In this document: positions 1 to 64,000 of the stretch, one piece after another
Position numbering within the stretch: the stretch's first letter is position 1
How the letters are laid out: each line of letters begins with the position of its first letter
Assembly: GCA_025061115.1 (NCBI GenBank)
Contig: JANZKC010000001.1
Coordinates: forward strand, 779,366 to 843,365
From: Candidatus Culexmicrobium cathedralense
GTDB lineage: Archaea; Thermoproteota; Methanomethylicia; Culexarchaeales; Culexmicrobiaceae
Reading direction: 5' to 3'
DNA length: 64,000 bases
Notes under the pieces: generated by a model
Databases searched by the model: none
Told to the model about the DNA's origin: nothing
What the model saw: only the letters and a program-made list of their open reading frames with translations
Made by a program: the position numbers and the translations under genes

Positions 1-924
1 GCCCTTCTTAATGCGTTTGCCCCTTAGTAGATGTGAGAGATTCCTGATTTCATTCAAGCTGCAGTGCGGACAGCCAAAGATTATGAACTGTGACTTCAAA
101 GTGGAAGAGAATTCATCGATAAGTCTGGAAATGTCGCTTTTGTCGATTTGAATTTTCTCTACAGCAGTTGAAGAGCATTCATCATCTAGGTGAAACATAG
201 AGATGCCTCCAGAAGTAGCCAACCCCGCGGAAAGTGCTTTTAAAAGCTCTAGTTGCTTACGCCTAAATCCGCAAATAGCAGGCACGCCAATTCCCAAAGT
301 TTTGCCTATGAGGTATCCAAGTGCGCTGGCCTCAAGAATAGAGGAAATTTTAGTTGATACCAAAACTTTGCATGTTGCACCTCGCATACTTTCAAGGTGG
401 TACCCACAATATGGCGTCAGCCCCGTAATTGCAGAGGCAAGCGCTGATGGGCCGCTTTCTCTATTGGTCTTAGCGCCAACAACTGAATTTACATATACAA
501 CTGCTGAAGACTCAGCCCACGCAACATCACTGCCACGCTTAGGTAGATTCCCGGAGAGATATGGAGTACAAGTACATATGGGCTTGGCACCCATCCGCTT
601 GAAAGCTTCAATTATGCGTTTCTGCTTTACGTAAAACTCTTCAGATACGCCCATTTCCCTCCATTTTATAAGATCAATTCCAGCGGGGTTTAGGGTTGTG
701 AGAACTTTAACTCGAGCGCCCAGCAACGAAAAATCTTCGATAAAGGATAATCCCGCATCGCCGATGTTAGCGTAGCTAATACCCGAAATGTGGGCGCTTG
801 AAATTGGAATCAGCTTTTCAGCTCCTAATGCATCTCCTAGAGCTACGAGCAACTCCATGGCTTTCTGAACTGCTAAGCCCCGCTCGCCTTTAAGCATTAA
901 TTCCTGCTCTTTAGTGAGGTGCAA
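1..924 (-). CDS. Aconitase X catalytic subunit (DUF521; probable phosphomevalonate dehydratase large subunit), 3'-truncated by the window edge
   Basis: Manual translation from TTG at 924: MHLTKEQELMLKGERGLAVQKAMELLVALG...SAHISGISY..IG...TTLNP...TCTPY...AWAESSAVVYVNSVVGAKTNRE...GCPHCS, typical AcnX motifs. Overlaps the UbiD stop. Absent from the ORF track. Confidence 0.85.
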   Translation of the reverse strand, partial: MHLTKEQELMLKGERGLAVQKAMELLVALGDALGAEKLIPISSAHISGISYANIGDAGLSFIEDFSLLGARVKVLTTLNPAGIDLIKWREMGVSEEFYVKQKRIIEAFKRMGAKPICTCTPYLSGNLPKRGSDVAWAESSAVVYVNSVVGAKTNRESGPSALASAITGLTPYCGYHLESMRGATCKVLVSTKISSILEASALGYLIGKTLGIGVPAICGFRRKQLELLKALSAGLATSGGISMFHLDDECSSTAVEKIQIDKSDISRLIDEFSSTLKSQFIIFGCPHCSLNEIRNLSHLLRGKRIKKG

Positions 925-2266
925 TGCGAAGGGCCTCCAAGATCTTCTTAACTTCACTCAACCGGGGAATTGCGGCCTTTTGAAAGTGATGAGCAGGCTT
1001 ATTTAAGGGCTTTGTAGCATCAATTCCCATCTTCGCAGTTATTAGTTGCTCTTGGTCCGCTGATGGATCAATACTTGAGCCCCTCACATGCCTTATGATC
1101 AAAAGGTCTTCATCTGCTTGAAAGCGCGTTGCAATGGCCCACTCAACCTCGTTAATGTCGTCTATGTTGATGTCTTCATCAACAACGATTACATGCTTTA
1201 AACTTGGATGAGCTGCAAAGGCTGCTAGAATTGCATTTTTCGCATCACCTTCGCATGCCTTTTTTATTGATATAATTGCATGAAGCCAGCCGCACCCTCC
1301 AAATGAAAGCTTGACATCCTTAACCTCTGGAACTACTTGGCTGACGTATTTGCGAATTAGAGCCTCCCTGTGAAATCCCATTAGAAGTCGGTGTTCAGAG
1401 CTTGCTGGGAGAATGGCTTGATAAATCGCATCTTCTCTCATGAAAATCTTACTAACTTTTATCACAGGCTGCTTTCGAATCACATCATATGTTCCAGTTA
1501 TGTCGACAAATGGACCTTCGTCTGAGAGCGTATTAGGGTAGAGAAAGCCTTCAATGAGGATCTCTGCATCTGCAGGAATTAAAATATCAGCATGGGTACA
1601 GCGCGTGACTTTGAGCTTATTTCCCACTAATGAGTTTGCCACGTGAAGCTCATCAACCCCTAAAGGTGGAGATGAAGATGCAGCTAGGAGAACTGCGGGG
1701 TGAAGCCCAATGACAATTGCTATTGGAAGGGGTTCTCCCATACGCTCTGCCCTCTTCATCATGTGGTATAAATGTCTGGGAACTACACGGATTACCAATG
1801 TTCTCTCATCTAGAACGAGCATTCTATGAATCGAAGCGTTTTGGTAGTGTTCCTTTAAATCTTTAGCAATAACTACTCCAGCAGTAATGTAAGGCCCAGC
1901 ATCTCGCTCATAATGAGTGAGGGCCGGCAGCCTATACAAGCTGGTTTCTTCTAAGTCTTTAACTGGAGCATCCTCAACTTCAGTTGGAGGAGTAGGCTTC
2001 TCAATTGCCTCTAGAAGCAGGTCATGCAATTTGTAGCTCGACACACCTAGAGCCAAACTAAGCTTATTCCGAGAATTGCAAACACCGCCTACAACTTTAA
2101 TGCTAAATCCCTTCACACTCTTAAAAAGTGCTGCTGGGCCGCGATCCAACACTTTCAGTGCCGCAGCTATCTCGTACTTAGGTGAAAGCGAATGCTCAAC
2201 GTGAACCAGCTCTCCTGCCTGCTCAAGCACCTTTAAAGCACGCCTCAAATCTACATCAGCCAACAT
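911..2266 (-). CDS. UbiD-family decarboxylase (probable anhydromevalonate phosphate decarboxylase)
   Basis: NASIHRM, EGPFVDITG, KHVIVVDEDI, EVEWAIATR motifs; in an operon with AcnX. Confidence 0.9.
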   Translation of the reverse strand: MLADVDLRRALKVLEQAGELVHVEHSLSPKYEIAAALKVLDRGPAALFKSVKGFSIKVVGGVCNSRNKLSLALGVSSYKLHDLLLEAIEKPTPPTEVEDAPVKDLEETSLYRLPALTHYERDAGPYITAGVVIAKDLKEHYQNASIHRMLVLDERTLVIRVVPRHLYHMMKRAERMGEPLPIAIVIGLHPAVLLAASSSPPLGVDELHVANSLVGNKLKVTRCTHADILIPADAEILIEGFLYPNTLSDEGPFVDITGTYDVIRKQPVIKVSKIFMREDAIYQAILPASSEHRLLMGFHREALIRKYVSQVVPEVKDVKLSFGGCGWLHAIISIKKACEGDAKNAILAAFAAHPSLKHVIVVDEDINIDDINEVEWAIATRFQADEDLLIIRHVRGSSIDPSADQEQLITAKMGIDATKPLNKPAHHFQKAAIPRLSEVKKILEALRIAPH

Positions 2267-2403
2267 TCACACCAAGAAAAAGGGGCATCGCCGCACAATT
2301 AAACATTTTCGAATACAAAAGGTAGAGGTTCGCATCTTGAATTAAGAGGTAAAAAATAAATAATCCGCCACATTTTGCAGTAACGGTATAGGAGGAGATC
2401 ACC

Positions 2404-4032
2404 ATGACGGCTGTAACTGGTCAACCTGTGCTTCTTTTAAAGGAAGGAGCAAGTAGAACCATAGGGCGGGAAGCATTAAGGTCTAACATACTAGCCGCTA
2501 GAATATTGGCTGAAACAATAAGAAGTTCACTCGGTCCTCGCGGTATGGATAAAATGCTAGTAGACAGCTTCGGAGACATCGTGATAACTAATGATGGTGC
2601 GACGATCCTAAAGGAAATGGATGTTCAGCACCCAGCTGCAAAAATGATGGTTGAAGTAGCAAAGGCACAGGACGACGAAGTTGGAGATGGAACAACAACG
2701 TCAGTAATTCTAGCTGGAGAACTGCTAAAACAAGCTGAAGACCTCTTGCTACAGGATGTCCACCCAACAATCATAATAGAAGGTTACAAGAAAGCCATGG
2801 ACAAAGCTCTAGAGATAATTGATGAAATCGCAGTCCCAATAGACCCAACCGATAAGGAGACGCTGAAGAAAGCAGGAATAACATCATTGTCAAGCAAAGC
2901 AATGATAGTTGGCGCAATTGAAAGGCTAACCGAAATGGCCGTAGATGCAGTTCTACAAGTTGCTGAGAAGAAGGATGACAAATGGCACGTAGACATAGAT
3001 AATGTGAAGGTAGAGAAGAAGGAAGGCGGATCTCTAGATGACACCAAGCTGGTTTACGGCATAGTTCTGGATAAGGAAGTTGTTCACCCAGGCATGCCAA
3101 AGCGCGTGGAAAATGCAAAGATTGCACTGCTAAATTGCCCAATTGAAGTCGAAAAAACCGAAATCAGTGCAAAGATACACATTACAAGCCCAGAACAGAT
3201 GCGCGCATTCCTAGAGCGAGAAACTGAAATGCTTAAGAAAATGGTTGAAAAAATAGCCGAAGTTGGAGCAAACGTGGTCATATGCCAGAAGGGCATTGAC
3301 GACGTAGCCCAGCACTACCTAGCCAAAAAGAAAATCCTGGCAGTGAGGAGAGTCAAGGAGTCAGACATGGCAAAAATAGCGAAAGCTACAGGTGGAAAAA
3401 TCATTACCAGCATTGACGACTTATCATCAAAGGACTTAGGAGAAGCTGAGCTTGTTGAAGAAAGAAAAGTCGGCGAGGACAAGATGGTATTCATCGAGGG
3501 TTGCAAGAACCCTAAGGCAGTAACTATTCTGGTACGCGGAGGAACAAAGCACCTCATTGATGAGGCAGAGAGATCACTGCACGATGCACTGTGCGTTGTA
3601 AGAAACCTAGTTAGAGAGCCTAAGATTGTGGCTGGAGGAGGAGCTCCAGAAGCAGAAGTAGCGCATAGAATTCGAGAGTGGGCCAGAACACTAAGAGGAA
3701 AAGAGCAACTTGCGGCATTGAAGTTTGCAGATGCCTTAGAGGTCATACCATTAACACTAGCTGAAAACGCAGGACTAGACCCAGTAGACATCATGGTCGA
3801 TTTGAGAGCCAGACACGAGAAGGGCGAGAAATGGACAGGAATCGACATTGTAAATGGAAAAGTGACAAACATGTGGGAGAAGGGAGTACTAGAGCCAGCT
3901 TGTGTGAAGAAGCAAGCAATCAAATCTGGAACGGAAGCTGCAATAATGATTCTGAGAATAGATGACATAATTGCAGCTGCACCACCAAGCAAGGAAGAGA
4001 AAGGAAAGAGTGGAGGAGAAGAATTTAGTTAA
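2404..4032 (+). CDS. thsA: Thermosome (group II chaperonin) subunit
   Basis: [25 protein letters not shown]; alpha/beta assignment is arbitrary. Confidence 0.95.
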
Positions 4033-4045
4033 ATAGATAATTAGT

Positions 4046-4088
4046 TAAATAGATAAAAAAATAATTATATTATTTTTTTATCTATTTA
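4046..4088. terminator. Bidirectional terminator-like AT-rich hairpin between the convergent thermosome genes
   Basis: Perfect 20-bp inverted repeat TAAATAGATAAAAAAATAAT (4046-4065) / ATTATTTTTTTATCTATTTA (4069-4088), 3-nt loop, T7 tract on each strand. Confidence 0.65.
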
Positions 4089-4109
4089 CATGTTTAAAAT
4101 ATTGTGTTT

Positions 4110-5786
4110 TTAGAATTTAGTCTCGCTTTCTTCTTCCTCTTCTTTCTTCTCCTTTTCCTTCTCCTTTTCTTCTTCAAACCTTGATGCAGCGATTATATCG
4201 TCTATCCTCAAAATCATTGCCGCTGCTTCAACTGCCGACTTGATGGCATTGAATTTAACTATTAATGGTTCGACTACGTCCAATTTTAGCATGTCCGCTG
4301 GCTTTCCGCCGAATACGTCAACTCCATACCATTTTCCTTCTGGTTTCTCGTGTGATGCTCGTAGCTCTGCAAGAATGTCTATTGGATCTAGCCCTGCGTT
4401 CTCAGCTAACGTTCTGGGGACAACTTCTATCGCATTTGCAAACGCTTCTATTGCAAGCTGCTCTCTTCCACCTACGCTTACTGCATATTCTCTTAATGCC
4501 TTGGCAATTTCAAGCTCTGGAGCTCCTCCTCCAGCCACAATCTTAGGCTCTCTTATTACATCCGCTACCACGTAGAGTGCATCCTTTATTGCTCGCTCCG
4601 CTTCATCTACGAAGCGCTCAAGACCGCCTCTGATTAGGATGCTCACTGATCTTGGATTCTTGCAGCCCTCAACAAACACCACTTTTTCGTCTGCAACTTT
4701 TCTCTCTTCAACAAGCTCAGCTTCTCCCAAGTCACTGGCTGTTAGGTCGTCTATATTAGTGACTATTCTCCCACCAGTAGCTCTGGACAGCTTCTCCATG
4801 TCTGACTTCTTTACTCTCCTTACAGCGAGTATTCCATTTTTGGCTAGGTAGTGCTGAGCAATGTCATCGATGCCCTTCTGGCAGAAGAGGACGTTCGCTC
4901 CAATGGATTTGATTTTCTCTACCATTGACTTAAGTAGGCGCTCTTCTTCTTCTAGGAATGCGCGCATTTGCTCTGGGTCTGTTATTCTAATTTCAGCATC
5001 GATCTCGGTTTTTTCAACTTCCAGTGGACAGTCTAATAGTGCAATTTTCGCGTTTTCCACGCGCTTTGGCATGCCTGGGTGAACAACTTCCTTATCAACT
5101 ATGATGCCGTAGATCAGCGTTGTGTCCAGCAGTCCACCGCCCTTCTTTTTGATAATTTGAATTTGGTCGATATCAGCAAATAGCTTGCCATCCCTTTCTT
5201 CTGCTATTTGCTTTACTGCTTTAACTGCTATTTCAGCCAAGTGCTCTTTGGCCACGGCAACTACCTTTCCACTCATGGAGGTCATTGCAATTTTCTTTAG
5301 GGTTTCTTCGTCATCGATGTTTACGGGTATGGCTATTTTTTCTAGAACTTCCTTGGCTTTATCCACAGCTTTCTTAAAGCCATTAATTATTAAGGTTGGA
5401 TGAATGTTCTTCTCTAGCAGGGATTCCGCCTCTTTCAGTAGCTCACCTGCAAGAACTACAGCTGTTGTTGTCCCATCACCAACTTCCTTGTCTTGAGACT
5501 TTGCTACTTCAACCATCATTTTTGCAGCTGGGTGCTGAACATCCATTTCTTCTAGGATTGTTGCACCGTCATTAGTTATGGTAATATCGCCTAAGCTGTC
5601 TACTAGCATTTTATCCATACCGCGAGGGCCAAGCGAGCTCCTAACGATTTCAGCAACAGCTCTTGCTGCCATGACATTTACTCTTTGAGCTTCCTTTCCA
5701 AAAGTCCTACTTGTTCCCTCCTTCAGGATTAGTACTGGAACACCACCAATTTGCCCAATAGTAGCTACCTTAGGTCTAGCCGTCAT
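4110..5786 (-). CDS. thsB: Thermosome subunit (second paralog)
   Basis: Same chaperonin motifs; acidic C-terminal tail; ATG at 5786 preferred over 5810. Confidence 0.95.
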
Positions 5787-5892
5787 CTCTATCGCCCCAA
5801 CAATAAACACTAGTGCGACTATATATTCATTTCTTCATAAGGGATGAGCCTGTTAAGGTAAGTGTTGAAAATAATGGATCTAATGGCGCGGG

Positions 5893-7188
5893 CTAAAATG
5901 ACCACGGATCGAGTTTTTTAATCTCTCTTCCAGTATCGCTTATCTTCACATTGCCTAGCACTATTAACCCTACTTCTTCATTAACTGGAGTTAATGTCTC
6001 AATAGACCGCTTTGAAAAGTTTACTTCTTTAATAATCCCTATTCCTAGGAAGAGGCCTTCAGAGCTGAAGAGGCCGGCCAAAAGTCCTTTTTCGAAGCCT
6101 TGCGGCAGCAGTATTATCTCTTCCTTACCAGTTTCCTGTTTGATTAATTCTTTAGCCTGCTCTTTCAGCTCATTTGAAATGTCGCCCTTTGAAATTAATA
6201 GGAGAGCGTCAGAGCAGTGTTCACCATATAGGAACTGGAGGCCAGTTAATGATTCAAGGTTTTTAAGCTCTTCGCGGGGGAGCGGGAAGCCTGAGCCCAT
6301 AAATGAGAACATTAGCCCAACCCTATCCATTGAGAAAACTCTAGTTTTAGCTCCTGAAAGATATTTGTTGTATGAGGCTTCCCTAATGAGTCTTCGTTCT
6401 TCTTTACTCCTTGACCTAATCACTCTTGGAGTGGGTATGCGAATGATCTCCAAGTTGGTGAGCCCTTGGAAGGGCTTTAATAGATGCTCTAGCTCACTGC
6501 CGCGCTGAATTGCAACTACTGTTTTTGGGTTAAGAAGCAACATTAAAGATAACTTTAAGGTTCGCGCTCCTCTACCAGAAATCCACCCACTTGTATTAAC
6601 TACGATTACTTCTGCTCCTTCCTTAAGCGCAGCATCCAAGAGCGTTCTCGCACCGACGATAACTCTATCGATCAACCCTTTAGGTGAAGTTGAGCCGACG
6701 AAAAAGGCATTAAAGAGGGGAACGACGGATAATGAGGCTACGGGCTTCTCTAGGAAGCCCAATCCTATGGTTGTCGGAGGTCCTATGTCAGATTGACCCA
6801 AGTCGTTATCTATAATTGCCGTTTTGAATCCCCTAATGTAAGATTGGTTGGCTAGGAACGTGCAGAACGTGCTTTTTCCGCTGTCAACATCCCCAAGCAC
6901 TATAATGGTCATGGGCTTCTCCATATTGAGAATTCTATCCACCGCATTTTTCCATTCAGGGGGGATGGTAATGTCCTCCAGCTCCTCCAATCCACCACCC
7001 TCTCCAATTCTCACTTCTATGATGGAATCTTCTAAGGCTTCGAACACCATAACTTTGGACTTTGGAACTACAGTGGATTCTCTAGGTAGCATCCTCTTTC
7101 CGAGAACTGTCAAAGAGCCTTCAATTACCTGAATAAATGCTGGTCCTTCAACTTTGATCACTCTAGATTTTGCTAACTCCACCTTCAT
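5893..7188 (-). CDS. Clp1/Grc3-family polynucleotide 5'-hydroxyl kinase
   Basis: GDVDSGKST Walker A, DLGQSDIGPP, NTSGW, RRLIRE lid motif. Confidence 0.9.
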   Translation of the reverse strand: MKVELAKSRVIKVEGPAFIQVIEGSLTVLGKRMLPRESTVVPKSKVMVFEALEDSIIEVRIGEGGGLEELEDITIPPEWKNAVDRILNMEKPMTIIVLGDVDSGKSTFCTFLANQSYIRGFKTAIIDNDLGQSDIGPPTTIGLGFLEKPVASLSVVPLFNAFFVGSTSPKGLIDRVIVGARTLLDAALKEGAEVIVVNTSGWISGRGARTLKLSLMLLLNPKTVVAIQRGSELEHLLKPFQGLTNLEIIRIPTPRVIRSRSKEERRLIREASYNKYLSGAKTRVFSMDRVGLMFSFMGSGFPLPREELKNLESLTGLQFLYGEHCSDALLLISKGDISNELKEQAKELIKQETGKEEIILLPQGFEKGLLAGLFSSEGLFLGIGIIKEVNFSKRSIETLTPVNEEVGLIVLGNVKISDTGREIKKLDPWSF

Positions 7189-7813
7189 GTCCAGACACCT
7201 CGAGCCTATTTATGGGAGCTCCTCTACTCAAAGCGATGTTACATGCCGCCTTAACGTCAGATGGGAGAGGATATTGCTTAATATAGGGGGACATGGGCAG
7301 GGATTCGCTAACTAACTCCAAATGCGTCTTAGGAGGTAAAATGATTTCACGCAATCTAGCGAGGATGGTATGTAGATATTTATCTCCACCGCTTCCAATT
7401 CGTATAATTCTCCTTCTAGCTGGGCACATGGAAAGCAATTTAGTTAGAAATTCAACTAGTTTATCCGTGCTGTAAAATACCTTTAGCGCTATGGGCGTTC
7501 CGTCAGCAAGAGCTGCAAAGCCCAATTTGGCACCAGGATCTATTCCTATTATCAAGTTATCGAACATGGTTTTGCCCTTGAGCGCACAAATAACCTTGAA
7601 AATGGACTCTTCAGCATTCTCCTCAGTGACAGTTATTACAGTTTTCCGATCATCGCATTTTGCTTCACCGCGTGAAGTGAGCACAACCTTGATGTCATTT
7701 GGTACGGCAAGTCCAGGAGTAATGCTTACGAAATCAATGCTGTGCTCCTTAAGCAGCCTGGATATGATGTAGTAAATTCTCGGGTCCCTTGTCATTATTG
7801 CAACCTTTGCCAA
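7163..7813 (-). CDS. Hypothetical protein with RNase H-like (YqgF/RuvC-like) domain
   Basis: IIGIDPG..LGFA motif and C-terminal DVKAACNIA; overlaps the clp1 start. Confidence 0.6.
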   Translation of the reverse strand: MAKVAIMTRDPRIYYIISRLLKEHSIDFVSITPGLAVPNDIKVVLTSRGEAKCDDRKTVITVTEENAEESIFKVICALKGKTMFDNLIIGIDPGAKLGFAALADGTPIALKVFYSTDKLVEFLTKLLSMCPARRRIIRIGSGGDKYLHTILARLREIILPPKTHLELVSESLPMSPYIKQYPLPSDVKAACNIALSRGAPINRLEVSGHEGGVSKI

Positions 7814-7872
7814 CGCTCCATCACCAAATGTAGCTCATCATAACTAGAGAAAAGTCGAGAGTTATATACCCT

Positions 7873-8580
7873 TTGCGCCAATGTGATTTTGAAATGAAAC
7901 CCAACGCAATAGCGACAGGACACAGGAAGCTTGATAGAGCTTTGAATGGAGGAATCAACATAGGGAAAGTAACGCTGATTTATGGAGAAGCAGGAACAGG
8001 TAAAACAGCCATCTCATTAAGCTGCTCTGCAACCTGCGCACTTTTAGGCTTGAAAGCAATCTATCTAACCTCTGAAAAGCCTTTTCCAGCAGAAAGGCTA
8101 GCTACTATTGTTGGCAGAAACCTTGAAAAAGCAGCTAAAAGGATAGTGGTCATTGAACTGGAAGACTTCGAGCAGCAACTGGAAACGATAGAGAAGCTCG
8201 AATTTTTCATTACGCCCACGGTGGGATTAGTTGTAGTCGACACGATTACGGCTAGGTATAGGGAGGCAATTTCTAGAGGTGTGGACTCAATTAGCGCGAA
8301 TAAATCGCTAAGTAGGCAACTCGCGATGTTACGGTACATTGCAGAGAGAAGGGGTGTAGCAGTAATTGTAACAGGACAAGTTAGGGAGGTCATAGGTGAA
8401 GACAGGGAAGAGGTTGTCGCTTCAAAAGTCATGCAATTTTGGCCAAACACCATAATTAGGCTAGAGAAAATCGAGAATAGAAGAATCGCATTTATAGAGA
8501 AAAGCGAAAATAAAGATGCATTAGGATTCAGGGTGCTGTTCAAGATAACTAGCCGAGGAATAGAAGATGGAGAATATTGA
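7873..8580 (+). CDS. radB: RadB-like RecA-family ATPase
   Basis: LDRALNGG, IYGEAGTGKT, VVVDT, TGQV; no N-terminal HhH domain; real start may be ATG 7894. Confidence 0.75.
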   Translation: MRQCDFEMKPNAIATGHRKLDRALNGGINIGKVTLIYGEAGTGKTAISLSCSATCALLGLKAIYLTSEKPFPAERLATIVGRNLEKAAKRIVVIELEDFEQQLETIEKLEFFITPTVGLVVVDTITARYREAISRGVDSISANKSLSRQLAMLRYIAERRGVAVIVTGQVREVIGEDREEVVASKVMQFWPNTIIRLEKIENRRIAFIEKSENKDALGFRVLFKITSRGIEDGEY

Positions 8581-9049
8581 ATGGGTTTTGCAATTAATTT
8601 GGAGAATATTGCCAGCATACATTGCAAATGCGGCGCCAGTCGCTTTCGTGAGGAAGGGGCATCCGATCGACTTCGGCAAAAAAATGAGGGACGGAAATCC
8701 GATATTTGGGCGAGGAAAGACCTTTGAGGGGTTTATTGTTGGCGTAACTGCAGGCACGTTGATTGGTTTGATTCAAAGTAGAGTCGCTGCATCGTTCATG
8801 CTGGCCCTTGGAGCTATGATTGGAGATCTCACGGGATCCTTTTTAAAGAGAAGATTAGGTATCCGGAGCAGTGAGCCCGCACCTTTGCTGGATCAGGTGT
8901 CCTTCCTTATAGGTGCAATAGCTCTTTCAAGCATATTGGAGGCATACTCGCTGGAGGAAGTCGTAGTCTTAATTTTAATTACCATACCATTACATCTAAT
9001 AACAAACATTTTCGCGTACTTCATGAAGCTTAAAAAAGTGCCGTGGTGA
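8567..9049 (+). CDS. carS: CDP-archaeol synthase
   Basis: PAYIANAAP, PIDFGK, GKTFEG, GDLTGSFLKRR, PLLDQ. Confidence 0.92.
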   Translation: MENIEWVLQLIWRILPAYIANAAPVAFVRKGHPIDFGKKMRDGNPIFGRGKTFEGFIVGVTAGTLIGLIQSRVAASFMLALGAMIGDLTGSFLKRRLGIRSSEPAPLLDQVSFLIGAIALSSILEAYSLEEVVVLILITIPLHLITNIFAYFMKLKKVPW

Positions 9050-9059
9050 TGATTTGAAG

Positions 9060-9473
9060 CTAAATCCATCCAACCTTTTTAGCGAATAGGTATTGAAGTG
9101 AAAGTAGAGATACTATCAGCAGTATTGAGCCAAAAGCTAATAGCATATTTGTATATTTGGGGTCATGCGTTATTTTACTGCTCATTTGAATAAGTAAAAG
9201 ACCTAAAAACCCACATAAGATTAACATGGAAACAACTACTGCCTCAACAACTGTTTGAAAATCAAGGTATGGAGCAAGGAAAGATATTCTCCCTCCAATT
9301 GGAATGAACCATATTGGTGGCTCTACCAACACATATACAGCTCCACTCATCAAGAAAATACATGTAAATACGGAAATTAGAGGTATAAGTTTATAGAATA
9401 AAGCTCGCATAGAAGTTGCAATTTTCACTACACTTGAGAGGCTTCTTGGCAGTCTGCGCAAACGCAACACCAA
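9060..9473 (-). CDS. OSTC/OST3-OST6-like oligosaccharyltransferase accessory membrane protein
   Basis: Three TM helices with SG..Y..VEPP, FLA...Q...E, GFLGL and terminal F..K.G, matching the eukaryotic OSTC/DC2 pattern as recalled. Confidence 0.65.
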   Translation of the reverse strand: MVLRLRRLPRSLSSVVKIATSMRALFYKLIPLISVFTCIFLMSGAVYVLVEPPIWFIPIGGRISFLAPYLDFQTVVEAVVVSMLILCGFLGLLLIQMSSKITHDPKYTNMLLAFGSILLIVSLLSLQYLFAKKVGWI

Positions 9474-9551
9474 AAAGCAATGGGAATTAGGATAGAATTA
9501 AGCTTTACCATAGCTAGGTGTAGGAAAAAATAAATTTCCGATATCCAATTT

Positions 9552-10310
9552 GTGGGCGGAGGCCACCAGATGCGAGCAGTGGAGTTAGCTTGCTCAATGT
9601 ACTTTTATAAAAGCAACTTAGGACTTCTCTTTCCATCGATAGAGGCAAACGCAGAAACATCTAAAGTAATAGCTGAAATTGCAAAATACTCTGAAATGGT
9701 TAATAAGAAGATAGCTGATCTAGGGGCGAAAAGAAACCTAGAGGTTGCGCCAGCAATAGGATATTCGGAGTTTATGGGTAGAGAATTAGAGATTGCATAT
9801 CTCTCAATAGGTGACGATTTTCCGGATGTAGGATACGTTTTAAGACCAATATTCATAGAATTGGGGGACATCGGGTTAGAAAGACCAAGCGTGAGCGTCT
9901 TTGCATTTTACCATCCGCCAGTTAAGGTCATAATAGATAATGTGCCCGGATGGGTAACCCCTCAAGGCATGACGTTAAGGGACGTAAGGGCGCTGGGAGC
10001 CCCAAAGCAGATTCAAATTAACATATATAATGTAGACTTTAACTTGACGAAGATGCTTACTAAAGCCATTATAAGGTGTGCCTTATGGGAGAGGGCTTTT
10101 TCGGTTCCTTCAGAAAAAGCCGTTGAAGCATATACTGAAAAAATCATGAGGAAACTTAACAGCCGAGAAAAAACGCAGATAGTTATGGGAATAAAGGAAA
10201 TTGCAGAAGGTGTTTTAAAGAGAATAGAGAATCTAAGCAACGAACTTGAAGCATGTATGGGAGATGAACTTAGCAAAGTAGATCTACTAATAAGATCGAT
10301 TATCAAATAA
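9552..10310 (+). CDS. Hypothetical protein
   Basis: 252-aa ORF filling the intergenic space; no recognisable motif. Confidence 0.6.
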   Translation: MGGGHQMRAVELACSMYFYKSNLGLLFPSIEANAETSKVIAEIAKYSEMVNKKIADLGAKRNLEVAPAIGYSEFMGRELEIAYLSIGDDFPDVGYVLRPIFIELGDIGLERPSVSVFAFYHPPVKVIIDNVPGWVTPQGMTLRDVRALGAPKQIQINIYNVDFNLTKMLTKAIIRCALWERAFSVPSEKAVEAYTEKIMRKLNSREKTQIVMGIKEIAEGVLKRIENLSNELEACMGDELSKVDLLIRSIIK

Positions 10311-10704
10311 AGCGCTTCTTAAATGTCTTAGCATATACTGCCACCACAACTAGTGGACTGTTACACTTTGGACAGCTTCCAACTTCCTTAAAGATGTAAT
10401 CTCCCCGCCTAAACTCTCGCTCCTCCTTAAAGTTACAACTTTCATTTGTGCACTTAATTGTTACTACGCTTAAGAATCTAGGTCGAAGTCTATATTGCAG
10501 CTGCCTCTTATGCTGAAAAGCAAATATGAACGATAATGCTAGGCATATTATACCGGAAAGGATATAGTCGAGAGACAGGCTTTCACCGGCTTCACCCTTA
10601 AGATCCGCTAAGCCTAAGAAGAAAAGTACAAAGGCAGCAAACGAGAATATCACTGACATTATCATTAATATTTGCGACTTTCCACTCTTTGCCATGCAAC
10701 TCAC
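10303..10704 (-). CDS. Membrane protein with C-terminal Zn ribbon
   Basis: Two TM helices, CTNESC...CPKC; directly downstream of DUF1512. Confidence 0.7.
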   Translation of the reverse strand: MSCMAKSGKSQILMIMSVIFSFAAFVLFFLGLADLKGEAGESLSLDYILSGIICLALSFIFAFQHKRQLQYRLRPRFLSVVTIKCTNESCNFKEEREFRRGDYIFKEVGSCPKCNSPLVVVAVYAKTFKKRFI

Positions 10705-10707
10705 CCA

Positions 10708-11817
10708 TTACTGACCGATGCCAATGGTATTTCCAATTCCTGCAATAATCACTGTCTCCCCCTCCTTAACCCGCTCCCTGATTATGTCCAGCACTTTCTG
10801 AACCGCCTTTTCAGCAGCTTCTAAAACTTCCCTACGCATAACTGTTATGGCTTCTTCTAATGAAATCTTTATTGCAATAGCATCTATTGGAATGTTGTAT
10901 TTAACTGCAATTTCCTCTATTTTATATTTTTCAGGGCCAGGGTCACCAATAGCAGCTCCTACACCCTCTGCTATCCTGCCTGTCTTTTCCCCTTCGAGTT
11001 TGGCCGCAGCATCAACCATAATTATTCTGGCAATAGACCCCCCGTTTTGAGCTACAATTCTGGCGATAGCCTCTCCCGGCTTTCCAACTTCTGCCCCCGG
11101 ACCTTTAGCCTTAATTACTATGACCTTCCGACCTTCAAAGTCAAACTCTGAGGCAACGACATTTTTAGCTATCTCTTTATATGGCTTTCCACGCATAAGC
11201 TTTGCTGCAACAAGCGCTCCAACGCCATCTCCGATTGGCTTGCCATTCGAAAAAGCGTCTACTGCGCCGAAGAAAGCTTCAGCATAACGCAGTATTATTG
11301 GAAGATACATCTGAAGTTGCATTATGAAGACAACGCTTTTCGTTTTCTTACTAAGAAGAAGCAAATGCCGTATTTCTCTATATAGAGTGTTGAGTACAAT
11401 GGTTGCCTCCAATAATCCCTCTATATTTGAAATAAAAGTAGGATCAGCGTTGGGAGCAATTTTCCTGGCGAAAGCTTCAATTCTCCTATCACGCGTATTC
11501 AGTACATGTTCAAGTCTTCTAATAACTCCAGCAGGATCAAGAGAAACCGGCGCTATGTAAAAGAAGTCCAGAAAGTCTTCAATTAAAGGAGTGGGGTCAA
11601 AGTTCGGGTTGCCTAATTCCTTGACAGTTTTTATGGTGATGCTCTTTGCGCTAGATGCAAGATAATGCAATCGCCGAAGTGCTCCCTCCGCCTCCCTAAT
11701 CCACATCCAAACCTGAATACGCTGATTAAACAGCGTTATAAATAGAGCAAAACCCAAGAAGAATATTATGTCAAGTACATATTTATTAAGGGAATCCTCA
11801 ATTGGCAAGAAAGACAT
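10708..11817 (-). CDS. DUF1512-family protein
   Basis: PVSLDPAG, PIGDGVG, KGPG..VGKPG, VDAA.KLEGE.TG..AEG.G.AIGDPGPEK; ATG 11817 preferred. Confidence 0.85.
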   Translation of the reverse strand: MSFLPIEDSLNKYVLDIIFFLGFALFITLFNQRIQVWMWIREAEGALRRLHYLASSAKSITIKTVKELGNPNFDPTPLIEDFLDFFYIAPVSLDPAGVIRRLEHVLNTRDRRIEAFARKIAPNADPTFISNIEGLLEATIVLNTLYREIRHLLLLSKKTKSVVFIMQLQMYLPIILRYAEAFFGAVDAFSNGKPIGDGVGALVAAKLMRGKPYKEIAKNVVASEFDFEGRKVIVIKAKGPGAEVGKPGEAIARIVAQNGGSIARIIMVDAAAKLEGEKTGRIAEGVGAAIGDPGPEKYKIEEIAVKYNIPIDAIAIKISLEEAITVMRREVLEAAEKAVQKVLDIIRERVKEGETVIIAGIGNTIGIGQ

Positions 11818-11941
11818 GATAATTAACTTCAAGCCGCCTCTAAACCTCCCAATTCGGTTAGAAACATGATGAAAACTATAAATAAATTTATTCATCCCAT
11901 TAAGGCTTAATAAAATCAAAAATGAAATTGCAAATTAATGA

Positions 11942-12070
11942 GTGCACCGCCAGCACGCCCCTTTCCCGGTGCCTCTCGGACACCAGTACTCAGGCGCGCG
12001 GCAGTGGGCTTGACTTCCGGGTTCGGAATGAGTCCGGGTATTTCCCCACTGCCTATGGCCGGCGGTGCAC
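11942..12070 (-). rRNA. rrf: 5S rRNA (not linked to 16S/23S)
   Basis: GGCCATAG, ACCCGGACTCATTCCGAACCCGGAAGTCAAG, AGTACTG and CCGGGAA segments; terminal helix GTGCACCGCC/GGCGGTGCAC. Confidence 0.95.
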
Positions 12071-12185
12071 TCAAAATATGGGAGTTACTTGCACACTAAT
12101 AAACCTTCCTTCATCAACTGAACTTAACTATCAAAAGACAATCGATAAGTTAAGCTTATAAAACATGGATACAAGCTTTTCTTGG

Positions 12186-12297
12186 GCCGGGGTCGCCTAG
12201 CCTGGTTAGGGCGCCGGACTCATAATCTAAGCGATATAGGGGACCAGACATAGGTGGAATCCGGTTTTCGCGGGTTCGAAGCCCGCCCCCGGCACCA
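12186..12297 (+). tRNA. tRNA-Met(CAT), elongator, with 34-nt anticodon-loop intron; CCA encoded
   Basis: GCCGGGG acceptor, CCGGA-CTCATAA-TCCGG anticodon arm after splicing, GGTTCGAA T-loop. Confidence 0.9.
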
Positions 12298-12389
12298 AAC
12301 ACTGGTACCCTTCTAAACCAGCAATACTCGCCATGGGCATAATAGAAGAATCTAAGGTCTTATTCCTTAAACACTCATTTTCAAAATAA

Positions 12390-12461
12390 AGCCGGGGAGG
12401 GGATTTGAACCCCTGTAAAGCGGATCTGCAGTCCGCCGCCTAACCACTTGGCTACCCCGGC
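12390..12461 (-). tRNA. tRNA-Cys(GCA)
   Basis: Full cloverleaf, GCGGA-CTGCAGA-TCCGC, U73 discriminator. Confidence 0.95.
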
Positions 12462-12538
12462 TCTATATTAAGCTACTTGCAAGGTGGATTATATAAGTTT
12501 GACTTGAAGAAACTTAGTGGATAGCTATAGTAAAGTGC

Positions 12539-13060
12539 TTACTTAGCTTGCAGAGGCTCTTGGAGAGCTTCTATTACTATTCTTGTAGGTACAGATATCT
12601 TTGAGCCAGCAACTTTAAGCGCTCTTTTAGCTTGCTCTATGTGTTCAGGTTTTGTGCGTATGAGGATTATTGTTTGTCCTGGCCTTACTCTTGCAGCAGT
12701 TCCAATTGGTTTTCCAAATGCTAGGCGCATGCCATCTTGAAGACGGTCTGCGCCGGCGAAAGCCATCATTTTATTTTCTCTTAGGACGTGGTGTGGGTAA
12801 ACTTTGATTTTTAGGTGATAATTTGAGCGCCCGATTTTCTCCATAATTTTATTAGCGGATACGCGTGCAGCTTCTAACGCGTTGTGCCTAATTTGACCAA
12901 TTTCTTTGGAAACGAGCCTCACTTCTATTGGAAAATCACCTTTAGGGTTACCCATATCGAATCTTGCAATTTTTGGGGGCGGAACTCCACTTATATACTC
13001 TCGTCTGGTATATGGTGGTCCGCTTATGTGTCTGTAGCATCTCCCTGGTCTTAGAGGCAT
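12539..13060 (-). CDS. rpl10e: 50S ribosomal protein uL16 (L10e)
   Basis: [39 protein letters not shown]. Confidence 0.97.
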
Positions 13061-13123
13061 GACTTATCCACTCGGCTAGTGATTACGCAAAACCATAATT
13101 TAAGGATTGCTGAGGATGTATGG

Positions 13124-14188
13124 CTAGATTTTTTCTAGCATAATTATGAATGGGTGTAGATTTCCGTGAAATACGCGCCTATACCCTTTAACTGTGTAAT
13201 TTAGGTCATTGGCAAGTCGTTTTATTAAGCGTAGCTCGGTTGATAGGAGGGTTATTAAACCATTGTCTTTCAAGGTTTCTCTGGCAGAAGAGAGAAATTC
13301 TCGATATAATGATTTAATTATTGACCGCCTGCCAGTTCTTATGCCATATGGTAGATTTGAAATTATCCTGTCAATGTCAAAGTTTAATTCCTCATTTATT
13401 CGTCTTGCATCACCAACCTTAAAACATACTTTATCATGCACGCCAGCTGCCAGTGCGTTTAGCTTTGCACCTTTCACATGCTTTGGGGAAATGTCCATCC
13501 CATAAATTTCGCATGATGAATTGATAAAGCAGCACTCTATGGGGATGGTGCCACCGCCGCACATTGGGTCTACCACTATACAACCTTTGAATAATTGCGA
13601 CATCATGGACATTGCATAGGCAATTGTGGGCTTAAGAGCAGCTGGGTGATCGTAGACTCTATAGCCACGCCTATGTAATGATTGGTCACCAGTAGTGCAT
13701 ATACTCACAAAGCAGACTTCACCGACAACGTCTACTCGAACAATTACTGCAGGATTATCGAGATTTACCGGAGGGGACTGACTCCCACTTGAAAATAAGT
13801 CTTTGACTGCTTTTCCAGCTATTCTGGCAATATCCATAGAGGTATATTCGTGCGAGCCTAGCCGCTCTGCTCGAACGGCGAAGCTGATATGCGGATTTAG
13901 GTACTCTTCAATACCAGATTTCAATATGCAGTCATATATGTCATTCAATCCAGCAGTTCTCCTTGAAATCTTGCTGGTAGAGAGAAGTATGGAAACTCGA
14001 TGAAGTAGCCTAGACTTCGAATTCAGTAGGGATGATGCGTAATCTCCATTTTCAGTACACTCTACGATGAGCCTTCCTTGAACTCCCAAGGGCTTAATTC
14101 TTGCTTCCGAGATGGTGAGCAAGTTGCTGACTTCTTCAAGAGCAATGTCTTCTATTCCAGGGCATGTTGTTAGTAGGAGGCGAGTCAT
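13124..14188 (-). CDS. trm14: THUMP-domain tRNA guanine-N2 methyltransferase (Trm14-like, m2G6)
   Basis: THUMP domain, SLHRRGYR, HPAALKPT, DPMCGGGTI, NLPYG. Confidence 0.85.
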   Translation of the reverse strand: MTRLLLTTCPGIEDIALEEVSNLLTISEARIKPLGVQGRLIVECTENGDYASSLLNSKSRLLHRVSILLSTSKISRRTAGLNDIYDCILKSGIEEYLNPHISFAVRAERLGSHEYTSMDIARIAGKAVKDLFSSGSQSPPVNLDNPAVIVRVDVVGEVCFVSICTTGDQSLHRRGYRVYDHPAALKPTIAYAMSMMSQLFKGCIVVDPMCGGGTIPIECCFINSSCEIYGMDISPKHVKGAKLNALAAGVHDKVCFKVGDARRINEELNFDIDRIISNLPYGIRTGRRSIIKSLYREFLSSARETLKDNGLITLLSTELRLIKRLANDLNYTVKGYRRVFHGNLHPFIIMLEKI

Positions 14189-14201
14189 TTTCTACTCCAT
14201 C

Positions 14202-15269
14202 CTACTCAACTCTTGCAATGTAGATGTTGTGTTTAGTTCGTAGTATGCGCGCATAAACTTTAACTCCAATTGGAATGTCATCGGCATCGACGAGGGTAAT
14301 TACTCTTCCCTTGGCAGTCGCTATTTTTTCGCCCTTGAGCCACCCTGGACCTACGACGGTGACCTTAACTTTTTCAAAGCGCTTGAATGGACGCGGCAAC
14401 ATAGGCAATTTAATTATATTGAAGTCCTCGGGTTTAAGTATGAGCTTTACATTTAACTCCTTCTCCCAAACCCTTAGAGTTTTATAGAACTTGTACCACG
14501 AAATGGGTTTAACTCCAGGAGGTTTCCTTCCAAATTTATGATACTCATATTTCTGTATTCCTAATGGTGGCCACTTCTTTCCTGCGCCAATTTTCTTCGC
14601 GAACTCTACGATCTTTGGAATTTCGCTATTGTTGATTCCAGGAATCCAAACTGGAGCTATGAGTAAGTCTATCTTAGACTGCGAAATATATTCAGCAATG
14701 CTGGTGATGTGGTTGATGTCGTAGAAATCGGCTCCAGCAATTTTCCTTGCAAGATCCTCATTTAAGGCATCAATCGACAGGTTTATTCTAGATAGACCTG
14801 CATCAGCCAGCTCATCAATCATGCGCTCATTAAGTAGGGTTCCATGTGTCTGCATGGATATAACTTCAATTCCAGGAATGTCTGCCAGTTTACATACTAA
14901 GTCTATGAGGTGAGGGTAAGTTGTCGGGTCGCCAACGGTGTCGATATGAGCTTCTATGTGTCTTCCACCTTTAAAAGCTACAAGCTCTCTAACCACGTGG
15001 ATTAGGTAGTCCAATTCAACAAAATACTCTGTTTGGCGCCATTTTGACTTTGGACCTGCATCAGTTGAGCAAAATATGCAAGAAAGAGGGCAGGTCGAAC
15101 TGGGGCGAATTTGCAGTATGTTAGTTCCCCTATCTATAACTCCAAAAGCAATGCATCCTACTAGGGGGATGTCATCGCTCCAATTAATTTTGAACAATTT
15201 CCGCGTATTGCTGCATTGACAATTTGGCATTTCAAGCACCAGCATTAACCCGCATATTATTGCATGCAA
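14202..15269 (-). CDS. Radical SAM protein with C-terminal TRAM domain (COG2100-like)
   Basis: FGVIDRGTN..Q.RP, CPLSCIFC, EAHID..GDP; C-terminal TRAM-like beta barrel; start uncertain. Confidence 0.85.
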   Translation of the reverse strand: MHAIICGLMLVLEMPNCQCSNTRKLFKINWSDDIPLVGCIAFGVIDRGTNILQIRPSSTCPLSCIFCSTDAGPKSKWRQTEYFVELDYLIHVVRELVAFKGGRHIEAHIDTVGDPTTYPHLIDLVCKLADIPGIEVISMQTHGTLLNERMIDELADAGLSRINLSIDALNEDLARKIAGADFYDINHITSIAEYISQSKIDLLIAPVWIPGINNSEIPKIVEFAKKIGAGKKWPPLGIQKYEYHKFGRKPPGVKPISWYKFYKTLRVWEKELNVKLILKPEDFNIIKLPMLPRPFKRFEKVKVTVVGPGWLKGEKIATAKGRVITLVDADDIPIGVKVYARILRTKHNIYIARVE

Positions 15270-15311
15270 AACACATAGATAGCTTTAATTCTTCGCTCGA
15301 TAAAATTGTAA

Positions 15312-15521
15312 GGGGGCTCTGCCGCATACCACGCTAGACGGACCTAGGGGAGAAGGAGAATCCATCGATGACCCTTAGGGGTACCCAGGCGTGGGACAGG
15401 TAGAGCCCATTCATGGGGTGGGGAGCTAAGTCCCGCCGTCGAGAGTGCCCAAAGAGAGAGGCTTGCCCCCTCCCAATGAAATTGGGTGATCGCGTGCGGG
15501 GGACAGCTCCGCCACCCCATG
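15312..15521 (+). ncRNA. Two-hairpin H/ACA-box guide RNA candidate
   Basis: GC-rich; two stem-pocket-stem units with GA...ATGA K-turn-like tops, each followed by ACA (15396-15398, 15503-15505), each closed by an outer stem; TTTAAT about 25 nt upstream. Confidence 0.7.
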
Positions 15522-15622
15522 CGCCCAATAATTCAGAAGAAAACAGCTTAGAACCTAAGAAGTTATTTATGTGAAAGCATAAACTGCTTTGAAAGAGCCT
15601 AAAATGGCGAAGATGCCAATAA

Positions 15623-16090
15623 TTACTTAGCAATAAAGCTTTTCCATAAGCGTTCTTGACGCCTAATCTTAGCTGCAGATAAAGGACGCAGATCATTATC
15701 TTTTACAAGAGAGACAACGACGATTTCTAGTGGTGAAAGACCCCGGCTTTCTCTAATGCGGTTTATTTCTAAGGCTCGAGGCAAAGTTTCTTCACTAACC
15801 ACAATGGCGGAGATGTCTTCGCTATTTATCGTTGGTCCATAAGGATCGTTAAGAATTACAATTTGCGCTCTTTCACTAACGCCTATGCTTTCTAAAAACC
15901 GCTTCAAAAGTTTCACTCTTTCATTGAGTGGGGGCACGTAATGCGCTTTAAATCTTGCCAGCTTATCGCTTGTAATGCCTATTATCACTTTATTTCCCAC
16001 TTCAAAGCATTTTTTTAGTAAGAGCTTATGTCCCTCGTGAAGAGAGTCGAAAGTGCCTCCAACTGCAACGCATTCATGCTTTTGTTTCAT
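15623..16090 (-). CDS. coaD: Phosphopantetheine adenylyltransferase
   Basis: VGGTFDSLHEGH, GITSD, DPYGP, IVVSEET, EINRIR; ATG 16090. Confidence 0.9.
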   Translation of the reverse strand: MKQKHECVAVGGTFDSLHEGHKLLLKKCFEVGNKVIIGITSDKLARFKAHYVPPLNERVKLLKRFLESIGVSERAQIVILNDPYGPTINSEDISAIVVSEETLPRALEINRIRESRGLSPLEIVVVSLVKDNDLRPLSAAKIRRQERLWKSFIAK

Positions 16091-16317
16091 AAGTTCACCA
16101 CGCAGGAGCAGTACTGGTACTATTGTTAGATGAAGCGTTTTTAAATAGTTCTTTGTCAAAAAATTGCGTTAACTTCAACTGATAACTCAAGTTAACTTGA
16201 ATTTTGAGGCGTTGCACTTATCCCGCCATATTCACAGGCAAATTACGATTTAAAGGCTAGGTGAAGAAAAGCTTATCACCTGCTAGGGAAATTTTGGTAC
16301 ATGGGGCTGGCTGGGCT

Positions 16318-16471
16318 GGGACCCCCTTTAGGGGGCAGCATGCCGTAGCTCAGCAAGGTAGAGCGGCGGGCTCCAGAGCGCATAGGTAGAATTTGACCGG
16401 AAGGGATGATGTAGCTCTGGAGCGCGGGAGCAACCCGTTGGTCGTGGGTTCAAGTCCCACCGGCCCCACCA
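16318..16471 (+). tRNA. tRNA-Trp(CCA) with two introns (3/4: 16321-16341; 37/38: 16377-16432); CCA encoded
   Basis: Removing both introns restores the GGGGCCG/CGGCCCC acceptor and GCGGG-CTCCAGA-CCCGT arm; BHB motifs at both junctions. Confidence 0.88.
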
Positions 16472-16591
16472 ATAATCACATCTAACTTCTAGCTTAACAG
16501 CAGGCGTCTAGTTCAATGTAAGTAATATAAAATTCGAATATGCCAAATAGGCTATTAGCTGTTTAGAAGCATATTACATCGAGGTGGAAAA

Positions 16592-17302
16592 TTGAGTACT
16601 GATAAGGCTAAGCTCATGGCTGCTAAGGCAGCTTTAAAGCACATATCATCCGGGCTAGTCGTAGGGCTTGGCTCCGGCTCTACCGTCGAAATTTTCATTG
16701 AGGAACTTGCCAAGGAAGTAAAGCGCAGGAAGCTGGAGATCCAAGTAATTCCTTCATCATATCAAGTATTATTCCTGGCGCATAAGCATGGGCTGGAAGT
16801 TAAATTGCCGAGCGACGTAGAAAGAGTCGATATAGCCATCGATGGTGCTGACGAAATAGATCCAAAGTTGAATCTGCTTAAGGGTGGCGGCGCAGCTCTA
16901 GTGCGAGAAAAAATTGTTGCTTATATGGCTGAGAAGTATGTGATAATCGCAGATTACACGAAATTAGTTGAAAGGCTTGGGGAGAAAAAACCCATTCCAG
17001 TAGAGATACTTCCTTTTGCTTGGAAATGGACCCTTAATCACCTCAAGAAATATGGTGATGTAAAAATAAGGATGGCAAAAGGCGGAAAAGTTGGGCCAAT
17101 AGTGACAGATAACGGCAATTTCATAGCGGATCTGTACGTAAAGACAGTTGACGCCCCCGAAATACTCGAAAGGGAAATCAAGAGAATACCAGGGGTTATA
17201 GAGGTCGGGATTTTCACTGGGTTAACTGATGTCGCGTACATTGGCCATGTTGATAGTGTTGAGGTTCTCACTTCAAAGCAGCGGGTAAGTACTATCAATT
17301 AA
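16592..17302 (+). CDS. rpiA: Ribose-5-phosphate isomerase A
   Basis: GLGSGST, DGADE, KGGGAAL.REK, TDNGN. Confidence 0.96.
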   Translation: MSTDKAKLMAAKAALKHISSGLVVGLGSGSTVEIFIEELAKEVKRRKLEIQVIPSSYQVLFLAHKHGLEVKLPSDVERVDIAIDGADEIDPKLNLLKGGGAALVREKIVAYMAEKYVIIADYTKLVERLGEKKPIPVEILPFAWKWTLNHLKKYGDVKIRMAKGGKVGPIVTDNGNFIADLYVKTVDAPEILEREIKRIPGVIEVGIFTGLTDVAYIGHVDSVEVLTSKQRVSTIN

Positions 17303-17344
17303 CTTTGGTGTTAAGAACTATGCTGTGGGCATCATAGGGAGTAT

Positions 17345-17437
17345 TGGAGCCCCGGGCGGGATTTGAACCCGCGACCAACGGCTTACGAGGCTCGGCGCCA
17401 AAGGCTCCGCCGCTCTGCCGGACTGAGCTACCGGGGC
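17345..17437 (-). tRNA. tRNA-Thr(CGT) with 16-nt intron at 30/31 (17391-17406); CCA encoded
   Basis: Strict BHB GAG-CGGC-GGA-GCC-ttt-GGC-GCCG-AGC-CTC; spliced arm GCGGC-CTCGTAA-GCCGT. Confidence 0.9.
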
Positions 17438-17599
17438 ATTTATATCCATATGCCCCATGACTGAAATAAAACTTAAAATTTTTGTATATGTCCTGATAGG
17501 CTAAACTTAATGCCCCCTAGAACTTAGAAAGACTTAGATAAGATAAGCACCTTAGGATTGAGTGAATTAAAATGAGGAGCAATACATGGAGGAAGTTAA

Positions 17600-18754
17600 A
17601 TGGGCGGTGTAGCTGTGACTGCAAAATATAATATTCGCGTTCACTTTGAAGTAGAGGGTATTGTTGAAAAGCCAGATGTTATCGGGGCAATATTTGGTCA
17701 AACAGAAGGATTGTTAGGAGACGAGCTTGATCTAAGGGAGCTGCAGAGAACTGGAAGAATCGGCAGAATACAAGTCCACTTAGAGACGAAGGGAGGAAAA
17801 ACTTCGGGAGCCGTCATTATACCGTCAAGCTTGGGCAGAGTGGAAACAGCACTAATCGCAGCAGCCATTGAAACAATAGACAAAGTGGGACCATGCACTG
17901 CGAAATTCACACTTAAGGATATAGAGGATCTAAGAGAAGAGAAGAGAAGGTGGGTAATTGAGCGCGCAAAAGAAATATTGCTTAAATGGGAACAGGAAAA
18001 AATTCCTGAAACTAAAGAGCTCATTGAAAACCTACTTCGTGAAATTAGAGTTGCAGAAATCATAAAGTTTGGAGATGAAGGATTGCCTGCAGGGCCGGAT
18101 GTCCCCCACGAGGACACAATAATTATCGTAGAGGGTAGAGCTGATGTGTTAAATCTATTGAAACACGGCTATAGAAACGCCATAGCAATTGAAGGAACAT
18201 CGATACCAAAAACAATTATTGAACTTAGCAAGAAAAAGAAAACCATAGCCTTCGTAGATGGAGATAGGGCAGGAGAACTAATTTTAAAGGAGCTACTTCA
18301 GGTAGCAGATATCGATTACATTGCTCGCGCTCCACCTGGGAAAGAAGTAGAAGAATTAACTGCTAAGGAGATAGTCAAGTGCTTATCAAGCTTAACTCCT
18401 GCAGGCCAGTTTCTATCTCAGTTAGAAAAAGCCAAACAAAAAGCTAGAGTAACATATGTACCGCAAATTCCTGATCATGCCATTAGAAAGGCCAAGGAAA
18501 TCATAGGAACACTAAAGGCAGTAATATATGATAAAAGGTGGAAAGCAATTAAGGAAATTTCAGTTAGGGATCTAGCAGAACAACTACAGAAAATTGAAAA
18601 CGTCTATGCAATAGTATTTGACGGAATAATAACACAACGACTAGTTGACATCGCAGGGGAAAAAGGAGTAAACTTAATTGTTGGAGCAAGAATTGGAAGC
18701 ATAACTAAACGGCCAGCAACACTCACACTACTAACATTCGAAAACATAATTTAA
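17600..18754 (+). CDS. dnaG: Archaeal DnaG (exosome-associated, primase-like)
   Basis: DVIGAIFGQTEGLLG, IVEGRADV, DGDRAG TOPRIM motifs. Confidence 0.95.
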   Translation: MGGVAVTAKYNIRVHFEVEGIVEKPDVIGAIFGQTEGLLGDELDLRELQRTGRIGRIQVHLETKGGKTSGAVIIPSSLGRVETALIAAAIETIDKVGPCTAKFTLKDIEDLREEKRRWVIERAKEILLKWEQEKIPETKELIENLLREIRVAEIIKFGDEGLPAGPDVPHEDTIIIVEGRADVLNLLKHGYRNAIAIEGTSIPKTIIELSKKKKTIAFVDGDRAGELILKELLQVADIDYIARAPPGKEVEELTAKEIVKCLSSLTPAGQFLSQLEKAKQKARVTYVPQIPDHAIRKAKEIIGTLKAVIYDKRWKAIKEISVRDLAEQLQKIENVYAIVFDGIITQRLVDIAGEKGVNLIVGARIGSITKRPATLTLLTFENII

Positions 18755-18814
18755 TTTATTACCGCCCAAACCAATAATATTTTGATTTGAAAAGAGCTGC
18801 CGAAGGCGAGAATA

Positions 18815-20065
18815 TTGGAAAATGAGAGAGTTAAAAAGTTATTTGATGATTTTAAGTGTGCAGCTGAAACCCTCAAAGAGAAAGCTGTTGAGAAAGTGCA
18901 TATAATTTATCATGATGACGCAGATGGAGTGACAGCAGCAGCCATATTAAAAGCATCACTTGAAAGAAGGCAAATTCAAGTTAAAATGATATGCATTGAA
19001 AAGCTCTACCCAGAAATCATCGAAAAACTACATAGCGAGAAAGGCAAAGTCTACATTTATGCAGATATCGGAGCACCTCATGCAGATAGGATATCCAGCG
19101 TAAACAAGGGAAGAAATCTAACTATAATACTAGATCACCACGACACCTTACTCTCATCAGATCCAGCAGTGATCAACTTGGATCCAGAGCTTTATGGAAT
19201 TAGCGGAGAGGAGGAAGCTAGCGGCGCAACTGTTTGCTACCTCTTCTCTAAAATTCTCTCTGAAAGAAATGTTGACTTAGCGCATTTAGCAGTAATTGGC
19301 TCATCAGAGATACCAGGCCCAGTTAGAGGCTTAAACTTGATAGCTTTAGAAGATGCTTTAAAGGTCGGAACTATCCAAGTGAAGCAAGTAAATGAAGAAA
19401 AGAAGTATTTAGTTACAGCTTATGGGAGGCCTGAGCCTAGAGAGAAGATAGCATCTAAATTGACAGCCATGGCAGCAATTGGATACTACATAGGCGGCCC
19501 TAAAAGGGCAGTAAATGCTTGTCTATCAGGTTTTTCGGAGAGAGACTTGCAATTTATTAAGGAGCTCGATCAACAGCGCAGGAAAGTAAATCGACAACTC
19601 ATAGCAAAACTCAAACATTCAGGCATTCGACAAGCTAGATTTGTCCAGTGGTTTCACGCCTACGACGCCTACAAGGGCATGGGAGTAAAAACCATAGGTA
19701 CCTTCTGTAGCTACTTATCATTTCAAAAGTGGATTAACCAAGGGAAGTATTTGATCGGCTTCATGTACATGTCCAGAGTCATACCTGAATTAGGAGAATT
19801 AAGTAGGGATTACGTTAAATTTTCGGCAAGAGTCCCTAAACAATTAGCTCTAGCAATAAGGGATGGACGAATGCCACCTATATCAACAGCACTATCAGAA
19901 GCTGCCAAGGTATTTGGAGGATTCGCGGATGGGCATGACGTTGCAGCATCGGGGGTAATACCTAGGGGTTTCGAAAAAGAGTTCATCAAGAAATTAGATG
20001 AAATCATTTCAAGATGTGCCGCAAGTTCATCGCCGTTTAAACCAAAAGTCCAGCGTTACAGTTGA
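18815..20065 (+). CDS. DHH-family phosphoesterase (RecJ/Cdc45-like)
   Basis: HDDADG, YADIG, LDHH, GHDVAASG. Confidence 0.85.
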   Translation: MENERVKKLFDDFKCAAETLKEKAVEKVHIIYHDDADGVTAAAILKASLERRQIQVKMICIEKLYPEIIEKLHSEKGKVYIYADIGAPHADRISSVNKGRNLTIILDHHDTLLSSDPAVINLDPELYGISGEEEASGATVCYLFSKILSERNVDLAHLAVIGSSEIPGPVRGLNLIALEDALKVGTIQVKQVNEEKKYLVTAYGRPEPREKIASKLTAMAAIGYYIGGPKRAVNACLSGFSERDLQFIKELDQQRRKVNRQLIAKLKHSGIRQARFVQWFHAYDAYKGMGVKTIGTFCSYLSFQKWINQGKYLIGFMYMSRVIPELGELSRDYVKFSARVPKQLALAIRDGRMPPISTALSEAAKVFGGFADGHDVAASGVIPRGFEKEFIKKLDEIISRCAASSSPFKPKVQRYS

Positions 20066-22414
20066 AGGAGGCTTAAGTATAGAATCTTCTGTGAAGCCGA
20101 AGACTGACAATACGCGTAAAGCTGATGGCAAGATCTGCTTGGAGACATAGTAATCTAAGTCTAAGTCATCATAATCGGCCATAAAGTAAGGCTTGGCTCT
20201 ATCGGAAAGCCTCTTCGATGTTCCTTTAATTATCACGAAGCCAACCTTATCTCCAACTTCAAGGGAATACCCTGCGCTTAGTAGCATTCTTGCAACTCTT
20301 ACGTGGGGAGCGTCAACTTCATACTCGTTAAGGGATTTTGCCAGTGTTTTCCAGATTATTAGCTTCTCAAAGGGAACTCGCTTAGACCTCAAATCATCAA
20401 CTACTTTTCTAACATATTCTGCAGCTGCGCTTGGGGATCTTCGCTTTAAAATTATTTCAATTACTTTGAGCTGCACTTCTTGTGCAAGTTCGCACCAGTC
20501 TCCACGTACAGCCTCGAAACCGATAACCTCAACACGCCCATCTTGAAGGAGACCGGCGTACCGCTTAGCAGCTTCAGTGAATATGCATGCTTCGTAAATT
20601 TTATCAATTTTAATTTCCAGCCCAATTTCTCTCTCAACTTCTGCTATGAAGGCATCTACTTTTTCAGGAACATATTTGACAAATAAGGAATCAGTATCCC
20701 CATAAATTATTCGGAGTGAAATTCTTCTTGCAATGTCTATGGCCTCTTTAATTGTTTCTCTACCGAAAGCTGCAGTAGCTTCTGCACAGGGTTTAACATA
20801 CCATCTAGCTCCAAGCCATCCAGTGTATCCATAGCATGCATTAGCAATGACTTTGATCGCCTTTTGACGGTTATCGAGGATCAGGTATTCTGGAGAGGCG
20901 ATATCCAAAAGCTTCATTTGCTCCTTGATCTGCTTTCTCAAGGCAAGCAACTTTTCTAAAACGCGCTTAAAGAACCCTGGCGGGCTTTTCCTAAATCTAT
21001 GCCCAACCTCGGGAGCGATGAAACATTCATCAGGAGATAGCGATTCATCCGGAGGAATATAGGTGTCGGGACTTATGTTGTACTTTATCATCAAGCTTGG
21101 ATACATAGCTGAGAAATCTATCACCGCGATATTCTCATGCAAGCCTTTTATCGGCTTTAAAACTAATGCGCCGCGATATGGAACGTATGGTCTTTCAACT
21201 CTATTTGGAATTAGCTCATTTTCTTTGAAAGCTTGGCGAATTAAGAACCACTCCACACGAAAGCCAACTGGAGCTGCCAAGACTTGGTCAAGAGGAATGC
21301 CAGTGACACTTGAAAGCTGAATTGCGAAAGGCAGTGCCTTCTCTGCAATTTTTAACGTCAACTCAGCAGCTTCCATCGAATGCTTAAGTAGGTCTGGACG
21401 CCTACTTTGGTCGCCCCAATATTGATATACCCAGGGCGGTTTAAGCAGGAATTGCTCTTCTTTAGGCTTTACATTCAGGTAGTCAGCCACATTTCCTAGA
21501 GTCTTTATTTTAATAGCATAGAGATCCTCTGCATAATCAAGCATGTCAACATTAGCTCGCCCTGCAATAGATATGTGGCCATATATGCTTGTTTGTGGTT
21601 CTGAGAATTCCCTGCTGAGCGGAATGCGGGCATTCAGGCTTTTTGCCCTAGCTAGAATGTATGGCCAAACAAACCTATTAGAGTTGTAACCAACAATGAC
21701 GTCAGGATTCACTTCAACAATATAACTTGCAAAATTCTCTAGAAGAGTCCTCTCATCAAGCTCTTCGAGAGTGAATTGCGCTTTTTCACCGGTATTCGTA
21801 ACTACCGTAATAACTACGATGGGATCGCTGTGCGCCTTTGGAGAGCCTTTGGGACTAAAATACTCAACATCGAAGGAAAGAATTTTTAAATCAGGCATAT
21901 CTCGACGTTCAATTGGTTTGGGTTCACTTTTCATTTCATAAATTGCATCTACACGTATGTTTTCTTTATTATCGAGAGGAGCCACTTCGGCAGAGTGCCA
22001 AGCACAGGGGTAAACGCCTTTATCAACCATATATCTCATATAAAATCGTATATCAGCTTCAAGGACATCCTTTACACCGGAAATTTTTGATATTTTTTCC
22101 TTTAAAAGGGACAGTGCAGTAGGCAACAAGCATTCCACTTTAAGTGCGGTTACTGGCTTGCCGAAAAAGAATTTGTTAACTTGCTGAATGCTTAATACGG
22201 GGGCAGTGGGACTGCTCAATTTTTTGATGTTGTTAGTGATGGACTCAAGAAAGCTGTTGTCTTTCGGTAAGACATAGAAATACGGTCTAAAAGTCCGGTC
22301 TAATATCAAAACGCGCTTACCATCATCTGTTATGCTCCAAAAACAAATGATAGGCACATTATCTTGAATGGCATACGTTACATCTAATGGCCAAAAGGTG
22401 AGGATCTTCCTCAC
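20027..22414 (-). CDS. polB: Family B DNA polymerase (B3-type); proofreading motifs degenerate
   Basis: DFSAMYPS, K..AN..YGY, YGDTDS, KRY intact; ExoII reads YNSNRFVWPY and ExoIII reads HSMEA. Confidence 0.93.
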   Translation of the reverse strand: MRKILTFWPLDVTYAIQDNVPIICFWSITDDGKRVLILDRTFRPYFYVLPKDNSFLESITNNIKKLSSPTAPVLSIQQVNKFFFGKPVTALKVECLLPTALSLLKEKISKISGVKDVLEADIRFYMRYMVDKGVYPCAWHSAEVAPLDNKENIRVDAIYEMKSEPKPIERRDMPDLKILSFDVEYFSPKGSPKAHSDPIVVITVVTNTGEKAQFTLEELDERTLLENFASYIVEVNPDVIVGYNSNRFVWPYILARAKSLNARIPLSREFSEPQTSIYGHISIAGRANVDMLDYAEDLYAIKIKTLGNVADYLNVKPKEEQFLLKPPWVYQYWGDQSRRPDLLKHSMEAAELTLKIAEKALPFAIQLSSVTGIPLDQVLAAPVGFRVEWFLIRQAFKENELIPNRVERPYVPYRGALVLKPIKGLHENIAVIDFSAMYPSLMIKYNISPDTYIPPDESLSPDECFIAPEVGHRFRKSPPGFFKRVLEKLLALRKQIKEQMKLLDIASPEYLILDNRQKAIKVIANACYGYTGWLGARWYVKPCAEATAAFGRETIKEAIDIARRISLRIIYGDTDSLFVKYVPEKVDAFIAEVEREIGLEIKIDKIYEACIFTEAAKRYAGLLQDGRVEVIGFEAVRGDWCELAQEVQLKVIEIILKRRSPSAAAEYVRKVVDDLRSKRVPFEKLIIWKTLAKSLNEYEVDAPHVRVARMLLSAGYSLEVGDKVGFVIIKGTSKRLSDRAKPYFMADYDDLDLDYYVSKQILPSALRVLSVFGFTEDSILKPPSTVTLDFWFKRR

Positions 22415-22929
22415 AAATCAACGCCCCAATAAGTATTCTCACAAACAAACTTATTCTTCTCGGTTAATATTTTAAACATGATAATTGCACTTTCATTATC
22501 CCTATAGTACTGGGGGATCTGATAAGCTTCTTTAAATCCAAGTTTCAGGTATAATTTTATGGCAGCTAAATTGCTGACTCTAACTTCGAGCCTCAGAATT
22601 TTCACGCCCAACGTTCTGGCTCTTTCTTCAACTGAAGCAAGAAGGGCAGTTGCTATTCCCTTACGCCGATGGTGTGGGGAAACCGCCAATGACAATATGT
22701 GACCTAAATATTTTCGCCTAACTAATAAAATTACGTACCCAACAACTTTACCATTTAACTCTGCAACAAGAAACGTTTCTCTTGCCATTTGCAAAAGCAT
22801 TTTGAGAAGGGATCTTGGATATGGATCTTTAAATGAGCGAACTTCAATCTCAAATATTTCACATATATCCTCCTCTCTCGCCGGCCGAATAGATAATTTT
22901 CTGCAAGAGCTCGAGCTGATCATCTGCAC
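22411..22929 (-). CDS. rimI: RimI/Ard1-like GNAT N-acetyltransferase
   Basis: GHILSLAV...RRKGIA, LEVRVSN..AI.LY, YY. Confidence 0.88.
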   Translation of the reverse strand: MQMISSSSCRKLSIRPAREEDICEIFEIEVRSFKDPYPRSLLKMLLQMARETFLVAELNGKVVGYVILLVRRKYLGHILSLAVSPHHRRKGIATALLASVEERARTLGVKILRLEVRVSNLAAIKLYLKLGFKEAYQIPQYYRDNESAIIMFKILTEKNKFVCENTYWGVDL

Positions 22930-23009
22930 CTACTCATTAAGAATCTTTATTAAAAGCACAATTAAATTTAGGTATAAGACGTCACTTAATACTCTAATGT
23001 GGTGAGAAT

Positions 23010-23678
23010 ATGAGAGTGAGATGGCTTGGGCATGCTGGTTTTGATATAGAGATCTTAGGGAGACGAATATTAATAGATCCATGGCTCACAGGAAACCCTA
23101 TGGCCAAGAATAAACCCGAAGAATTTAAGAAAGTGGACGTTATTCTCGTTACCCACGACCATGGCGACCACTTAGGTGATGCCATAGAGATTGCCAAAAA
23201 CACAGGCGCAACCTTTGTTGGCATTTACGAGTTAAGCCAATATGCACTATCACAGGGAGTTAAGGAAGCCGTGGGAATGAACATTGGAGGTTCAACAGTA
23301 GTAAAAGACTTGGAAGTAATAATGGTCCCTGCATTTCACTCATGCGAAAAAGGCGCTCCTGTAGGCTTTGTAGTTCAGCATGGAGCTGAAAGCGTTTATC
23401 ACGCAGGAGATACCTCAGTTTTTAGTGACATGAAACTCATAGGGGAACTATACAAACCTAAGCTGGCTCTGCTTCCTATAGGAAGCCACTTCACAATGGG
23501 ACCAAAAGAGGCAGCTAAAGCTGTAGAGCTAATAAAGCCAAAGGTGGTGATTCCAATGCATTATAATACATTTCCAGTGATAAGACAAGATCCTCATGAA
23601 TTCGAAGGACTAGTTAAGGAAGTTGCTCCCGAAGTAAGGGTAATTATAGCGGAAGTTGGGAAGTGGATTGAAATTTAG
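23010..23678 (+). CDS. Metallo-beta-lactamase-fold hydrolase (UPF0173)
   Basis: WLGHA, THDHGDH, YHAGDT, PIG..FTM, IPMHY. Confidence 0.9.
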   Translation: MRVRWLGHAGFDIEILGRRILIDPWLTGNPMAKNKPEEFKKVDVILVTHDHGDHLGDAIEIAKNTGATFVGIYELSQYALSQGVKEAVGMNIGGSTVVKDLEVIMVPAFHSCEKGAPVGFVVQHGAESVYHAGDTSVFSDMKLIGELYKPKLALLPIGSHFTMGPKEAAKAVELIKPKVVIPMHYNTFPVIRQDPHEFEGLVKEVAPEVRVIIAEVGKWIEI

Positions 23679-23727
23679 GGGAAACAGAAAGCCCTTGAGA
23701 TGTAAACGTTATTAGAGAAGAGGAATC

Positions 23728-25245
23728 ATGAGAATAATCAACAATCTCGGCGACATCGAAGTAATGATTCTTGAAAAACTGAAGGAAGCGGGAGGTAAAC
23801 GTAAACTAGAAGTTCTAGCAAGGGAACTCGCAAAAACTACATCGACAATAGCTTCGATCATTGAGAACTTAGCTAAGAAAGGAGCTGTAGCAGTTGTTAA
23901 AAAAAAGCTGATATCGGTTTCACTGACTAATGAAGGTTTAAAGTATGCTAGGGATGGTTTACCGGAAAGAAAAGTATTGCAGAAATTAATCGAAATGGGA
24001 GGAAGAGCCCCAATAAGGAGATTAGCATCAAATAGAAAGATTGGCGAGGAGATAAAAGTTGCAATTGGCTGGGCTAAGAAAAAAGGGTGGATAAAAATAG
24101 AGAAGAAAGGAGCAGAGCAGATAGTACAAGTGCTAATTGAAAATCCACCAGAGGGATATGACGAGAAAATACTTAAGGAGCTTAGCCAGTCAAGTGGAAG
24201 CATTTTCATTAATAAATTAGACTATGAGCTTTATAGTGCGCTTCAAGATCTAAAAACTAGGAAACTTGTAGTGATCAAAGAGAAAACTGATGCAATAATT
24301 TTCCTTACAAGTGAGGGGAAAGAAGTGTTAGCTCACGCAGGTGAAAAGCAGGTTATAAACGTACTTGCGCGCGAACACATAATAAAGGGCACATGGAGAA
24401 AATGCTATTTCAAACAATACAATGTAACTGCCCAGCCACCAAGAATCTATCCCGGCAAACAGCACTTCCTTAACGAAATAATAGACAGGGTAAGGCAAAC
24501 ATTGTTATTCATGGGGTTTGAGGAATGTTTTGGGAAATTTATAGAGTTGGAGTTTTGGAGTTTTGACATGCTATTTTACGCTCAGGATCATCCTTCAAGA
24601 AGCTTAAGCGAAGTTTATTGGATTAAAAAACCAGAAGAAGGCAACATATTAGATAAAGAGCTAATTGATAAAGTGAAAGCCGTCCATGAACATGGATGGA
24701 TTACAGGTTCAAGAGGGTGGGGAGGTAAATGGAGCTTACAGCGTTCTAAAAAGCTTATCTTAAGCATAGAACCATTACCCCCCATAATCAGGTATCTATT
24801 CGCCCGCAAGAAAACACCCATAAAGGCATTTTGTATCTTAAGGACATTTAAACGAGAAATGGCTGATGCCGATGTTCCCATGGAAAGCATAAAGCTAGGC
24901 GGCATGTATTGTGATGAAGACGCAAATATGAGCAAGCTAATTGGAATAATTAAGAAAATACTGCTAGAGCTAGAAATAAGTGAAGTAAAAGTGAGGCCAA
25001 CGTACTTGTCGTATGCGGAGCCCAGCATTGAAGTTAGGATAAAGCAAGACAAGGAAAATTGGCTTTCATGTGCGGTTGGAGGTTTTCTCAGACCTGAAAT
25101 TGGGAAAGTACTTGATCTGGAGATGCCAGCTGTAATTTGGAGCATGAATTTAAATGATATTGCTATTGCTTGCTTAAATTTGAGCGGGTATCGAGAAATT
25201 TACGCTAGTGACCTTAATGTTTTAAGAAGGTTAGGCGCGAAGTGA
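23728..25245 (+). CDS. pheS: Phenylalanyl-tRNA synthetase alpha-like protein, catalytic motifs degenerate
   Basis: Archaeal PheS architecture (GLPE, QDHP.R, VHEHG...SRGW, EPS, RPE), but motif 2, motif 3 and the FPF loop are substituted. Confidence 0.8.
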   Translation: MRIINNLGDIEVMILEKLKEAGGKRKLEVLARELAKTTSTIASIIENLAKKGAVAVVKKKLISVSLTNEGLKYARDGLPERKVLQKLIEMGGRAPIRRLASNRKIGEEIKVAIGWAKKKGWIKIEKKGAEQIVQVLIENPPEGYDEKILKELSQSSGSIFINKLDYELYSALQDLKTRKLVVIKEKTDAIIFLTSEGKEVLAHAGEKQVINVLAREHIIKGTWRKCYFKQYNVTAQPPRIYPGKQHFLNEIIDRVRQTLLFMGFEECFGKFIELEFWSFDMLFYAQDHPSRSLSEVYWIKKPEEGNILDKELIDKVKAVHEHGWITGSRGWGGKWSLQRSKKLILSIEPLPPIIRYLFARKKTPIKAFCILRTFKREMADADVPMESIKLGGMYCDEDANMSKLIGIIKKILLELEISEVKVRPTYLSYAEPSIEVRIKQDKENWLSCAVGGFLRPEIGKVLDLEMPAVIWSMNLNDIAIACLNLSGYREIYASDLNVLRRLGAK

Positions 25246-25251
25246 TTTTTC

Positions 25252-26928
25252 ATGATACCAATAACAGTAAGTCTGAAAGATCTGCAGTCGTTAATTGGTG
25301 AAGAACTAGGCGTAAATGAGATCTTAAAATTATTGGCGATGACTAAGTGTGAAATAAAGCATGTCAAAGGAGATTTGATAGAGCTTATGGTTCCACTTGA
25401 TAGACCGGATCTTTTTTCAGTGGAGGGAGTCAGCAGAGCTCTAAGATGCATCATGGGAACTTATAGGAAGCCCATAATTGACAAGAATGAGAAATGCATA
25501 TGTCAAGTTTACGTAGATAGTGAAGTTCTCGACATAAGACCTTACATTGCTTCTGCAGTGATTAGAGAAGTAAAACTGAGTTGCAAAGCACTAAGACAGA
25601 TGACACAGCTCAGGAGGAAATTGCATGAAACATACTGCAGAGGAAAGCTTCTTGCTTCGATAGAAATTCACGACTACAACTTAACTACGCCACCTCTTAC
25701 ATACTCAGTTAAAGGAGAAGAAGACATAACATTAAAACCACGCGGAGAAGGAAGAAAATTAAGGTTAACTGAAATTCTGAGGAGAGAACCTTGGAAAAAG
25801 CATGCTTATCTACTATTCGGCTACAATCGGCTTCCAGTAATGGTTGATTCTAAAGGGGAAGTACTATCCGTTCCACCAATTATTGAAAGTGATGAAACAA
25901 AAATCACTGCGAATTCATCGGACATACTTCTCATAGTCACTGGAATAAATGAAAGAGTTGTTGAAGAAGCTTTGGAGATAGTTGCGGCAAACCTCTTGGA
26001 GAGGGGAGGAATTTTAAAGCGGGTTGAAATACGGTATCCTGACACTTTGTTGATTACTCCTAAAATGGAACCTAGAGAAATCATCATCGAGCCGCAACAG
26101 GTGGAGAAAGTCCTTGGAGTTAAAATTGACTTAAACAAGTTAATGGCTCTTTTAGTTAAAAGCGGATTTGAAGTAAAAAGCGAAAATGGAAAAGTGAAGG
26201 TCGGCGTCCCACCCTACCGCGCTGATGTGATTCATGAAATCGACGTAATAGAGGATATAGGAATAGTTTATGGCTTCGATAACATAAAAGGAGGGCCGCT
26301 CAGCGTTCTCGCGCCAGGAAAGGCATACCCCATGAACAAATTGGCAATGAGAGCAAGAAGGATCATGACCGCCTTGGGATTCCAAGAAATAATAACATGC
26401 GTCTTATCCGACAGGAAGGATTTATTAAATAAAATGCTTTTAAAAGAAGAGAAAATAATTGAAGTAATAAATCCCATAATTCGAAAATATTCTGCTATAA
26501 GGAACTGGCTAATGCCAAAACTTTTAGAATTCCTAAGCAATAACAAGCATGCACCATATCCTCAAAAGATCTTTGAAATTGGAGAAGTAGCATTAATTTG
26601 TGAGGGGGATGAGGAAACAGGAGTAAAGTGCACCTTAAAGCTAGCAGCGGCAATAACAGATTATAAGGCAGGGTATGGAGACATCCAGGCGACACTATTT
26701 GCACTCCTTGAAAATCTGCAAATTCCATTTAAGCTCGAGCCAACATACCATCCAAGCTTCATCCGTGGTAGGACAGCCCAAATAAGAATTCATAATAGCG
26801 TAGTCGGAATAATTGGTGAAATCTATCCAGAAGTTTTAGAAAACTTCAAGTTGGAAAATCCGGTGGCAGCATTTGAAATGGATTTAGGGAAAATTGCTGC
26901 ATGCTATCCACAGGAAAGCCGGAAATGA
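25252..26928 (+). CDS. pheT: Phenylalanyl-tRNA synthetase beta-like protein
   Basis: RPDLFSVEG..R, KLHET, PPII, VPPYRAD..H..D..ED, YPQKIFE.G, PSFI.GR. Confidence 0.85.
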   Translation: MIPITVSLKDLQSLIGEELGVNEILKLLAMTKCEIKHVKGDLIELMVPLDRPDLFSVEGVSRALRCIMGTYRKPIIDKNEKCICQVYVDSEVLDIRPYIASAVIREVKLSCKALRQMTQLRRKLHETYCRGKLLASIEIHDYNLTTPPLTYSVKGEEDITLKPRGEGRKLRLTEILRREPWKKHAYLLFGYNRLPVMVDSKGEVLSVPPIIESDETKITANSSDILLIVTGINERVVEEALEIVAANLLERGGILKRVEIRYPDTLLITPKMEPREIIIEPQQVEKVLGVKIDLNKLMALLVKSGFEVKSENGKVKVGVPPYRADVIHEIDVIEDIGIVYGFDNIKGGPLSVLAPGKAYPMNKLAMRARRIMTALGFQEIITCVLSDRKDLLNKMLLKEEKIIEVINPIIRKYSAIRNWLMPKLLEFLSNNKHAPYPQKIFEIGEVALICEGDEETGVKCTLKLAAAITDYKAGYGDIQATLFALLENLQIPFKLEPTYHPSFIRGRTAQIRIHNSVVGIIGEIYPEVLENFKLENPVAAFEMDLGKIAACYPQESRK

Positions 26929-26941
26929 GCAAACTCTTAGG

Positions 26942-27035
26942 TGGTGGGGCCGCGGAGATTTGAACTCCGGTCACGGGGACCCATTGGGGGAACAGCGTTC
27001 TAACCCCGCAGCCTTCCAGGCTAGCCTACGGCCCC
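26942..27035 (-). tRNA. tRNA-Pro(TGG) with 18-nt intron at 33/34 (26984-27001); CCA encoded
   Basis: GGGG-TTA-GAAC-gct-GTTC-CCCC-AAT relaxed BHB; spliced arm CGGGG-TTTGGGT-CCCCG. Confidence 0.88.
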
Positions 27036-27165
27036 ACAATGATTAGCCGGCACAGACTTCTAGAAAGAAAATGCATAGTCCCAGCTTAAATATTTGCTGA
27101 CAAGCCATCAAACACATTTATTATTCATAGTATTAAAATAAAGTTAATTCGTGGAGAGGAAGTGA

Positions 27166-27876
27166 ATGTCAATTGAAGAAGAATTAGCTAGGAAAATTGC
27201 TGGAGAAATAGTCCTCTCAGATAGACCTTGGATAACTATGAAAAAGTGGAGAGAATTATTTAATATTACGCAAGTCGAATTGGCTGGCGAAATGAATATC
27301 TCTCCATCGGTAATCAGCGATTATGAAGGGGGTAGGCGACGCTCTCCAGGAGCTAAGTTCGTTAAGCGATTCGTAGAAGCAATAATAAGTATAGACAAAA
27401 ATCGCGGAAGCCCAGTGTTAAGAGAATTTTCCAGAATTATGAGCATGCCTACTGAAGCAATTTTAGATATGAAAGAATTCTCTGAGGCAGTATCTATCAA
27501 AAGGCTCTGCCAAGTAATTAATGCAGAAATCATCGCTTGTTCACATTTAGGTGAAAGAAAGATTTTCGGATATACGGTCGTTGACAGCATAAGGTGCATT
27601 GAAACTCTTTCAGGGGCAGATTTCATGAAGCTCATGGGCACTACTTCCATGAGAGCATTAATATTCACAAAGGTTTCAAGAGGAAGGTCGCCAATGGTGG
27701 CTGTTAGAGTGAATCCAATAAAGCCAGCAGCAGTAATTATTCACGGAACAGATAAGGTCGACTCTTTAGCCATAAAGCTAGCTAGAATAGAGCAAATTCC
27801 ACTAGCAGTTTCTCGCATGCCCACTATTGAAAAACTCCTTCAAGCCTTGAAAAGCTTTAGCTTGAGCATAGAATAA
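27166..27876 (+). CDS. Xre-HTH transcriptional regulator (COG1709-like)
   Basis: IAGEIVLS, WRELF, SVISDYE.GRR.SPG, GYTVVDS, RALIFT.V..GRSPMVA. Confidence 0.88.
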   Translation: MSIEEELARKIAGEIVLSDRPWITMKKWRELFNITQVELAGEMNISPSVISDYEGGRRRSPGAKFVKRFVEAIISIDKNRGSPVLREFSRIMSMPTEAILDMKEFSEAVSIKRLCQVINAEIIACSHLGERKIFGYTVVDSIRCIETLSGADFMKLMGTTSMRALIFTKVSRGRSPMVAVRVNPIKPAAVIIHGTDKVDSLAIKLARIEQIPLAVSRMPTIEKLLQALKSFSLSIE

Positions 27877-27928
27877 AACAAAATGGTAAAAATAGATATA
27901 TAGCAATAATTGTAGTAGGGGGTAGTTT

Positions 27929-30175
27929 ACGCACTGTTCAAGGTTTTCCACTGAAAAAATATTAGGAGCCCTGTCCAACAGCACCAGAATCGAAATCCTC
28001 AAGAAGTTAAGTAGAAGCGATGAGCTGAGCTTCACCGAGTTAATGCAAGAACTCAACATGTCTCCTCGCAGCGACGCGGGAAAATTTGGCTATCATCTGA
28101 AGACGCTCGTCGAATCCGGGCTCGTGTCGACCGTTCCTGCTTCAGGGAAATATGCGCTTACAGATATTGGAAAAATCATGGCCGAGCTCATTTGGGAAAT
28201 TGAAGAAATTAGCAGGAAGAAATCTAAGCGCATGCTTGTTAGAACCTCAAGTTTAACCATGGAGCCATTTGAGAGAAGAAAAATCGTTGAAGCATTAATA
28301 CGTGAAGCAAATGCTCCTAGAAGAATAGCGGAAGCCATAGCCAAAGAAGCTGAGGAGAGGCTTTTAAAGCTCGAAATAAGCTATTTGACTGCACCCCTAA
28401 TCAGAGAGTTTGTGAATGCAATATTGCTGGAGCAAGGGTTAGAGGATTATCGGCACTCAATGACAAGACTGGGTTTGCCGGTCTATGATGTAGAGAAGCT
28501 ACTTGAAGAAGAACATTACATCCCAACTTTTCCAGACAAAGTGCATGCAGCAACGGGAGACGCAGTAATGAGCGAATATGCTTTAATCAAGCAGCTTCCA
28601 AGGAGAGTGTCTGATGCACATTTAGCCGGTATGATACATATATGCAATACCAATTATTGGATGCTTCGTCCAGCTACAATTCATCATGATCTGTCATTTT
28701 TCTTGAAGAAAGGTTTTGAAGTGAGAGACGCAGGTCTAACGCTTGCATTTAGCGGTCCACCTAAAAGCCTTCGAGCTGCACTTCTCTTTGCAATTAGGCT
28801 TGCCCATCTAATGCAGAGCAATTTGGCGGTAGGTCAGTTAATAGATAACGTAAACTACATATTAGCTCCATACGCGTCAAACTTGAAGATAGAGGAAATG
28901 AAAAAGGCAGTTCGTGAAGCACTATTATATTTAAATCAAACTCTGACTTCAAGAGGAAGTGTAGTTCCACTTGCATTTGGCTTAACGGTATCTCCACCAA
29001 AGTACATTGAAGAAAATTATAATGACTACATAGATGAAGCCATATCCTTATTCAAGGCGATTTTACAGGCAATGTACGAAGGAGACTTCGCAAAAAAACC
29101 GTTCATCAGCCCACTCCCCATAATTAAGATTTGCGGAAGAATGTTAAGCGGAAAAGAAGATTATGAAGAAATTTTGGAGGAAGTTTGTAAGCTAACTTCA
29201 AAGTGGGCTACACCTTACTTCATAAACTTGAATGCTGAATGGCAAACCAGAGAAGTAAGTTATGGGTGGGATTTATCAAGGTTAGAGGCAAAGAAGAGTG
29301 AAGATGCAAAGTATCTATTGACGCAGACTGGGTGCTTAGATACTGTTATCATAAATTTGCCGAGAATTGCTTTAGAGGCAAATGGTGATGATGAAGAATT
29401 CTTCTCAAAACTTAAAGGTTCGATCTCTCTTGCTGTGGAAACACTGAATGCTAAACGCGAGTCAATTGATAAACAACTGGAGAAGGGGCATCTATCGCTC
29501 CTGAACATACAGTCGGGAGGAGTACCATACTACCATCTGGAAAATACTACCTGCAATATCGGCTATATAGGGATGCCCGAGGCTGTAAAAATTCACGTTG
29601 GAACATGGGTACATGAAGATGTTAATGCGCTATCATTTGCTGAAAAAATCGTGGATTTCATGTTAAGAGAAATAAGAAAGAGGAGAGGACGCTGGACAAT
29701 AACTTGCATATCTCTTGAAAACGCGAGTGAAAGGCTCTTAAGAACAGACATTGCGAGATTTGGTCTTAAAAGAGTTCAGGAGGAGGTTGGTGGAGAGCTT
29801 CATTACACCCACAATATGCACGTACCAATGCACGCGCAAGTGCCGCTTAGTAGGAGAATAGCCATTGAAAGCAGATTTCAAAAGAAACTTAATGGGGGAC
29901 ATGGCTTAAACATATATCTTCGAGAGCCCATGCCAGATGCAGATTACCTCATAAAATGCCTGAGAAGCATTGCAACACGTACAGATTTAGGAGCCTTTAC
30001 ACTCACTAGGGACTGGACGTACTGTAAATGGTGTGGGAAATTATTCGGCGGCTTTCAAGAGAAATGCCTAAATTGTGGAAGATCTTTGAAGAATATAATA
30101 CATTACACCAAGATGGTAAATGTATATGAAGTTTTGATTGAAAGACGCATTAGAAGAGTGAAATATGCAATCTAA
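27929..30175 (+). CDS. ArsR-type HTH + ATP-cone + inactive class III RNR (NrdD)-like fusion protein
   Basis: Frame is open back to 27926 (ALSNSTRIEILKKL...FTEL...GKFGYHL); ATP cone VRTS...EPFERRKI; NrdD-like DAHLAG.IH, INLPRIA and Zn ribbon; no RxxGY motif. Confidence 0.8.
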   Translation, partial: THCSRFSTEKILGALSNSTRIEILKKLSRSDELSFTELMQELNMSPRSDAGKFGYHLKTLVESGLVSTVPASGKYALTDIGKIMAELIWEIEEISRKKSKRMLVRTSSLTMEPFERRKIVEALIREANAPRRIAEAIAKEAEERLLKLEISYLTAPLIREFVNAILLEQGLEDYRHSMTRLGLPVYDVEKLLEEEHYIPTFPDKVHAATGDAVMSEYALIKQLPRRVSDAHLAGMIHICNTNYWMLRPATIHHDLSFFLKKGFEVRDAGLTLAFSGPPKSLRAALLFAIRLAHLMQSNLAVGQLIDNVNYILAPYASNLKIEEMKKAVREALLYLNQTLTSRGSVVPLAFGLTVSPPKYIEENYNDYIDEAISLFKAILQAMYEGDFAKKPFISPLPIIKICGRMLSGKEDYEEILEEVCKLTSKWATPYFINLNAEWQTREVSYGWDLSRLEAKKSEDAKYLLTQTGCLDTVIINLPRIALEANGDDEEFFSKLKGSISLAVETLNAKRESIDKQLEKGHLSLLNIQSGGVPYYHLENTTCNIGYIGMPEAVKIHVGTWVHEDVNALSFAEKIVDFMLREIRKRRGRWTITCISLENASERLLRTDIARFGLKRVQEEVGGELHYTHNMHVPMHAQVPLSRRIAIESRFQKKLNGGHGLNIYLREPMPDADYLIKCLRSIATRTDLGAFTLTRDWTYCKWCGKLFGGFQEKCLNCGRSLKNIIHYTKMVNVYEVLIERRIRRVKYAI

Positions 30176-30177
30176 AT

Positions 30178-31176
<999 letters not shown>

Positions 31177-31181
31177 TCAAG

Positions 31182-31673
31182 TTGAAAGTTTTAGTGGGCG
31201 GCAAAGTGAAGAAAGAGGAGTTACGCATACAGAAAATCAAGTGTGGCACTGTAATTGATCACATAGCTGCTGGCCATGCACTTAGTGTGTTAAAAATACT
31301 CAACATAACAGGGCGCGAAGGTTACATAGTCAGCATAGCCATGAATGTGCCCAGCAAAAAGTTTGGGAAGAAAGACATAGTGAAAGTTGAAGGTCGAGAA
31401 TTAAAGGAGGAGGAAGTTAACAAGATAGCGTTAATCGCACCTACAGCTACGATAAACATAATTGAAAACTATAAGGTCATAAAAAAGAACAGAATAAGGC
31501 TGCCAAATAAAATTGAGGGCATAATTAAGTGCAGAAATCCAATGTGCATAACAAACAGCGCAAGAGAGCCTGTCACGCCGAAATTCATAGTTATTGACAG
31601 AAAGCCTTTAAGGTTGCGCTGTGAATATTGCGGAACGATCCTAGAAACAGAAGATATTGTGAAGCAGTTTTAA
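31182..31673 (+). CDS. pyrI: Aspartate carbamoyltransferase regulatory subunit
   Basis: GTVIDHI, KKDIVKVE, CRNPMC, RCEYC. Confidence 0.95.
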   Translation: MKVLVGGKVKKEELRIQKIKCGTVIDHIAAGHALSVLKILNITGREGYIVSIAMNVPSKKFGKKDIVKVEGRELKEEEVNKIALIAPTATINIIENYKVIKKNRIRLPNKIEGIIKCRNPMCITNSAREPVTPKFIVIDRKPLRLRCEYCGTILETEDIVKQF

Positions 31674-31733
31674 TTGTAAAATATTTAAAGGTGCCTCAAG
31701 ACAAAATTCAAAGACCTTAGGAGTGAACTGTAA

Positions 31734-32063
31734 ATGGGCGCACTAGCCGAAAAACTGAAAGAAATACTAGAGGCGGAGATGAAAGCCGAAGAAATGATCA
31801 GGCAAGCTAAAAGAAGAGCTGAAGAAATAGAGAGAAATGCAAAAGCCAAAGTAGAGGAGCTTCTGAAAAATGTTGACTCAATTGCTGAGAGAAAACTTGA
31901 AGAGCTAAAGAAAGAGAAAATCGAAAGCATAGAGTCAAGCGTAAAGGAGATAATTAATCAAGCTAAAAAGGAAGCTGAAGAAATTAAGCGGAAAGCAGAA
32001 TTGAAAACCAAAGAAGCTGTAGAGGCGTTGCTAAAGGAAATTTTAGAGGTTGAGGGAGGATGA
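31734..32063 (+). CDS. atpH: A/V-type ATP synthase subunit H (peripheral stalk)
   Basis: E/K-rich coiled coil at the head of the ATPase operon. Confidence 0.75.
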   Translation: MGALAEKLKEILEAEMKAEEMIRQAKRRAEEIERNAKAKVEELLKNVDSIAERKLEELKKEKIESIESSVKEIINQAKKEAEEIKRKAELKTKEAVEALLKEILEVEGG

Positions 32064-32698
32064 CAGAGAAGATAATTGGTATGGAAAGGTTTGATGATAT
32101 AGTAGCTGGAATTCTGAAAGAAGCCAAGCAGAAGGTCGAGGAAATAATTAGTAAGGCCAAAGAGCAAGCCGACGCAATGATAGCGGAAGCCGAAAGGAAA
32201 GTTGAAGAGCAAGTTAAGCAGAGACTAGCCAAGCTGCTTGCGTCAGTTGAAGAAGAGGGGAGAAGGAGAATTTCCGAGGCAAAGCTTGAAGCTAGACGAA
32301 TAATTCTTCAAGCAAAGGAAGAAGCGATAATGAGAGTTTTCGACGAAGTGACTACCAAGTTGAAAGAAATCGTTGAAAAACCAGAGTACGCCAAAATACT
32401 TGAAAAGCTCATTTGCGAAGCAGGAGAAGCTCTCGGCGGAGGGGAGCTGGTAGCCACTTTAAATGAAAGGGATGCAAACATAAAAATAGATTGGGAAGGT
32501 ATTGCCAAGAAGATAGAAAGCAAAGTTGGACGAGAAACTAAAATACAGGGAACTTATGGCAAGGTGAGCGATATCGGAGGGGTAATTGTCAGCACTGCCG
32601 ATGGGAAATTCACTTTTGATAACACGTTCGAGGGAAGAATGAAGAGAATGGAAAAGAAACTAAGGCTAATAGCATCAAACGTGCTATTGAGGGGATAG
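32060..32698 (+). CDS. atpE: A/V-type ATP synthase subunit E
   Basis: Coiled coil plus IGGVI...DNTFE. Confidence 0.9.
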   Translation: MTEKIIGMERFDDIVAGILKEAKQKVEEIISKAKEQADAMIAEAERKVEEQVKQRLAKLLASVEEEGRRRISEAKLEARRIILQAKEEAIMRVFDEVTTKLKEIVEKPEYAKILEKLICEAGEALGGGELVATLNERDANIKIDWEGIAKKIESKVGRETKIQGTYGKVSDIGGVIVSTADGKFTFDNTFEGRMKRMEKKLRLIASNVLLRG

Positions 32699-32700
32699 GA

Positions 32701-33015
32701 GTGCGAATAGCATTAGTTGGAGACTACGATACGGTAATTGGATTCAAGCTAGCTGGCATAAGTAGAGCCTACGTCGTAAGTGAAGCAAGTGAAGCTGAAA
32801 GTGTAATTAGAAAATTATCTAGAGATCCAAACATAGCGATAATCATTTTGACAGAATCTCTTGCAAGCCAAATTAGAGGTTTTTTAAGGCAACTTTACGA
32901 AAAAACGCGACCAGTAATTGTAGAGATTCCTGATAAGAGGGGGCCTATACCTACTATGGAGTTTGTTAAAGATTTAATTAGAAGAACAGTTGGAGTAGAA
33001 GTTAAGTTAGAGTAG
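32701..33015 (+). CDS. atpF: A/V-type ATP synthase subunit F
   Basis: VGD.DT..GF.LAG, PVIVEIP, IRR.VG. Confidence 0.92.
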   Translation: MRIALVGDYDTVIGFKLAGISRAYVVSEASEAESVIRKLSRDPNIAIIILTESLASQIRGFLRQLYEKTRPVIVEIPDKRGPIPTMEFVKDLIRRTVGVEVKLE

Positions 33016-33024
33016 GTGTGAGTC

Positions 33025-34809
33025 ATGGAGAGGATTGGCAAGATAATTAGAGTTGCTGGCCCAGTAGTTGCTGCTGAAGGACTTAGAGGAGCAAAAATGT
33101 ATGAAGTCGCTGGCGTTGGGAAGGAGAGATTGATAGGGGAAATTATTCGACTACAGGGTGATGTTGCCATAATTCAAGTTTATGAAGAAACTGCAGGATT
33201 AAAACCCGGAGACCCGGTATATGCTACTGGTAAGCCACTTTCAGTTGAATTAGGCCCCGGCCTTATTGGTCAGATTTATGACGGAATTCAAAGACCATTA
33301 CCTGAAATTCGAAGAAGAATTGGAGATTTCGTGAAAAGAGGAGTAACAGCACCAGCATTACCACGTAATAAGAAGTGGCATTTTACACCAAAAGTAAAGG
33401 TTGGAGATAAAGTTCAAGGAGGAGACATTCTCGGGGTTGTTCCAGAAACGCCATTAATTGAGCACAGAATACTTGTCCCACCCGACATCTCCGGAAAAAT
33501 CGTTGAAGTAGCTGATGAAGGGGAATACACCGTTGAAGAGGTAGTAGCTAAAGTCGAAACTCGCGAAGGAATAGTGCCCATTAAAATGCTCCAAATTTGG
33601 CCCGTTAGAAAGCCTAGGCCATTTAAGATAAAGCTCTCACCAAATGAACCTCTAATAACTGGGCAGAGAGTTATTGATGCCCTGTTCCCAATAGCTAAAG
33701 GAGGAACAGCAGCAATCCCTGGCGGGTTCGGAACAGGAAAAACCGTTACTCAGCATCAACTTGCAAAGTGGAGCCACGCAGATGTAATCGTCTATGTAGG
33801 GTGTGGTGAAAGAGGCAACGAAATGACTGAAGTATTAGAGAGATTTCCGGAACTCAAAGATCCGAAAAGCGGACGCCCACTAATGGAAAGAACGATACTT
33901 ATAGCTAACGTTAGTAACATGCCTGTGGCAGCCAGGGAAGCAAGCATATACACGGGAATAACCATTGCCGAGTACTTCAGGGATATGGGATATGACGTAG
34001 CCTTAATGGCCGACTCAACTTCACGCTGGGCCGAAGCACTAAGGGAAATTAGCGGCAGACTTGAGGAAATGCCAGGTGAGGAAGGATTCCCCCCATATCT
34101 TGGAGCAAGACTCGCTGAATTCTATGAGAGAGCAGGTAAAGTGATAACCGTAGGAAGCGAAGAGAGAGTTGGATCAGTAAGCGTTATAGGTGCAGTTTCT
34201 CCGCCTGGCGGCGACTTCTCAGAGCCGGTAGTACAGTGCACATTAAGAGTAGTCAAAGTTTTCTGGGCATTAGACAAATCGCTGGCAGAAAGGAGGCACT
34301 TTCCCGCCATAAACTGGCTAATAAGCTATTCACTTTACACCGACACAATGCAGGAGTGGTATTCCGAAAACTTAGCTCCAGACTGGCCTAAGATTAGGGC
34401 AGAGGCTATGGCGATTTTGCAAAAAGAGGATGAATTAAAAGAAATTGTAAGATTAGTAGGACCAGACGCCCTCCCAGAGTCGGACAGGGAAATACTTGAA
34501 GTTGCTAGGATGATCAGGGAAGACTTTCTCATGCAACACGCGTACCATCCAGTTGATTCATATTGCCCTATCGAGAAGACATACCTCCTCCTGAAGACAA
34601 TACTTCACTTCCATCATCGAGCTAGAGGTGCTATGCGAGAGGGAGTTCCCCTCTCAAGGATTTTAGCATTACCAGTAAAAGATGAGATTGCAAGGCTAAA
34701 AATTGTGCCAGTAGAGAGATTTAAGGAGGCTTATGAGTATATGATTAAGGCAATTAATGATCAAATTAATCGGCTAATAGAGGAGATAAAAACTGAGGAG
34801 GAAAGATAA
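33025..34809 (+). CDS. atpA: A/V-type ATP synthase subunit A
   Basis: [30 protein letters not shown]; no intein. Confidence 0.97.
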
Positions 34810-36233
34810 TGGCAAGCACTTATGACGAAAAAAGACTTAAGGCAATAGAATACCGAACAGTTGCAGAGGTATCAGGACCATTGCTGATAGTGAAAGATGT
34901 ACAGGGAGTAGCTTATGGAGAGCTAGTGAAAATAGAAACGCCTACTGGAGAAATAAGGACAGGGACAGTGCTAGAAACAGGGCTGGGATATGCGATTATA
35001 CAAGTATTTGAGGGAACCAGAGACTTGGATACAAGCAAAACAACCGTTAGGTTTACAGGAGAAACAATGAAGCTCCCAGTTTCAATCGACATGCTTGGCA
35101 GAATATTCGATGGAAGGGGGGAGCCCATCGATGGAGGGCCGCCAATAATACCGGAAGACGAGCTAGATATTCATGGAGCTCCAATAAACCCAGCAGCAAG
35201 AGAATACCCCAAGGAATTCATCCAGACAGGGATTTCTGCAATAGACGGAATGAACACGCTAAGCAGAGGACAAAAGCTCCCGTTGTTTACTGAATCTGGA
35301 TTGCCACACAACGTTTTGACGGCGCAAATAGTGAGGCAAGCAACGATACCCGGCAAAGAAGAAGAATTCGCAATCGTATTTGCAGCAATGGGAATAACCA
35401 CTGAGGAGGCAATTTACTTTAAGCAAGAATTCGAAAGAACAGGAGCACTAGAACGAGTCGTAATGTTCATCAATTTAGCAGAGGACCCGGCAATTGAGAG
35501 AGTTATAACTCCAAGATTAGCATTAACAACAGCAGAATATCTGGCCTTCCAGCACGATATGCATATACTTGTAATATTAACAGACATGCTGAATTACGGG
35601 GAAGCTCTAAGGGAGATAAGCGCAGCAAGAGAAGAAGTTCCGGGAAGAAGAGGGTTCCCAGGATACCTCTACACAGACCTTGCAACAAATTATGAAAGAT
35701 GCGGTAGAATAAGAGGAAAGAAAGGAAGCATAACGCTAATTCCAATAGTAACCATGCCTGGTGGAGATGTGACCCACCCAGTAGTAGACTTAACAGGGTA
35801 CATTACTGAAGGACAAATATACTTGGATAGAGCATTGCATAGAAAAGGCATTTACCCGCCAATTAACGTTTTGCCATCGCTCTCCAGATTAATGAAGGAA
35901 GCAACACGATACACACGTAAAGATCATCAGTCCCTAAGCGACCAACTTTACTACTGCTATGCCGAAGGAGTTGAGCTAAGAGGATTAGTAGCAGTAGTTG
36001 GAGAAGAAGCGTTAACTGAACGCGACCGCAAGTACTTAGAATTTGCAGATGCATTCGAAAGGAGATTTATCGCGCAGGGAATTTATGAAAACAGAGATCT
36101 TGAAACAACTTTACGAATAGGCTGGGACCTACTATGTGAATTCATACCTGAATCAGAGTGGAAACGACTAGACCCAGACATAATCCGTCAATATTGCCCA
36201 AGATACGCAAGTATTGCTGCAGAGAGCTCCTAG
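34809..36233 (+). CDS. atpB: A/V-type ATP synthase subunit B
   Basis: [36 protein letters not shown]. Confidence 0.97.
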
Positions 36234-36338
36234 CTTATATTTTTGCTACCTTTTCGACCATCCAATTTGATTTCGGCGCTATTACTAACATAAGCAGTTG
36301 TAGTTAGAAATATATCGTTAATGAACAGTAGCATAAAT

Positions 36339-36414
36339 GGGGCCGTAGTCTAGCCTGGTCTAGGACGTCGCCCTCGGGCGGCGAAGATCGTGGGTTCAAA
36401 TCCCACCGGCCCCA
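36339..36414 (+). tRNA. tRNA-Pro(CGG), intronless, CCA not encoded
   Basis: GGGGCCG/CGGCCCC acceptor, TCGCC-CTCGGGC-GGCGA arm. Confidence 0.93.
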
Positions 36415-36553
36415 CTTTTATCTACAGATTATAGATAAAAATACGTGGTAATCAAGGTTCCATATGGATACATTTTATTTTCAATCTTACATATATGATG
36501 CAGATAATATTTAAACAGAAAAAATATATTTTTCTGTTGTTTATTTAATAATT

Positions 36554-36952
36554 ATGAAAAATGTAAATTTTAGAAATATGGCATTAATTATTTCTATAGT
36601 CTCGGTGACCATTTTAATTGTTGTCGGCTAAATACTTTCAACATTCAATGTACAAGAAGCTCCTGAGAAGCTTTTTACAACCTATTGGCTTAAAGAAAAA
36701 CAATTAAATTTAAATGAAACAATGGAATTTTTAAATAAAAGAGTGCTTAAAATTCAATTGCCGACAAACATTCCTGAGGAATATAAACTGAAAATCATTT
36801 TCGCATTTGGCACGCAATTATATTTTCTATTCTCTGATAGTGAGATTGGAATTAGGGATCTAGGTAAAAACGAAGTTGAAGTATGTATATACATACCAAG
36901 TCTAAATGGACCGAAACTGATGATATATATTAATTTTGATGGTCCCCGATAG
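36554..36952 (+). pseudogene. Disrupted membrane-anchored or secreted protein gene in an AT-rich islet
   Basis: ATG 36554 gives a signal/TM segment MKNVNFRNMALIISIVSVTILIVVG, then an in-frame TAA, then continues in frame into the 36722 ORF (LPTNIPEEY). Confidence 0.5.
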
Positions 36953-37404
36953 AAACCCATATTCCCTCGGCTTAAATGTCAAGAATATAACTAGTTTGGA
37001 GGAATTTAAGCAGGCCGTTGAAAATACATAGAAGATCGAATAAGTACAGAGAAATTAAAACTTGTCACCGAGGGATTTAAAGACGTTGTTATTGAAAAAC
37101 GATATATTAACGGTTGGCTAGTATGCTGTAGACAATATACTAATGCTACAAATTCTCAAGGTTGCTAATTCGTTCAACCTAGCTGGGTTCTAATCACTAC
37201 TCCAAAGGAACCATACTACTAGAGGGATGATTAATCCCTCTAGACCAGCTATGCGAAATAGCTGAGTATCATGATGATTTTATGGTAAAATTACTTTTGC
37301 AATTCATTTCTGCATCCAAAATTATAATCAATGTAAAAATGTTTTGAACTCAATTAACAAATATCAGGATTTTAAGTATTTTTATAGAAGAATGCTTCAA
37401 TGAA

Positions 37405-37695
37405 CTATCGTGGTAGCGCCCAGAATACTAAGAAGGCTATAATGAACGCAAATAGTTTTGTACCATTTGTTAAATACATTTCAACTCTATACTTTCCACT
37501 TTTATCTCGACCTTTAAGTTCCACTTTCGCTAACTCATTGAGTGATATTACATCGACATCAAGGTAGGAAAGAGGTGACTTTGATATAAGGGAGCCAGCG
37601 AAGGGAGCTTCCGGGATGTATATAAACTCAATTTTATCACGGTCACGTTTACCTTTATAAATTGCGTCATACGTCTTAGGGTTTATCAGTGTCAT
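37405..37695 (-). pseudogene. Probable gene fragment with C-terminal hydrophobic segment
   Basis: 96-aa ORF in the AT-rich degraded islet. Confidence 0.35.
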
Positions 37696-37857
37696 TTTTG
37701 TTCATGCTCTCTTATGATTACTATTTTCTGGGTCTCTAATTATTTCTCCAGGAATTTCAACTTTTAACTTATATTTCTGCAATATTTTTGGAAGGGTCTC
37801 CCTCTGAGGAGGCTGATCATTGCATTGTAAAACCGTTCAGCTTCTCTTTCATGTAGT

Positions 37858-39264
37858 TTAAAATTTTCCTTCCTTTTTGAGTATGCTTCTCGCTACAATG
37901 ATTCCTGTTGCAGCAGCTATAACTATTCCTCTTGATAGCCCTGCGCCGTCACCAGCTACGTATAGATTAGGTATCGGTGTTTCCAATTCGTTGTTTGTCT
38001 GCACTCTATTTGCTGAGAACTTTACTTCTGGAGCATATAGAAGCGTTGAAGAGCTTGCTACGCCGGGTATTATCTTATCTAGGGTTTCTAGCCCTTCAAG
38101 TATGTCTGTAAGTATTCTATGCGGTAGGACCATTGCTATGTCTCCGGGAGTTGCAGATTTTAATGTTGGTTTCACGTGGCTGTGAGAAATTCTATTCCAA
38201 GTTGACCTTCTTCCCATTCTCAGGTCTCCTAGCCTTTGTATTATTGGTTTTCCTCCTCCAAGGATTGTGGCTAGCTTTGCTATTGAGCGCCCATAAGCAG
38301 TAGTATCTTCTATTGGCTCTGTCAAGGTTATCTTTACAAGAAATGCAAAATTGGTATTTTGAGATTGCTCGCCAACCATTGAGTGCCCGTTCACTCCCAC
38401 GAAATCGTCGTAAAGTTCTTGGACAACGAAGCCTCTGTGATTAACGCAGAAGGTTCTCACGAAATCGTCGTACGTTTTTGTGTATATGTGGAACTTCGGA
38501 TCTCTACATACTTGAATTACGGGCTCCATAACTACTGCTGGAACTTCAACTCTAACACCGATATCTATAGGCTCATGCCTCGTCGGTATTCCCAATTTCT
38601 TGGCTTCTTGAGCTAGCCAGTTGGCGCCTACTCTTCCTGGCGCTGCAATTATATATTTAGCTTGAATCGACGTGCCGTCTTCTAAGATCACTTCCCCCGG
38701 ATTTATTTTAATAACTCTCTTTCTTAACAGGAATTTTACTCCACGTTTCTCTAGATCTTGCTTGAAATTTTTGATTACTTGTGGTGCTAAATCTGAGCCC
38801 ATGTGTCGTTGGGGTATTGGAATAAATTTAGCGCCTACTGCTGCCGCTCTTCTCTCTAATTCCTCAATAGCAACACTGTCTCCTAGATGCGTTTTCTTAG
38901 GTGCACCATATTTCAAAAAGATTGAATCCACGTAATTTACAAGTTCCTGAGCTTTTTCATGAGACTCAACTAAACTTACTAGATCCCCGCCGATGTCAGG
39001 TCTTAAATTTAACAATCCTCCCGATAGGGTTCCTGCGCCACCCACGCCGCACATTATGTTGCATGGAGAGCATTTCCTGCAAAAAGCATATGATTTTGCC
39101 GGGCAAATTCGCTCATCTACATCTCCTCCTTGATCTATTATGATGATTGATAACTTGCTTTTGCTTGAGAGCTCATATGCTGCGAAAAGCCCCGCTGGAC
39201 CGGCACCAATTATCACAACGTCTATCTGCAAAGTAGCCACCGGTGGCTTAAAATTGCAGAACAC
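37858..39264 (-). CDS. FAD-dependent oxidoreductase (COG2509-like)
   Basis: GAGPAG, C..C.PC...G.GGAG, RTFC.N, NGHS, LLYAPEVKF, AGDGAG..RG. Confidence 0.88.
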   Translation of the reverse strand: MFCNFKPPVATLQIDVVIIGAGPAGLFAAYELSSKSKLSIIIIDQGGDVDERICPAKSYAFCRKCSPCNIMCGVGGAGTLSGGLLNLRPDIGGDLVSLVESHEKAQELVNYVDSIFLKYGAPKKTHLGDSVAIEELERRAAAVGAKFIPIPQRHMGSDLAPQVIKNFKQDLEKRGVKFLLRKRVIKINPGEVILEDGTSIQAKYIIAAPGRVGANWLAQEAKKLGIPTRHEPIDIGVRVEVPAVVMEPVIQVCRDPKFHIYTKTYDDFVRTFCVNHRGFVVQELYDDFVGVNGHSMVGEQSQNTNFAFLVKITLTEPIEDTTAYGRSIAKLATILGGGKPIIQRLGDLRMGRRSTWNRISHSHVKPTLKSATPGDIAMVLPHRILTDILEGLETLDKIIPGVASSSTLLYAPEVKFSANRVQTNNELETPIPNLYVAGDGAGLSRGIVIAAATGIIVARSILKKEGKF

Positions 39265-39288
39265 TAATAAAAGGATAGTGCTTCTGCA

Positions 39289-40161
39289 TTATTCTGAGCT
39301 TATTGATAGTCTTTGCAGGGTGGTGATCTCGCCTAGAAATGTTCCGTCCAATAAGTACACTTCTGAAGCGCGTATGTGCATAATTTCAGCTTCTAAGAGT
39401 GGTCCTAGAAGAGACATGTTTTTAAACTTATTTATTGCAGCACCGCGCAGGTAGGCGTTGAAGGCAGGCATTATTATTATGCTTTTAGTTCTAGGGAAAA
39501 ATCCAAAAGCCTTCTTAAATGTTTCAATCGAATTTTCAGCAATTCTAATTTTTCTGTATTTTAGATAATCGCTAATTAATTTCTCAGTAGAAACTTCAAC
39601 TTTAACCCACACTGGTTCTACCAATTTGAAGCCCATATGATCTCTTAGCTCGATGACCGGGTGAACGTGGCCCATTATGATGGTATCGGCTTGAAATATC
39701 GGGGGAGAAGGCCACGCATGACCGTGAATTAATCCTATTAGTGTATTACTAATAGTTTCAATGAGAACTCCCCTTACTGAGTGAATGCTCACAGCTCTAG
39801 GTGTTAAGGGTTCGATATTTCCATCATGATTGCCTGGAATAACCTCTACATCTATTCCCTCACGCAGCAATTCATTGAAGAATTTTGGAATATCTACCCA
39901 TTCGCTTGGAGATATTTTGGCAATTTCATGCTTAATGTCACCTAGCAAAATTAGCCTTGAAGGAGAATAATCATGAATTATTCGCTTTAAAGATTTAAGG
40001 AGCTTGCCTACTTGTGAAGGCACTCTAATACCTTGCGACGACAACTCGAGTTCGAAGCCTATGTGAAGATCTGTGACTATCAAAATTTTTTCTCCATCCT
40101 TTGCTGTCATCAGCAGTGCAGGCTCATCAGGTATGGGCTTTAACATAATTCTCAACGTCAA
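39289..40161 (-). CDS. Calcineurin-like metallophosphoesterase (COG1407-like)
   Basis: DLHIG, GDIKH, GNHD, HGH, GHVHP, PAFN. Confidence 0.88.
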   Translation of the reverse strand: MTLRIMLKPIPDEPALLMTAKDGEKILIVTDLHIGFELELSSQGIRVPSQVGKLLKSLKRIIHDYSPSRLILLGDIKHEIAKISPSEWVDIPKFFNELLREGIDVEVIPGNHDGNIEPLTPRAVSIHSVRGVLIETISNTLIGLIHGHAWPSPPIFQADTIIMGHVHPVIELRDHMGFKLVEPVWVKVEVSTEKLISDYLKYRKIRIAENSIETFKKAFGFFPRTKSIIIMPAFNAYLRGAAINKFKNMSLLGPLLEAEIMHIRASEVYLLDGTFLGEITTLQRLSISSE

Positions 40162-40199
40162 ATTAAATAGGCACAGTTAATTATCTCTATCTGCAGGCT

Positions 40200-40598
40200 G
40201 TGAGCATGACAGTGGAATTCCTCTCACAAATATTCATAAAATTGAAGAAGGAGAAGCGTCTTACTGATGAAGTAGCTTCAAAACTTTTGGAGAAGTATGG
40301 GGAGAAATTTCTGAGGGCGCTGGACCTGGTTAGCGCCAAGAAAGTGAGGAAGTGCGTGTTCCGTCCAAGTGGAATTGAACGATGGGTAGTTGTCGGAATG
40401 CATGGGCAATATCTCGTAATTCCAAGAAGCTTTTGTCAATGTGATGATTTTTACCTTTCAGTTGTAATACGTAAAAGCAAAGATACATGCTATCATCTGA
40501 TTGCGCAGACAATTGCAGAAGCGCTGAGAAATTACGAAGAAGAAGTATTAGATGATTCTGAATATGCAGACTTTATGAGAAAGTTTCATGAAATTTAA
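40200..40598 (+). CDS. SWIM zinc-finger protein
   Basis: FCQCDDF...CYH. Confidence 0.85.
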   Translation: MSMTVEFLSQIFIKLKKEKRLTDEVASKLLEKYGEKFLRALDLVSAKKVRKCVFRPSGIERWVVVGMHGQYLVIPRSFCQCDDFYLSVVIRKSKDTCYHLIAQTIAEALRNYEEEVLDDSEYADFMRKFHEI

Positions 40599-41317
40599 GT
40601 TTGGTTCCTTCTCTTAACTTCACCTCTAACTTCAACTCGTTCTACTTTTCCGTCTCTTAACCAAACAATTCTGTCGCTAACTTCGATAATTTTATAGTCA
40701 TGTGTTGCACAGAAAATGGTTACGCCACTTTCCTCATTCAATTTTTTAAGAAGTTTTATTATTTCTAGTCCTGTGTTTAAATCTAAGTTTCCAGTGGGCT
40801 CGTCGGCAAGTATGATTGATGGATCGTTAGCTAAAGCTCTGGCTATGGCTACTCTTTGTTGCTGGCCTCCAGACAGCTCTGCAGGCTTATGATGAAGACG
40901 ATCACCCAGTCCAACCTTCTCGAGTAGTTTCGCTGCTTTCTTTAATCTTTCATCTCTTGGCTTTCCGGCAAAGATCATGGGTAGCATAACGTTTTCAAGG
41001 GCAGTTAATACTGGTATTAAGTTGAAGGTTTGGAAGATATACCCTATTTTTCTGCACCGTAGCCAAGCCAGCTCGTACGCATCTAACTTTGAGATATCTA
41101 TGTTGTCGATGAAAACTTTGCCTCGGGTTGGCTTGTCGAGTCCGCCAATCATATTAAATAGCGTGGTTTTCCCAGAGCCGGATGGCCCCATAATTGATAA
41201 ATATTCTCCTCTATAAACCTTCAAGTTTACTCCATCAAGAGCTTTAATTACATATCCTCCTAGTGTATAGTGTTTCGCTAGATCTATGGTTTCAACAGCG
41301 TACTCGTAAGCCAACAT
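40595..41317 (-). CDS. ABC transporter ATP-binding protein (LolD/MacB-like)
   Basis: GPSGSGKT, LSGGQQQR, ADEPTGNLD. Confidence 0.93.
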   Translation of the reverse strand: MLAYEYAVETIDLAKHYTLGGYVIKALDGVNLKVYRGEYLSIMGPSGSGKTTLFNMIGGLDKPTRGKVFIDNIDISKLDAYELAWLRCRKIGYIFQTFNLIPVLTALENVMLPMIFAGKPRDERLKKAAKLLEKVGLGDRLHHKPAELSGGQQQRVAIARALANDPSIILADEPTGNLDLNTGLEIIKLLKKLNEESGVTIFCATHDYKIIEVSDRIVWLRDGKVERVEVRGEVKRRNQT

Positions 41318-41932
41318 CTACACCTCGAATCTTAGAGCTTCTACGGGATTTATTTTTGTTGCGTAATACGCTGGATATGCAGTGGCTACCAAACTTATTA
41401 TTACCGAAATAACTATTGACAGCGTCATGGTTGATAAGTAAGTTTGAATAGTTGGTAGACGCCCTATTTGAATGTACATTAAAGGCGCAGTTATGATGGC
41501 TGAGGATAGGAATCCAGCTAGGCCGCCTAAAATCCCAATAATTAATGATTCGAATATGAACAGCTGGAGAATTAGTGCATTTTTAGCCCCTAAGCACTTC
41601 ATCGTCCCTATTTCCTTATACCTTTCAGCTACGGATATGAGCATGGAATTGAATATAGTGATGACACATACAATTATCGAAATCAAAGATACCCATAATT
41701 GGTAATCACTTAAGTTAATTGGAATGAAACCAGAAACAGCTGATGATGCCAGCGCAAAACTCATGATATTCATGGAGGACACCAAAGCAACGCTTAACAA
41801 TATGGTTAATGCTGTCAAAGAAACTCGCGACTTTCTCTTCTTCATTCCCTCAAGCACAATGTGGAGCAAGTCCTTAATGCTCACCCTGGCGAAAACTTTT
41901 TGCATTGGAGTCACCACTAGTTTTTTCTGCAC
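41318..41932 (-). CDS. FtsX-like ABC permease (short)
   Basis: SVAERYKEIGTMKCLGA, YPAY.A....PVEALR. Confidence 0.88.
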   Translation of the reverse strand: MQKKLVVTPMQKVFARVSIKDLLHIVLEGMKKRKSRVSLTALTILLSVALVSSMNIMSFALASSAVSGFIPINLSDYQLWVSLISIIVCVITIFNSMLISVAERYKEIGTMKCLGAKNALILQLFIFESLIIGILGGLAGFLSSAIITAPLMYIQIGRLPTIQTYLSTMTLSIVISVIISLVATAYPAYYATKINPVEALRFEV

Positions 41933-42067
41933 AAAAGTTTTTAAAGAAAACGGCGGTGTGATTTATGAACTTCGATGCGCTCTTTAACGTGCTGATTGCC
42001 CTTTCCATTTTAGCTTCACTTTTGGGGGTAATTTACGTAGTGGTCTCGGAAAAGGGAAGGCGAGAAA

Positions 42068-42325
42068 TTGGATAATGACACAATAGATATTGTTGAAAGG
42101 GCTTTTGAAGATGCAGCGCCATACCTTTCAAATTCAAGTTATTTAAGAAAGCGAATTGGAGAAATAGTTTCTAAAGTTAGAAAAATCGATGAGTTGCTCA
42201 AAGCTATTGAGGAGGCATGCTTTGAGGAAAAGGAAACTCAAATAAGAACGGATTTTAGAATATTCCTTAATGCTTTAAGGAGAGAATTGCAAAAAATGGG
42301 GGCAGCCTATGGGTCGAAAATATAG
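42068..42325 (+). CDS. Hypothetical protein
   Basis: 85-aa ORF overlapping the elf1 start; helical. Confidence 0.6.
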   Translation: MDNDTIDIVERAFEDAAPYLSNSSYLRKRIGEIVSKVRKIDELLKAIEEACFEEKETQIRTDFRIFLNALRRELQKMGAAYGSKI

Positions 42326-42569
42326 GAAGAAAATACCGTTGAGACCACCTAAAAGAATACCATCGGTTTTTCAATGCCCGAGGTGTGGGAAAAAAGCCGT
42401 CAGAGTTGAAATAAATAAGGATTCCGGAAAAGCCACAGTATCATGTGGAAGCTGCAAAATTCGCGCTGAAATAGAGTTACCGCCAATATGCGGTGCAGTT
42501 GACGCTTACGGTAAGTTTGTAGATCTATACTACAACGGGAAACTAGAGGAGGAAAAGGAGATTGAATAG
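42309..42569 (+). CDS. elf1: Transcription elongation factor Elf1
   Basis: MGRK.RK, FQCPRC, C.SC, VDAY..F.D. Confidence 0.9.
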   Translation: MGRKYRKKIPLRPPKRIPSVFQCPRCGKKAVRVEINKDSGKATVSCGSCKIRAEIELPPICGAVDAYGKFVDLYYNGKLEEEKEIE

Positions 42570-43347
42570 GTTAACTGTTGGTAAGGTAGAGAGATATATG
42601 AGAGAGAGGCTTGCAAGTGAGGGCGCAGTACACATTACACTAATAGATCCTGACAAAAGCAGGATTGATGCAAAACGTCTTGCCAAGGAAGCTGAGGAAG
42701 GAGGGACATCTGCAATTATGGTTGGCGGATCAATAGGAATCTCTGAAAAATTACTAGATGAAACAGTACTTTCAATAAAGGAGGCGGTAAACATCCCTGT
42801 AATCTTATTCCCGGGAAATGTAACTGGGATAAGTAGACATGCTGATGCAATATGGTTTATGTCGCTGTTAAACTCAGCCAACACCTACTACTTAATTGAT
42901 GCTCAAGCTTTAGGTGCAGTAATAGTTAGGCGTTACGGGCTTGAAGCCATTCCGATGGGTTACTTAATTGTTGGCGAAGGAGGAGCTGCAGGATATATCG
43001 GCCACGCTAGGGTTATACCGTATAACCGACCTGAAATTGCAGCAATATATGCACTTGCAGGAGAACTTCTAGGTATGCGATTCATATACTTAGAAGCAGG
43101 ATCAGGTGCTAAAACGCCAATACCACCAAAAATGATTGAATACGTTAAAAAGGCAATTTCCATACCGCTAATTGTCGGAGGAGGAATAAAAACCGAGGAG
43201 CAAGCCAAAAGAGCCGTTATAGCTGGTGCAGATGCTATCGTAACAGGGACAATAATCGAAACTGGAAACGTGAAAAAGAAAGTAAAAAGCATCGTCAAGG
43301 GAATCAAAGAGGCAGCTAAGGAAAGGCGTTTAAGCATTGTACTATAA
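42562..43347 (+). CDS. Geranylgeranylglyceryl phosphate synthase
   Basis: LIDPDK, MVGGS, LFPG, YLEAGSG, VGGGI. Confidence 0.93.
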   Translation: MNRLTVGKVERYMRERLASEGAVHITLIDPDKSRIDAKRLAKEAEEGGTSAIMVGGSIGISEKLLDETVLSIKEAVNIPVILFPGNVTGISRHADAIWFMSLLNSANTYYLIDAQALGAVIVRRYGLEAIPMGYLIVGEGGAAGYIGHARVIPYNRPEIAAIYALAGELLGMRFIYLEAGSGAKTPIPPKMIEYVKKAISIPLIVGGGIKTEEQAKRAVIAGADAIVTGTIIETGNVKKKVKSIVKGIKEAAKERRLSIVL

Positions 43348-43939
43348 AGCAGATAGCATAATAAAGGAAATATTAAGGAAAGTGCTGCACGCATTTAGTT
43401 TAACCATATGGCTTGTGTACATGGTATGCGGTTTTGAAATAACTTTACTTTACACTTTTGCTTGTTTAATCATTTCATTTATTCTTGAAGTAATTAGGCT
43501 TCGGAAGTACAAGTATTACCCCTTTAAGTTTATAACAGAGAAAGTTGCTCGAACTCCTGAGAAATACAGGTTTGCAGCTCATGTTCATTTCTTCGCTGGA
43601 GCCTCATTAATATTATATTTGTTAAAAGACGATTTAGGAATTATTTCAATTCTATGTTCAGCAGCATCAGATGCGGTAGCTGCGATCATTGGTAAGCTCA
43701 TAGGTAAGCACCCCAACCCATGGAATGAAAGTAAGACTTTAGAAGGTACATTTTCGGGCATGATCACGGCCTTTCTTGTAATAACACTTTTTACGGGAAA
43801 TGTTTACTATGGCATTTCGGGGGCGATTGTTTTTGGCATTATTGACTCATTGAAAGTCCATATAAATGATAATTTCATTTTGCCTCTCTCCTTTGGCTGC
43901 GCATTAAGAATTTTAGATATGATCAGCCATATAGTGTAA
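43337..43939 (+). CDS. SEC59/dolichol-phytol kinase-like membrane protein
   Basis: RKVLH, DAVAAIIG, KTLEG, DNF. Confidence 0.8.
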   Translation: MYYKADSIIKEILRKVLHAFSLTIWLVYMVCGFEITLLYTFACLIISFILEVIRLRKYKYYPFKFITEKVARTPEKYRFAAHVHFFAGASLILYLLKDDLGIISILCSAASDAVAAIIGKLIGKHPNPWNESKTLEGTFSGMITAFLVITLFTGNVYYGISGAIVFGIIDSLKVHINDNFILPLSFGCALRILDMISHIV

Positions 43940-43961
43940 TAGGCAGACTGGCGGGAGCGTA

Positions 43962-46900
43962 ATGCTAGAAATAAGCGATGAAATGCTAAAATACTTTAGA
44001 AACTTAGAGGAAGAGGTTAAGCGAATTTATGAAAAAGCTAAAAGAGCAAGAGAAAAATCATTTGATCCTTCACCTGAGCCAGAAATATTCTTAGCGAAAG
44101 ACCTTGCTGAACGAGTTGAGGGATTACTTAAATCGTATGGAATTACAGGAATTGCCGAGCGTATTAGAGAATTGAGTGCAAAATTCAAAAGAGAGATCGT
44201 GGCCCTAAAAATAGCTGAAGAAATAGTATATGGCAAGTTCGGAAAGTTTCCTGAAGAAGTTGCAGCGGAAGTTGCAATAAGGGCAGCTTTAGCAATTTTA
44301 ACTGAAGGCATTACTGCTGCGCCATTACAAGGAATTGAGAAAGTAAAAATAAAGCGCAATACTGATGGAAGCAAGTACCTATCAATATACTATGCGGGGC
44401 CCATAAGATCTGCAGGAGGAACTGAGCAAGCATTAACCGTCTTAGTGGGAGATTATGTAAGGCAATTACTTCACTTGGAGCGATACAAGCCAACAGACGA
44501 AGAAGTAAAGCGATTCATTGAGGAAATTAGGCTTTATGAAAGGCATGTTGGAAGATTTCAATACCATAATAGTGATGAGGAATTAGAAAGTGCTTTAAGG
44601 AGAATACCTGTTGAGATAACGGGCGTTGCAACCGCACCACTAGAAGTGAGCATTCATAGAGATCTACCCCGCATTGAAACCAATAGAATACGCGGAGGAG
44701 CATGCCGAGTAATCAATGACGGAGTCATAGGCAAAGCAGCAAAAATTAGGAAAATAGCGGAAGAGGTAGGGCTTGTAGGATGGGACTGGCTAAGAGAATT
44801 CATGAAGGAAGAGGGTGAAGAGCAAACCATAAAGCCAAGTGAAAAATACCTTGCAGATGTTGTCGCAGGAAGACCAATATTTTCGCATCCATCAAGGGTA
44901 GGAGGATTTAGGTTAAGATATGGTAGGAGTAGGAACACAGGGCTGGCAGCTTTAGGATTGCATCCTGCTACAATGGTTATTCTTGGCGGATTTCTAGCAA
45001 TTGGAACACAAGTTAGAACCGAGCGCCCGGGAAAAAGCGGAGTTATAATGCCAGTATCATCGATTGAAGGGCCAACAGTGCGGCTTGATGATGGAACCGT
45101 TGTAAAAATTGAAGACTTACTCCAGGCCGAAGAGCTGAGAGATCGCATCGACGAAATACTATTTTTAGGAGATGTACTTATTGGATTTGGAGAATTTCTA
45201 GAGAATAATCACCCATTACTTCCATCAGGCTATGTAGAAGAGTGGTGGGCTCAGGAAGTTCAAAAGGCTATAAATAAAAAGTTTGAAGGCAATATAGAAA
45301 AAGCTGCAAAGCAAGCAGGCATTCCTATAGAAAGACTTCGACAACTTCTATCAGCATGGTGGCAGGAAAAACCAAGGGCAAAAGAAGCATTAGCAATCTC
45401 AGAAGCTTTTGAAGTGCCTTTGCATCCTAAGTTCACTTATCATTGGAGCGAAGTAAGCGCAGGAGACGTTCAATTATTGAAGAAATGGATTGAAAAAGCT
45501 GTTAGGACACCTCAAGGAATCATCGGTCCAGCAGAAGGAGACATAAAGAGGATTTTAGAGCACTTAGGAGTACCTCATAAACTAGAAAGTAACAGCAAGA
45601 TAGTTTTAGATGAAGAACATGGGCTCATATTATTGAACTGCTTAGCAGGTGAAGATAAAAACATCATTAGTGCAGAGAACGGCCTTGAAGCAGTAAATAT
45701 GATCTCTAAGGTTAGAATAAGAAACAAAGCACCAACATACATCGGCCTGAGAATGGGTCGACCGGAAAAAGCAAAGGAAAGAAAAATGAAACCGCCAGTA
45801 CACGTGCTATTTCCAGTTGGACTTGAAGGAGGAAGCAGCCGAAACGTATTGGAAGCCTCAAGTAAAAAATATGCGAAAGTCAAGATTGCGGAGAGATTAT
45901 GCTTAAAGTGCAGAAAAAGAACATTTTATGTAAGATGCCCAAATTGTTTAACCGATACAATACCTATAAGGACATGTCCAAAGTGCGGAAGAGAAACCAC
46001 CACGACGAAGTGCCCAGTATGTAATCAGAAAACAATGCCATATAAGGAGAAAAGCATAGACATTTATAATGAATTAAAACGCGCATGCATTAATTTAGGA
46101 ATTCAAGCCCCGCCAAAACTAATTAAGGGAGTAAAAGGGCTAACAAACGTTGATAGAACCCCAGAGCCACTTGAAAAAGGAGTTCTTAGAGCAAGGCATG
46201 ACGTCTATGTATATAAGGATGGAACAATAAGATTCGACATCACAAACGCTCCACTAACTCATTTTAAACCTAAAGAAATAGGGGTAACTATTGAAAAACT
46301 GAAAGAACTAGGATATACGAGGGATTATTTAGGCAAACCATTAGTTCATGAAGATCAAATAGTTGAACTAAAAGTCCAGGACATAATAATACCAATAGAG
46401 GCAGCAAGTTACTTAATGAGGGTGGCCAGATTTATCGACGAATTGCTCGTTAAGTTCTACAAAGAGGAGCCTTATTATAATGTTAAAAGAAGAGAAGACC
46501 TAATAGGGCACATAGTAGTTGGAATTGCACCTCATACATCAGCAGGAGTAATTGGCAGGATCATAGGATTCACAAAAGCCAAGGTATGCTTTGCACATCC
46601 TTATTGGCATGCAGCTAAGCGCCGAAACTGCGATGGAGATGAAGACGCCATAATTTTAGGACTGGACGCTTTCCTCAATTTCTCAAAAAGCTATTTGCCC
46701 GAAAAGCGAGGCGGACTGATGGATACGCCGCTGGTAGTCATGGTCACTATAGATCCAAACGAAGTTGACGATGAAGTATTCAACATGGAGACCTGCAGTA
46801 TGCTGCCCATCGAATTCTATGAAGAAACACAAAATTATGCAGATCCCAAAGAAGTAGCTAAAAAAATTGAAAATGTAAGTGATAGGCTTGGCAAGAAAGA

Positions 46901-47414
46901 GCAGTATGAAGGATTAAAATACACTCACCCAACAACAGCTATTGATCTAGGGCCGAGGATTACAGTTTACAAAAAGTTAAAGACAATGTATGAAAAAGTT
47001 GAAGCGCAAATGAAAATTGCAGAGAAAATAAGAGCTGTGGATAAAAAAGACGTTGCTGAAAGAATACTTACACACCACTTTCTACCTGACTTGATTGGCA
47101 ATTTAAGAGCTTTCACAACGCAAAGTTTGCGTTGTGTAAAATGCAATGCCAAATATGAAAGGCCGCCGTTATCCGGAAAGTGTAGAAAATGTGGTGGTAA
47201 ACTAATCTTAACAGTGCACAGAAAAGGAATAGAAAAGTATCTAAGTTCAACTATGATGCTTATTCGAAAATACAATTTAGGTGAATACTATAGGCAAAGA
47301 ATAGAACTAATAGAAAAAGAACTTGAATTGTTATTTAGTGGAGAAAAGGATCGAAAGCAAACTAGCTTGCTTCAATTCTGGAGAAGTGAGCAGCATGCCA
47401 ATTCAAAAATATGA
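43962..47414 (+). CDS. polC: DNA polymerase D large subunit DP2
   Basis: AGPIRSAGGT, GFRLRYGR.R, RMGRPEK, HAAKRRNCDGDED, Zn fingers; no intein. Confidence 0.97.
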   Translation: MLEISDEMLKYFRNLEEEVKRIYEKAKRAREKSFDPSPEPEIFLAKDLAERVEGLLKSYGITGIAERIRELSAKFKREIVALKIAEEIVYGKFGKFPEEVAAEVAIRAALAILTEGITAAPLQGIEKVKIKRNTDGSKYLSIYYAGPIRSAGGTEQALTVLVGDYVRQLLHLERYKPTDEEVKRFIEEIRLYERHVGRFQYHNSDEELESALRRIPVEITGVATAPLEVSIHRDLPRIETNRIRGGACRVINDGVIGKAAKIRKIAEEVGLVGWDWLREFMKEEGEEQTIKPSEKYLADVVAGRPIFSHPSRVGGFRLRYGRSRNTGLAALGLHPATMVILGGFLAIGTQVRTERPGKSGVIMPVSSIEGPTVRLDDGTVVKIEDLLQAEELRDRIDEILFLGDVLIGFGEFLENNHPLLPSGYVEEWWAQEVQKAINKKFEGNIEKAAKQAGIPIERLRQLLSAWWQEKPRAKEALAISEAFEVPLHPKFTYHWSEVSAGDVQLLKKWIEKAVRTPQGIIGPAEGDIKRILEHLGVPHKLESNSKIVLDEEHGLILLNCLAGEDKNIISAENGLEAVNMISKVRIRNKAPTYIGLRMGRPEKAKERKMKPPVHVLFPVGLEGGSSRNVLEASSKKYAKVKIAERLCLKCRKRTFYVRCPNCLTDTIPIRTCPKCGRETTTTKCPVCNQKTMPYKEKSIDIYNELKRACINLGIQAPPKLIKGVKGLTNVDRTPEPLEKGVLRARHDVYVYKDGTIRFDITNAPLTHFKPKEIGVTIEKLKELGYTRDYLGKPLVHEDQIVELKVQDIIIPIEAASYLMRVARFIDELLVKFYKEEPYYNVKRREDLIGHIVVGIAPHTSAGVIGRIIGFTKAKVCFAHPYWHAAKRRNCDGDEDAIILGLDAFLNFSKSYLPEKRGGLMDTPLVVMVTIDPNEVDDEVFNMETCSMLPIEFYEETQNYADPKEVAKKIENVSDRLGKKEQYEGLKYTHPTTAIDLGPRITVYKKLKTMYEKVEAQMKIAEKIRAVDKKDVAERILTHHFLPDLIGNLRAFTTQSLRCVKCNAKYERPPLSGKCRKCGGKLILTVHRKGIEKYLSSTMMLIRKYNLGEYYRQRIELIEKELELLFSGEKDRKQTSLLQFWRSEQHANSKI

Positions 47415-47676
47415 AGCACTAGCCTTCTTGAGAAGTATAAAAAATGTTAGAAAGGGACTTCTAACTAGAAGTAAGATAATAAGGCTTTTGAAAACAAGGG
47501 CAGCGACAACAAAGGAGCTAGCTGGTAATGTTAAGTTGAGCTACAGCACGGTTAGGAGACATTTAAAAATGATGGAGAAAGAAGGCATCGTCATAAAGGT
47601 TTATCGTAAATGGAAGTTAACGGGCAAAGGACAGCAAGACCTGCTTAAGTATTTAACTAAAAAACCTGCTTATTGA
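47395..47676 (+). CDS. Winged-HTH (ArsR-like) protein
   Basis: IKNVRKG..TR.KI..LL, SYSTVRRHL..M..EG; ATG 47395. Confidence 0.75.
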   Translation: MPIQKYEALAFLRSIKNVRKGLLTRSKIIRLLKTRAATTKELAGNVKLSYSTVRRHLKMMEKEGIVIKVYRKWKLTGKGQQDLLKYLTKKPAY

Positions 47677-47678
47677 AA

Positions 47679-48518
47679 TTATTTGAAGAGTATCTGTAAT
47701 AGGTCTATATCCCTTATCATTCCAATTAAATTCCCCTTTGCGTCGAGAACTGGCAGTTGGTCAATATCATATCGGCGCATTTTTCTAGCACACAAACTTA
47801 CTGGGGTTTGCTCTACCGCGGTGATTACCCGTTTCACCATAACTTCTTCAACGGGTTTATCCGGAAGAGTTAGTTCGCGACTACTTATGTATAATATTGT
47901 AACTGTATCCCAGTCCCACTCCTGCCCCTCAGTAGCTGCCTTTGTGGCAGAAGTATGTTCCTTTAAAGTAATTTCGCATACTGAAATGATATCGGAATCA
48001 GAAATTATTCCAGTCAGCTTTCCCTTAGAATCAATTACTGGAAGAGCTTGAACTTTGGCTAGCCTCATTATAGTGTAAGCCGCTGGAAGAGGCGTTTTTT
48101 CCCAGACAGCAGTAATTTTCCTTGTTACAAAATCTTTAATCGGCTTGATTACGTTCATGTTAGCAATAGCTTTATAGACGATGTCAGCGACAGTAATTAC
48201 ACCTACAAGCTCATTATCACCTACGACAACTGGAAGCCGCCTTATATCTCGCTCCCATAATATGCGAGCCACTTCATTTATGGGAGTTTCCGGATTAACT
48301 GTAATAGGATCTCGAGTCATGAGAAGAGCAAGCTGCTCCTCCATAGGCTTTTTCATTAAATCAGTTCGCGTCACAATTCCTACAACACGTTTTGTGCCCT
48401 TCTTAACTACAGGTAAACCCATAACCTTATGCTTAGTCATTAGTCGCAGTACTTGCTCCCTGGTTCCTGGAACCTCCGCATAAATTACATTAGTGGTCAT
48501 TATGTCTTTCACTTTCAC
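47679..48518 (-). CDS. Four-CBS-domain protein
   Basis: Repeated VKD.M.../LPV/G.I..D CBS motifs. Confidence 0.9.
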   Translation of the reverse strand: MKVKDIMTTNVIYAEVPGTREQVLRLMTKHKVMGLPVVKKGTKRVVGIVTRTDLMKKPMEEQLALLMTRDPITVNPETPINEVARILWERDIRRLPVVVGDNELVGVITVADIVYKAIANMNVIKPIKDFVTRKITAVWEKTPLPAAYTIMRLAKVQALPVIDSKGKLTGIISDSDIISVCEITLKEHTSATKAATEGQEWDWDTVTILYISSRELTLPDKPVEEVMVKRVITAVEQTPVSLCARKMRRYDIDQLPVLDAKGNLIGMIRDIDLLQILFK

Positions 48519-48600
48519 GTAAAATACCCTCCGAAAAACTATGTAACCACAAAATTCAATGAATATCGTTTATGAAAGTTGTATTTATTTTTTCCCTAGC

Positions 48601-48903
48601 TTATTCTCTGTAAGGACAGGTGCAAGGAGAGTTTTTACAGCGGGGGCAAACGTTTTTGTACTTAGAGAAAGCCGCCTTTGCAAGGTCAACCCCGACGAGA
48701 TTCGCTAATGAGGACAGCCAGGCCAGGACATCTGCGAATTCACTCTCCATCAACTCATGGTCTCCATCTCTGATTGCTCTGGCAAGTTCTCCAACTTCCT
48801 CTACAAGCCACATAAAGGTTTTACCGACGCCTCTAGTGCTATCGCGGGTAAAGTAGAGGCGCCGCATCATGTCCTGAAACTCTCTCAGGCTCATTGCGCA
48901 CAC
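48601..48903 (-). CDS. MazG-like nucleotide pyrophosphohydrolase
   Basis: WLVEEVGELA, EFADVLAWL.SLAN, CP.C...PC.C. Confidence 0.88.
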   Translation of the reverse strand: MCAMSLREFQDMMRRLYFTRDSTRGVGKTFMWLVEEVGELARAIRDGDHELMESEFADVLAWLSSLANLVGVDLAKAAFSKYKNVCPRCKNSPCTCPYRE

Positions 48904-48968
48904 CTAAAATATAGCTGGCAAATAAGTTATTAATAGGTTTTAGCAAAACAAGAAGTGGTGGCTAAAGT

Positions 48969-49151
48969 ATGTCCAGAAGAAAGCGTAGAAGAGAGGGGGT
49001 CATGCCCGTAACAGGTGCAGGGTTGATACGCTTCTTTGAAGAGGAAGTAAGAGGAATCAAAGTTAGCCCTATTCACGTAATTATAATGGCTATAGCTTTA
49101 ATGGCATTTGCAATGCTAGGGAACCTAGGGTTCTTGCAATTTCTTAGATAA
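48969..49151 (+). CDS. secG: Preprotein translocase subunit Sec61beta/SecG
   Basis: GAGLIRFFEEE..GIK.SP plus one TM helix. Confidence 0.9.
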   Translation: MSRRKRRREGVMPVTGAGLIRFFEEEVRGIKVSPIHVIIMAIALMAFAMLGNLGFLQFLR

Positions 49152-49742
49152 TTGCAGTATTATTGAGGAGCCAAACTTCAGCCTTTTCAGATCCTCATCC
49201 GATAACTTTTCAATAATAATCTCCTGCCCATCATATGAAGGAGTTATCATACTTATGCCCAAAGGATCTTCAAGTATTAACGTAAAGGGCAGCTTGCCTT
49301 GACTTGCCAGCTTCAATTTATTGAGAACATCAATACATTTCCGCTTCTCATGCTCACTGTCAGAGAGTACGAGAAAACTTTTAGTAGCATCTTTAATTCG
49401 TTCAAGTACCCCCTCAACATTAGTGATAAAGCCCTGTGCAATTGAGCCTGGCTCAATTGTGGCTCCGAGCTCTGGAATGCGTATGGTTCCGCTGCTTGAG
49501 CGTATAACTTTAGCGTATAAGTCCTCTGGCCCTTTAACTTTGAGTATGTATCTTAAAGGCTCTCGAAATTCAAGAGAAAAAACGTCAGTATGCCTATAGC
49601 CGCAGTTAGAACACTTCCAGGAAGCCATGATCATCTTACCAAAAAATGGAATTTCACTATGGGCTTCAATAAATTCAAGGGATAGCTTACCACATACAGG
49701 GCAATGTAATACTTTAAGCCACTCCGGTAGCGCTTCTGACAA
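49125..49742 (-). CDS. ZPR1-related zinc-finger protein
   Basis: CPVC, IPFFG, C..CGYR, IPELG..IEPG, ITNVEG, DPLG.S. Confidence 0.92.
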   Translation of the reverse strand: MSEALPEWLKVLHCPVCGKLSLEFIEAHSEIPFFGKMIMASWKCSNCGYRHTDVFSLEFREPLRYILKVKGPEDLYAKVIRSSSGTIRIPELGATIEPGSIAQGFITNVEGVLERIKDATKSFLVLSDSEHEKRKCIDVLNKLKLASQGKLPFTLILEDPLGISMITPSYDGQEIIIEKLSDEDLKRLKFGSSIILQLSKKLQEP

Positions 49743-49806
49743 TTTAAAGACACCAGAATATAGTTAAGGAAGCTCACTTAAAAGAAATTCTAAAGTTGGG
49801 GGAAAC

Positions 49807-51615
49807 ATGGAGGTTTCAGAGCGAATAGCAAGAAGATACAGGTTACTTTTCAGCTTACCACCACTTCAAACCATAATTATCAGAACTGTAATTTATAGCA
49901 CGTTATTTGGATTAGCAACTGAGCTAGTTAAGGTGGGCACAGTAAGTGAGCAGACACTTAGAACAGGTATAGCTATTAGTATCGCCTATTACTTGATTCC
50001 AGCATTAATTTCAACACCAATAACAGCAGCATTAGTTAAGCGAGAAGTTCTAACTACCAGACGGCTTGCCGGATTGGCATTGTACTGTATACTTTTCACA
50101 GCCCTCGTTCACATCACAGGAGTCACAATGTCAGCGTTACTCGATAATCCAAAATTAGATGAAGCCTCTATGATCTTAAGTTGTGGAGTCATGCTCTCGA
50201 TAAGGTATCTTGTAATTCGATCTCTGGAGGAAGATAAAGTTGGAGCACTACTGGGCGCGGTTACACAGCCATTAATGAGCGCCTTTGCAGCGCTATACTT
50301 CTTGAGAATCTCAGATGTTTATGGTCTACTACCTACGCTTGCAAGGTTAGTTTATGTTGCAGGCTCACTCACCATCAGCTCATGGTGCCTATTGGCAATA
50401 ATAGATTTTAAAGTAACTAAAGGCACAGGGATGAGCGGCATAGAGTTGTTTAGAGCATTTATGCAAAATTGGTTAGCAGGAAAGAAAACAGCACTAGAGC
50501 AGATATTGAGCAGAAATGCAAATGTTAAGGATGTAAAGATTACCAGCATAATTTTCTTCTCCAAGAAGGAAAAGCCCAAATACGCGATAGTCATACCATC
50601 CTTCCATTTCGGACCATTCAGAAATATAGGAAGTAGTCAGCTACCATCAAAAATAATGGAAACACTACATAACGAAGGCATAAATGCAGTAGTATTGCAC
50701 GGAGCTTCAAGCCATGAAGAGGACTTAACAAGCGAAGAGGATTGCCATAAAGTCCTTGATACAATAAGGAAAATGATGAAGAAAGTTAAACCCAAAGCTC
50801 TAAGCGCATCGCCAGTTATGAAAGCAGTACATGGAAAAGCAACAGCATATTGCCAATGCTATGAGGATACAGCATTAATAATCATCACACGAGCCCCCAG
50901 GCTAACTGAAGACCCGCCAAAGTGGGTTGAAGAAAAAATAGTTCATGAAGCCCGAAAGTTAGGACTAAAGGAAGCAATAGTAATTGATGCGCATAACAGC
51001 ATAAGCGACATCGAAATATTGAACAGAAATGATTACGAAGAACTGGTAGAGGCAGCAAAGAAAGCATTGCTAAAAGCAATAAAATCAGAACAGCACCCCT
51101 TGAAGATCGGGACAGCACGCAGAAGAATAGTAGAGTATACCGAAAAACAAGGGATAGGGAGGGGAGGAGTACTAGCAACAGTTATTGAAACTGGTGGAAG
51201 GCGATTTACGACAATAGTTTTTGACGGCAACAATATGATACCAGAATTTAGAGAAAAAGTTCTGCAAGCACTTAAGTCTACAGGTCTCGAAGAAATAGAA
51301 GTCCTAACCACAGATACGCATAGCGTAAGTGGATTAACAACAATCGCTAGAGGATATCACCCCGTAGGAGAAGCAGTAAACCAAAACAAGCTTATAGAGT
51401 ACACAATTGAAGTAGCGATAGAAGCGCTGAAAAACCTGACAGAAGTCACATACACTATAGAATCAGTAACCGTCAAAGAAGTGAAAATCCTAGGCGAAAA
51501 ACTTCTACAAAAAATCTCCCAGGCAATTGAAATATCATTAAGAACAGCTAAAAAAGTAGCAATTATCGCATATCTGATATCGATTGTGACCTCAGTCCTA
51601 ATACTTTTAACTTAA
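49807..51615 (+). CDS. DUF2070-family membrane protein
   Basis: TM N-terminus, H.GPF...GSS.LP, IDAHN, DGNN, TTDTH. Confidence 0.85.
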   Translation: MEVSERIARRYRLLFSLPPLQTIIIRTVIYSTLFGLATELVKVGTVSEQTLRTGIAISIAYYLIPALISTPITAALVKREVLTTRRLAGLALYCILFTALVHITGVTMSALLDNPKLDEASMILSCGVMLSIRYLVIRSLEEDKVGALLGAVTQPLMSAFAALYFLRISDVYGLLPTLARLVYVAGSLTISSWCLLAIIDFKVTKGTGMSGIELFRAFMQNWLAGKKTALEQILSRNANVKDVKITSIIFFSKKEKPKYAIVIPSFHFGPFRNIGSSQLPSKIMETLHNEGINAVVLHGASSHEEDLTSEEDCHKVLDTIRKMMKKVKPKALSASPVMKAVHGKATAYCQCYEDTALIIITRAPRLTEDPPKWVEEKIVHEARKLGLKEAIVIDAHNSISDIEILNRNDYEELVEAAKKALLKAIKSEQHPLKIGTARRRIVEYTEKQGIGRGGVLATVIETGGRRFTTIVFDGNNMIPEFREKVLQALKSTGLEEIEVLTTDTHSVSGLTTIARGYHPVGEAVNQNKLIEYTIEVAIEALKNLTEVTYTIESVTVKEVKILGEKLLQKISQAIEISLRTAKKVAIIAYLISIVTSVLILLT

Positions 51616-52206
51616 ATAAATATTTAAACAAATCAACAAACAAAAATAACATAATGATAACTAATTTGTTGATATTTTAACTGATATAAGAAATATTAGA
51701 AAACAAACCCCTTCTGATCCACTCTCCATCAGCTCATGGTCTGAAAGCAAACTCGATTCCAGCAAATCAGTTCGAAGTATTGGGGGATAGCACACATAAA
51801 CTCTAAAGAAAATTTGTAAGCCTTAACGCGCGGGGCCCTATCCCAATATGGGCTGGAATTGCTAGTAAAAGGTGTTGCCGTCAGAATAGGGGTACTCAAA
51901 ATATTGCAGATTTCAGTTTGGTGAAGGTTGGCTACAGACATGCTGAATGCTAAACGTAACAAATTAGAGTGCAATTGGAATAACTGAGTGCATTAAAGTT
52001 CTCATTCAGAGCGAATCACCATCAAATGATGATCCCCAAATTGGTGCAGTATTTGGGCCCTATTTATTTAATTAGGCTTAGTGAAGTCACATTCGGGCCG
52101 CCGCTTAGAATGGATATCATAAAATTATTGGAAAAACCATTAAATTAAGGCATCTTTTAACCCTCTTTGCAGAGTCATTGACCATTAATTGATGATGGTT
52201 AAAAGC

Positions 52207-52243
52207 GTGATAATGTGACTATTGTGATGTGATTTGTGTCACG
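52207..52243. promoter_or_regulatory. Cluster of GTGA repeats including imperfect palindrome TGTGATTTGTGTCACG
   Basis: GTGA at 52207, 52215, 52224, 52229; palindrome 52228-52243 nearly identical to 54673-54688. Confidence 0.55.
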
Positions 52244-52253
52244 TATCATTGAG

Positions 52254-54587
52254 TTAATTAAGGTATTTTAGAGAAGCTGCGAATGCTTGGCCTAGGGAGA
52301 TTCCTCCATCTCCTGGAGGGACTAAACGATGTCTTAGTAATTTGAGGCCGTGCTTGCATACTTCACTTTGAATAGTATGTACTAATAGGTCGTTAACTGC
52401 GGCCCCACCAGATATACCTATGAAGTTGGTGTTTACGTGTTCGGCTACTTGTAAAGCGGCTTTTGCAAGGGCTTTTGCTAAGGATCTATGTATTTGTTTG
52501 GCAATTAGGTTTGGGGGGGTATTCGAGTTAGATTCTATTTGGTCTATTACTTGTCTTAGGAGATCATTGACATCTATAATGGTAATGTTGTCGATTATTA
52601 GTGGAACATCAAAGTGGATAGAGTCTGATTCTGGGGCACTCAGTGCAAAAGATTCAAATTTCATTGCTGGTTCGCCTTCATATGTTCGCTCATAACACAC
52701 GCCAAATAATGCGGAAAAGGCATCAAGAACTCGACCTAAACTAGAGGTCTTATGAACATTAAGGCCTCTGGATAGCTGTTTGAGAACAGCTTCTATTTCT
52801 ACTGGTCCGTACTTGAAGCCGGCCGAACAATGTGACATAAGAAAGTCACGGACATCGTCTAGGGAAAAGATGTTTGAAAGCATACCGGCAAGCATTCGGG
52901 CCGGGTATCTTGCTGATGCATCGCCCCCAGGCATTGGCTGGTATTTTAGGTGTCCAAGCCTTTCAAATTCACCATCTTTATAAAGAATTATTTCGCCACC
53001 CCAAGCAGCGCCATCTAGTCCATAACCATAGCCGTCTATTATAATGCCTACAACAGGCTCATTTATTGGCACATTCGACTCAGCCATTAGAGAAGATAAA
53101 TGAGCATAATGATGCTGCACCTGAATCAATTCTGCATTAAACTCTTCGGCAAGGATATGCGCTAGCCTTGTCGTTGAAAAGTTTGGATGGAGATCGCATG
53201 CAATGACATCAACACGCCGAGTTCTAGTAACCTTCATAAGGAATGATAAAGCATTTCTTAAAAAGTTCAACGAGTCATAGTTATCTACATCACCGATATG
53301 CTGCGTTAAGAAGCATTTACCCTTCCTGAGCAGAGCACCAGTAACTTGAAGTTCTGCTCCTAGAGAGAGAATAGTTACTTTTGATGTTAATGTATTCAAA
53401 TGAATGGGAGTAGGAGCGTAACCACGTGACCTTCGAATAAAGGTAGGGAGATTCGAAGTCACACGCAACACTGAATCGTCACATCTATTCACAATTCTAC
53501 GGTTGTGAACTAAAAAGTAATCCACTATATGGCTTAGGCGTTTGAAAGCATCAACGTTATCTATTACCATAGGCTCCCCAGGAATATTGCCGCTCGTCAT
53601 GATAACTGCAGGTTCACGCGAGTAACGTAAAAGTAAAAGATGAATGCCTGTGTATGGCAACATAACGCCAACATTATGTAATCCTGGTGAAACCCACTTA
53701 GAGAGATAATAACGGGGGGATTTACGTAGCAAGAGGATGGGTCTTTGATATGATTTCAATAGCTGTTCTTCCACTTCACTTACAACTGCATAAGTACGAA
53801 TAGTAGAGACATCAGGAGACATAACTGCAAAGGGGCGAGACTTACGTTTTCTCCTCTTACGTAATTCTAAAACTACATCATCATCGACAGCTGCTGCAGC
53901 TATATGAAAACCGCCAATTCCCTTTACGGCTATTATAAATCCCTCATGAAGAAGTTTTGCTGCAGTGTATATGGGCTTTTGATCATCTATCAAATCACCC
54001 TTATTATCATAAAGAAACATTCGAGGCCCGCATTTCGGGCAGCAAATGCCCTCAGCATGATAGCGACGATCTAATGGATCTTCATACTCTTTCAGACAGT
54101 CTCTACATAAAGGGAAGTCAACCATAGATGTGCGCTCACGATCATATGGTAAATCACATATCACAGTGAATCTCGGGCCGCAAACTGCGCAGCATGTAAA
54201 GGGATAATCATACCATCGCCGGCCCGGTGTTAAAATATCAGCAATGCAATCATCGCAAATGCCAACATCTGGAGGTACCGTTGATAAAACTTTAGAAGCG
54301 CGGGGAGAGCTAACTTCAATTTTGAACTCCTTAAATTCACCTGTATACTTCCCCCAAGTAATTTTTAATGAATCAATTCTAGCAGTTGGAGGCTTCTTAT
54401 TCTTTAACTCTTCAACAAAATTATAAATTGTAGACTCCTCACCTTCCAATACAATTTCAACGCCAGCATCTCCCAAATTTAGAACGTAACCTTTTAAATT
54501 ATGAGATAAAGCTAACCTGTAAACAAATGGCCTGAAACCTACACCTTGTACAATGCCACTGACATGTATGATTGCTCGACGTAGCAT
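52254..54587 (-). CDS. hypF: [NiFe]-hydrogenase maturation carbamoyltransferase
   Basis: G.VQGVGFRPF, two Zn fingers, KGIGGFH, DLHP, QHH.AH, PGDGG.SLGQ. Confidence 0.96.
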   Translation of the reverse strand: MLRRAIIHVSGIVQGVGFRPFVYRLALSHNLKGYVLNLGDAGVEIVLEGEESTIYNFVEELKNKKPPTARIDSLKITWGKYTGEFKEFKIEVSSPRASKVLSTVPPDVGICDDCIADILTPGRRWYDYPFTCCAVCGPRFTVICDLPYDRERTSMVDFPLCRDCLKEYEDPLDRRYHAEGICCPKCGPRMFLYDNKGDLIDDQKPIYTAAKLLHEGFIIAVKGIGGFHIAAAAVDDDVVLELRKRRKRKSRPFAVMSPDVSTIRTYAVVSEVEEQLLKSYQRPILLLRKSPRYYLSKWVSPGLHNVGVMLPYTGIHLLLLRYSREPAVIMTSGNIPGEPMVIDNVDAFKRLSHIVDYFLVHNRRIVNRCDDSVLRVTSNLPTFIRRSRGYAPTPIHLNTLTSKVTILSLGAELQVTGALLRKGKCFLTQHIGDVDNYDSLNFLRNALSFLMKVTRTRRVDVIACDLHPNFSTTRLAHILAEEFNAELIQVQHHYAHLSSLMAESNVPINEPVVGIIIDGYGYGLDGAAWGGEIILYKDGEFERLGHLKYQPMPGGDASARYPARMLAGMLSNIFSLDDVRDFLMSHCSAGFKYGPVEIEAVLKQLSRGLNVHKTSSLGRVLDAFSALFGVCYERTYEGEPAMKFESFALSAPESDSIHFDVPLIIDNITIIDVNDLLRQVIDQIESNSNTPPNLIAKQIHRSLAKALAKAALQVAEHVNTNFIGISGGAAVNDLLVHTIQSEVCKHGLKLLRHRLVPPGDGGISLGQAFAASLKYLN

Positions 54588-54661
54588 GATGTATGAACCT
54601 CTAAGCTAAAGTGATTGACCAACAAATCATTTAAGCATTATGATAATTTAACTTCAAGAAG

Positions 54662-54696
54662 ATGTGATATAAAGTGATTTATGTCACATATGTGAA
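54662..54696. promoter_or_regulatory. Operator-like cluster AGTGATTTATGTCACA between divergent hypF and wHTH genes
   Basis: TATGTCACATA (54680-54690) is the exact reverse complement of TATGTGACATA (56128-56138). Confidence 0.55.
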
Positions 54697-54862
54697 TAAA
54701 GCAAATGTTACAAAAACAAATATTAGGTGCAACAGACATGATCAACAAAGTATAATAAAATAAAGAAGAATTATTACAAACAACTTTCTTGAAAAACCAT
54801 GAAAAGACCATGAATTTTCCTTGATGTGACGATACAGCTCTCAGTCTGCAAAAGAGCTTTAA

Positions 54863-55627
54863 GTGAGAAGTTACATAATTATGCAACGAAACAACAAGGG
54901 AAATGAGACTATGACAGCAAAAGGACAAGATGACTTATATCAACTTATTCAAGAACTTAAAAGAGATCTCATAGAGTATTTTGACCTCATAATACGAAGG
55001 TTAGCAAGACTTAGAATGTTGGAGGAACGCTTAGACATACTTGAAGAATACATTACTGATATCAAAGGACGATTTAGAAAAATAGAATATATTCTTGCAG
55101 ATATTCTTGAAAAAGAAAGAAAAGTAACACCACCCATATATGCTCCAACAATTGAAAGACCAAGAAGAAGAGTAGCTGGGATAAGAGAGGAAAGATCTGT
55201 AGCTGTAATAAGACCATTAGAAGAAGCGCCTAGAGAGGTTGTAGCTAAGCCGGTTACTAAACATGTAAGGACGGATATTTCTGCTGAAAAAGCTCCAACA
55301 GTTACGCAACCAAAAATGGAAGAAAAACCAAAAATCACAATCACAAAAGAAATCACAGAAGATGATTTGGCCATCAAATATTCAAAGTTAACTCAGACTG
55401 AAAAACAAATATTGAAAGTTTTAATTCGAAATCCAAATCTTAGAGGAGGAACAAGCATAGCAAGAAGGATAGGTAAAGCAAGAGAACATACTTGTCGTTT
55501 ACTAAAGAAGTTAACCCAGAAAGGATTTTTAATTAGAGATGAATCTGTTTGGCCATATGCGTACTTTGTGCCGGAAAAAGTTAAGCAAATGGTAATGCTT
55601 GAAGAACAGTTAAACGTCACATCATAG
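54863..55627 (+). CDS. Coiled-coil + linker + C-terminal winged-HTH protein
   Basis: N-terminal heptads, P/E/K-rich linker, LTQTEKQIL..L...IARRIGKAREHTCRLLKKL..KG...RD...PY.Y; start probably ATG 54910. Confidence 0.8.
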   Translation: MRSYIIMQRNNKGNETMTAKGQDDLYQLIQELKRDLIEYFDLIIRRLARLRMLEERLDILEEYITDIKGRFRKIEYILADILEKERKVTPPIYAPTIERPRRRVAGIREERSVAVIRPLEEAPREVVAKPVTKHVRTDISAEKAPTVTQPKMEEKPKITITKEITEDDLAIKYSKLTQTEKQILKVLIRNPNLRGGTSIARRIGKAREHTCRLLKKLTQKGFLIRDESVWPYAYFVPEKVKQMVMLEEQLNVTS

Positions 55628-55653
55628 AGTGTAGATTTTGTTAATATTGAGGA

Positions 55654-56100
55654 TTATTTAACCTTGGAGACAAGCTCTTTGGAGAATCGATAACGCCATC
55701 GAGCTCTAGAACCTTGTCTATCTAATAACCCGGAGTAGTGAAGACGTGCAAGATATGTTGTAATGATATTTACAGGTATAACCTCACCATATTCTTCAAA
55801 GAAGGCCATAGCAACTTGTTTACTAGTAAACCAAGTCTTATTGAACCGTTTATTTAATAGCAGAATCAATTTTTCCTTGAGAGCTTTACTACGCCGCCTT
55901 TTTTCCGTCATCACTCGTTCAGTCACAATAGGTGTGACAGTGTGACTTAAATTGTCATAACCACTTGAAAATAACTCCACAAGATCAAGTAGTTGCTTAA
56001 TTTTTTCTGGCCCAAAATAACCTTCAAGTGTGATTGAAATTTTTTCTCCTGACGGTGATGTGTACTCTATTCGCCATTTACCTTTATTCATTAAATACAC
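55654..56100 (-). CDS. Small winged-HTH protein with N-terminal beta domain
   Basis: WFTS......F.E.YGE.I....ITTYLARL...G.L.R.G..ARW.Y. Confidence 0.8.
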   Translation of the reverse strand: MYLMNKGKWRIEYTSPSGEKISITLEGYFGPEKIKQLLDLVELFSSGYDNLSHTVTPIVTERVMTEKRRRSKALKEKLILLLNKRFNKTWFTSKQVAMAFFEEYGEVIPVNIITTYLARLHYSGLLDRQGSRARWRYRFSKELVSKVK

Positions 56101-56304
56101 TCTCCGGAGAGAGCGTCTTAAAACTATTATGTGACATATATAATAAGTTTTCGCTTTTATGGAGTAGACAACAGATATAAATCTAAAAAAAGCGTTTTAA
56201 GAGCTTTTTTCTTTGAAAAAAGAGTTGTCTGCAAAAATCAAGTGTAAAGAGCTTTAGATAATTCTAAACTATGTTGTAAAAGGCTTTTTCAAGCTTTTCC
56301 ACAT

Positions 56305-57103
56305 GTTCCAGTGGAAATAGAGGGGTGTTATTTGTAGACAACATTTTTTATCCTCTGTAGGATAAAGATATTAACCCTAAGTCCATATAAATCCAATAAC
56401 AGGTAATGGTGAATTTAATGAAATTCATGAGTCAACCGCATAGTGAACTATTTAAATTAAGTTTTAAGCTCTCTGAATAAAACTATCCCGGTTATAAAAG
56501 GCAAAAATGTGCAAACATGATGATCTCAAATATCTTTAATCTGATGGTAAGCCTGCATATTTGATGATCTCATGATCGAAATATTTATATATCAGAATTG
56601 ATGCATCTGTGAAGGTTACGGTTTTAGTACACTGGTCAGTTTACTATATTTCCACATGAGAAACCATCAGAACAATGAAATTGAACCCGTTAGGCACCAT
56701 CAAACACTCATTCCAGACAGCCCCCGACAGTAGTTCCTACATAAATTTCACATGAAAATGATAGTGCCTATAGGCACCATAAAAGGGAAGCAGCACCAAA
56801 AAACTCAAACTTCAGCTACATACAGATTTCATCCAGATCAAGCCCCGGTTTAAATTCAGAATATGAACAGTTAAGGGGTGATCATTTCCCAGCGACCCCT
56901 GTATTTCCTCTGAATCAAGTAAAAAATTGGTGACTTAAATAAGATATTATGAGTTATCTAGAAATTTTGAGAAGAATATCTTGTAATATAGATAATAATT
57001 CTTAAATATAAAATAATTAACATACCAACGGAGTATTTTTCATTTTCATGAAAACAAATAAAGGAAAGCCTTTCGGAGTATTTTCCACTAGAAGTGGAGG
57101 GGT
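56305..57103. other. Candidate chromosomal replication origin (oriC) with three ORB elements
   Basis: ORB1 TTCCAGTGGAAATAGAGGGGT (56306-56326,+), ORB2 ATTCAGAGGAAATACAGGGGT (56895-56915,-), ORB3 TTCCACTAGAAGTGGAGGGGT (57083-57103,+); AT-rich DUE-like 56916-57060; about 1 kb non-coding. Confidence 0.8.
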
Positions 57104-57110
57104 CTGTGGG

Positions 57111-57416
57111 GTGGCATATATTGATGTTGATCGAGCATTAGCATTATCATCATTTGTTCCTTTAAGGGAGCGTTATAGATTTTTAGATATAGTCTTGGAT
57201 GCCTGTGGTGGTAATATTTCCAGGGCTGCAAGGGAAATCGGAATTTCGCGTTCGCAAATTTACAGATATTTGGGTAGAGCTGAGAGACGTGATATTCCTT
57301 CTGATGAAGTTCTAGCTAAGATCATCATTGCTGCTTATCGTTTGCGGCCTGTAAAGACTAGGGATGTTTTTCGTTTTCTTTTAAGTCAGTTTTCCGCTTT
57401 GGTTTCTAGGCTGTAA
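57111..57416 (+). CDS. Small HTH protein (Fis/Xre-like)
   Basis: GGNISRAAREIGISRSQIYRYL; GTG 57111 after a GGGG tract preferred over ATG 57048, which would overlap ORB3. Confidence 0.75.
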   Translation: MAYIDVDRALALSSFVPLRERYRFLDIVLDACGGNISRAAREIGISRSQIYRYLGRAERRDIPSDEVLAKIIIAAYRLRPVKTRDVFRFLLSQFSALVSRL

Positions 57417-57450
57417 CTATTTCGTTAATTTTAATTGACTTCTTTCACTA

Positions 57451-58248
57451 TTGTTTGAGGGTGTTGTCTTGTTTTTCGTCGATGTGCATTGTCATCTCGA
57501 GGACGAAGCTTTTGACAAAGATAGAAATGAAGTTATTAGGCGAGCTTATGAAGCCGGTGTTGTCGCAATTATAAATTCTAGTTTAGATTTTGAAGGAGCT
57601 ATAAAATCCCTTAGGCTTTCCTTACAATATCCCGGTTTTATTTTTACAACTCTAGGGTGGGATCCTACAGATCTTGATCGTGATTTGGTGAATAAACTTC
57701 ATAGTTTGGCAAGAGAGCAAAAGTATAAAATTGTAGGTATAGGTGAGGTTGGGCTAGACTACTATTACGTTAGAGATCATGCTCTCAGGGAACTTCAACA
57801 GGACTTATTTAGAGAATGGATTGCATTAGCTAAGGAACTTGATCTTCCATTGGTAATTCACTCTAGGAGTGCAGGTAAATATGCGTTGCAAATACTGTTT
57901 GAAGAGGGTGCTGAAAAGGTATTGATGCATGCTTACGATGGCCGGCCCAGCTGGGCATTAAAAGCTGCTCAGGCCGGCTATTATTTCTCAATTCCAACTT
58001 CCGTGTGGAGATCGCGTCAAAAACAAAAGCTTGTAAGAGCTCTTCCTCTAGAGCAACTTATGCTAGAAACAGACTCGCCTGTTCTTTCGCCAATTCTGGG
58101 CCGGCGAAATGAACCTGCCAATATACTTTATGCTGCAAGAAAAGTTGCAGAAATTAAAGGTGTTAGTGTAGAGAAAGTTGCTGAAATTACAACTCAGAAT
58201 GCTATTAACTTTTTCTCATTGAAATTGGGATTGCCTATTTTCAAGTAA
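57451..58248 (+). CDS. tatD: TatD-family deoxyribonuclease
   Basis: DVHCH, GEVGLD, IHSR, ETDSP, RNEP. Confidence 0.92.
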   Translation: MFEGVVLFFVDVHCHLEDEAFDKDRNEVIRRAYEAGVVAIINSSLDFEGAIKSLRLSLQYPGFIFTTLGWDPTDLDRDLVNKLHSLAREQKYKIVGIGEVGLDYYYVRDHALRELQQDLFREWIALAKELDLPLVIHSRSAGKYALQILFEEGAEKVLMHAYDGRPSWALKAAQAGYYFSIPTSVWRSRQKQKLVRALPLEQLMLETDSPVLSPILGRRNEPANILYAARKVAEIKGVSVEKVAEITTQNAINFFSLKLGLPIFK

Positions 58249-58257
58249 AAAATGTTA

Positions 58258-58414
58258 AGGCCGGCCCAGTAAATTAATGCTTGGCCTTGGAAGCCTTCCA
58301 TCTTTGAGTATTCTTATGGGTCAGAACAGTAAAGACAGGATCAGGCAGATCAATAACTAAGAATGTTGTTCAAGTTAACGAAAATACGGATACTAGATCA
58401 TTACGGGCCGGCCT
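58258..58414 (-). ncRNA. Unclassified ncRNA candidate with GC-clamped terminal stem
   Basis: 10-bp perfect inverted ends AGGCCGGCCC/GGGCCGGCCT; TTAAATAT about 25 nt upstream and T6 downstream on the minus strand. Confidence 0.45.
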
Positions 58415-58536
58415 CAAAACCACTACCCAGAATATTTAATAGTAATATTTAATGTCGAGCTGTATCTCAACAAAATAAACTCTTAAATCCCCGCTATGCC
58501 TATCTAATATGGTTATGACTTTGAGGTGTATATTGG

Positions 58537-58956
58537 ATGCAAATTAAAATCTCAGTATTAGGTGTTTCCGCTGAACGGTTATGGCCTATTGACAAACCCT
58601 ATCCCACACAACTTCGCATTAGTACTAGCCTGAATATTATCAATTTTAAAACTGTAGAGGAATCGTCAGCTGAAGCTGAATTTATTTTTGCAGCAAACTA
58701 TTCACCCCCAGTTGCGCAATTAAGGATAAAGGGTATAGTCAAGATTCTCGGCTCTCAGGATGAGCTCTCATCTTTAATTGAACAACATAAAGTGAAGAAG
58801 CACTTACCGCCAATTTTTGTACAATCCCTGCTCAATGCTGTTTTAACTGAAGCTGTTCTCCTGTCAAAAATAATTAATGCTCCTCCTCCAATTCCATTTC
58901 CAAGTTTGCCAACAACTAAAAAGGGTGATCGTGGGCCGCCTACTTACGTTGCTTAG
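58537..58956 (+). CDS. Hypothetical protein (beta-sheet + helix, possibly SecB-like)
   Basis: F.F..NY.P..A...IKG, Pro-rich C-terminus; GAGGTG RBS. Confidence 0.7.
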   Translation: MQIKISVLGVSAERLWPIDKPYPTQLRISTSLNIINFKTVEESSAEAEFIFAANYSPPVAQLRIKGIVKILGSQDELSSLIEQHKVKKHLPPIFVQSLLNAVLTEAVLLSKIINAPPPIPFPSLPTTKKGDRGPPTYVA

Positions 58957-59263
58957 TCTTTATTGAAATTATTTGAGCTAGATTTAGTGATGATGCGATC
59001 CATGGTATAAGCATTAAAAGTACCCACAATGACAGTGTTCTTGTAATTTTCAGACTGAGGAAGATGAAGGTTACTAATAATATTGTTTCAAGTGGAATCC
59101 ATAGTATTAAGGCTTTTAGCCCAATTTTCTTCATCAATCTTTTTAAGATTGGATTTTGCTCTTCGCCTTCAGCTATTTTAGCCAGGATATATGTCGTAAG
59201 TGAATCTAATACTGCCCCCAATGCAACTATAATTATGATACTCTGAAACTCCAATTCTGCCAC
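58940..59263 (-). CDS. Small membrane protein (DUF5658-like)
   Basis: LD..TTY......EE.NP plus three TM helices. Confidence 0.65.
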   Translation of the reverse strand: MAELEFQSIIIIVALGAVLDSLTTYILAKIAEGEEQNPILKRLMKKIGLKALILWIPLETILLVTFIFLSLKITRTLSLWVLLMLIPWIASSLNLAQIISIKTKQRK

Positions 59264-59316
59264 CCGTTCTCGTAAATGTTATTACTTTTTTATTTGTTAT
59301 TTTTACCGGACCTGTT

Positions 59317-59921
59317 ATGCGCTTTCTTGTAATTAGTGATGTGCATGGAAATTTAAAGGCGCCCCAGGCAGCAGTAAATTGTTTCTTTAAATTTTAACGT
59401 AGATGCTATAGCTTGTTGCGGTGATGTTGAATCTCAGAAGTAGTTCCGTATAATTTCTAGTAATTTGCAATCATTCTTTGTTTCTGGAAATATGGATGGG
59501 CGATCGATTTTAAAGATTCTGGAGCAGTCAGGCATAAGTGTTCATGGTAAGTTAATCAAGTTTAGGCAATATTTCATTGGAGGTATTGGGCGGCTTTAAA
59601 ATGGAAAAAGCTTTAGCTATGCTGAAAAATGCACTTGAAAAGCAGCGCCCAGAGAAGTGGATTCTCATAACGCACTTTCCGCCTAAAAACACACCTGCAG
59701 ACAAATTCTTTATATGTTTTCATGTAGGTGATAAAGACATCAGAAAATTAATTTACCAATATAAGCCGTCTGCCTGTTTCTGTGGCCATATTCATGAGAG
59801 TCCATGTATTTCTCATGTAGAAGACTTTTTAATTGTGAATCCCGGCCCGGCTTTGAAATGGAGAGCTGCAATTGTAGACTTAGACAAGGATCATGCGGGG
59901 GTCATATCGCTTAAATATTAA
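59317..59921 (+). pseudogene. Frameshifted Icc-like metallophosphoesterase
   Basis: MRFLVISDVHGN, VDAIACCGD, FVSGNMD, THFPP, CGHIHE and NPG pieces separated by stops and frameshifts. Confidence 0.75.
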
Positions 59922-60036
59922 GTTAAGCCTTTCATTGATCAATCTGGCTAAACTCCTTGTGAATAATTTTTAGCTGCGACGCGTCAAATATTATATAGGC
60001 CTCAAATAGAGGATGATATAATGAGGTGTTAATTAA

Positions 60037-60816
60037 TTGGTGAAAGTTGCTGATTTAATGGATTCAAGACACCCTACCGTTCCATATGATTCAACTTCGG
60101 GTTATGCCAGAGCGACTTTCCGAGAAACAAGAGTAAGAATTCTTCCAGTGCTAGATGGTGAAAAGCTTGTTGGAGTGATTACTCGAATAGGCATCATGAG
60201 TGTAACTGCAACTAGATCCGACTTAACCGTGAGGGACTTGATGATTACGCCTCAATTGGTGCTGAAGCCTTATGAAGACATTTTTAATGCTGCGCAAAAA
60301 CTTCTTCAAGTTGATGATTGGTATGCTCCAGTAGTTGATGAGCAGAATAAGTATCTTGGCGTGTATGGTCTTGAGCACTTTATGATTTACATGCTTAATC
60401 AAGAACATCCTGCCAATTCAGAACCCGTAAAGAAATATATGAGCCAAAACGTCGAGTTTGTCTATGTCGATGACCCAATATCAAAAGTATGGCATAAAAT
60501 GCTCGAATTTCGATATGCTGGATTTCCAGTAATCACTCATGAAGGCAAACTGATAGGCGTTGTCACGCAGATAGATATACTTAAACGAGGCTTCACCCGC
60601 TTACAATTGGAATCCGAGAGTGCTCCTCGCCGCGGCCCCACAGTTGAAGCTGTCATGTCAACTCCACCAATAACTATCCCCCCTAGCGCTTCAATACATG
60701 AAGCTGCAAAAATTATGGTCGATCGAAACATAGGCAGGCTTATTGTCGTTAAAGGCGGAAAAATTGAGGGGATAATAGATAGAAGCGACATCACTCGCGC
60801 ATATCTGAGTTTTTAG
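60037..60816 (+). CDS. CBS-domain protein
   Basis: Four CBS repeats. Confidence 0.9.
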   Translation: MVKVADLMDSRHPTVPYDSTSGYARATFRETRVRILPVLDGEKLVGVITRIGIMSVTATRSDLTVRDLMITPQLVLKPYEDIFNAAQKLLQVDDWYAPVVDEQNKYLGVYGLEHFMIYMLNQEHPANSEPVKKYMSQNVEFVYVDDPISKVWHKMLEFRYAGFPVITHEGKLIGVVTQIDILKRGFTRLQLESESAPRRGPTVEAVMSTPPITIPPSASIHEAAKIMVDRNIGRLIVVKGGKIEGIIDRSDITRAYLSF

Positions 60817-60916
60817 CCTTAAAATTACGTTTCCTAACATATTTCCAATTATTTCTGAAATTTTAGAAATACAGTGCATTTAAAGTTTCATTAATGGTGT
60901 TTTTAGGATGATGAGT

Positions 60917-60982
60917 TTATGGAGGGCCTCGATCCGTAATTATTGGTCTGATTTTCTCCAATATCGGGGCTCTCCAGATCAT
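60917..60982 (-). CDS. Putative 21-aa leader peptide MIWRAPILEKIRPIITDRGPP inside a long hairpin (60904-60997)
   Basis: GGGGTGA RBS 6 nt before ATG; minus-strand BRE-TATA GAGAAAAGCTTATAAG at 61035-61050. Confidence 0.35.
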   Translation of the reverse strand: MIWRAPILEKIRPIITDRGPP

Positions 60983-61023
60983 GGCTCATCACCCCTATTC
61001 TCATTATTTCCAATTATTATAAT

Positions 61024-61092
61024 ATGAGAACATGCTTATAAGCTTTTCTCGCTTTTACATATTATAAAAAATGAGAAAAACTTATAAGTCTC
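61024..61092. promoter_or_regulatory. Divergent twin BRE-TATA promoters with ATGAGAA repeats
   Basis: GAGAAAAGCTTATAAG (-, 61035-61050) and GAGAAAAACTTATAAG (+, 61073-61088); ATGAGAA/TTCTCAT at 60998, 61024, 61071. Confidence 0.6.
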
Positions 61093-61129
61093 GTCAAGCG
61101 CATAAACATGATTGTAATGCGCATTTTAA

Positions 61130-61537
61130 TTGGGGGCGATCAATATGAACAGCGCCAGACAATATTACACTGTAGATGTCAAGCCTGAGAGTAAAGTAGT
61201 CATAGTTACATTTAGTGGATCTTCAATGAACTTTAAAACAATACAATCTGCGCTCATTCAACTCAAAAGCTACATAATCGAAGGATACCAAATCAAACTT
61301 AGAGGATATATGACTAGAAAAAGTAGCAGCCTAAAGGCATTCATGTTTGCATTATCACTAGTTGGACAGGAAAACCGAATAATCTTTGAAAACAAGGCCA
61401 GATACAGTAAAGCCGAAAGAAGAAGAAAGCGAGTAAAAGCCAGAGAATTAAGAAGGAAAGGTTTCACAGCTAAGCAAATATCTCGAGAATTAAAAATACC
61501 TCTAAAAACAGTCTACAGATGGCTTAAAGAAGCATGA
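61130..61537 (+). CDS. HTH-domain protein
   Basis: C-terminal AKQISRELKIPLKTVYRWL; start may be ATG 61145. Confidence 0.8.
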   Translation: MGAINMNSARQYYTVDVKPESKVVIVTFSGSSMNFKTIQSALIQLKSYIIEGYQIKLRGYMTRKSSSLKAFMFALSLVGQENRIIFENKARYSKAERRRKRVKARELRRKGFTAKQISRELKIPLKTVYRWLKEA

Positions 61538-61576
61538 AGAGTAGCCAACGAAATGTGAAAATTTAGTGGAATGCTG

Positions 61577-61693
61577 GGCCGAGGGGCCCGAACCGAGTAG
61601 TGATGTACCAGGTAATGAATGTTAAGCCAAGATGTTTAATTATTAATGGATTGGATGCAAATAGTTCTCCCGCCGGCGGAAAACCCCCGGCCA
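61577..61693 (+). ncRNA. Structured ncRNA candidate downstream of the HTH gene
   Basis: GGCCGAGGGG...CCCCCGGCC terminal stem, inner CCG/CGG pairing, GTGATG and ATGA boxes; GC-rich ends in an AT-rich context; strand uncertain. Confidence 0.4.
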
Positions 61694-62470
61694 ATTTACT
61701 CTTACGCTAATCTACCTCTAAAATCTTTTACAAAATTCAATAACGTTTTTTACAAATACTTACAAACCATCTTCTCATATTTTTCACAAAAATTCCATTT
61801 TAGGAAAAATTTTAATTTTTAGATAGTTGACGGTGATGGTTACGTATAAATGTTATAATAATGGCCAAGCATCGATTGAATAGCTCAATATAAGTAAGTA
61901 TGTTACAGATTGGTGGACTAAGAATGTCAATTAAAATGAGAGAGTGAAAACTGGATTGCTAGGGGTGCTGAGTCGTTTTCCCGATAGGCCTATTATATTC
62001 CGGGTAAGTGGGAGCTAGTAACGAAGAAACTTATTTTAACGGTCATCATAAAGAATACTGTTCTGGGGTTTTGTTTGCAGCCGATCTGTGTTAAGACTAA
62101 TCATAAGCCTGAGTGGTATAAGCGCTATCGTAAGTAGCCTGTTACTTTTTTAGGGATTTGTCTTCTGATACTATCATTTGCGTTCCTCCCTGACATGCGC
62201 CTAAAAATTGGGATTAAGTGGGGAAATTTATGGTTAGGGGATTTCATGAGAGTCGCTAGAAAGCGAATAATTCTCATTTTAGGCAATATTTTAACTTTAA
62301 AACCATGATTAATCAATGCTTCAAGAGCGCTGAGAGAACGAATAACCTTCGCAAAATACATGAAAAACATGAAGAAAACCATCAGTTAGCCTAGTGCTGC
62401 TAATTCAGAAAACTCTTCAGAACCCGCGTAATTCTATAGGCTTCTTTTACTCAGAAAAGCTAGGAAAAGG

Positions 62471-62491
62471 TGGTAGCGGGGGGATTTGAAC
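62471..62491 (-). mobile_element. Degenerate tRNA 3'-end fragment (att-like scar)
   Basis: Minus strand GTTCAAATCCCCCCGCTACCA = T-loop + shortened stem + CGCT-A-CCA, resembling an initiator tRNA-Met 3' end. Confidence 0.45.
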
Positions 62492-62639
62492 TACATTCAT
62501 AAAATTGTATAGAAAATTTTTAAGCTATGCTCCTCCTCGAATTTGATGTTGTTTTTTAGCGATTACAATAATTCTCCTTTTTCATAAATGTCAATTTAAC
62601 CATGAATTTTCCGCTTCTTTCCCATTCTCTTTGTAAAGG

Positions 62640-64000
62640 TTATGTATGAGCTTTAGCGTTAATTATTTTGATTATAGAACTCCATAATTCATCGTTTTTT
62701 ATGCATCCTATGTCTGCGGCTGTTACATCTCCGTTGAAGTAGCTGTAGGCTCTTGCGCGGCATCCTCCACAGATATACTTGTCTGGACATGTGCCACAAC
62801 CGACAATTTTGCCATTTACTTCATATGTCTTCAAGTTTTCTCTTATTCGAAGCTTCCACAAAAGCGGATGATTATCCCAAATTTCCTCAAAATTATCTTT
62901 TAGGATATTTCCAAGCACTGTTTCCTTGTTTGTTGGGAAGAATACGCATGGTTTTATGTCTCCGTTTGGTTCTATTGCGCAGTAAAGTCTTCCGGCTCCA
63001 CATCCGCCGAGAAAGTTTGCAACGTTTTCCACGCCCTTCTTAGCGGCGTAATGTGCCGCAACCATGAAGTTTTCGCCCTTTTGCTGTGAAAGCTCTTTTG
63101 TTACACTGGCGTATTGTGGGCAAGTGCTGAAGAAACGGTCAACTTTCACGCTTGATTTGCCAAATTTTAATTCTTCCTCTTTTGCCTTTAGATATAAATC
63201 AATTATCTTATTTCCAATCACTTGAAGAACATGGAGTCTCTCTTTTGGCGTTAAGTCTAGTTCTATATGCGCCTTAGCTCTTCCAGTCGGTATATAGTTG
63301 AAGTGTATGAATCTTACGCCGAGCTCATCAGCTAAATTTACTATTTTTTCGACTTCTGCAAAGTTTTCTTTATGAATAACTGTAGCAATACATGTGTCAA
63401 TTCCCGCATCAATGCAGTTCTTTATTCCTTCCATTGTTCTTTTAAATGCACCTGGAATTCCGCGGAACCAATCATGCGTAGCCGCTGAAGCCCCATCAAG
63501 ACTTATCTCAACATAGTCAATCCCAGCATCTTTTAGTCTTTCCGCATTATCCTTTGTTATTAAGGTTCCATTCGTCGCTATACTCACGTATGGAATTCTC
63601 TTTTTTGCATAGGCTGCAACTTCGAAGAAGTCCTCTCTTGCGAGGGGTTCGCCACCGCTGAATGAGAGTGCGGGCAAGCCCACAGTGGAAAGCTTAGATA
63701 AAATATCTAAAACCTGCTTTGCTTCATCAGTTGAGAGTTCAAGCTTTTTCCTTCCAGCATTCTCATAGCAGTGCTTACACCTAAGATTACATTTATAGGT
63801 ATAGTTCCAAACTATCAAGAATGGAGCTGCTGGCGTGAAAGGTATTCTTATCCCATATTTTTCTATCCCCCTCATCATTAAGGCGAACCCGCGGAACCAA
63901 GCCTCACCATATTGATCTTCAAGAAATTGCTGCTGCATAAAGGATCTGTCAACCCGTAAAAGCTTAGTGCCTATTTTATAAATTGGCTTTGCTAGGTTCT
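62640..64000 (-). CDS. Radical SAM/SPASM-domain protein, 5'-truncated by the window edge
   Basis: CNLRCKHC, FSGGEP, GCGAG...C.I...G...PC, C..C..K..CGGCRARA; frame open to 64000. Confidence 0.9.
   Translation of the reverse strand, partial: NLAKPIYKIGTKLLRVDRSFMQQQFLEDQYGEAWFRGFALMMRGIEKYGIRIPFTPAAPFLIVWNYTYKCNLRCKHCYENAGRKKLELSTDEAKQVLDILSKLSTVGLPALSFSGGEPLAREDFFEVAAYAKKRIPYVSIATNGTLITKDNAERLKDAGIDYVEISLDGASAATHDWFRGIPGAFKRTMEGIKNCIDAGIDTCIATVIHKENFAEVEKIVNLADELGVRFIHFNYIPTGRAKAHIELDLTPKERLHVLQVIGNKIIDLYLKAKEEELKFGKSSVKVDRFFSTCPQYASVTKELSQQKGENFMVAAHYAAKKGVENVANFLGGCGAGRLYCAIEPNGDIKPCVFFPTNKETVLGNILKDNFEEIWDNHPLLWKLRIRENLKTYEVNGKIVGCGTCPDKYICGGCRARAYSYFNGDVTAADIGCIKNDELWSSIIKIINAKAHT

Follow-up and report, generated by a model that had tools for sequence, protein, structure and literature searches.

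Why should an uncultured hydrothermal archaeon carry a second, full two-subunit phenylalanyl-tRNA synthetase (PheRS) beside its normal one, and what might such a protein do? This question is raised by adjacent and intact homologues of pheS and pheT, which are found at positions 23728–26928 of the window, i.e. the whole stretch of 64,000 nucleotides that was analysed. The pheS-like product, which we will refer to as alpha' (23728..25245, plus strand, as are all of the other features described here), is full length at 505 aa but its catalytic motifs are degenerate. The gene for the pheT-like product, beta' (25252..26928; 558 aa), starts 6 nt past the alpha' stop codon. Both reading frames are open, in agreement with a sequence-only reading of this DNA, which had described them as full length and unbroken and had also placed a gene for an MBL-fold hydrolase ahead of them in the same orientation; this upstream neighbour (23010..23678) was recognized by the Pfam model Lactamase_B_2 with 106.9 bits.

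Relationship to canonical PheRS

The pair has the same genes, gene order and lengths as the canonical archaeal/eukaryal (alpha-beta)2 PheRS (human, 3l4g; Pyrococcus horikoshii beta fragment, 2cxi), with which it also shares its domains, viz. a DNA-binding-fold N-terminus and a class II core in alpha, and B1, B3/4, B5 and the catalytic-like module (CLM) in beta. Canonical PheRS also provides its best sequence and fold matches. Alpha' scored 396.3 bits with NF003210 (cut-off 350), covering model positions 3–491 of 496, and 148.8 bits with PF01409, while beta' scored 444.9 bits with TIGR00471 (cut-off 282.65), 134.7 bits with PF17759 and 85.6 bits with the Pfam B5 model. As both proteins lie above NCBIfam equivalog cut-offs, annotation pipelines that use these models would presumably label them as working subunits of PheRS. 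Two Pfam domains remained below their gathering scores, namely B3_4 of beta' (24.0 vs. 29.3 bits) and PheRS_DBD3 of alpha' (17.5 vs. 26.6 bits). The identity to the canonical copy of the same genome is 31% for alpha' and 38% for beta'.

That a canonical pheST must exist elsewhere in the genome had been predicted from the window, and it was found, with all motifs present, on another large contig (G000:C2:438625-441745; 552.7 and 526.3 bits). The degenerate pair is located on contig C1 (843 kb) and the canonical pheST on C2 (531 kb) of this genome, and the tetranucleotide correlation between the two contigs is 0.997. All of the genomes compared are metagenome-assembled, and the estimated contamination of this one is 7.65%; a contaminant origin of the second copy was nevertheless rejected based upon the sizes of the two contigs, their tetranucleotide correlation and the synteny of the locus in six genomes.

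Distribution, synteny and ancestry of the pair

The degenerate pair was present, alongside a canonical pair, in all six genomes of two sister families (f1 and f2). No copy was detected in five genomes of a further sister family (f3) or elsewhere among 62 genomes of the class, and the divergent clade comprises about eight distinct sequences among 1.84 billion protein representatives. In the f3 and f6 genomes no remnants of the pair were detected in the empty slot, where tblastn gave E-values no better than 0.21. PolB, acetyltransferase, MBL, alpha', beta', HTH and RNR follow one another in identical order in 6/6 genomes, and the flanking genes are 56–87% identical, as against 28–40% for alpha' and beta' outside the genus. 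These conserved neighbours are housekeeping genes only. The MBL hydrolase was considered as a specific partner and rejected, since it is a widespread housekeeping gene found in 51/62 genomes of the class, and in the f3 genomes it is located elsewhere. A tRNA-like gene beside beta' was similarly rejected as a cognate tRNA because it is Pro-like and not Phe, and the search for tRNAs yielded no extra or unusual candidate. In other families, the 1.5 kb flanks of the canonical pheST contained no MBL, HTH, acetyltransferase or RNR homologue, and synteny is uninformative as to which slot is ancestral.

For both subunits, duplication of the resident canonical genes was rejected by AU tests, and both degenerate subunits cluster with the type of PheRS that is seen in other families of the class, in trees where the divergent copies form very long branches (up to 3.0 changes per column). 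These sequence relationships indicate that the pair is descended from a PheRS lineage other than that of the resident working copy and that it is no recent duplicate of the resident genes.

Loss of the synthetic and editing sites

The motifs of alpha' were aligned to those of the canonical copy of its genome and 40 other alphas, and conservation was assessed by reference to 48 canonical alphas. At residues 343–357 (24754..24798) alpha' reads LILSIEPLPPIIRYL, where the canonical sequence is L.LRSQTT.vS.R.L; LRSQTT has become LSIEPL, and R346 and T350, both 100% conserved in the 48 canonical alphas, are replaced by Ser and Leu. In the motif 2 region (residues 368–395; 24829..24912) F.I.RNYRPD...THLPEFNQCEG is replaced by FCILRTFKRE...VPMESIKLGG. 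Here a Lys (K375), followed by an Arg (R376), occupies the Arg position, and the motif 2 loop has lost its H, F, Q and G (V383, S387 and K389 being present), with E386 kept. The Phe-pocket element (residues 426–432; 25003..25023) is YLSYAEP instead of YFPFTEP, and in the motif 3 region (residues 468–481; 25129..25170) AWGLGIDR has changed to IWSMNLND, with Asp (D477) at the Arg position and Ser and Asn in place of the two glycines of G.G. The motif 2 and motif 3 Arg residues are 100% conserved among the 48 canonical alphas, and alpha' has neither of them at its position.

The motif 3 Arg is missing in all seven divergent copies that cover this region, and the motif 2 Arg is retained in three of seven; the same-genus ortholog P0002 reads FRRE. 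The alpha core comprises 74 canonically conserved positions, 19 of which persist in five or more of six divergent copies; the window copy, the least degenerate of them, keeps 45. In view of this, of the 19/28 editing positions that it keeps, of K375-R376 and of the FRRE of P0002, residual nucleotide binding or deacylation is conceivable in this genus. The degenerate core is 66% identical to that of the same-genus ortholog, compared with 60% for the N-terminus.

A similar loss was observed in the B3/B4 editing domain of beta' (residues 81–270; 25492..26061). The canonical MQE.LH..GR.R.KVAIG is replaced in beta' by QLRRKLHETYCRGKLLASIE, PPIINS by PPIIES, and F.ELTG by LLIVTG, and the replaced editing-site residues include Q121, E122, R132, K134, G138, N212 and the acidic residue before TG. 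The window copy retains 19 of the 28 canonically conserved positions of this domain, and seven are kept in four or more of five divergent betas. A Tyr-Cys pair (Y128-C129) is invariant in 5/5 divergent betas, whereas canonical betas mostly have Gly there; as human beta also has a Cys at the C129 position, this residue does not constitute a new catalytic signature. Hence, every motif substitution that the sequence-only reading had named in the class II elements of alpha' is borne out by the alignment, and the drift that it had reported for the editing region is seen both in the alignment and in the sub-threshold B3_4 score. Its description of the pair as "rewired" is overstated, since the substituted residues vary from genome to genome; such variation argues for sites that have been lost rather than for a new conserved pocket.

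Retained domains and predicted complex

In contrast to the two active sites, other parts of both proteins are well preserved. In canonical archaeal and eukaryal PheRS, the N-terminal module of alpha is the part that contacts tRNA. The corresponding module of alpha' (residues 1–205; 23728..24342), which consists of three winged-helix-like domains, keeps 9/15 conserved positions in at least five of six divergent copies and 14/15 in the window copy. Its net charge is +12 to +21 in all six divergent copies, compared with a canonical median of +2 (range −5 to +16, n = 48). In beta', 5/8 conserved positions of the B1 domain are kept across the divergent clade, and for the conserved B5 domain (residues 271–345; 26062..26286) the corresponding figures are 7/9 in the clade and 9/9 in the window copy; the persistence of the N-terminal module and of B5 had likewise been noted by the sequence-only reading. 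The B6/7 catalytic-like module (residues 346–558; 26287..26925), which forms the main predicted contact with alpha', is also conserved (14/20 positions across the clade, 17/20 in the window copy). By these counts the decay differs from domain to domain, with both active sites eroded and the interface, B5, the CLM and the N-terminal modules kept.

The best Foldseek match of alpha' was full-length human PheRS alpha (3l4g_C; E = 4.1e-25), its whole architecture being matched. The AlphaFold model of alpha', built on a 6-row alignment, is of moderate quality (mean pLDDT 68, with residues 269–335 below 50), and pLDDT values of about 80–89 were obtained for its N-terminal module. The alpha' core and beta' were predicted to form a complex with a score of 0.88, the best of three controls reaching 0.02, and the mark applied to this score is reached by 58/80 solved complexes and 2/110 mismatched pairs. 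Contacts agreed by at least 95% between runs, and the partner pLDDT was 88. The predicted assembly is similar to known PheRS structures, and its score may reflect the predictor's prior exposure to them; what it shows is likeness, not actual binding. Clade-invariant alpha' residues are enriched at the predicted interface (10/18 vs. 93/280 overall; p = 0.037), while no interface enrichment was observed for the invariant beta' residues (10/53 vs. 94/558; p = 0.40). The motif 1/interface residues G263, F264, E266, W277 and L282 are invariant in the divergent clade and the same as in canonical alphas.

Intactness and selection

All 11 complete ORFs of the pair in the six genomes are open and without stops, one further alpha' being cut by a contig end, and two additional full-length alpha' proteins from the database (P0002 and P0116) are open as well. 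An independent run that spans the whole stretch differs by nine substitutions (five synonymous, four nonsynonymous) and no indel, and the runs X4, X5 and X7 covered 25, 24 and 11 of 30 depth bins, respectively. For alpha' of the window's genome and G001 (329 codons), pN was 0.188 and pS 0.731; for G003 against G004, pN was 0.439 and 0.428 and pS 0.781 and 0.717. The canonical genes of the same genome pairs have pN of 0.076–0.181. The dN/dS figures, which were obtained by the NG86 method only, are rough because dS is saturated in most comparisons. Unlike canonical PheRS, the pair co-exists with a canonical copy and its amino-acid rate is about 2.5–4 times that of the canonical copies, a rate that is also compatible with a weakly constrained protein. 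The codon usage of both genes is unbiased (ENC 50.6 and 50.3). Neither the frameshifts or stops nor the dN/dS near 1 of a pseudogene were found, and the neutral decay that the sequence-only reading had suggested looking for in relatives was not seen, the complete copies being intact and syntenic with pN well below pS. These comparisons indicate that the degenerate pair is under purifying selection and has been passed on at one syntenic slot through two families. With this outcome and the canonical pheST found elsewhere in the genome, both predictions of the sequence-only reading held, and its interpretation of the pair as a retained paralog put to another use is supported.

Proposed function and alternative explanations

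The observations described above, i.e. catalytic residues lost, fold kept and purifying selection, are those by which an aaRS-derived pseudoenzyme is recognized. With its charging and proofreading sites decayed and the rest under selection, the pair looks like a synthetase that has turned into a non-catalytic binding protein, and we consider it more likely than not that its subunits make up a pseudo-PheRS (alpha'beta') complex whose role is to bind, probably tRNA or RNA. In this proposal, charging is carried out by the canonical pheST of the same genome, while alpha' and beta' would still assemble into a PheRS-like complex, as is suggested by the retained motif 1/interface residues, B5 and CLM and by the controlled complex prediction. 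The complex would work by binding, without catalysis, and its likeliest ligand would be tRNA(Phe) or another RNA, held by the unusually basic N-terminal module of alpha', whose retention and charge point to this putative role. It may then serve as a sequestering, sensing or chaperoning factor.

The pair could instead be an enzyme whose activity has changed to one independent of the class II ATP site, such as a trans-editing deacylase that acts through B3/B4 on a mis-acylated tRNA, with alpha' as its tRNA scaffold, or a binder of some other small ligand. The 19/28 editing-domain positions retained in the window copy, the invariance of Y128-C129 and the identity of the degenerate core within the genus would fit such an enzyme, and editing domains that stand alone, like entire synthetases that work in trans, are already established (PMC4787780; PMC5388404). 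However, the clade as a whole keeps just 7/28 editing and 19/74 core positions, the replacements vary, B3_4 is under its cut-off and no new conserved pocket is visible, and we regard this explanation as unlikely. We are similarly disinclined to believe that the subunits form no complex of their own and mix with canonical alpha and beta, modulating the real PheRS as regulatory or dominant-negative partners. The canonical-like motif 1/interface residues do make cross-pairing conceivable, and catalytically dead "prozyme" paralogs reportedly activate enzymes in other systems. Hetero-oligomers of duplicated ThrRS, described in PMC4787780, provide another precedent. Nevertheless, alpha' and beta' are kept jointly as one operon in 6/6 genomes, which would be needless if just one of them docked onto a canonical subunit, and their pairing with each other is predicted with high confidence.

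The fast amino-acid rate, the long branches, the unconserved active-site replacements, the unbiased codon usage and the fact that family f3 lost the pair or never had it would also be expected of a redundant synthetase copy, displaced or horizontally acquired, which has no function and is slowly decaying while still uninterrupted. This appears quite improbable to us, as the 11 complete ORFs and also P0002 and P0116 are open despite divergence to 28–40% identity, pN is 0.19–0.44 against pS of 0.72–0.78, the decay is limited to the two active sites with B5, CLM and interface modules conserved, the independent assembly shows no indels and synteny is fixed. The least credible explanation, to which we attach very little weight, is that of a still-active synthetase, for phenylalanine or another amino acid, with an unorthodox active site. 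Both proteins pass the equivalog cut-offs, and K375-R376 could in principle stand in for the motif 2 Arg, and P0002 keeps FRRE. Against this, the motif 3 Arg is missing in 7/7 copies, the G.G positions, the TT element and the H, F and Q of the motif 2 loop are gone, with replacements that vary between genomes, there is no extra or unusual tRNA candidate, the adjacent tRNA gene being Pro-like, and alpha' scores 18.2 bits with the sepS model (TIGR00470; cut-off 380.65). A binding complex of alpha' and beta' hence remains the explanation that we favour.

Comparison with known systems

Full-text literature searches yielded no account of such a degenerate PheRS alpha/beta pair in archaea. The main text of a study of geothermal archaea related to this class (PMC9723716) contains none of the terms "phenylalan", "tRNA synthetase" and "tRNA ligase", and any gene tables in its supplement could list the duplicate. 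The departures from canonical PheRS concern the motif 2 Arg (Lys in the window copy), the motif 3 Arg, TT, FPF and most editing-site residues. HisZ, a HisRS paralog, is the regulatory subunit of ATP phosphoribosyltransferase. Like the pair, it is a paralog of a class II synthetase without the catalytic function and, as is proposed for the pair, has been retained for a binding role outside translation; PMC5388404 describes HisZ paralogs as lacking aminoacylation activity. However, HisZ consists of a single catalytic domain, its enzyme partner is known and it is widely distributed, whereas the pair is a whole two-subunit synthetase, including the editing domain, and its clade is confined to the few sequences noted above.

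SepRS, a PheRS-alpha-derived archaeal synthetase with homology to the core of PheRS alpha, works without a beta partner and has retained the class II catalytic residues. The identity of alpha' as SepRS is rejected by its score with the sepS model, and SepRS was not found in the window's genome. Most other families of the class have a second PheRS-alpha-like match of about 72–88 bits, in ORFs of about 530 aa, and these matches are presumably SepRS. Among eukaryotes, non-synthetase proteins have been derived from PheRS beta. PMC12680543 describes the fars-3-derived toxins of Caenorhabditis tropicalis as fast-evolving copies of a PheRS subunit that arose by duplication and no longer serve translation, and human LRRC47 (6zxd_k) matches beta' residues 85–241 (E = 5.7e-17). 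These proteins derive from one subunit, are in some cases chimeric and act in toxin-antidote systems or in association with the ribosome; the archaeal pair, in contrast, keeps both subunits at full length and no antidote-like partner is evident. Aminoacyl-tRNA synthetase paralogs derived by horizontal transfer are common in prokaryotes (PMC5388404; PMC4787780). Such duplicated or acquired copies (resistance or stress isoforms) resemble the pair in having an origin other than that of the resident gene, but they stay active synthetases, whereas the pair has lost its catalytic residues.

Evolutionary and functional significance

A tentative and on balance doubtful account of its history would be that the degenerate pair is the original, class-typical PheRS of this lineage, that a horizontally acquired pheST took over charging, and that the original has been kept over family-level time as a non-catalytic tRNA(Phe)-binding factor, acting on uncharged or immature tRNA(Phe) as a sensor, sequestrator or chaperone. 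If this were true, a displacement event would have been caught with both copies still there, and the pair would be an archaeal counterpart of HisZ or of the HisRS-like domain of GCN2, made from an entire two-subunit synthetase.

It is well recognised that new functions can arise from synthetase paralogs that have left translation, among them HisZ, trans-editing factors and signalling fragments. To our knowledge, those that left translation are single domains or single subunits, whereas the pair described here is a complete heteromeric synthetase without its synthetic and proofreading sites, whose assembly and putative RNA-binding modules appear to be under selection. It also offers a natural experiment by which the parts of PheRS required for its structure may be told apart from those required for catalysis. 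We know of no established sensor of uncharged tRNA in archaea, and if the alpha'beta' complex binds tRNA(Phe) without charging it, it would represent a new type of tRNA-directed regulator in these organisms.

Identity of the Divergent PheRS-like Pair and the Canonical pheST of the Genome

The divergent pheS-like and pheT-like genes of the window, the products of which are referred to here as alpha' (23728–25245, plus strand, 505 aa) and beta' (25252–26928, plus strand, 558 aa), are separated by a gap of 6 nt. Alpha' matched the archaeal PheRS alpha equivalog model NF003210 from end to end with a score of 396.3 bits (cut-off 350), and beta' matched TIGR00471 with 444.9 bits (cut-off 282.65). 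In Pfam searches, good scores were obtained for the class II core of alpha', for B5 and for the catalytic-like module of beta', and the B3/4 editing domain of beta' fell below its cut-off (24.0 vs. 29.3 bits), as did B1. Among solved structures, the closest relatives are cytosolic PheRS subunits of humans and other eukaryotes. The AlphaFold model of alpha' has a mean pLDDT of 68, with values of 80–89 for its three N-terminal domains and low values for residues 269–335 and the motif 2 loop; the top Foldseek match of this model was the full-length human PheRS alpha (3l4g_C, E 4.1e-25, 504 columns). An identity of alpha' as SepRS was rejected (18.2 bits vs. a cut-off of 380.65). Judged by sequence and architecture, the pair represents a PheRS homologue in which the catalytic features of the family are lacking.

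The genome carrying the window (1.98 Mb in 25 contigs, completeness 99.99, contamination 7.65) also contains a canonical pheS-pheT pair at positions 438625–441745 of its contig C2, with scores of 552.7 and 526.3 bits and all motifs intact, as the sequence-only reading had predicted. Identity between the canonical and degenerate subunits is 31% for alpha and 38% for beta. Contamination was considered as a source of the second pheST, but the contig harboring the window (C1, 843 kb) and C2 (531 kb) show a tetranucleotide correlation of 0.997, and it therefore does not explain the second copy. The sole tRNA-Phe(GAA) called in this genome by ARAGORN (C2, 258860–259571) contains a 637-nt intron at position 33, which may be genuine, as a long-intron or split arrangement, or else artefactual; no tRNA-Phe was found in the genome by the search without the intron option.

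Loss of Catalytic and Editing Residues

In an alignment of alpha' with the canonical alpha of the same genome and 40 further alphas of the class, LRSQTT was observed to be replaced by LSIEPL and YFPFTEP by YLSYAEP; the motif 2 Arg position is occupied by K375, with the H, F, and Q of the loop gone, and the motif 3 Arg position by D477, with both motif 3 glycines also lost. In beta', substitutions are present at the conserved positions Q121, E122, R132, K134, G138, and N212 and at the acidic residue preceding the TG element. The motif changes earlier read from the two sequences were thus borne out by alignment to canonical copies.

The extent of this erosion was summarized based upon positions that are at least 90% conserved in the canonical proteins (48 alphas and 35 betas). 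In the alpha class II core, the degenerate clade keeps 19 of 74 such positions (in at least five of six copies) and the window copy 45, the corresponding numbers for the alpha N-terminal module being 9 and 14 of 15. For the B3/4 editing domain of beta, the clade keeps 7 of 28 positions (in at least four of five copies) and the window copy 19; for B1 the numbers are 5 and 6 of 8, for B5 7 and 9 of 9, and for the catalytic-like module 14 and 17 of 20. By this measure, the erosion of the pair is restricted to the two active sites, with the window copy showing less of it than any other member of the clade. In the divergent copies, the two Arg positions are occupied by different residues depending on the genome: K, R, R, R, E, or L in motif 2 and D, N, K, L, E, or H in motif 3. 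Residues invariant in all six alpha' proteins include, among others, H246, G263, F264, E266, W277, L282, E386, P432, and G452, and within the genus the alpha' core is 66% identical, on par with the N-terminus (60%).

Distribution of the Degenerate Pair

Within the order (12 species genomes), all six genomes of two sister families (f1 and f2) contain both a degenerate and a canonical pair, beta' following alpha' in each degenerate case. In a third family (f3), no second copy was found in the five genomes with a match, and the sixth genome, which is 74% complete, gave no match whatever. Among the 62 genomes of the class, full-length degenerate copies were found only in f1 and f2. The remaining second matches were either contig fragments of canonical genes or ORFs of about 530 aa matched at about 72–88 bits, which are presumably SepRS. 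Such matches were observed in most genomes of families f4–f9, including f6 (e.g., G013:C1:1022772–1023248 and G026:C1:900647–901120), and in no genome of f1–f3; in the window's genome, a sepS model matched only the canonical alpha (63.7 bits). The extra partial canonical pheS/pheT genes are present on very short contigs (L046 on G015:C17, 1246 bp, and fragments in G047 and G056) and have the appearance of split assemblies or mixed strains rather than of genuine second copies.

In a word-indexed search of 5.8 billion proteins, the degenerate sequences among the first 53 of 109 matches were the window's own protein and P0002, a full-length ortholog of alpha' from the same genus (64% identity). 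When a profile made from the six alpha' sequences was searched against 1.84 billion representatives, a score gap was observed behind the top five proteins (771 to 512 bits, next 377), and catalytic residues were missing in five of the 149 matches listed besides the window's own. Three of these five are the copies from genomes G003, G004, and G005; the new ones, P0113 and P0116, are 60% identical to the G002 copy and 37.5% identical to the G005 copy, respectively. Three borderline matches were truncated canonical proteins. The degenerate clade thus comprises about eight known sequences. About half or more of the sampled words of the window are present in each of four metagenome runs, which come from four studies and all carry the label hydrothermal vent metagenome; two further runs, flagged as possible sources, were not counted.

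Genomic Context and Retention

The six genomes share the gene order PolB (minus strand), acetyltransferase (minus), MBL hydrolase (plus), alpha', beta', HTH protein, and anaerobic RNR-like gene. Identity to the window's genes is 56–87% for the flanking genes and 28–40% for alpha' and beta' outside the genus. All 11 complete alpha'/beta' ORFs are open, and one alpha' ends at a contig end. Comparison of alpha' between G000 (the window's genome) and G001 by the Nei-Gojobori method (329 codons available) gave pN 0.188 and pS 0.731, vs. 0.076 and 0.547 for canonical alpha; between G003 and G004, the values for alpha' and beta' were pN 0.439 and 0.428 and pS 0.781 and 0.717, with a pN of 0.150 and 0.181 for the canonical genes. 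Because dS is saturated, these figures are bounds; pN of the degenerate pair is far below pS in every comparison and 2.4–2.9 times the canonical pN (2.7–4 times for Jukes-Cantor (JC)-corrected dN). Contigs from an independent run covered 30 of 30 bins of the window and differed from it by nine substitutions without any indel; synonymous changes make up five of the nine, above the approximately one in four expected without constraint, though the events are few. The effective number of codons (ENC) of alpha' and beta' (50.6 and 50.3) is like that of their neighbors (45–57), the canonical pair being more biased (42.5 and 40.6). The open reading frames, fixed synteny, pN far below pS, and indel-free independent contigs argue against a decaying pseudogene, and the neutral decay in relatives that would have spoken against the sequence-only reading was not seen.

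In the f3 genomes, the acetyltransferase gene directly adjoins the HTH-RNR-PyrB genes, this slot lacking MBL, alpha', and beta' as well as any remnants of them; the MBL gene is located elsewhere in these genomes and is present in 51 of 62 genomes of the class. The f3 slot (L080, L081) also lacks the DHH-family-like gene (18815–20065) and the family B DNA polymerase (20027–22414, minus strand), and the homologue of the gene at 17600–18751 abuts the acetyltransferase gene. As these two genes are also missing, the whole region from the 17600–18751 gene to the HTH gene differs between the families. The highly conserved HTH_3 protein (27166–27876, plus strand) is 68–81% identical across f1 and f2 and about 59–60% in f3, and its gene is always upstream of the anaerobic-RNR-like gene (28043–30175, plus strand), even where the PheRS-like pair is lacking; a role of the HTH_3 protein as a dedicated regulator of the RNR-like gene is possible. 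Located 14 nt downstream of beta' is a tRNA gene (26942–27035, minus strand) that has an intron of 18 nt and encodes its CCA end. ARAGORN gave an undefined anticodon for it without introns and, with introns allowed, tRNA-Pro(AGG), for which the splice position is non-canonical; an alternative splice register yields the anticodon UGG, and Rfam gave a weak tmRNA-clan match alone (30.8 bits).

Origin of the Pair

In the first alpha tree, the six alpha' proteins formed one clade on long branches (SH-aLRT 100). P0002 was added for a 40-row tree, from which 11 near-duplicate rows, the truncated copy of G001, and the three longest-branch copies (G003, G004, G005) were excluded. In this tree, alpha' and the alphas of f4, f5, f7, and f8 were separated by a split with SH-aLRT 99 from the outgroups and the resident canonical alphas of f1, f2, f3, and f6. 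A grouping of alpha' with the resident canonical alphas was rejected by the AU test (delta lnL 32.8, p = 0.005). In the beta tree (37 rows, the G003, G004, and G005 copies likewise excluded), beta' branched beside f4, f5, and f7 (SH-aLRT 89), and a grouping with the resident canonical betas was also rejected (delta lnL 29.6, p = 0.007). For all degenerate alpha' proteins, including the fast ones, an f7 alpha outscores the resident canonical alpha (e.g., 249 vs. 175 and 159 vs. 102 bits). The trees are unrooted and contain long branches, and the groups were named after the first tree was seen; read within these limits, they indicate that the pair is no recent duplicate of the resident genes. 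Two histories would be consistent with this: either the pair is native and an incoming pheST has displaced it, or it was itself acquired from a different family of the class.

The canonical pheST of f1, f2, f3, and f6 (loci L001 and L004 in the window's genome) is of the FMPSDHPAR/FTIDRNYRPD type. In both subunit trees, the working PheRS of these families branched beside Aenigmatarchaeota, Hydrothermarchaeum, and unclassified archaea, apart from the other families of the class. A horizontal replacement of this essential synthetase is possible, in either direction on these unrooted trees.

Predicted Assembly and Possible Function

In a controlled complex prediction, the alpha' core (residues 226–505) and beta' scored 0.88, the top one of three controls scoring 0.02; of 80 solved complexes, 58 attain the mark used, as do 2 of the 110 mismatched pairs. 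At least 95% of the contacts agreed between runs, with a partner pLDDT of 88. The prediction suggests that alpha' and beta' still resemble a PheRS heterodimer, a likeness and not proof of binding, because PheRS complexes have already been solved. The predicted interface holds 10 of 18 clade-invariant alpha' residues, vs. 93 of 280 overall (p = 0.037); for beta', no enrichment of invariant residues was observed (10 of 53 vs. 94 of 558 overall, p = 0.40). In archaeal and eukaryal PheRS, contact with the tRNA is made by the alpha N-terminal module. The net charge of this module is +12 to +21 in all six alpha' copies, compared with a median of +2 (range -5 to +16) in 48 canonical alphas.

From sequence and prediction, the best-supported mechanism, which we consider on balance probable, is that alpha' and beta' self-assemble into an alpha'beta' complex that would bind without catalysis, its ligand most plausibly being tRNA or RNA. 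Catalysis of an altered kind (for instance, trans-editing) seems unlikely; the genome-to-genome variation of the catalytic replacements is evidence against a new shared pocket. That alpha' and beta' mix with the canonical subunits is likewise doubtful, the prediction above being for alpha' and beta' with each other. A functionless relic, for a pair with intact reading frames in six genomes, is improbable, and an unorthodox but active synthetase, in view of the replaced motifs, highly improbable. The reading of the pair as a pseudo-PheRS, a synthetase homologue with its catalytic sites lost that is retained beside a canonical copy, which was the central proposal made from the sequence, is supported by these results.

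Searches of the full-text literature, supplements aside, yielded no description of a degenerate PheRS pair in archaea. PheRS-beta-derived proteins that are not synthetases occur in eukaryotes, including the fars-3-derived toxins (PMC12680543). Another such eukaryotic protein, LRRC47, matches beta' at E 5.7e-17. Aminoacyl-tRNA synthetase-derived pseudoenzymes such as HisZ (PMC5388404) are the closest in kind; in contrast to HisZ, the pair described here would represent a whole two-subunit enzyme in which both sites are lost.

Follow-up and report, generated by a model that had tools for sequence, protein, structure and literature searches.

The gene at 27929..30175 (+) of the window, the 64,000-nt stretch of archaeal DNA analyzed here, raises the question of what a protein might do that resembles an anaerobic (class III) ribonucleotide reductase (RNR), appears to lack its catalytic residues, and carries a winged helix at its N-terminus. 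Over 748 aa plus stop, the gene joins this winged helix and an ATP-cone to what looks like a dead barrel of the class III enzyme NrdD. To our knowledge, the transcriptional regulation of dNTP synthesis in archaea is largely an open question, and a candidate regulator that is both widespread and strongly conserved brings it within reach of experiment, since members close to cultured ammonia oxidizers exist. The first-pass annotation took the gene for an archaeal functional analogue of the bacterial regulator NrdR that acts on transcription. The architecture of the protein and the RNR genes found beside some of its relatives agree with this proposal, while the binding itself remains a prediction. 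We consider it probable that the gene product arose from a dead class III RNR and regulates the transcription of RNR genes through its ATP-cone, in the manner of NrdR, and in what follows the evidence is weighed against four other readings.

Reading Frame and Translation Start

The frame is open from 27926 to 30175 (+), directly behind an in-frame TAG stop at 27923-25, and none of the 748 codons of the gene is an internal stop. The frame of 27929..30175 assigned at first pass therefore stands as an open frame and falls short at its start, because the codon at 27929 is ACG, which is not a standard start codon. The earliest in-frame ATG, GTG, or TTG is found at 28043, and initiation there would remove 38 N-terminal residues of the winged helix. 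No ATG, GTG, or TTG occurs between the TAG stop and 28043 in the window, nor in the corresponding interval of L095 or L097, and the ACG (27929..27931, +), a probable non-canonical start codon, is conserved in all three. The ACG region is also identical, letter for letter, in contigs from two other sequencing runs. A Shine-Dalgarno-like GGGGGT run (27918..27923, +) sits 5 nt ahead of the ACG, is kept in two related metagenome contigs, and is a putative ribosome-binding site. The winged helix begins upstream of the first ATG, and translation in the window's lineage probably starts at the conserved ACG behind this run, an arrangement that would keep the protein scarce. No RNA run was found to contain the gene.

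In comparison with an 82%-identical orthologue, dN/dS is about 0.05 for the whole gene, about 0.03 for the helix, and about 0.06 for the barrel (with dS saturated), and the low ratio (about 0.05) extends over the 38 codons ahead of the first ATG. Within codons 1-38, the gene and L095 differ by 17 synonymous and 6 non-synonymous changes. The missing catalytic residues and a full-length frame without a standard start codon could be taken as marks of a functionless relic of a duplicated nrdD, a reading to which we give almost no weight. It is already contradicted by the conservation data, which include 748 stop-free codons, a dN/dS of about 0.05 that holds even for the codons before the first ATG, many invariant columns, and relatives in at least 585 species genomes. 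Judged by these ratios, by the many genomes with relatives, by the spread of the helix and cone, and by a clade of its own (described below), the gene is no decaying copy.

Domain Architecture and Catalytic Residues

Pfam places an ArsR/DUF7347 winged helix-turn-helix at 27956..28186 (+; residues 10-86). In the 748-aa translation, DUF7347 matches residues 10-86 with 41.2 bits (cut-off 27.6), HTH_5 (ArsR) matches residues 17-67 with 34.9 bits (cut-off 22), and HTH_20 matches with 29.6 bits (cut-off 27). The recognition-helix motif DAGKFGYHL (28073-28099, +) lies inside this domain, and the winged-helix residues G51, F53, and H56 are invariant in 52 relatives. A model of the N-terminal region superposes on the ArsR/SmtB repressors CadC, CzrA, HlyU, NolR, and QsrR with target-normalized TM scores of 0.62-0.79 and weak E-values of 1e-3 to 1e-2 (rmsd about 2-3.5 Å over 84-99 columns, 20-32% identity), and the NolR and QsrR entries that it overlays are DNA-bound structures. 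The likeness is one of fold and of Pfam profile (HTH_5 and HTH_20). The gene's score of 35.2 is below the NCBIfam metalloregulator cut-off of 55, and where these repressors have a metal or thiol sensor site, the gene instead has the ATP-cone and the dead enzyme. By profile and alignment, the ArsR-like winged helix is intact and strongly conserved, and it is predicted to bind DNA as a dimer.

Behind the helix, a divergent ATP-cone occupies 28232..28450 (+; residues 102-174), matching positions 1-75 of the 88 in PF03477 with 30.6 bits (Pfam cut-off 25.8) and scoring 32.5 bits in the whole-genome profile scan. Canonical cones are described as holding their nucleotide or nucleotides with the basic K-R pair of a β-hairpin and an aromatic/basic last helix (PMC11226230). 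When the gene is aligned with canonical cones, its hairpin is LVRTSS (28235-28252, +), such that VRTS stands in place of the canonical KRDG, with the first basic residue retained and the second replaced by Thr. Compared with the genome's canonical cones, the last cone helix is about seven residues shorter and lacks their aromatic stretch. Because of the Thr and the missing aromatic stretch, this divergent cone may not share the ATP or dATP binding of known cones. A VRTS-type cone is also present in the aligned active archaeal NrdDs, and V104, R105, I119, R175, and R180, which are invariant in 52 relatives, are common to these enzymes. Going by alignment, the gene is clearly derived from an archaeal NrdD with the same type of cone.

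The NrdD-type barrel spans 28532..30097 (+; residues 202-723) and matches Pfam NRDD with 277.1 bits. In the genome scan, the active copy scores 495.7 bits with NRDD and the gene 277.9 bits, and the NCBIfam NrdD equivalog TIGR02487 gives the gene 255.5 bits, below its cut-off of 326.35. The top Foldseek matches of the AlphaFold model (pLDDT 88.4) are class III RNRs (9d3x, 9dca, 8p2c, 4coj, and 1hk8; E 1e-26 to 1e-20), and by fold match and motif count the protein has the ten-stranded barrel and C-terminal Zn ribbon of NrdD. The ribbon (30023..30076, +; residues 699-716) retains its CxxC...CxxC pattern in 120/120 members, and C699, C702, C713, and C716 are invariant in 52 relatives. Pfam, the fold match, and these conserved cysteines bear out the order of parts proposed at first pass, namely N-terminal winged helix, ATP-cone, NrdD-like barrel, and Zn ribbon. 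Besides fold, front ATP-cone, and terminal ribbon, the gene shares the NLPR, LAP, and GG motifs with class III NrdDs (8p23, 9d3x, 4coi, and 1hk8).

The catalytic motifs were compared with those of the active NrdD in the same genome, of solved NrdDs, and of 119 relatives. The degenerate glycyl-radical loop (30104..30127, +; residues 726-733) reads YTKMVNVY, and since this aligns with RVTGYY, the radical Gly is Asn731 here and K-M-V-N-V stands where R-x-x-G-Y is expected. At the radical-Gly position, 59 of 120 members still carry Gly, a point against the regulator reading, with Ala found in 30, Asn in 18, and Ser in 8; the Tyr that follows this position is kept in three. The thiyl-radical Cys is described as the third residue of the finger-loop MGCR/MCCR (10.1101/2022.04.23.489257). 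In the gene this loop is GWDLSR (29264..29281, +; residues 446-451), with the Arg retained and the Cys gone; the Arg is present in 120/120 members, and a Cys precedes it in 7/120. At 28667..28678 (+; residues 247-250), RPAT replaces RPxC, and because it aligns with RPFC, the β-A Cys (T. maritima C125) is Thr250 here; this Cys is found in 0/120 members. These three replacements, first read directly from the translation, held up on alignment, and neither the catalytic Gly nor the catalytic Cys residues were recovered when the gene was aligned with active NrdD.

The losses go beyond those first noted. The HxHD motif, which together with a phosphate loop is described as holding the substrate triphosphate (PMC11226230, PMC4493059), is replaced by HICN (28637..28648, +; residues 237-240), and across 120 members its second His is found in none and its Asp in 15. 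The NxN flap is absent from the gene when it is aligned with solved and active NrdDs, and the TPAE phosphate-binding loop is lost. Class III NrdDs thus differ from the gene in having the radical Gly-Tyr, the thiyl Cys, the β-A Cys, HxHD, the NxN flap, a conserved loop 2, and the TPAE loop, and in having no winged helix, which the gene adds. According to these alignments, every residue required for radical chemistry and for holding the substrate triphosphate is lost, and the gene is a non-catalytic NrdD paralogue. The proposal that RNR allosteric sites are reused to read (d)NTP pools survives for the cone and not for the rest of the protein. Across the family, conservation is lacking in the residues of loop 2, at the site equivalent to the s-site Gln (T. 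maritima Q161), and in the phosphate-binding loop, HxHD, and the flap, which makes a (d)NTP read-out beyond the cone unlikely.

A remodeled barrel could also house a new, non-radical enzyme activity, with the DNA-binding domain serving self-regulation; PutA and BirA are bifunctional enzyme/DNA-binding proteins of this sort. Such an activity would fit the purifying selection on the barrel (dN/dS about 0.06) and the polar residue set that is invariant in 52 members. However, conservation revealed no new grouping of catalytic-type residues, the flap, HxHD, and the phosphate-binding loop are gone, and in some lineages the barrel is down to roughly 300 residues. We regard a new enzyme as highly improbable.

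Spread of the Family and Gene Neighborhoods

At least 585 species genomes were matched (585/598 pattern matches in species genomes encode relatives), and 107 of the 151 phylum genomes sampled contain the N-terminal module of helix and cone. Members are found in Bathyarchaeia, Methanomethylicia, Asgard archaea, and relatives that NCBI names Nitrosotenuis. In a phylogenetic tree, 52 family members form a clade separate from 13 active archaeal NrdDs (support 1.0). One member, from a genome in the phylum survey, has 94% identity to a protein of the NCBI-named Candidatus Nitrosotenuis aquarius, and in the group with Nitrosotenuis-named relatives, 20/20 genomes have the helix and cone module with only weak NRDD matches (E 1e-14 to 1e-23). 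Nitrosotenuis organisms are aerobic ammonia oxidizers, and with these relatives the family occurs where class III chemistry should not work. Public records label these proteins 'anaerobic ribonucleoside-triphosphate reductase'. Metabolic reconstructions that infer anaerobic dNTP synthesis from them, including in known aerobes, would be wrong, and recognizing the family would correct a systematic annotation error. A full-text literature search returned no paper on this architecture, and the supplementary tables of ammonia-oxidizer genome papers may list the gene.

Distant members have frames of 529-699 aa in which the helix, cone, and linker are retained. The parts lost among them are the Gly loop (G001), the Zn ribbon (G017 and G009), and the NLPR motif (G009). 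As these sequences have it, the helix and the cone are the constant parts, and the barrel erodes in some lineages. With sensing as predicted, the family would illustrate plainly how a radical enzyme can be turned into a sensor, and the series from a full barrel to a stump shows which parts matter. There are 47 short matches to the helix and cone, most on short contigs, and most are probably cut genes. Two candidate stand-alone helix and cone proteins are P0125 (201 aa, on a 1-Mb contig) and P0122 (189 aa, on a 32-kb contig).

Besides this gene, the window's genome encodes an active class III RNR together with its activase (a grx-nrdD plus nrdG locus), and it also has a class II RNR. Both lie elsewhere, with nrdD about 350 kb and the class II RNR gene about 310 kb away, and the gene is 29% identical to the active NrdD. 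As first noted, no activase gene is near, since the sole match over the TIGR02495 cut-off adjoins the active nrdD about 350 kb off. Unlike class III NrdDs, the family occurs in genomes without an activase neighbor, and one weak radical-SAM match is the only NrdG-type neighbor in 80 fetched loci. The NrdR model TIGR00244 has no match anywhere in the window's genome (99.99% completeness).

Some relatives, like NrdR in some genomes, do lie near RNR genes. True nrdD is directly downstream on the same strand in 12/78 loci, with a glutaredoxin gene called between the two in 6 of the 12; two of these nrdD neighbors were tested and scored 495 and 643 bits as true NrdD. The 80 fetched loci contain no class II RNR neighbors. 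Among four extra genomes, chosen for their weak best NRDD match, three have a class II RNR gene directly downstream on the same strand. Three genomes of 97-100% completeness encode the family gene and a class II RNR, with NRDD matches of at most 244 bits. At the majority of the 78 loci, there is no RNR neighbor. The same-strand position upstream of a true nrdD or a class II RNR gene is in keeping with a role in regulating RNR genes.

This arrangement also bears on whether the protein could be a non-catalytic partner subunit, one that pairs with the active NrdD, its activase, or its reductant, modulates the enzyme directly, and has the winged helix only as a secondary feature. Cases are known of pseudoenzymes that control their active paralogues, and the gene is an NrdD paralogue, at 29% identity to the active copy, whose family is often encoded beside grx-nrdD. 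Yet the three genomes with a class II RNR have no NRDD match above 244 bits, 20/20 genomes of the Nitrosotenuis-related group carry the family without a strong NrdD match, and few parts of the protein are as well conserved as the winged helix. A partner subunit therefore seems to us very doubtful.

The gene abuts pyrB and pyrI, as the first-pass annotation had it. pyrB (30178..31101, -) lies tail to tail with the gene, with 2 nt between the stop codons, and pyrI (31182..31673, +), which is divergent from pyrB, is present in 21/78 loci. pyrB is the commonest neighbor, at 33/78 loci, and is directly convergent with the family gene in 21 (gaps of -6 to 48 nt in 17/21), while nrdD, with or without grx, lies between the two in six loci. 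Because of the convergent pairing and the intervening nrdD, the adjacency looks like a remnant of an nrd-pyr gene neighborhood rather than evidence of pyr targets.

The frequent pairing with pyrB, tail to tail in 21 loci, the invariance in 52 relatives of several barrel residues without catalysis (N433, N476, P478, R451, and G656-G657-H658), and the missing RNR neighbor at most loci could nevertheless all be accommodated by a DNA-binding regulator with another signal or other targets, such as a metabolite in the old barrel cavity, pyrBI, or a wider gene set. We consider such a regulator unlikely, since a convergent pair shares no promoter, the nrdD between the gene and pyrB in six loci suggests old synteny, the barrel of distant members shrinks and loses NLPR and the Zn ribbon while the cone stays, and the same-strand upstream position at two RNR classes points to RNR genes. 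On the other side of the gene, a 236-aa HTH_3 protein (27166..27876, +; Pfam) is possibly co-transcribed with it. The family of this neighbor is found just upstream, or three genes upstream, in 14/78 loci, and its sole match among solved structures is weak and to a 70-aa chain.

A Proposed Regulator of RNR Genes

The RNR-gene regulator that we favor would follow a logic described for bacterial NrdR, in which the cone, through its ATP/dATP state, determines the oligomer state and, with it, DNA binding (PMC9110341, PMC12176259). NrdR likewise joins a DNA-binding domain to an ATP-cone, the same logic is predicted for the gene product, and NrdR chain 9a6n_B is the best structural neighbor of the N-terminal model (E 1.1e-3). 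The two differ in that NrdR consists of an N-terminal Zn ribbon and a cone in about 150 aa, whereas the gene has an ArsR-type winged helix at its N-terminus, a divergent NrdD-type cone, and a dead RNR barrel of roughly 550 residues. As a whole, the gene is not homologous to NrdR (no TIGR00244 match) and is a functional analogue at most.

We hypothesize that the dead barrel serves as a dimer or oligomer scaffold, that ATP or dATP occupies the cone, as it does in RNRs and bacterial NrdR, and that the nucleotide state alters the way in which a pair of winged helices faces an operator. Whichever RNR class a cell has, III or II, transcription of its genes, and perhaps of the gene itself, would then track the dATP/ATP balance. 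A homodimer prediction for two copies of residues 225-720 gave a median score of 0.27, against a mark of 0.42, a result that speaks neither for nor against a dimer. NrdR is described as a bacterial protein found in only some archaea (PMC9110341). A broader proposal, which is quite possible and which we put forward tentatively, is that the family fills a gap as the archaeal counterpart of NrdR, acting as a master switch of dNTP supply that is conserved across Bathyarchaeia, Methanomethylicia, Asgard archaea, and ammonia oxidizers. Such a switch would read dATP/ATP through its divergent cone, directly control the resident RNR class, and be kept scarce through the ACG in the window's lineage.

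Upstream regions in the window's genome yielded no operator common to the gene, nrdD, and the class II RNR gene, and no regulon was derived. A conserved upstream 17-mer (at most four mismatches) has hundreds of matches in this genome, none at nrd or pyr genes, and TACA-N3-TTTT-N-TAC (at most one mismatch) has 41, of which none falls close to the gene itself or to nrdD, the class II RNR gene, or the pyr genes. A search of 61 regions upstream of family genes for palindromic dyads (arms of 4-5 nt, spacing of 0-14 nt) returned only the AT-rich TTTA-N11-TAAA, with 9 occurrences versus 1.1 expected, which was set aside.

Two other motifs, which come from the Bathyarchaeia loci, are candidate operators, to be taken as weak leads only. 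CTCTAATTTTTTAAAC has 27 matches of at least 15 bits in 1.04 Mb (both strands), 21 of them just upstream of a family gene and one upstream of a true nrdD, and these matches are weak evidence, as the motif was trained on the same upstream regions that it then finds. The upstream motifs also coincide partly with TATA-like sequence. TACAGAATTTTATAC, at no more than one mismatch, has eight matches, all just downstream of a family gene; for seven, a called grx or nrdD follows at 86-235 nt, and the contig of the other (L036) ends before the next gene. Look-alikes of both motifs occur in class II RNR promoter regions of three other genomes.

A parallel for this kind of recycling is NrtR, in which a Nudix-like domain is joined to a winged helix-turn-helix and a weakened or dead pathway enzyme reads a pathway metabolite and steers the fused DNA-binding domain. 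NrtR shares the design idea proposed for the gene and differs from it in enzyme family, ligand, and domain of life.

Architecture, start and loss of catalytic residues

The window gene occupies a plus-strand frame that is open from 27926, with a preceding TAG stop at 27923-25, to the stop codon at 30173-30175. Its 748-residue translation from 27929 matches the Pfam families DUF7347 (residues 10-86, 41.2 bits), HTH_5/ArsR (residues 17-67, 34.9 bits), HTH_20 (29.6 bits), ATP-cone (residues 102-174, 30.6 bits vs. a cut-off of 25.8) and NRDD (residues 202-723, 277.1 bits); the NCBIfam NrdD equivalog scores 255.5, under its cut-off of 326.35. An AlphaFold model built with 52 relatives as input has a mean pLDDT of 88.4, and its top Foldseek neighbours are the class III ribonucleotide reductases (RNRs) of S. 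thermophilus, P. copri, T. maritima and phage T4 (E 1e-26 to 1e-20), with other glycyl-radical enzymes far behind (E ~1e-7). A model of the N-terminal part (pLDDT 73.9 overall, >90 in the helix) overlays most closely a chain of NrdR, the bacterial RNR repressor (E 1.1e-3), followed by repressors of the ArsR/SmtB group, NolR and QsrR in their DNA-bound form among them, at target-normalised TM scores of 0.62-0.79, all E-values in this search being weak (1e-3 to 1e-2). The gene is a real finding and out of the ordinary, and full-text literature searches returned no published description of a winged helix and cone joined to a dead NrdD.

An ORF lister starts the gene at ATG 28043 (710 aa), with no in-frame ATG, GTG or TTG farther upstream, and this places winged-helix helices 1 and 2, encoded by the first 38 codons, entirely 5' of the first standard start. 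Over these codons a related metagenome contig differs by 17 synonymous and 6 non-synonymous changes, which indicates that they are translated. Two such contigs, L095 and L097 (82-89% protein identity), share the layout of a TAG, one variable codon and a conserved ACG, and neither has an ATG, GTG or TTG ahead of the internal ATG. A Shine-Dalgarno-like GGGGGT run ends 5 nt 5' of the ACG (27918-27931), contigs assembled from two other runs carry identical letters over the site, and a 59%-identical orthologue (locus L015) has an ordinary ATG at the equivalent position. ACG 27929 is therefore the likely start, as judged from these sequence comparisons.

The first-pass annotation had described a catalytically dead NrdD-like protein, and alignments with the genome's active NrdD and, through HMMER, with solved NrdDs bear this out. 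Neither the catalytic Gly nor the catalytic Cys residues are recovered: the radical Gly position is Asn731 (YTKMVNVY), the finger loop reads GWDLSR and has no Cys, and the beta-A Cys position is Thr250 (RPAT). The HxHD position reads HICN; in NrdD this motif holds the substrate triphosphate (PMC11226230, PMC4493059). The columns whose conservation among 13 active archaeal NrdDs reaches 92% or more were then read off in 52 family members. Missing there are the beta-A Cys and the double Cys, the Gly-Tyr pair, the ENAN flap, the TPAE phosphate loop, three residues of loop 2 and, in HxHD, both the second His and the Asp; retained are cone residues V104, R105, I119, R175 and R180, the LAP motif, N433, NLP (476-478), a GG pair and the Zn-ribbon cysteines. 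The loss is thus wider than first described, extending to HxHD, the flap, loop 2 and TPAE. Among 120 members, none has the beta-A Cys or the second His of HxHD, 15 keep its Asp, seven have a Cys ahead of the invariant finger-loop Arg, and three have a Tyr directly after the Gly position, which itself varies (G 59, A 30, N 18, S 8); the Zn ribbon is present in 120/120 and the helix motif, under a strict pattern, in 115/120. The original observation was therefore right.

A separate active RNR is encoded in the same genome. The second NRDD match (495.7 bits) is a 754-aa protein, 29% identical to the window protein, with intact RVTGYY, QCCAY finger-loop, RPFC, HIHD and ENAN flap motifs. A 90-aa CPRC glutaredoxin-like gene lies just ahead of it, and a radical-SAM activase adjoins it (TIGR02495, 140.9 bits, above the cut-off of 131.15).

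Family spread and erosion of the barrel

A protein search gave 764 matches at E <= 1e-10. The best 120 of these are 691-799 aa long, nearly all with the DUF7347/HTH, ATP-cone and NRDD arrangement, and are usually named 'anaerobic ribonucleoside-triphosphate reductase' in public records; their labelled sources include Methanomethylicia/Verstraetearchaeota, Nitrososphaeria, Bathyarchaeia, Lokiarchaeia, Helarchaeota, Freyarchaeota, Jordarchaeum, Njordarchaeum and others. At least 585 of the 598 pattern matches listed from one-genome-per-species contigs encode relatives. In a FastTree tree the 52 aligned members group together, apart from the 13 active NrdDs, as a clade with support 1.0, on a small sampling of active enzymes. 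Purifying selection on the window gene is strong (dN/dS ~0.05 for the whole gene and 0.03 for the helix, with dS saturated).

Within the window's phylum, a helix-plus-cone profile matched 107 of 151 sampled genomes at E <= 1e-20, the match in one of them (G133) being confined to the cone, and the matching frames range from ~790 down to 535 codons. Four shorter frames, 699, 602 and 529 aa among them, were read, and all four retain helix, cone and linker. The 699-aa member has wholly lost the Gly loop and kept the Zn ribbon; the 602-aa (L109, genome G017) and 529-aa (L110, genome G009) members lack the Zn ribbon and have a much reduced barrel, and the shortest lacks NLPR too. Pfam NRDD fails to match in several genomes with such reduced-barrel members. 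The 699-aa protein is 94% identical to one listed by NCBI under Candidatus Nitrosotenuis aquarius, and all 20 sampled genomes of the Nitrosotenuis-like family group carry the helix-plus-cone module with only weak NRDD matches. Organisms of this type are aerobic ammonia oxidisers, in which a glycyl-radical RNR would not work. Two recorded helix-plus-cone proteins, P0125 (201 aa, 1 Mb contig) and P0122 (189 aa, 32 kb contig), may each represent a stand-alone form or a piece of a split gene.

Gene neighbourhood

ORFs in 80 fetched loci were called with a simple caller of our own and clustered by BLASTP, leaving 78 loci for comparison (77 with a callable family gene, and the window); many stop at contig ends, so the counts are lower bounds. 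The adjacency to pyrB/pyrI first reported for the window holds, the gene's stop codon being 2 nt from that of the convergent pyrB (30173-30180). pyrB occurs in at least 33 of the 78 loci and pyrI in at least 21, and pyrB lies directly tail to tail with the family gene in at least 21, 17 of them with gaps of -6 to 48 nt, so that the 3' transcript ends probably overlap. A second NRDD gene follows directly downstream on the same strand in at least 12 loci, mostly from Bathyarchaeia; two of these were tested and are true NrdDs (495 and 643 bits), and for 6 of these 12 loci a glutaredoxin gene (grx) was called between family gene and nrdD. Six loci have nrdD, alone or together with grx, placed between the family gene and pyrB, and the window's pyrB adjacency is therefore best read as the remnant of an nrd-pyr arrangement, which makes the pyr genes neighbours by old synteny and not demonstrated targets.

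In four genomes of the phylum survey the best NRDD match is at most 244 bits, and in three of these the family gene is followed on its own strand, after ~150 bp, by a class II RNR gene. The family gene thus fronts two unrelated RNR classes, by lineage. Its presence without any active NrdD argues against the alternative that it is an obligate partner subunit of that enzyme.

Upstream in the window, a 236-aa protein (27166-27876) with HTH_3 at its N-terminus and an unassigned C-terminal part of ~160 aa ends 50 nt 5' of the gene; similar proteins are encoded upstream in at least 14/78 loci, and in Methanomethylicia an HMG-CoA synthase/thiolase/DUF35 trio lies between the HTH_3 gene and the family gene. 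Between pheT and the HTH_3 gene, ARAGORN places a 94-nt 'tRNA-???' whose anticodon has two letters (26942-27035, minus strand), where Rfam at gathering score finds nothing. Elsewhere in the window are a 5S rRNA (11945-12066) and Rfam tRNAs at 12186-12294 (109 nt), 16342-16464 (123 nt) and 17348-17437 (90 nt), which probably carry introns; ARAGORN misses the first two.

Proposed nucleotide sensing and candidate operators

On balance, we consider it reasonably probable that the window protein senses nucleotides and regulates the transcription of RNR genes. It is proposed to work like NrdR, although it falls outside that family, and a genome-wide search found no NrdR in the window's genome. The earlier proposal of a nucleotide sensor that regulates genes survives in outline, with a narrower sensing surface. 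The family conserves neither loop 2 nor the position of the effector-reading Gln161 of T. maritima, so sensing is expected to be confined to the cone and the barrel to act as a scaffold; the position of T. maritima Gln210 is Gln in the window protein. With substrate and specificity sites eroded, the cone is likely the sole sensor. It is of a divergent type also found in some active archaeal NrdDs, with VRTS in the hairpin where the canonical form has KRDG and a shortened last helix, and by this alignment it derives from the cone of a working enzyme.

The genome encodes four cones: besides that of the window gene, one belongs to the active NrdD, one to a small stand-alone protein and one, scoring 95.8 bits and with the canonical VIKRDGR, to the class II RNR. 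The class II RNR (L011, L013, L014, L100; contig C1, ~491.5-497.7 kb) is a single 2100-codon open frame with the canonical cone in front, and its Pfam match is broken into three separated pieces, the pattern expected for putative intein insertions; contig C11 carries a second class II match, which is partial (L012). The stand-alone protein (L101; C1, ~150.09-150.30 kb) has ~86 aa and a canonical VVKRNGR hairpin (44 bits), is preceded by a very AT-rich region, and is possibly another nucleotide sensor.

Two candidate operators emerged, which we treat as leads only. An EM search of 61 family-gene upstream regions gave CTCTAATTTTTTAAAC, ~50 nt upstream of the start. A scan of 1.04 Mb on both strands returned 27 matches of at least 15 bits, 21 of them directly upstream of the family gene, one upstream of a true nrdD and one in an intergenic region common to a divergent gene; the model was trained on those same upstream regions and overlaps TATA-like sequence. 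The candidate element TACAGAATTTTATAC, which consists of two TATAC words spaced by 12 nt, has 8 matches at up to one mismatch, each a short way 3' of the family gene (L029, L032, L036, L046, L055, L061, L072, L076); in 7 of the 8 a called grx or nrdD follows at a distance of 86-235 nt, and the L036 contig stops before the next gene. No comparable motifs were found in the window's own genome. Look-alikes of both occur in the class II RNR promoter regions of the three other genomes where that gene follows the family gene, and TACATTTTTTTATAC words, related to TACAGAATTTTATAC, precede the class II RNR gene in loci L105 and L106.

Follow-up and report, generated by a model that had tools for sequence, protein, structure and literature searches.

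A conserved pair of winged-helix protein genes within a cluster of TGTGA(C) sites beside an origin-like spacer in Thermoproteota

Two convergent genes for winged-helix proteins, here called A and B, lie beside an origin-like spacer and within a 4.2-kb cluster of TGTGAC/GTCACA sites in the genome of Candidatus Culexmicrobium cathedralense (G000). The window analyzed is a 64,000-nucleotide stretch of this genome, and coordinates are counted from its first letter. That the locus is an origin-linked module for sequence-specific DNA binding is well supported; which protein binds which sites, the bridging of sites, and the cellular role are what we infer. We tentatively favor a reading in which A and B are an ancient pair of origin-linked, sequence-specific DNA binders that sits next to an ORB origin and organizes a domain of ~4 kb. 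No description of the pair with its site cluster was found in the literature. A preliminary description of the locus had proposed an undescribed centromere-like or replication module. Site enrichment and origin linkage in relatives bear out part of that proposal, but several sites are exactly where ordinary operators sit, making plain autoregulation a serious rival.

The 1.98-Mb genome has 261 copies of TGTGAC/GTCACA, of which 12 (at 52086, 52214, 52831, 53458, 53478, 54683, 54825, 55616, 55922, 55933, 55941, and 56130) fall within the 4.2 kb from 52036 to 56235. The Poisson expectation is 0.55 (p ~1e-12), and the runner-up segment genome-wide holds 4. The preliminary description had staked its proposal in advance on such an enrichment relative to the genome. 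The cluster also contains 8 of the 86 genomic copies of ATGTGAC. In an unbiased screen of 2080 hexamers over 6326 scan windows of G000, it was the sixth locus overall, ranking below a CRISPR array, a GC-rich cluster on C4 (~21 kb), an A/C-rich stretch, and two AT-only words; it was first among non-repeat, non-AT-only words. Groups of at least four GTGAY/RTCAC half-sites within 45 bp were found genome-wide only at 52207 and 55910. Outside the locus, 18 of 249 TGTGAC sites (7%) are intergenic, compared with 12% of the genome, which argues against a dispersed regulon.

The sites are distributed across genes and spacers alike. An outlying GTCACA (52086–52091, minus strand) lies in the convergent spacer between a DUF2070 gene and hypF, and relatives G002 and G005 have a corresponding site. 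Just 3' of hypF, a composite site (52207–52245) contains five GTGAY/RTCAC half-sites, including GTGATTTGTGTCAC; it is kept in G002, G004, and G005, and G003, a relative without A, has no corresponding spacer. The carbamoyltransferase gene hypF itself (52254–54587, minus strand; Pfam HypF domains) has internal sites at 52831, 53458, and 53478, the second of which falls within a coding stretch conserved in relatives. In the divergent promoter region between hypF and A, an operator-like site, GTGATTTATGTCACATA (54674–54690), abuts a TATA-like GATATAAAG, and TGATGTGACG (54822–54831, plus strand) follows ~80 bp upstream of the probable ATG of A. As had been noticed earlier, the latter recurs inverted at the end of A, where the copy (55615–55624, minus strand) spans the last codons; these are two of four copies in the genome. 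The part of B encoding its linker holds an intragenic cluster (55910–55946) of ATCAC, GTCACA, and a TGTGACagTGTGAC doublet, the last conserved in G002 and G005. Upstream of the B start, the palindrome TATGTGACATA (56128–56138) lies directly downstream of a TATA-like TTATATAT read on the minus strand, and G002 has TGTGAC at the equivalent place. The earlier observation that the same 11-mer precedes both genes was confirmed: TATGTCACATA (54680–54690) and TATGTGACATA represent a single 11-bp odd palindrome, TATGT-S-ACATA, whose two genomic copies are both here. The additional copies reported inside the second gene (55922, 55933, 55941) and near 52086 were also found. A supposed 16-bp palindrome at 52228 and 54673 was present as a repeat, GTGATTTNTGTCAC, but it is 14 bp long, starts at 52229 and 54674, and is palindromic only in its GTGA...TCAC part; the genome has no other copy.

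Gene A had been placed at 54863–55627. The open reading frame opens with GTG at 54863 (254 amino acids), but the start is probably the ATG at 54911, giving a gene at 54911–55627 (plus strand) and a protein of 238 amino acids. The domain layout described previously was reproduced by structure models, with a coiled-coil helix (residues 19–88 of the 254), a disordered linker (89–165), and a MarR-like winged helix (166–253; pLDDT >90). Foldseek matched the winged helix to MepR (3eco, E 2.3e-4) and SlyA (1lj9, E 5.6e-4), both with probability 1.00. Against Pfam, MarR (PF01047) scored 16.9 bits (E 0.0062) with a cut-off of 24.6, other HTH families likewise stayed below their cut-offs, and the NCBIfam models Lrs14, Sta1, and Csa3 fell far under theirs. 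In the monomer model, the 70-residue helix is remote from the winged helix and connected to it through the disordered tether, with no adjacent MarR-type dimer core visible. In the recognition-helix region, K205, R207, E208, H209, and R212 are invariant in 17 sequences.

Gene B (55654–56100, minus strand; probable start at the ATG of residue 4) encodes the small winged-helix protein that had been predicted, and its model adds an N-terminal β-β-α domain, joined through a variable linker to a long helix and the winged helix. Residues 64–148 resemble FurB (2o03; Z 10.5, rmsd 1.8, 74 aligned), TA0346 (Z 8.9), and the PadR-family protein Rv3488 (Z 8.3), and the C-terminal domain also matches PadR and ArsR structures with E about 1e-2. 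Searches of Pfam and NCBIfam gave no meaningful match and reached no cut-off. In the Atlas, Penicillinase_R is assigned to 10–18% of members in the neighboring clusters that score best by features, and to 60% in one structurally similar cluster. Of 251 genomes sampled from the phylum, 169 have B, as a single-copy gene.

On sequence grounds, the spacer next to B (~56101–57110) looks like an ORB-type chromosomal replication origin. The ORB region that had been placed beside the pair was located as ORB1 (56303–56326, plus), ORB3 (56895–56926, minus, inverted), and ORB2 (57080–57103, plus), together with a mini-ORB (56644–56655, minus), an A/T-rich segment (56140–56300), and other conserved boxes; the spacer thus has the several ORBs, some inverted, in a long spacer that characterize such origins. 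These elements follow the archaeal ORB consensus, TTCCAGTGGAAAT...GGGGT. As an exact 13-mer, TTCCAGTGGAAAT occurs once in the genome, the two full-ORB matches in G000 both lie in this 0.95-kb spacer, and the inverted pair is spaced by 568 bp. Across the spacer, a gene for a Fis-type HTH protein (57048–57416, plus strand) holds the place of orc1 in Methanomethylicia; ORB2 lies inside the first 56 nt of this reading frame, so its real start is probably further downstream. The ORB elements are conserved in G003, G004, and G005, and ORB matches were obtained in 13 of 20 20-kb loci from relatives, every one adjoining B. ORB clusters neighbor B across Methanomethylicia.

Evidence on the origin from orc1 position and strand composition is mixed. 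No orc1/cdc6 gene adjoins the spacer in G000; its three orc1 genes (C4:102 kb, C2:285 kb, and C1:648 kb) are all distant, the nearest 186 kb away. The skew minimum of G000, at ~680 kb on C1, is 150 kb from the locus, on a contig that ends 7.9 kb past the spacer. In the complete 1.52-Mb genome G013, the pair (795–797 kb) coincides with the maximum of the detrended cumulative GC skew (800 kb) and genes diverge from about 680–800 kb, but under bacterial polarity, which is the reverse, the extreme would mark a terminus. G038 gave only a small local skew maximum (800 of 1024 kb read).

The preliminary description had also made its proposal depend on origin linkage in relatives, and this was evident. 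The gene order A, B, ORBs, orc1/cdc6 occurs in Bathyarchaeia and Nitrososphaeria, and B and orc1 are divergent neighbors in all five complete genomes checked, which belong to one family. In other classes, 22 of 50 loci have orc1 after the ORBs, and it is adjacent in G014 as well. Gene order at the locus is conserved class-wide, and A and B remain by the ORB spacer despite loss of hypF (family f3, Nitrososphaeria) or relocation of orc1 (Methanomethylicia). Many Bathyarchaeia loci showing no B or orc1 retain the divergent arrangement of hypF and A. TGTGAC sites occur at homologous positions in G002 (14 in 4.5 kb; genome total 320), G004 (4 in 0.6 kb; 87), and G005 (8 in 3.7 kb; 203). At least three exact TGTGAC sites are present in 20 of 53 loci with both genes, a count that includes duplicate records; the hexamer is unclustered in many relatives, and only the 5-bp core generalizes. 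Hexamers were also ranked de novo in 10 lineage groups drawn from Methanomethylicia, Bathyarchaeia, and Nitrososphaeria. A word with a TCACA/TGTGA core came first in eight of them and in the top five in a ninth; the other group, Bathyarchaeia with hypF-A only, had no TCACA enrichment. The 2.5-kb A/B region of G013 is the densest in TGTGA/TCACA of its genome (22 copies versus 3.2 expected; next, 14). In many lineages the clusters sit upstream of A, and family f5 has a TCACAtTGTGA palindrome within the origin spacer, ~260 bp from B. Clusters persist without B in Nitrososphaeraceae and some Bathyarchaeia, and none of four loci with B but without A carries at least three sites. Together with the invariant recognition helix, these distributions point to A as the candidate binder.

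In the favored reading, A would dimerize or assemble into a larger oligomer by means of its 70-residue coiled coil. Its winged helices, riding on flexible tethers of ~75 residues, would each read one TGTGA(C) unit. Such tethers would let one A oligomer bind units whatever their orientation or spacing and bridge separate clusters at the hypF 3' end, the hypF/A promoter, the A 3' end, the interior of B, and the B promoter. The outcome would be a nucleoprotein domain of ~4 kb right beside oriC, with repression of the overlapped B, A, and hypF promoters as a by-product. B, the wider-spread partner that always flanks the ORB spacer, may be a second DNA-binding or adaptor component; in other classes, its expression would share the origin spacer with orc1. 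The domain might serve the origin region by organization or anchoring, in a centromere-like manner, or by coupling gene dosage and titration to replication.

Plain local transcription control is doubtful but quite possible. A, with or without B, would act as an ordinary autorepressor with hypF as a further target; the sites would be operators, the intragenic copies would be incidental or act as roadblocks, and proximity to the origin would be inherited synteny without a function of its own. This accounts well for the two best palindromes, which are exactly at simple-repressor operator positions (56128–56138, between the TATA-like box and start codon of B, and 54674–54690, abutting a TATA-like box in the hypF/A region), and for the site clusters upstream of A in many lineages. 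MarR, PadR, and Fur-type winged helices are mostly transcription factors, and no partition ATPase is among the nine neighboring genes scanned. The organizing-domain reading is weakened by those palindrome positions, by hypF-A adjacency without B or orc1, which fits a local regulator, and by the placement of at least one intragenic hypF site in conserved codons. Local control is less able to explain 12 hexamers and two composites of four to five units spread over 4.2 kb, including sites at the hypF 3' end, in the last codons of A, and inside B whose positions are conserved between genomes. Nor does it readily fit the densest TGTGA region of the whole G013 genome, the retention of A and B at the ORB spacer when hypF is lost or orc1 relocated, the breadth of single-copy B in the phylum, or a coiled coil and long tether that are unusual in a simple repressor.

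A purely replicative role is improbable; here A, B, or both would adjust origin firing or the supply of initiator and neither organize nor segregate DNA. They might do so through a titration cluster, an occluding or activating complex by the ORBs, or, elsewhere, as regulators of the divergent orc1 promoter. The ORB spacer shared divergently by B and orc1 in other classes, the f5 palindrome inside the spacer, and the fidelity of the pair to ORBs, not orc1, in Methanomethylicia all suit this explanation. Against it, G000 has no TGTGAC between ORB1 and ORB2, placing the cluster beside the origin and not in it, and neither sequence nor fold ties A or B to Orc1, WhiP/Cdt1, or any other replication factor. 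It is very improbable that the array is non-functional, arising by chance, from a compositional quirk, or as a foreign-DNA remnant. GTNAC is depleted genome-wide (observed/expected 0.35–0.51) and GTWAC is mildly raised at the locus (11 versus 4.25 expected), as a local loss of avoidance would predict. However, a 5' T precedes 12 of 15 GTSAC pentamers here versus 261 of 1091 (24%) genome-wide, so the cluster is more than a local relaxation of this depletion. The enrichment also holds in the all-hexamer screen, the identical core is clustered at the same genes in three classes, and gene order is conserved class-wide.

The available text of two reviews names only SegAB and plasmid AspA-ParBA for archaeal segregation and describes cell-cycle control as poorly understood (PMC5120986, PMC7617429). 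Chromosome organization, segregation, and timing are largely unexplained in archaea outside Sulfolobales, and segregation and cell-cycle control remain so in PolD-bearing Thermoproteota. The locus offers two unnamed protein families and a recognizable cis-element at the origin in three large, ecologically important classes, and its arrangement provides a new marker for origin prediction in uncultivated archaea with relocated orc1. A broader proposal, which we consider somewhat unlikely, is a ParA-independent origin-organizing or centromere-like system common to PolD-bearing Thermoproteota, that is, Nitrososphaeria (including ammonia oxidizers), Bathyarchaeia, and Methanomethylicia. There, a tethered-wHTH coiled-coil protein would gather a kilobase-scale cluster next to oriC and so position, condense, or time the origin region, with B as the origin-side partner. 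If A and B merely constitute an autoregulated repressor, the system is still widely conserved and unusually site-rich.

Known partition systems were compared with the locus. As the preliminary description had noted, no ParA/SegA-type gene is in view, and a Pfam scan of nine neighboring genes detected none. Bacterial ParB/parS likewise has a DNA-binding protein that is encoded by the origin, has its sites clustered around and inside its own gene, and acts locally and not on a regulon; parS inside spo0J is an example of such an internal site. Its site, in contrast, is a 16-bp palindrome and not a 5–6-bp unit, its ParB-type domain and ParA are absent from the locus (no ParBc or ParA family at E ≤0.1 in A, in B, or in seven neighbors), and CTP-dependent sliding should not be assumed for A/B. 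SegB has a ribbon-helix-helix fold, which differs from the winged helices of A and B. segB always lies behind the ParA-type segA, whereas no ATPase gene adjoins A/B to give such a layout, and SegAB, unlike A/B, is not described as origin-adjacent. In the available text on Sulfolobus SegAB, SegB sites could serve as either a centromere or an operator (PMC5120986, PMC7617429), an ambiguity shared by the A/B sites. For AspA of the Sulfolobus plasmid pNOB8, the accessible part of one review describes a small wHTH protein that recognizes a palindrome located upstream of the gene encoding it and spreads to form a large nucleoprotein structure (PMC5120986). Its sites, too, lie at the genes themselves, and the A winged helix superposes on AspA (4rs8; E 1.9e-3, TM 0.74 by target, rank 27), a match no better than those to dozens of MarR regulators. 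AspA lacks the coiled coil and long tether of A and uses one 23-bp palindrome, in contrast to short units scattered over 4 kb. Its plasmid cassette includes parB and parA; A and B are chromosomal, convergent, and origin-linked, with hypF, the Fis-type HTH gene, and TatD as neighbors. The spacer shares multiple ORBs with archaeal oriC1 beside orc1-1, but in Methanomethylicia, including G000, the adjacent orc1 is replaced by the Fis-type HTH gene. The C-terminal fold of B is like BlaI, PadR, and Fur-type winged helices, to which B adds its β-β-α domain, and A shares the fold of MarR repressors but has a remote coiled coil in place of a visible dimer core. MarR, PadR, BlaI, and Fur repressors have similar operator-like palindromes at their own promoters, but the number and spread of the A/B sites far exceed those of a usual operator.

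The pair lies in the final 64 kb of contig C1 of the assembly (1.98 Mb in 25 contigs, 41% G+C). Upstream are the gene for the PolD large subunit (43962–47414), several small genes, a DUF2070 membrane protein gene (49807–51615), and hypF (52254–54587, minus strand). Gene A, encoding a coiled-coil/linker/winged-helix protein, occupies an ORF at 54863–55627, with a probable start at ATG 54911 that gives 238 aa, as in the database copy. The convergent gene B, encoding a small winged-helix protein, is at 55654–56100 on the minus strand and probably starts at the ATG at residue 4. A 948-bp spacer containing ORB elements separates B from a Fis-type HTH gene (57048–57416), which is followed by TatD. 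The convergent DUF2070/hypF spacer (51616–52253) is unusually long at 640 bp; only 4 bp replace it in G003, a relative from the same family without A next to B. A box in this spacer, CACCATCAAATGATGATC (about 52017–52034), is common to the relative G002 and recalls the TGATGATCTCA boxes of the ORB-bearing spacer. Rfam (E up to 1) and tRNA scans covering 51000–58000 and 47000–64000 found nothing. Statements about promoters are readings of TATA-like boxes; a sigma-70 promoter scan does not apply to archaea.

Structure models agreed with the domain layouts proposed for both proteins in the preliminary description. The A model, made from an alignment of 17 sequences, contains a single helix (residues 19–88; pLDDT about 96), a disordered segment (89–165), and a winged helix (166–253). 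Structural comparison of the winged helix identified the MarR-type repressors MepR (E 2.3e-4) and SlyA (E 5.6e-4), with the pNOB8 centromere protein AspA at rank 27 (E 1.9e-3) as one among many matches; MarR/TrmB-type HTH models gave matches below their cut-offs only. The N-terminal helix resembles GCN4-type coiled coils, and a search of PDB sequences with an A profile returned nothing beyond coiled-coil look-alikes such as GCN4 fusions. Close homologues of A are unnamed, and the recognition-helix region is invariant. The B model (alignment of 21 sequences) comprises a β-β-α unit (8–45), a disordered linker (48–65), and a long helix leading into a winged helix (62–139); the latter part resembles the DNA-binding domains of Fur, PadR, and IclR (Z 10.5 to 8, E about 1e-2). 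B matched no family in a search of protein family models, and the sole match of its profile to PDB sequences was meaningless. At E up to 1e-3 the profile retrieved 404 cluster representatives, of which 297 also reached E 1e-10 or better; most have 120–180 aa, like B. Ten family members were looked up and were unnamed or hypothetical, except for P0075 (163 aa), which one source calls [quoted passage not shown]; this name is almost certainly an automatic mislabel. The predicted complex of A and B scored 0.00 and is uninformative either way. Beyond the window, no A or B homologues were found elsewhere in the genome.

The motif sites listed in the preliminary description were all present to within one base, and the motif observation is confirmed. 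A genome-wide count also bore out the proposed enrichment at this locus: 12 of the 261 TGTGAC/GTCACA copies fall in 52036–56235, against a Poisson mean of 0.55 and a count of 4 in the next-best 4.2-kb window. The locus holds 8 of 86 copies of ATGTGAC, and both genomic copies of the 11-bp palindrome TATGTSACATA as well as of the 14-mer GTGATTTNTGTCAC. Because TGTGAC was picked after looking, all 2080 strand-collapsed hexamers were screened across 6326 windows. The cluster was the sixth locus in this screen (p about 1e-12), ranking below a CRISPR array, a GC-rich cluster on contig C4 (about 21 kb), an A/C-rich stretch, and two AT-only words. Four or more GTGAY/RTCAC half-sites within 45 bp occur at just two places in the genome, 52207 (just 3′ of hypF) and 55910 (within B). 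A CRISPR array from C1:340669 onward has at least 36 copies of a 24-letter repeat core at 64–69 bp spacing. The highest TGTGA/TCACA pentamer count in the genome (25 in 4.2 kb) is at C7:2101–6300, on a 14-kb contig that also carries a GCATGA cluster.

Other origins of the cluster were considered. GTNAC pentamers occur genome-wide at 0.35–0.51 of the base-composition expectation (GTSAC, 1091 copies; GTWAC, 2004), a depletion that might arise if a restriction site of MaeIII or Tsp45I type is avoided. Local relaxation of this avoidance was ruled out as the cause, since 12 of the 15 GTSAC copies at the locus have a 5′ T, compared to 24% genome-wide, indicating a specific word. A dispersed TGTGAC regulon was rejected because copies outside the locus show no enrichment between genes (18 of 249 are intergenic). 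Four DNA runs from the same strain revealed about 16 differences in 5.5 kb and none in the TGTGAC hexamers; with only about 0.2 expected there, this comparison is powerless.

The array is conserved in relatives. Local TGTGAC clusters were found in G002 (14 in 4.5 kb; genome total 320), G004 (4 in 0.6 kb; 87), and G005 (8 in 3.7 kb; 203), and in two genomes of family f5 (7 in 1.5 kb, genome total 294; 6 in 1.3 kb, genome total 216). Site positions correspond between genomes: two lie 3′ of hypF, one in the hypF/A spacer, one near the start of A, some in the linker-coding part of A, a TGTGACnnTGTGAC doublet in the linker-coding part of B, and one beside the TATA-like box of B. G003, without A, has neither the TGTGAC cluster nor the spacer 3′ of hypF. 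Among 53 loci that carry A as well as B (duplicate records included), 20 had at least three exact TGTGAC sites. Since the exact hexamer is not clustered everywhere, a de novo word test was applied to ten lineage groups. A word with a TCACA/TGTGA core came first in eight of them and in the top five in a ninth, and was missing solely in the Bathyarchaeia group with hypF-A alone. At one Nitrososphaeraceae locus, TGTGA units crowd the A promoter and linker-coding part, and in G013, a complete relative chromosome of 1.52 Mb, the 2.5-kb A/B window is the densest in TGTGA/TCACA (22 versus 3.2 expected; next best, 14). Site clusters persist in loci without B, and none was seen in four loci without A, which represent only two independent losses. 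Together with the invariant recognition-helix region, this distribution makes A the likeliest reader of the TGTGA motif, judged from sequence.

The spacer next to B resembles a replication origin and contains the ORB elements noted earlier beside the pair. The full-ORB pattern (TCCANTNGAA, then 2–9 bases, then GGGG) has five matches in the genome, two of them in this spacer; these two, at 56307 and 57084, have the extended form tTTCCAnTnGAAnTnGAGGGGT in common, and the 13-mer TTCCAGTGGAAAT has a single exact copy genome-wide. A third, inverted ORB (56895–56926) lies 568 bp from the first, and a mini-ORB is at 56644. ORB2 (57080–57103) is contained in the opening 56 nt of the Fis-type HTH ORF. 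That ORF would encode 122 aa and its homologues have 99–121 aa (most about 100), so translation probably begins further downstream, leaving ORB2 intergenic. Alignment with the spacers of G003, G004, and G005 showed the ORB elements to be conserved; mean identity of the spacers is 63%, which is high for non-coding DNA from genomes whose A and B proteins are 50–66% identical. The spacer also contains GTAGACAACA twice with an inverted GTTGTCTGC (56164, 56334, 56224), a duplicated TGCAnA..TGATGATCTCA (56510–56528 and 56554–56572), a consensus-like TTTATATAT at 56584, and the palindrome ATAGTGCCTATAGGCACCAT (56761–56780). The extra conserved boxes (56160–56800) could be sites for other factors or an unrecognized small RNA. 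The three orc1/cdc6 genes of the genome (C4:102 kb, C2:285 kb, and C1:648 kb) are all away from the locus, and their upstream spacers (50, 66, and 290 bp) contain no ORB cluster. A 2.1-kb contig terminates in a partial Cdc6_C match (23 bits) immediately preceded by two TACAAGTGGAAAT repeats with a spacing of 65 bp (C25:1849–2087); this could be a misassembled fragment, or a mobile element could carry an additional origin-initiator pair here.

Conservation of the pair beside putative origins, proposed from this sequence, held across classes. A was found in 29 of 41 genomes and B in 33 of 41, this genome included. ORB matches occurred in the 20-kb loci of 13 of 20 relatives, all within about 2.3 kb of the B start on the side opposite A; in G038 (800 of 1024 kb scanned), the only three matches are beside B. 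The order DUF2070, hypF, A, B, a 0.7–1.1 kb spacer, and Fis-HTH is constant across Methanomethylicia families; A is absent beside B in G003 and family f7, and B is always there. In this class, the Fis-type HTH gene, often followed by TatD, replaces orc1 across the spacer; in G014, orc1 is 2.7 kb from B. Beyond the class, 50 loci with a relative of A were collected from Bathyarchaeia/Bathyarchaeota, Nitrososphaeria/Thaumarchaeota, and others. In 22 of these, orc1/cdc6 is just past A, and in 11 of the 22, B lies between them. There it converges on A and diverges from orc1, with ORBs often intervening. Nitrososphaeraceae loci have A, ORBs, and orc1 in order, with B undetectable. Across the phylum, B was found in 169 of 251 sampled genomes, nearly always as a single match; it is universal in some families (37/37, 14/14, and 12/12), and the search came up empty or nearly so in others (0/11, 1/19, 0/9, and 0/9). 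Five of five complete f10-family genomes checked have B and orc1 as divergent neighbors, located at one end or the other of the chromosome record. The PolD large subunit gene is 9 kb from the ORB spacer in the window, and many loci of Bathyarchaeia and Nitrososphaeria likewise have PolD no more than 6 kb from A; PolD, (hypF), A, B, oriC, and orc1 form an old replication island. Both the linkage to the origin and the conserved nature of the array are thereby well supported.

Strand composition was examined in G013 (whole chromosome) and G038 (800 of 1024 kb). The detrended cumulative GC skew of G013 forms one inverted V with its maximum at 800 kb and its minimum near 0–20 kb; the pair is at 795–797 kb. 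The cumulative gene-strand curve has its trough at 680–800 kb, with genes mostly leftward to the left of the locus and rightward to its right. The coincidence of skew maximum and gene-strand trough at the pair marks a replichore boundary. The diverging genes and ORBs point to an origin, but the skew polarity is the reverse of the bacterial rule, so skew alone also allows a terminus. The 800 kb of G038 showed only a small local maximum. In the Culexmicrobium genome, the skew rises from 680 kb to the end of C1, with the same sign as left of the G013 locus; C1 stops 7.9 kb past the spacer, so any switch there is not visible. The C1 skew minimum, at 680–690 kb, is next to the A/C-rich hexamer cluster (693–698 kb) and about 30–40 kb from the weakest orc1-like gene (647985–649028), and 680–700 kb may be another replichore boundary.

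Two readings of the array were weighed. It may support a local nucleoprotein domain acting on behalf of the origin region: sites inside and downstream of genes keep their positions, site density peaks genome-wide at the locus, and the pair remains beside the ORBs even where the neighborhood has lost hypF or orc1. The tethered winged helices of A would suit short units in either orientation at irregular spacing, and such a design would permit bridging between site clusters. Alternatively, the pair may form an autoregulatory circuit that is ordinary except for its many sites and whose place beside the origin is simply retained. Several sites are positioned like operators: through the palindrome between the TATA-like box and start of B, A or B would repress promoters, and the site abutting the TATA-like box in the hypF/A spacer would make either a repressor there. 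Autoregulation would also fit the folds, which are those of generic repressors, the finding that hypF and A are adjacent in Bathyarchaeia lacking B and orc1, and the absence of a partition ATPase nearby.

The folds of A and B are of known kinds. No description of the A/B families, their oriC linkage, or the TGTGA array was found in a literature search that included PMC4010727, PMC3914693, PMC7617429, and PMC5120986. As the preliminary description stated, neither ParA nor SegA is encoded near the pair (nine neighboring genes scanned), which sets the locus apart from the AspA, ParB/parS, and SegB systems; unlike ParB/parS, the module lacks a ParB domain, and unlike centromere-type systems, it is not a cassette. 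In its proposed working, the module is nevertheless most like these centromere-type systems, namely AspA on pNOB8, ParB/parS, and SegB.
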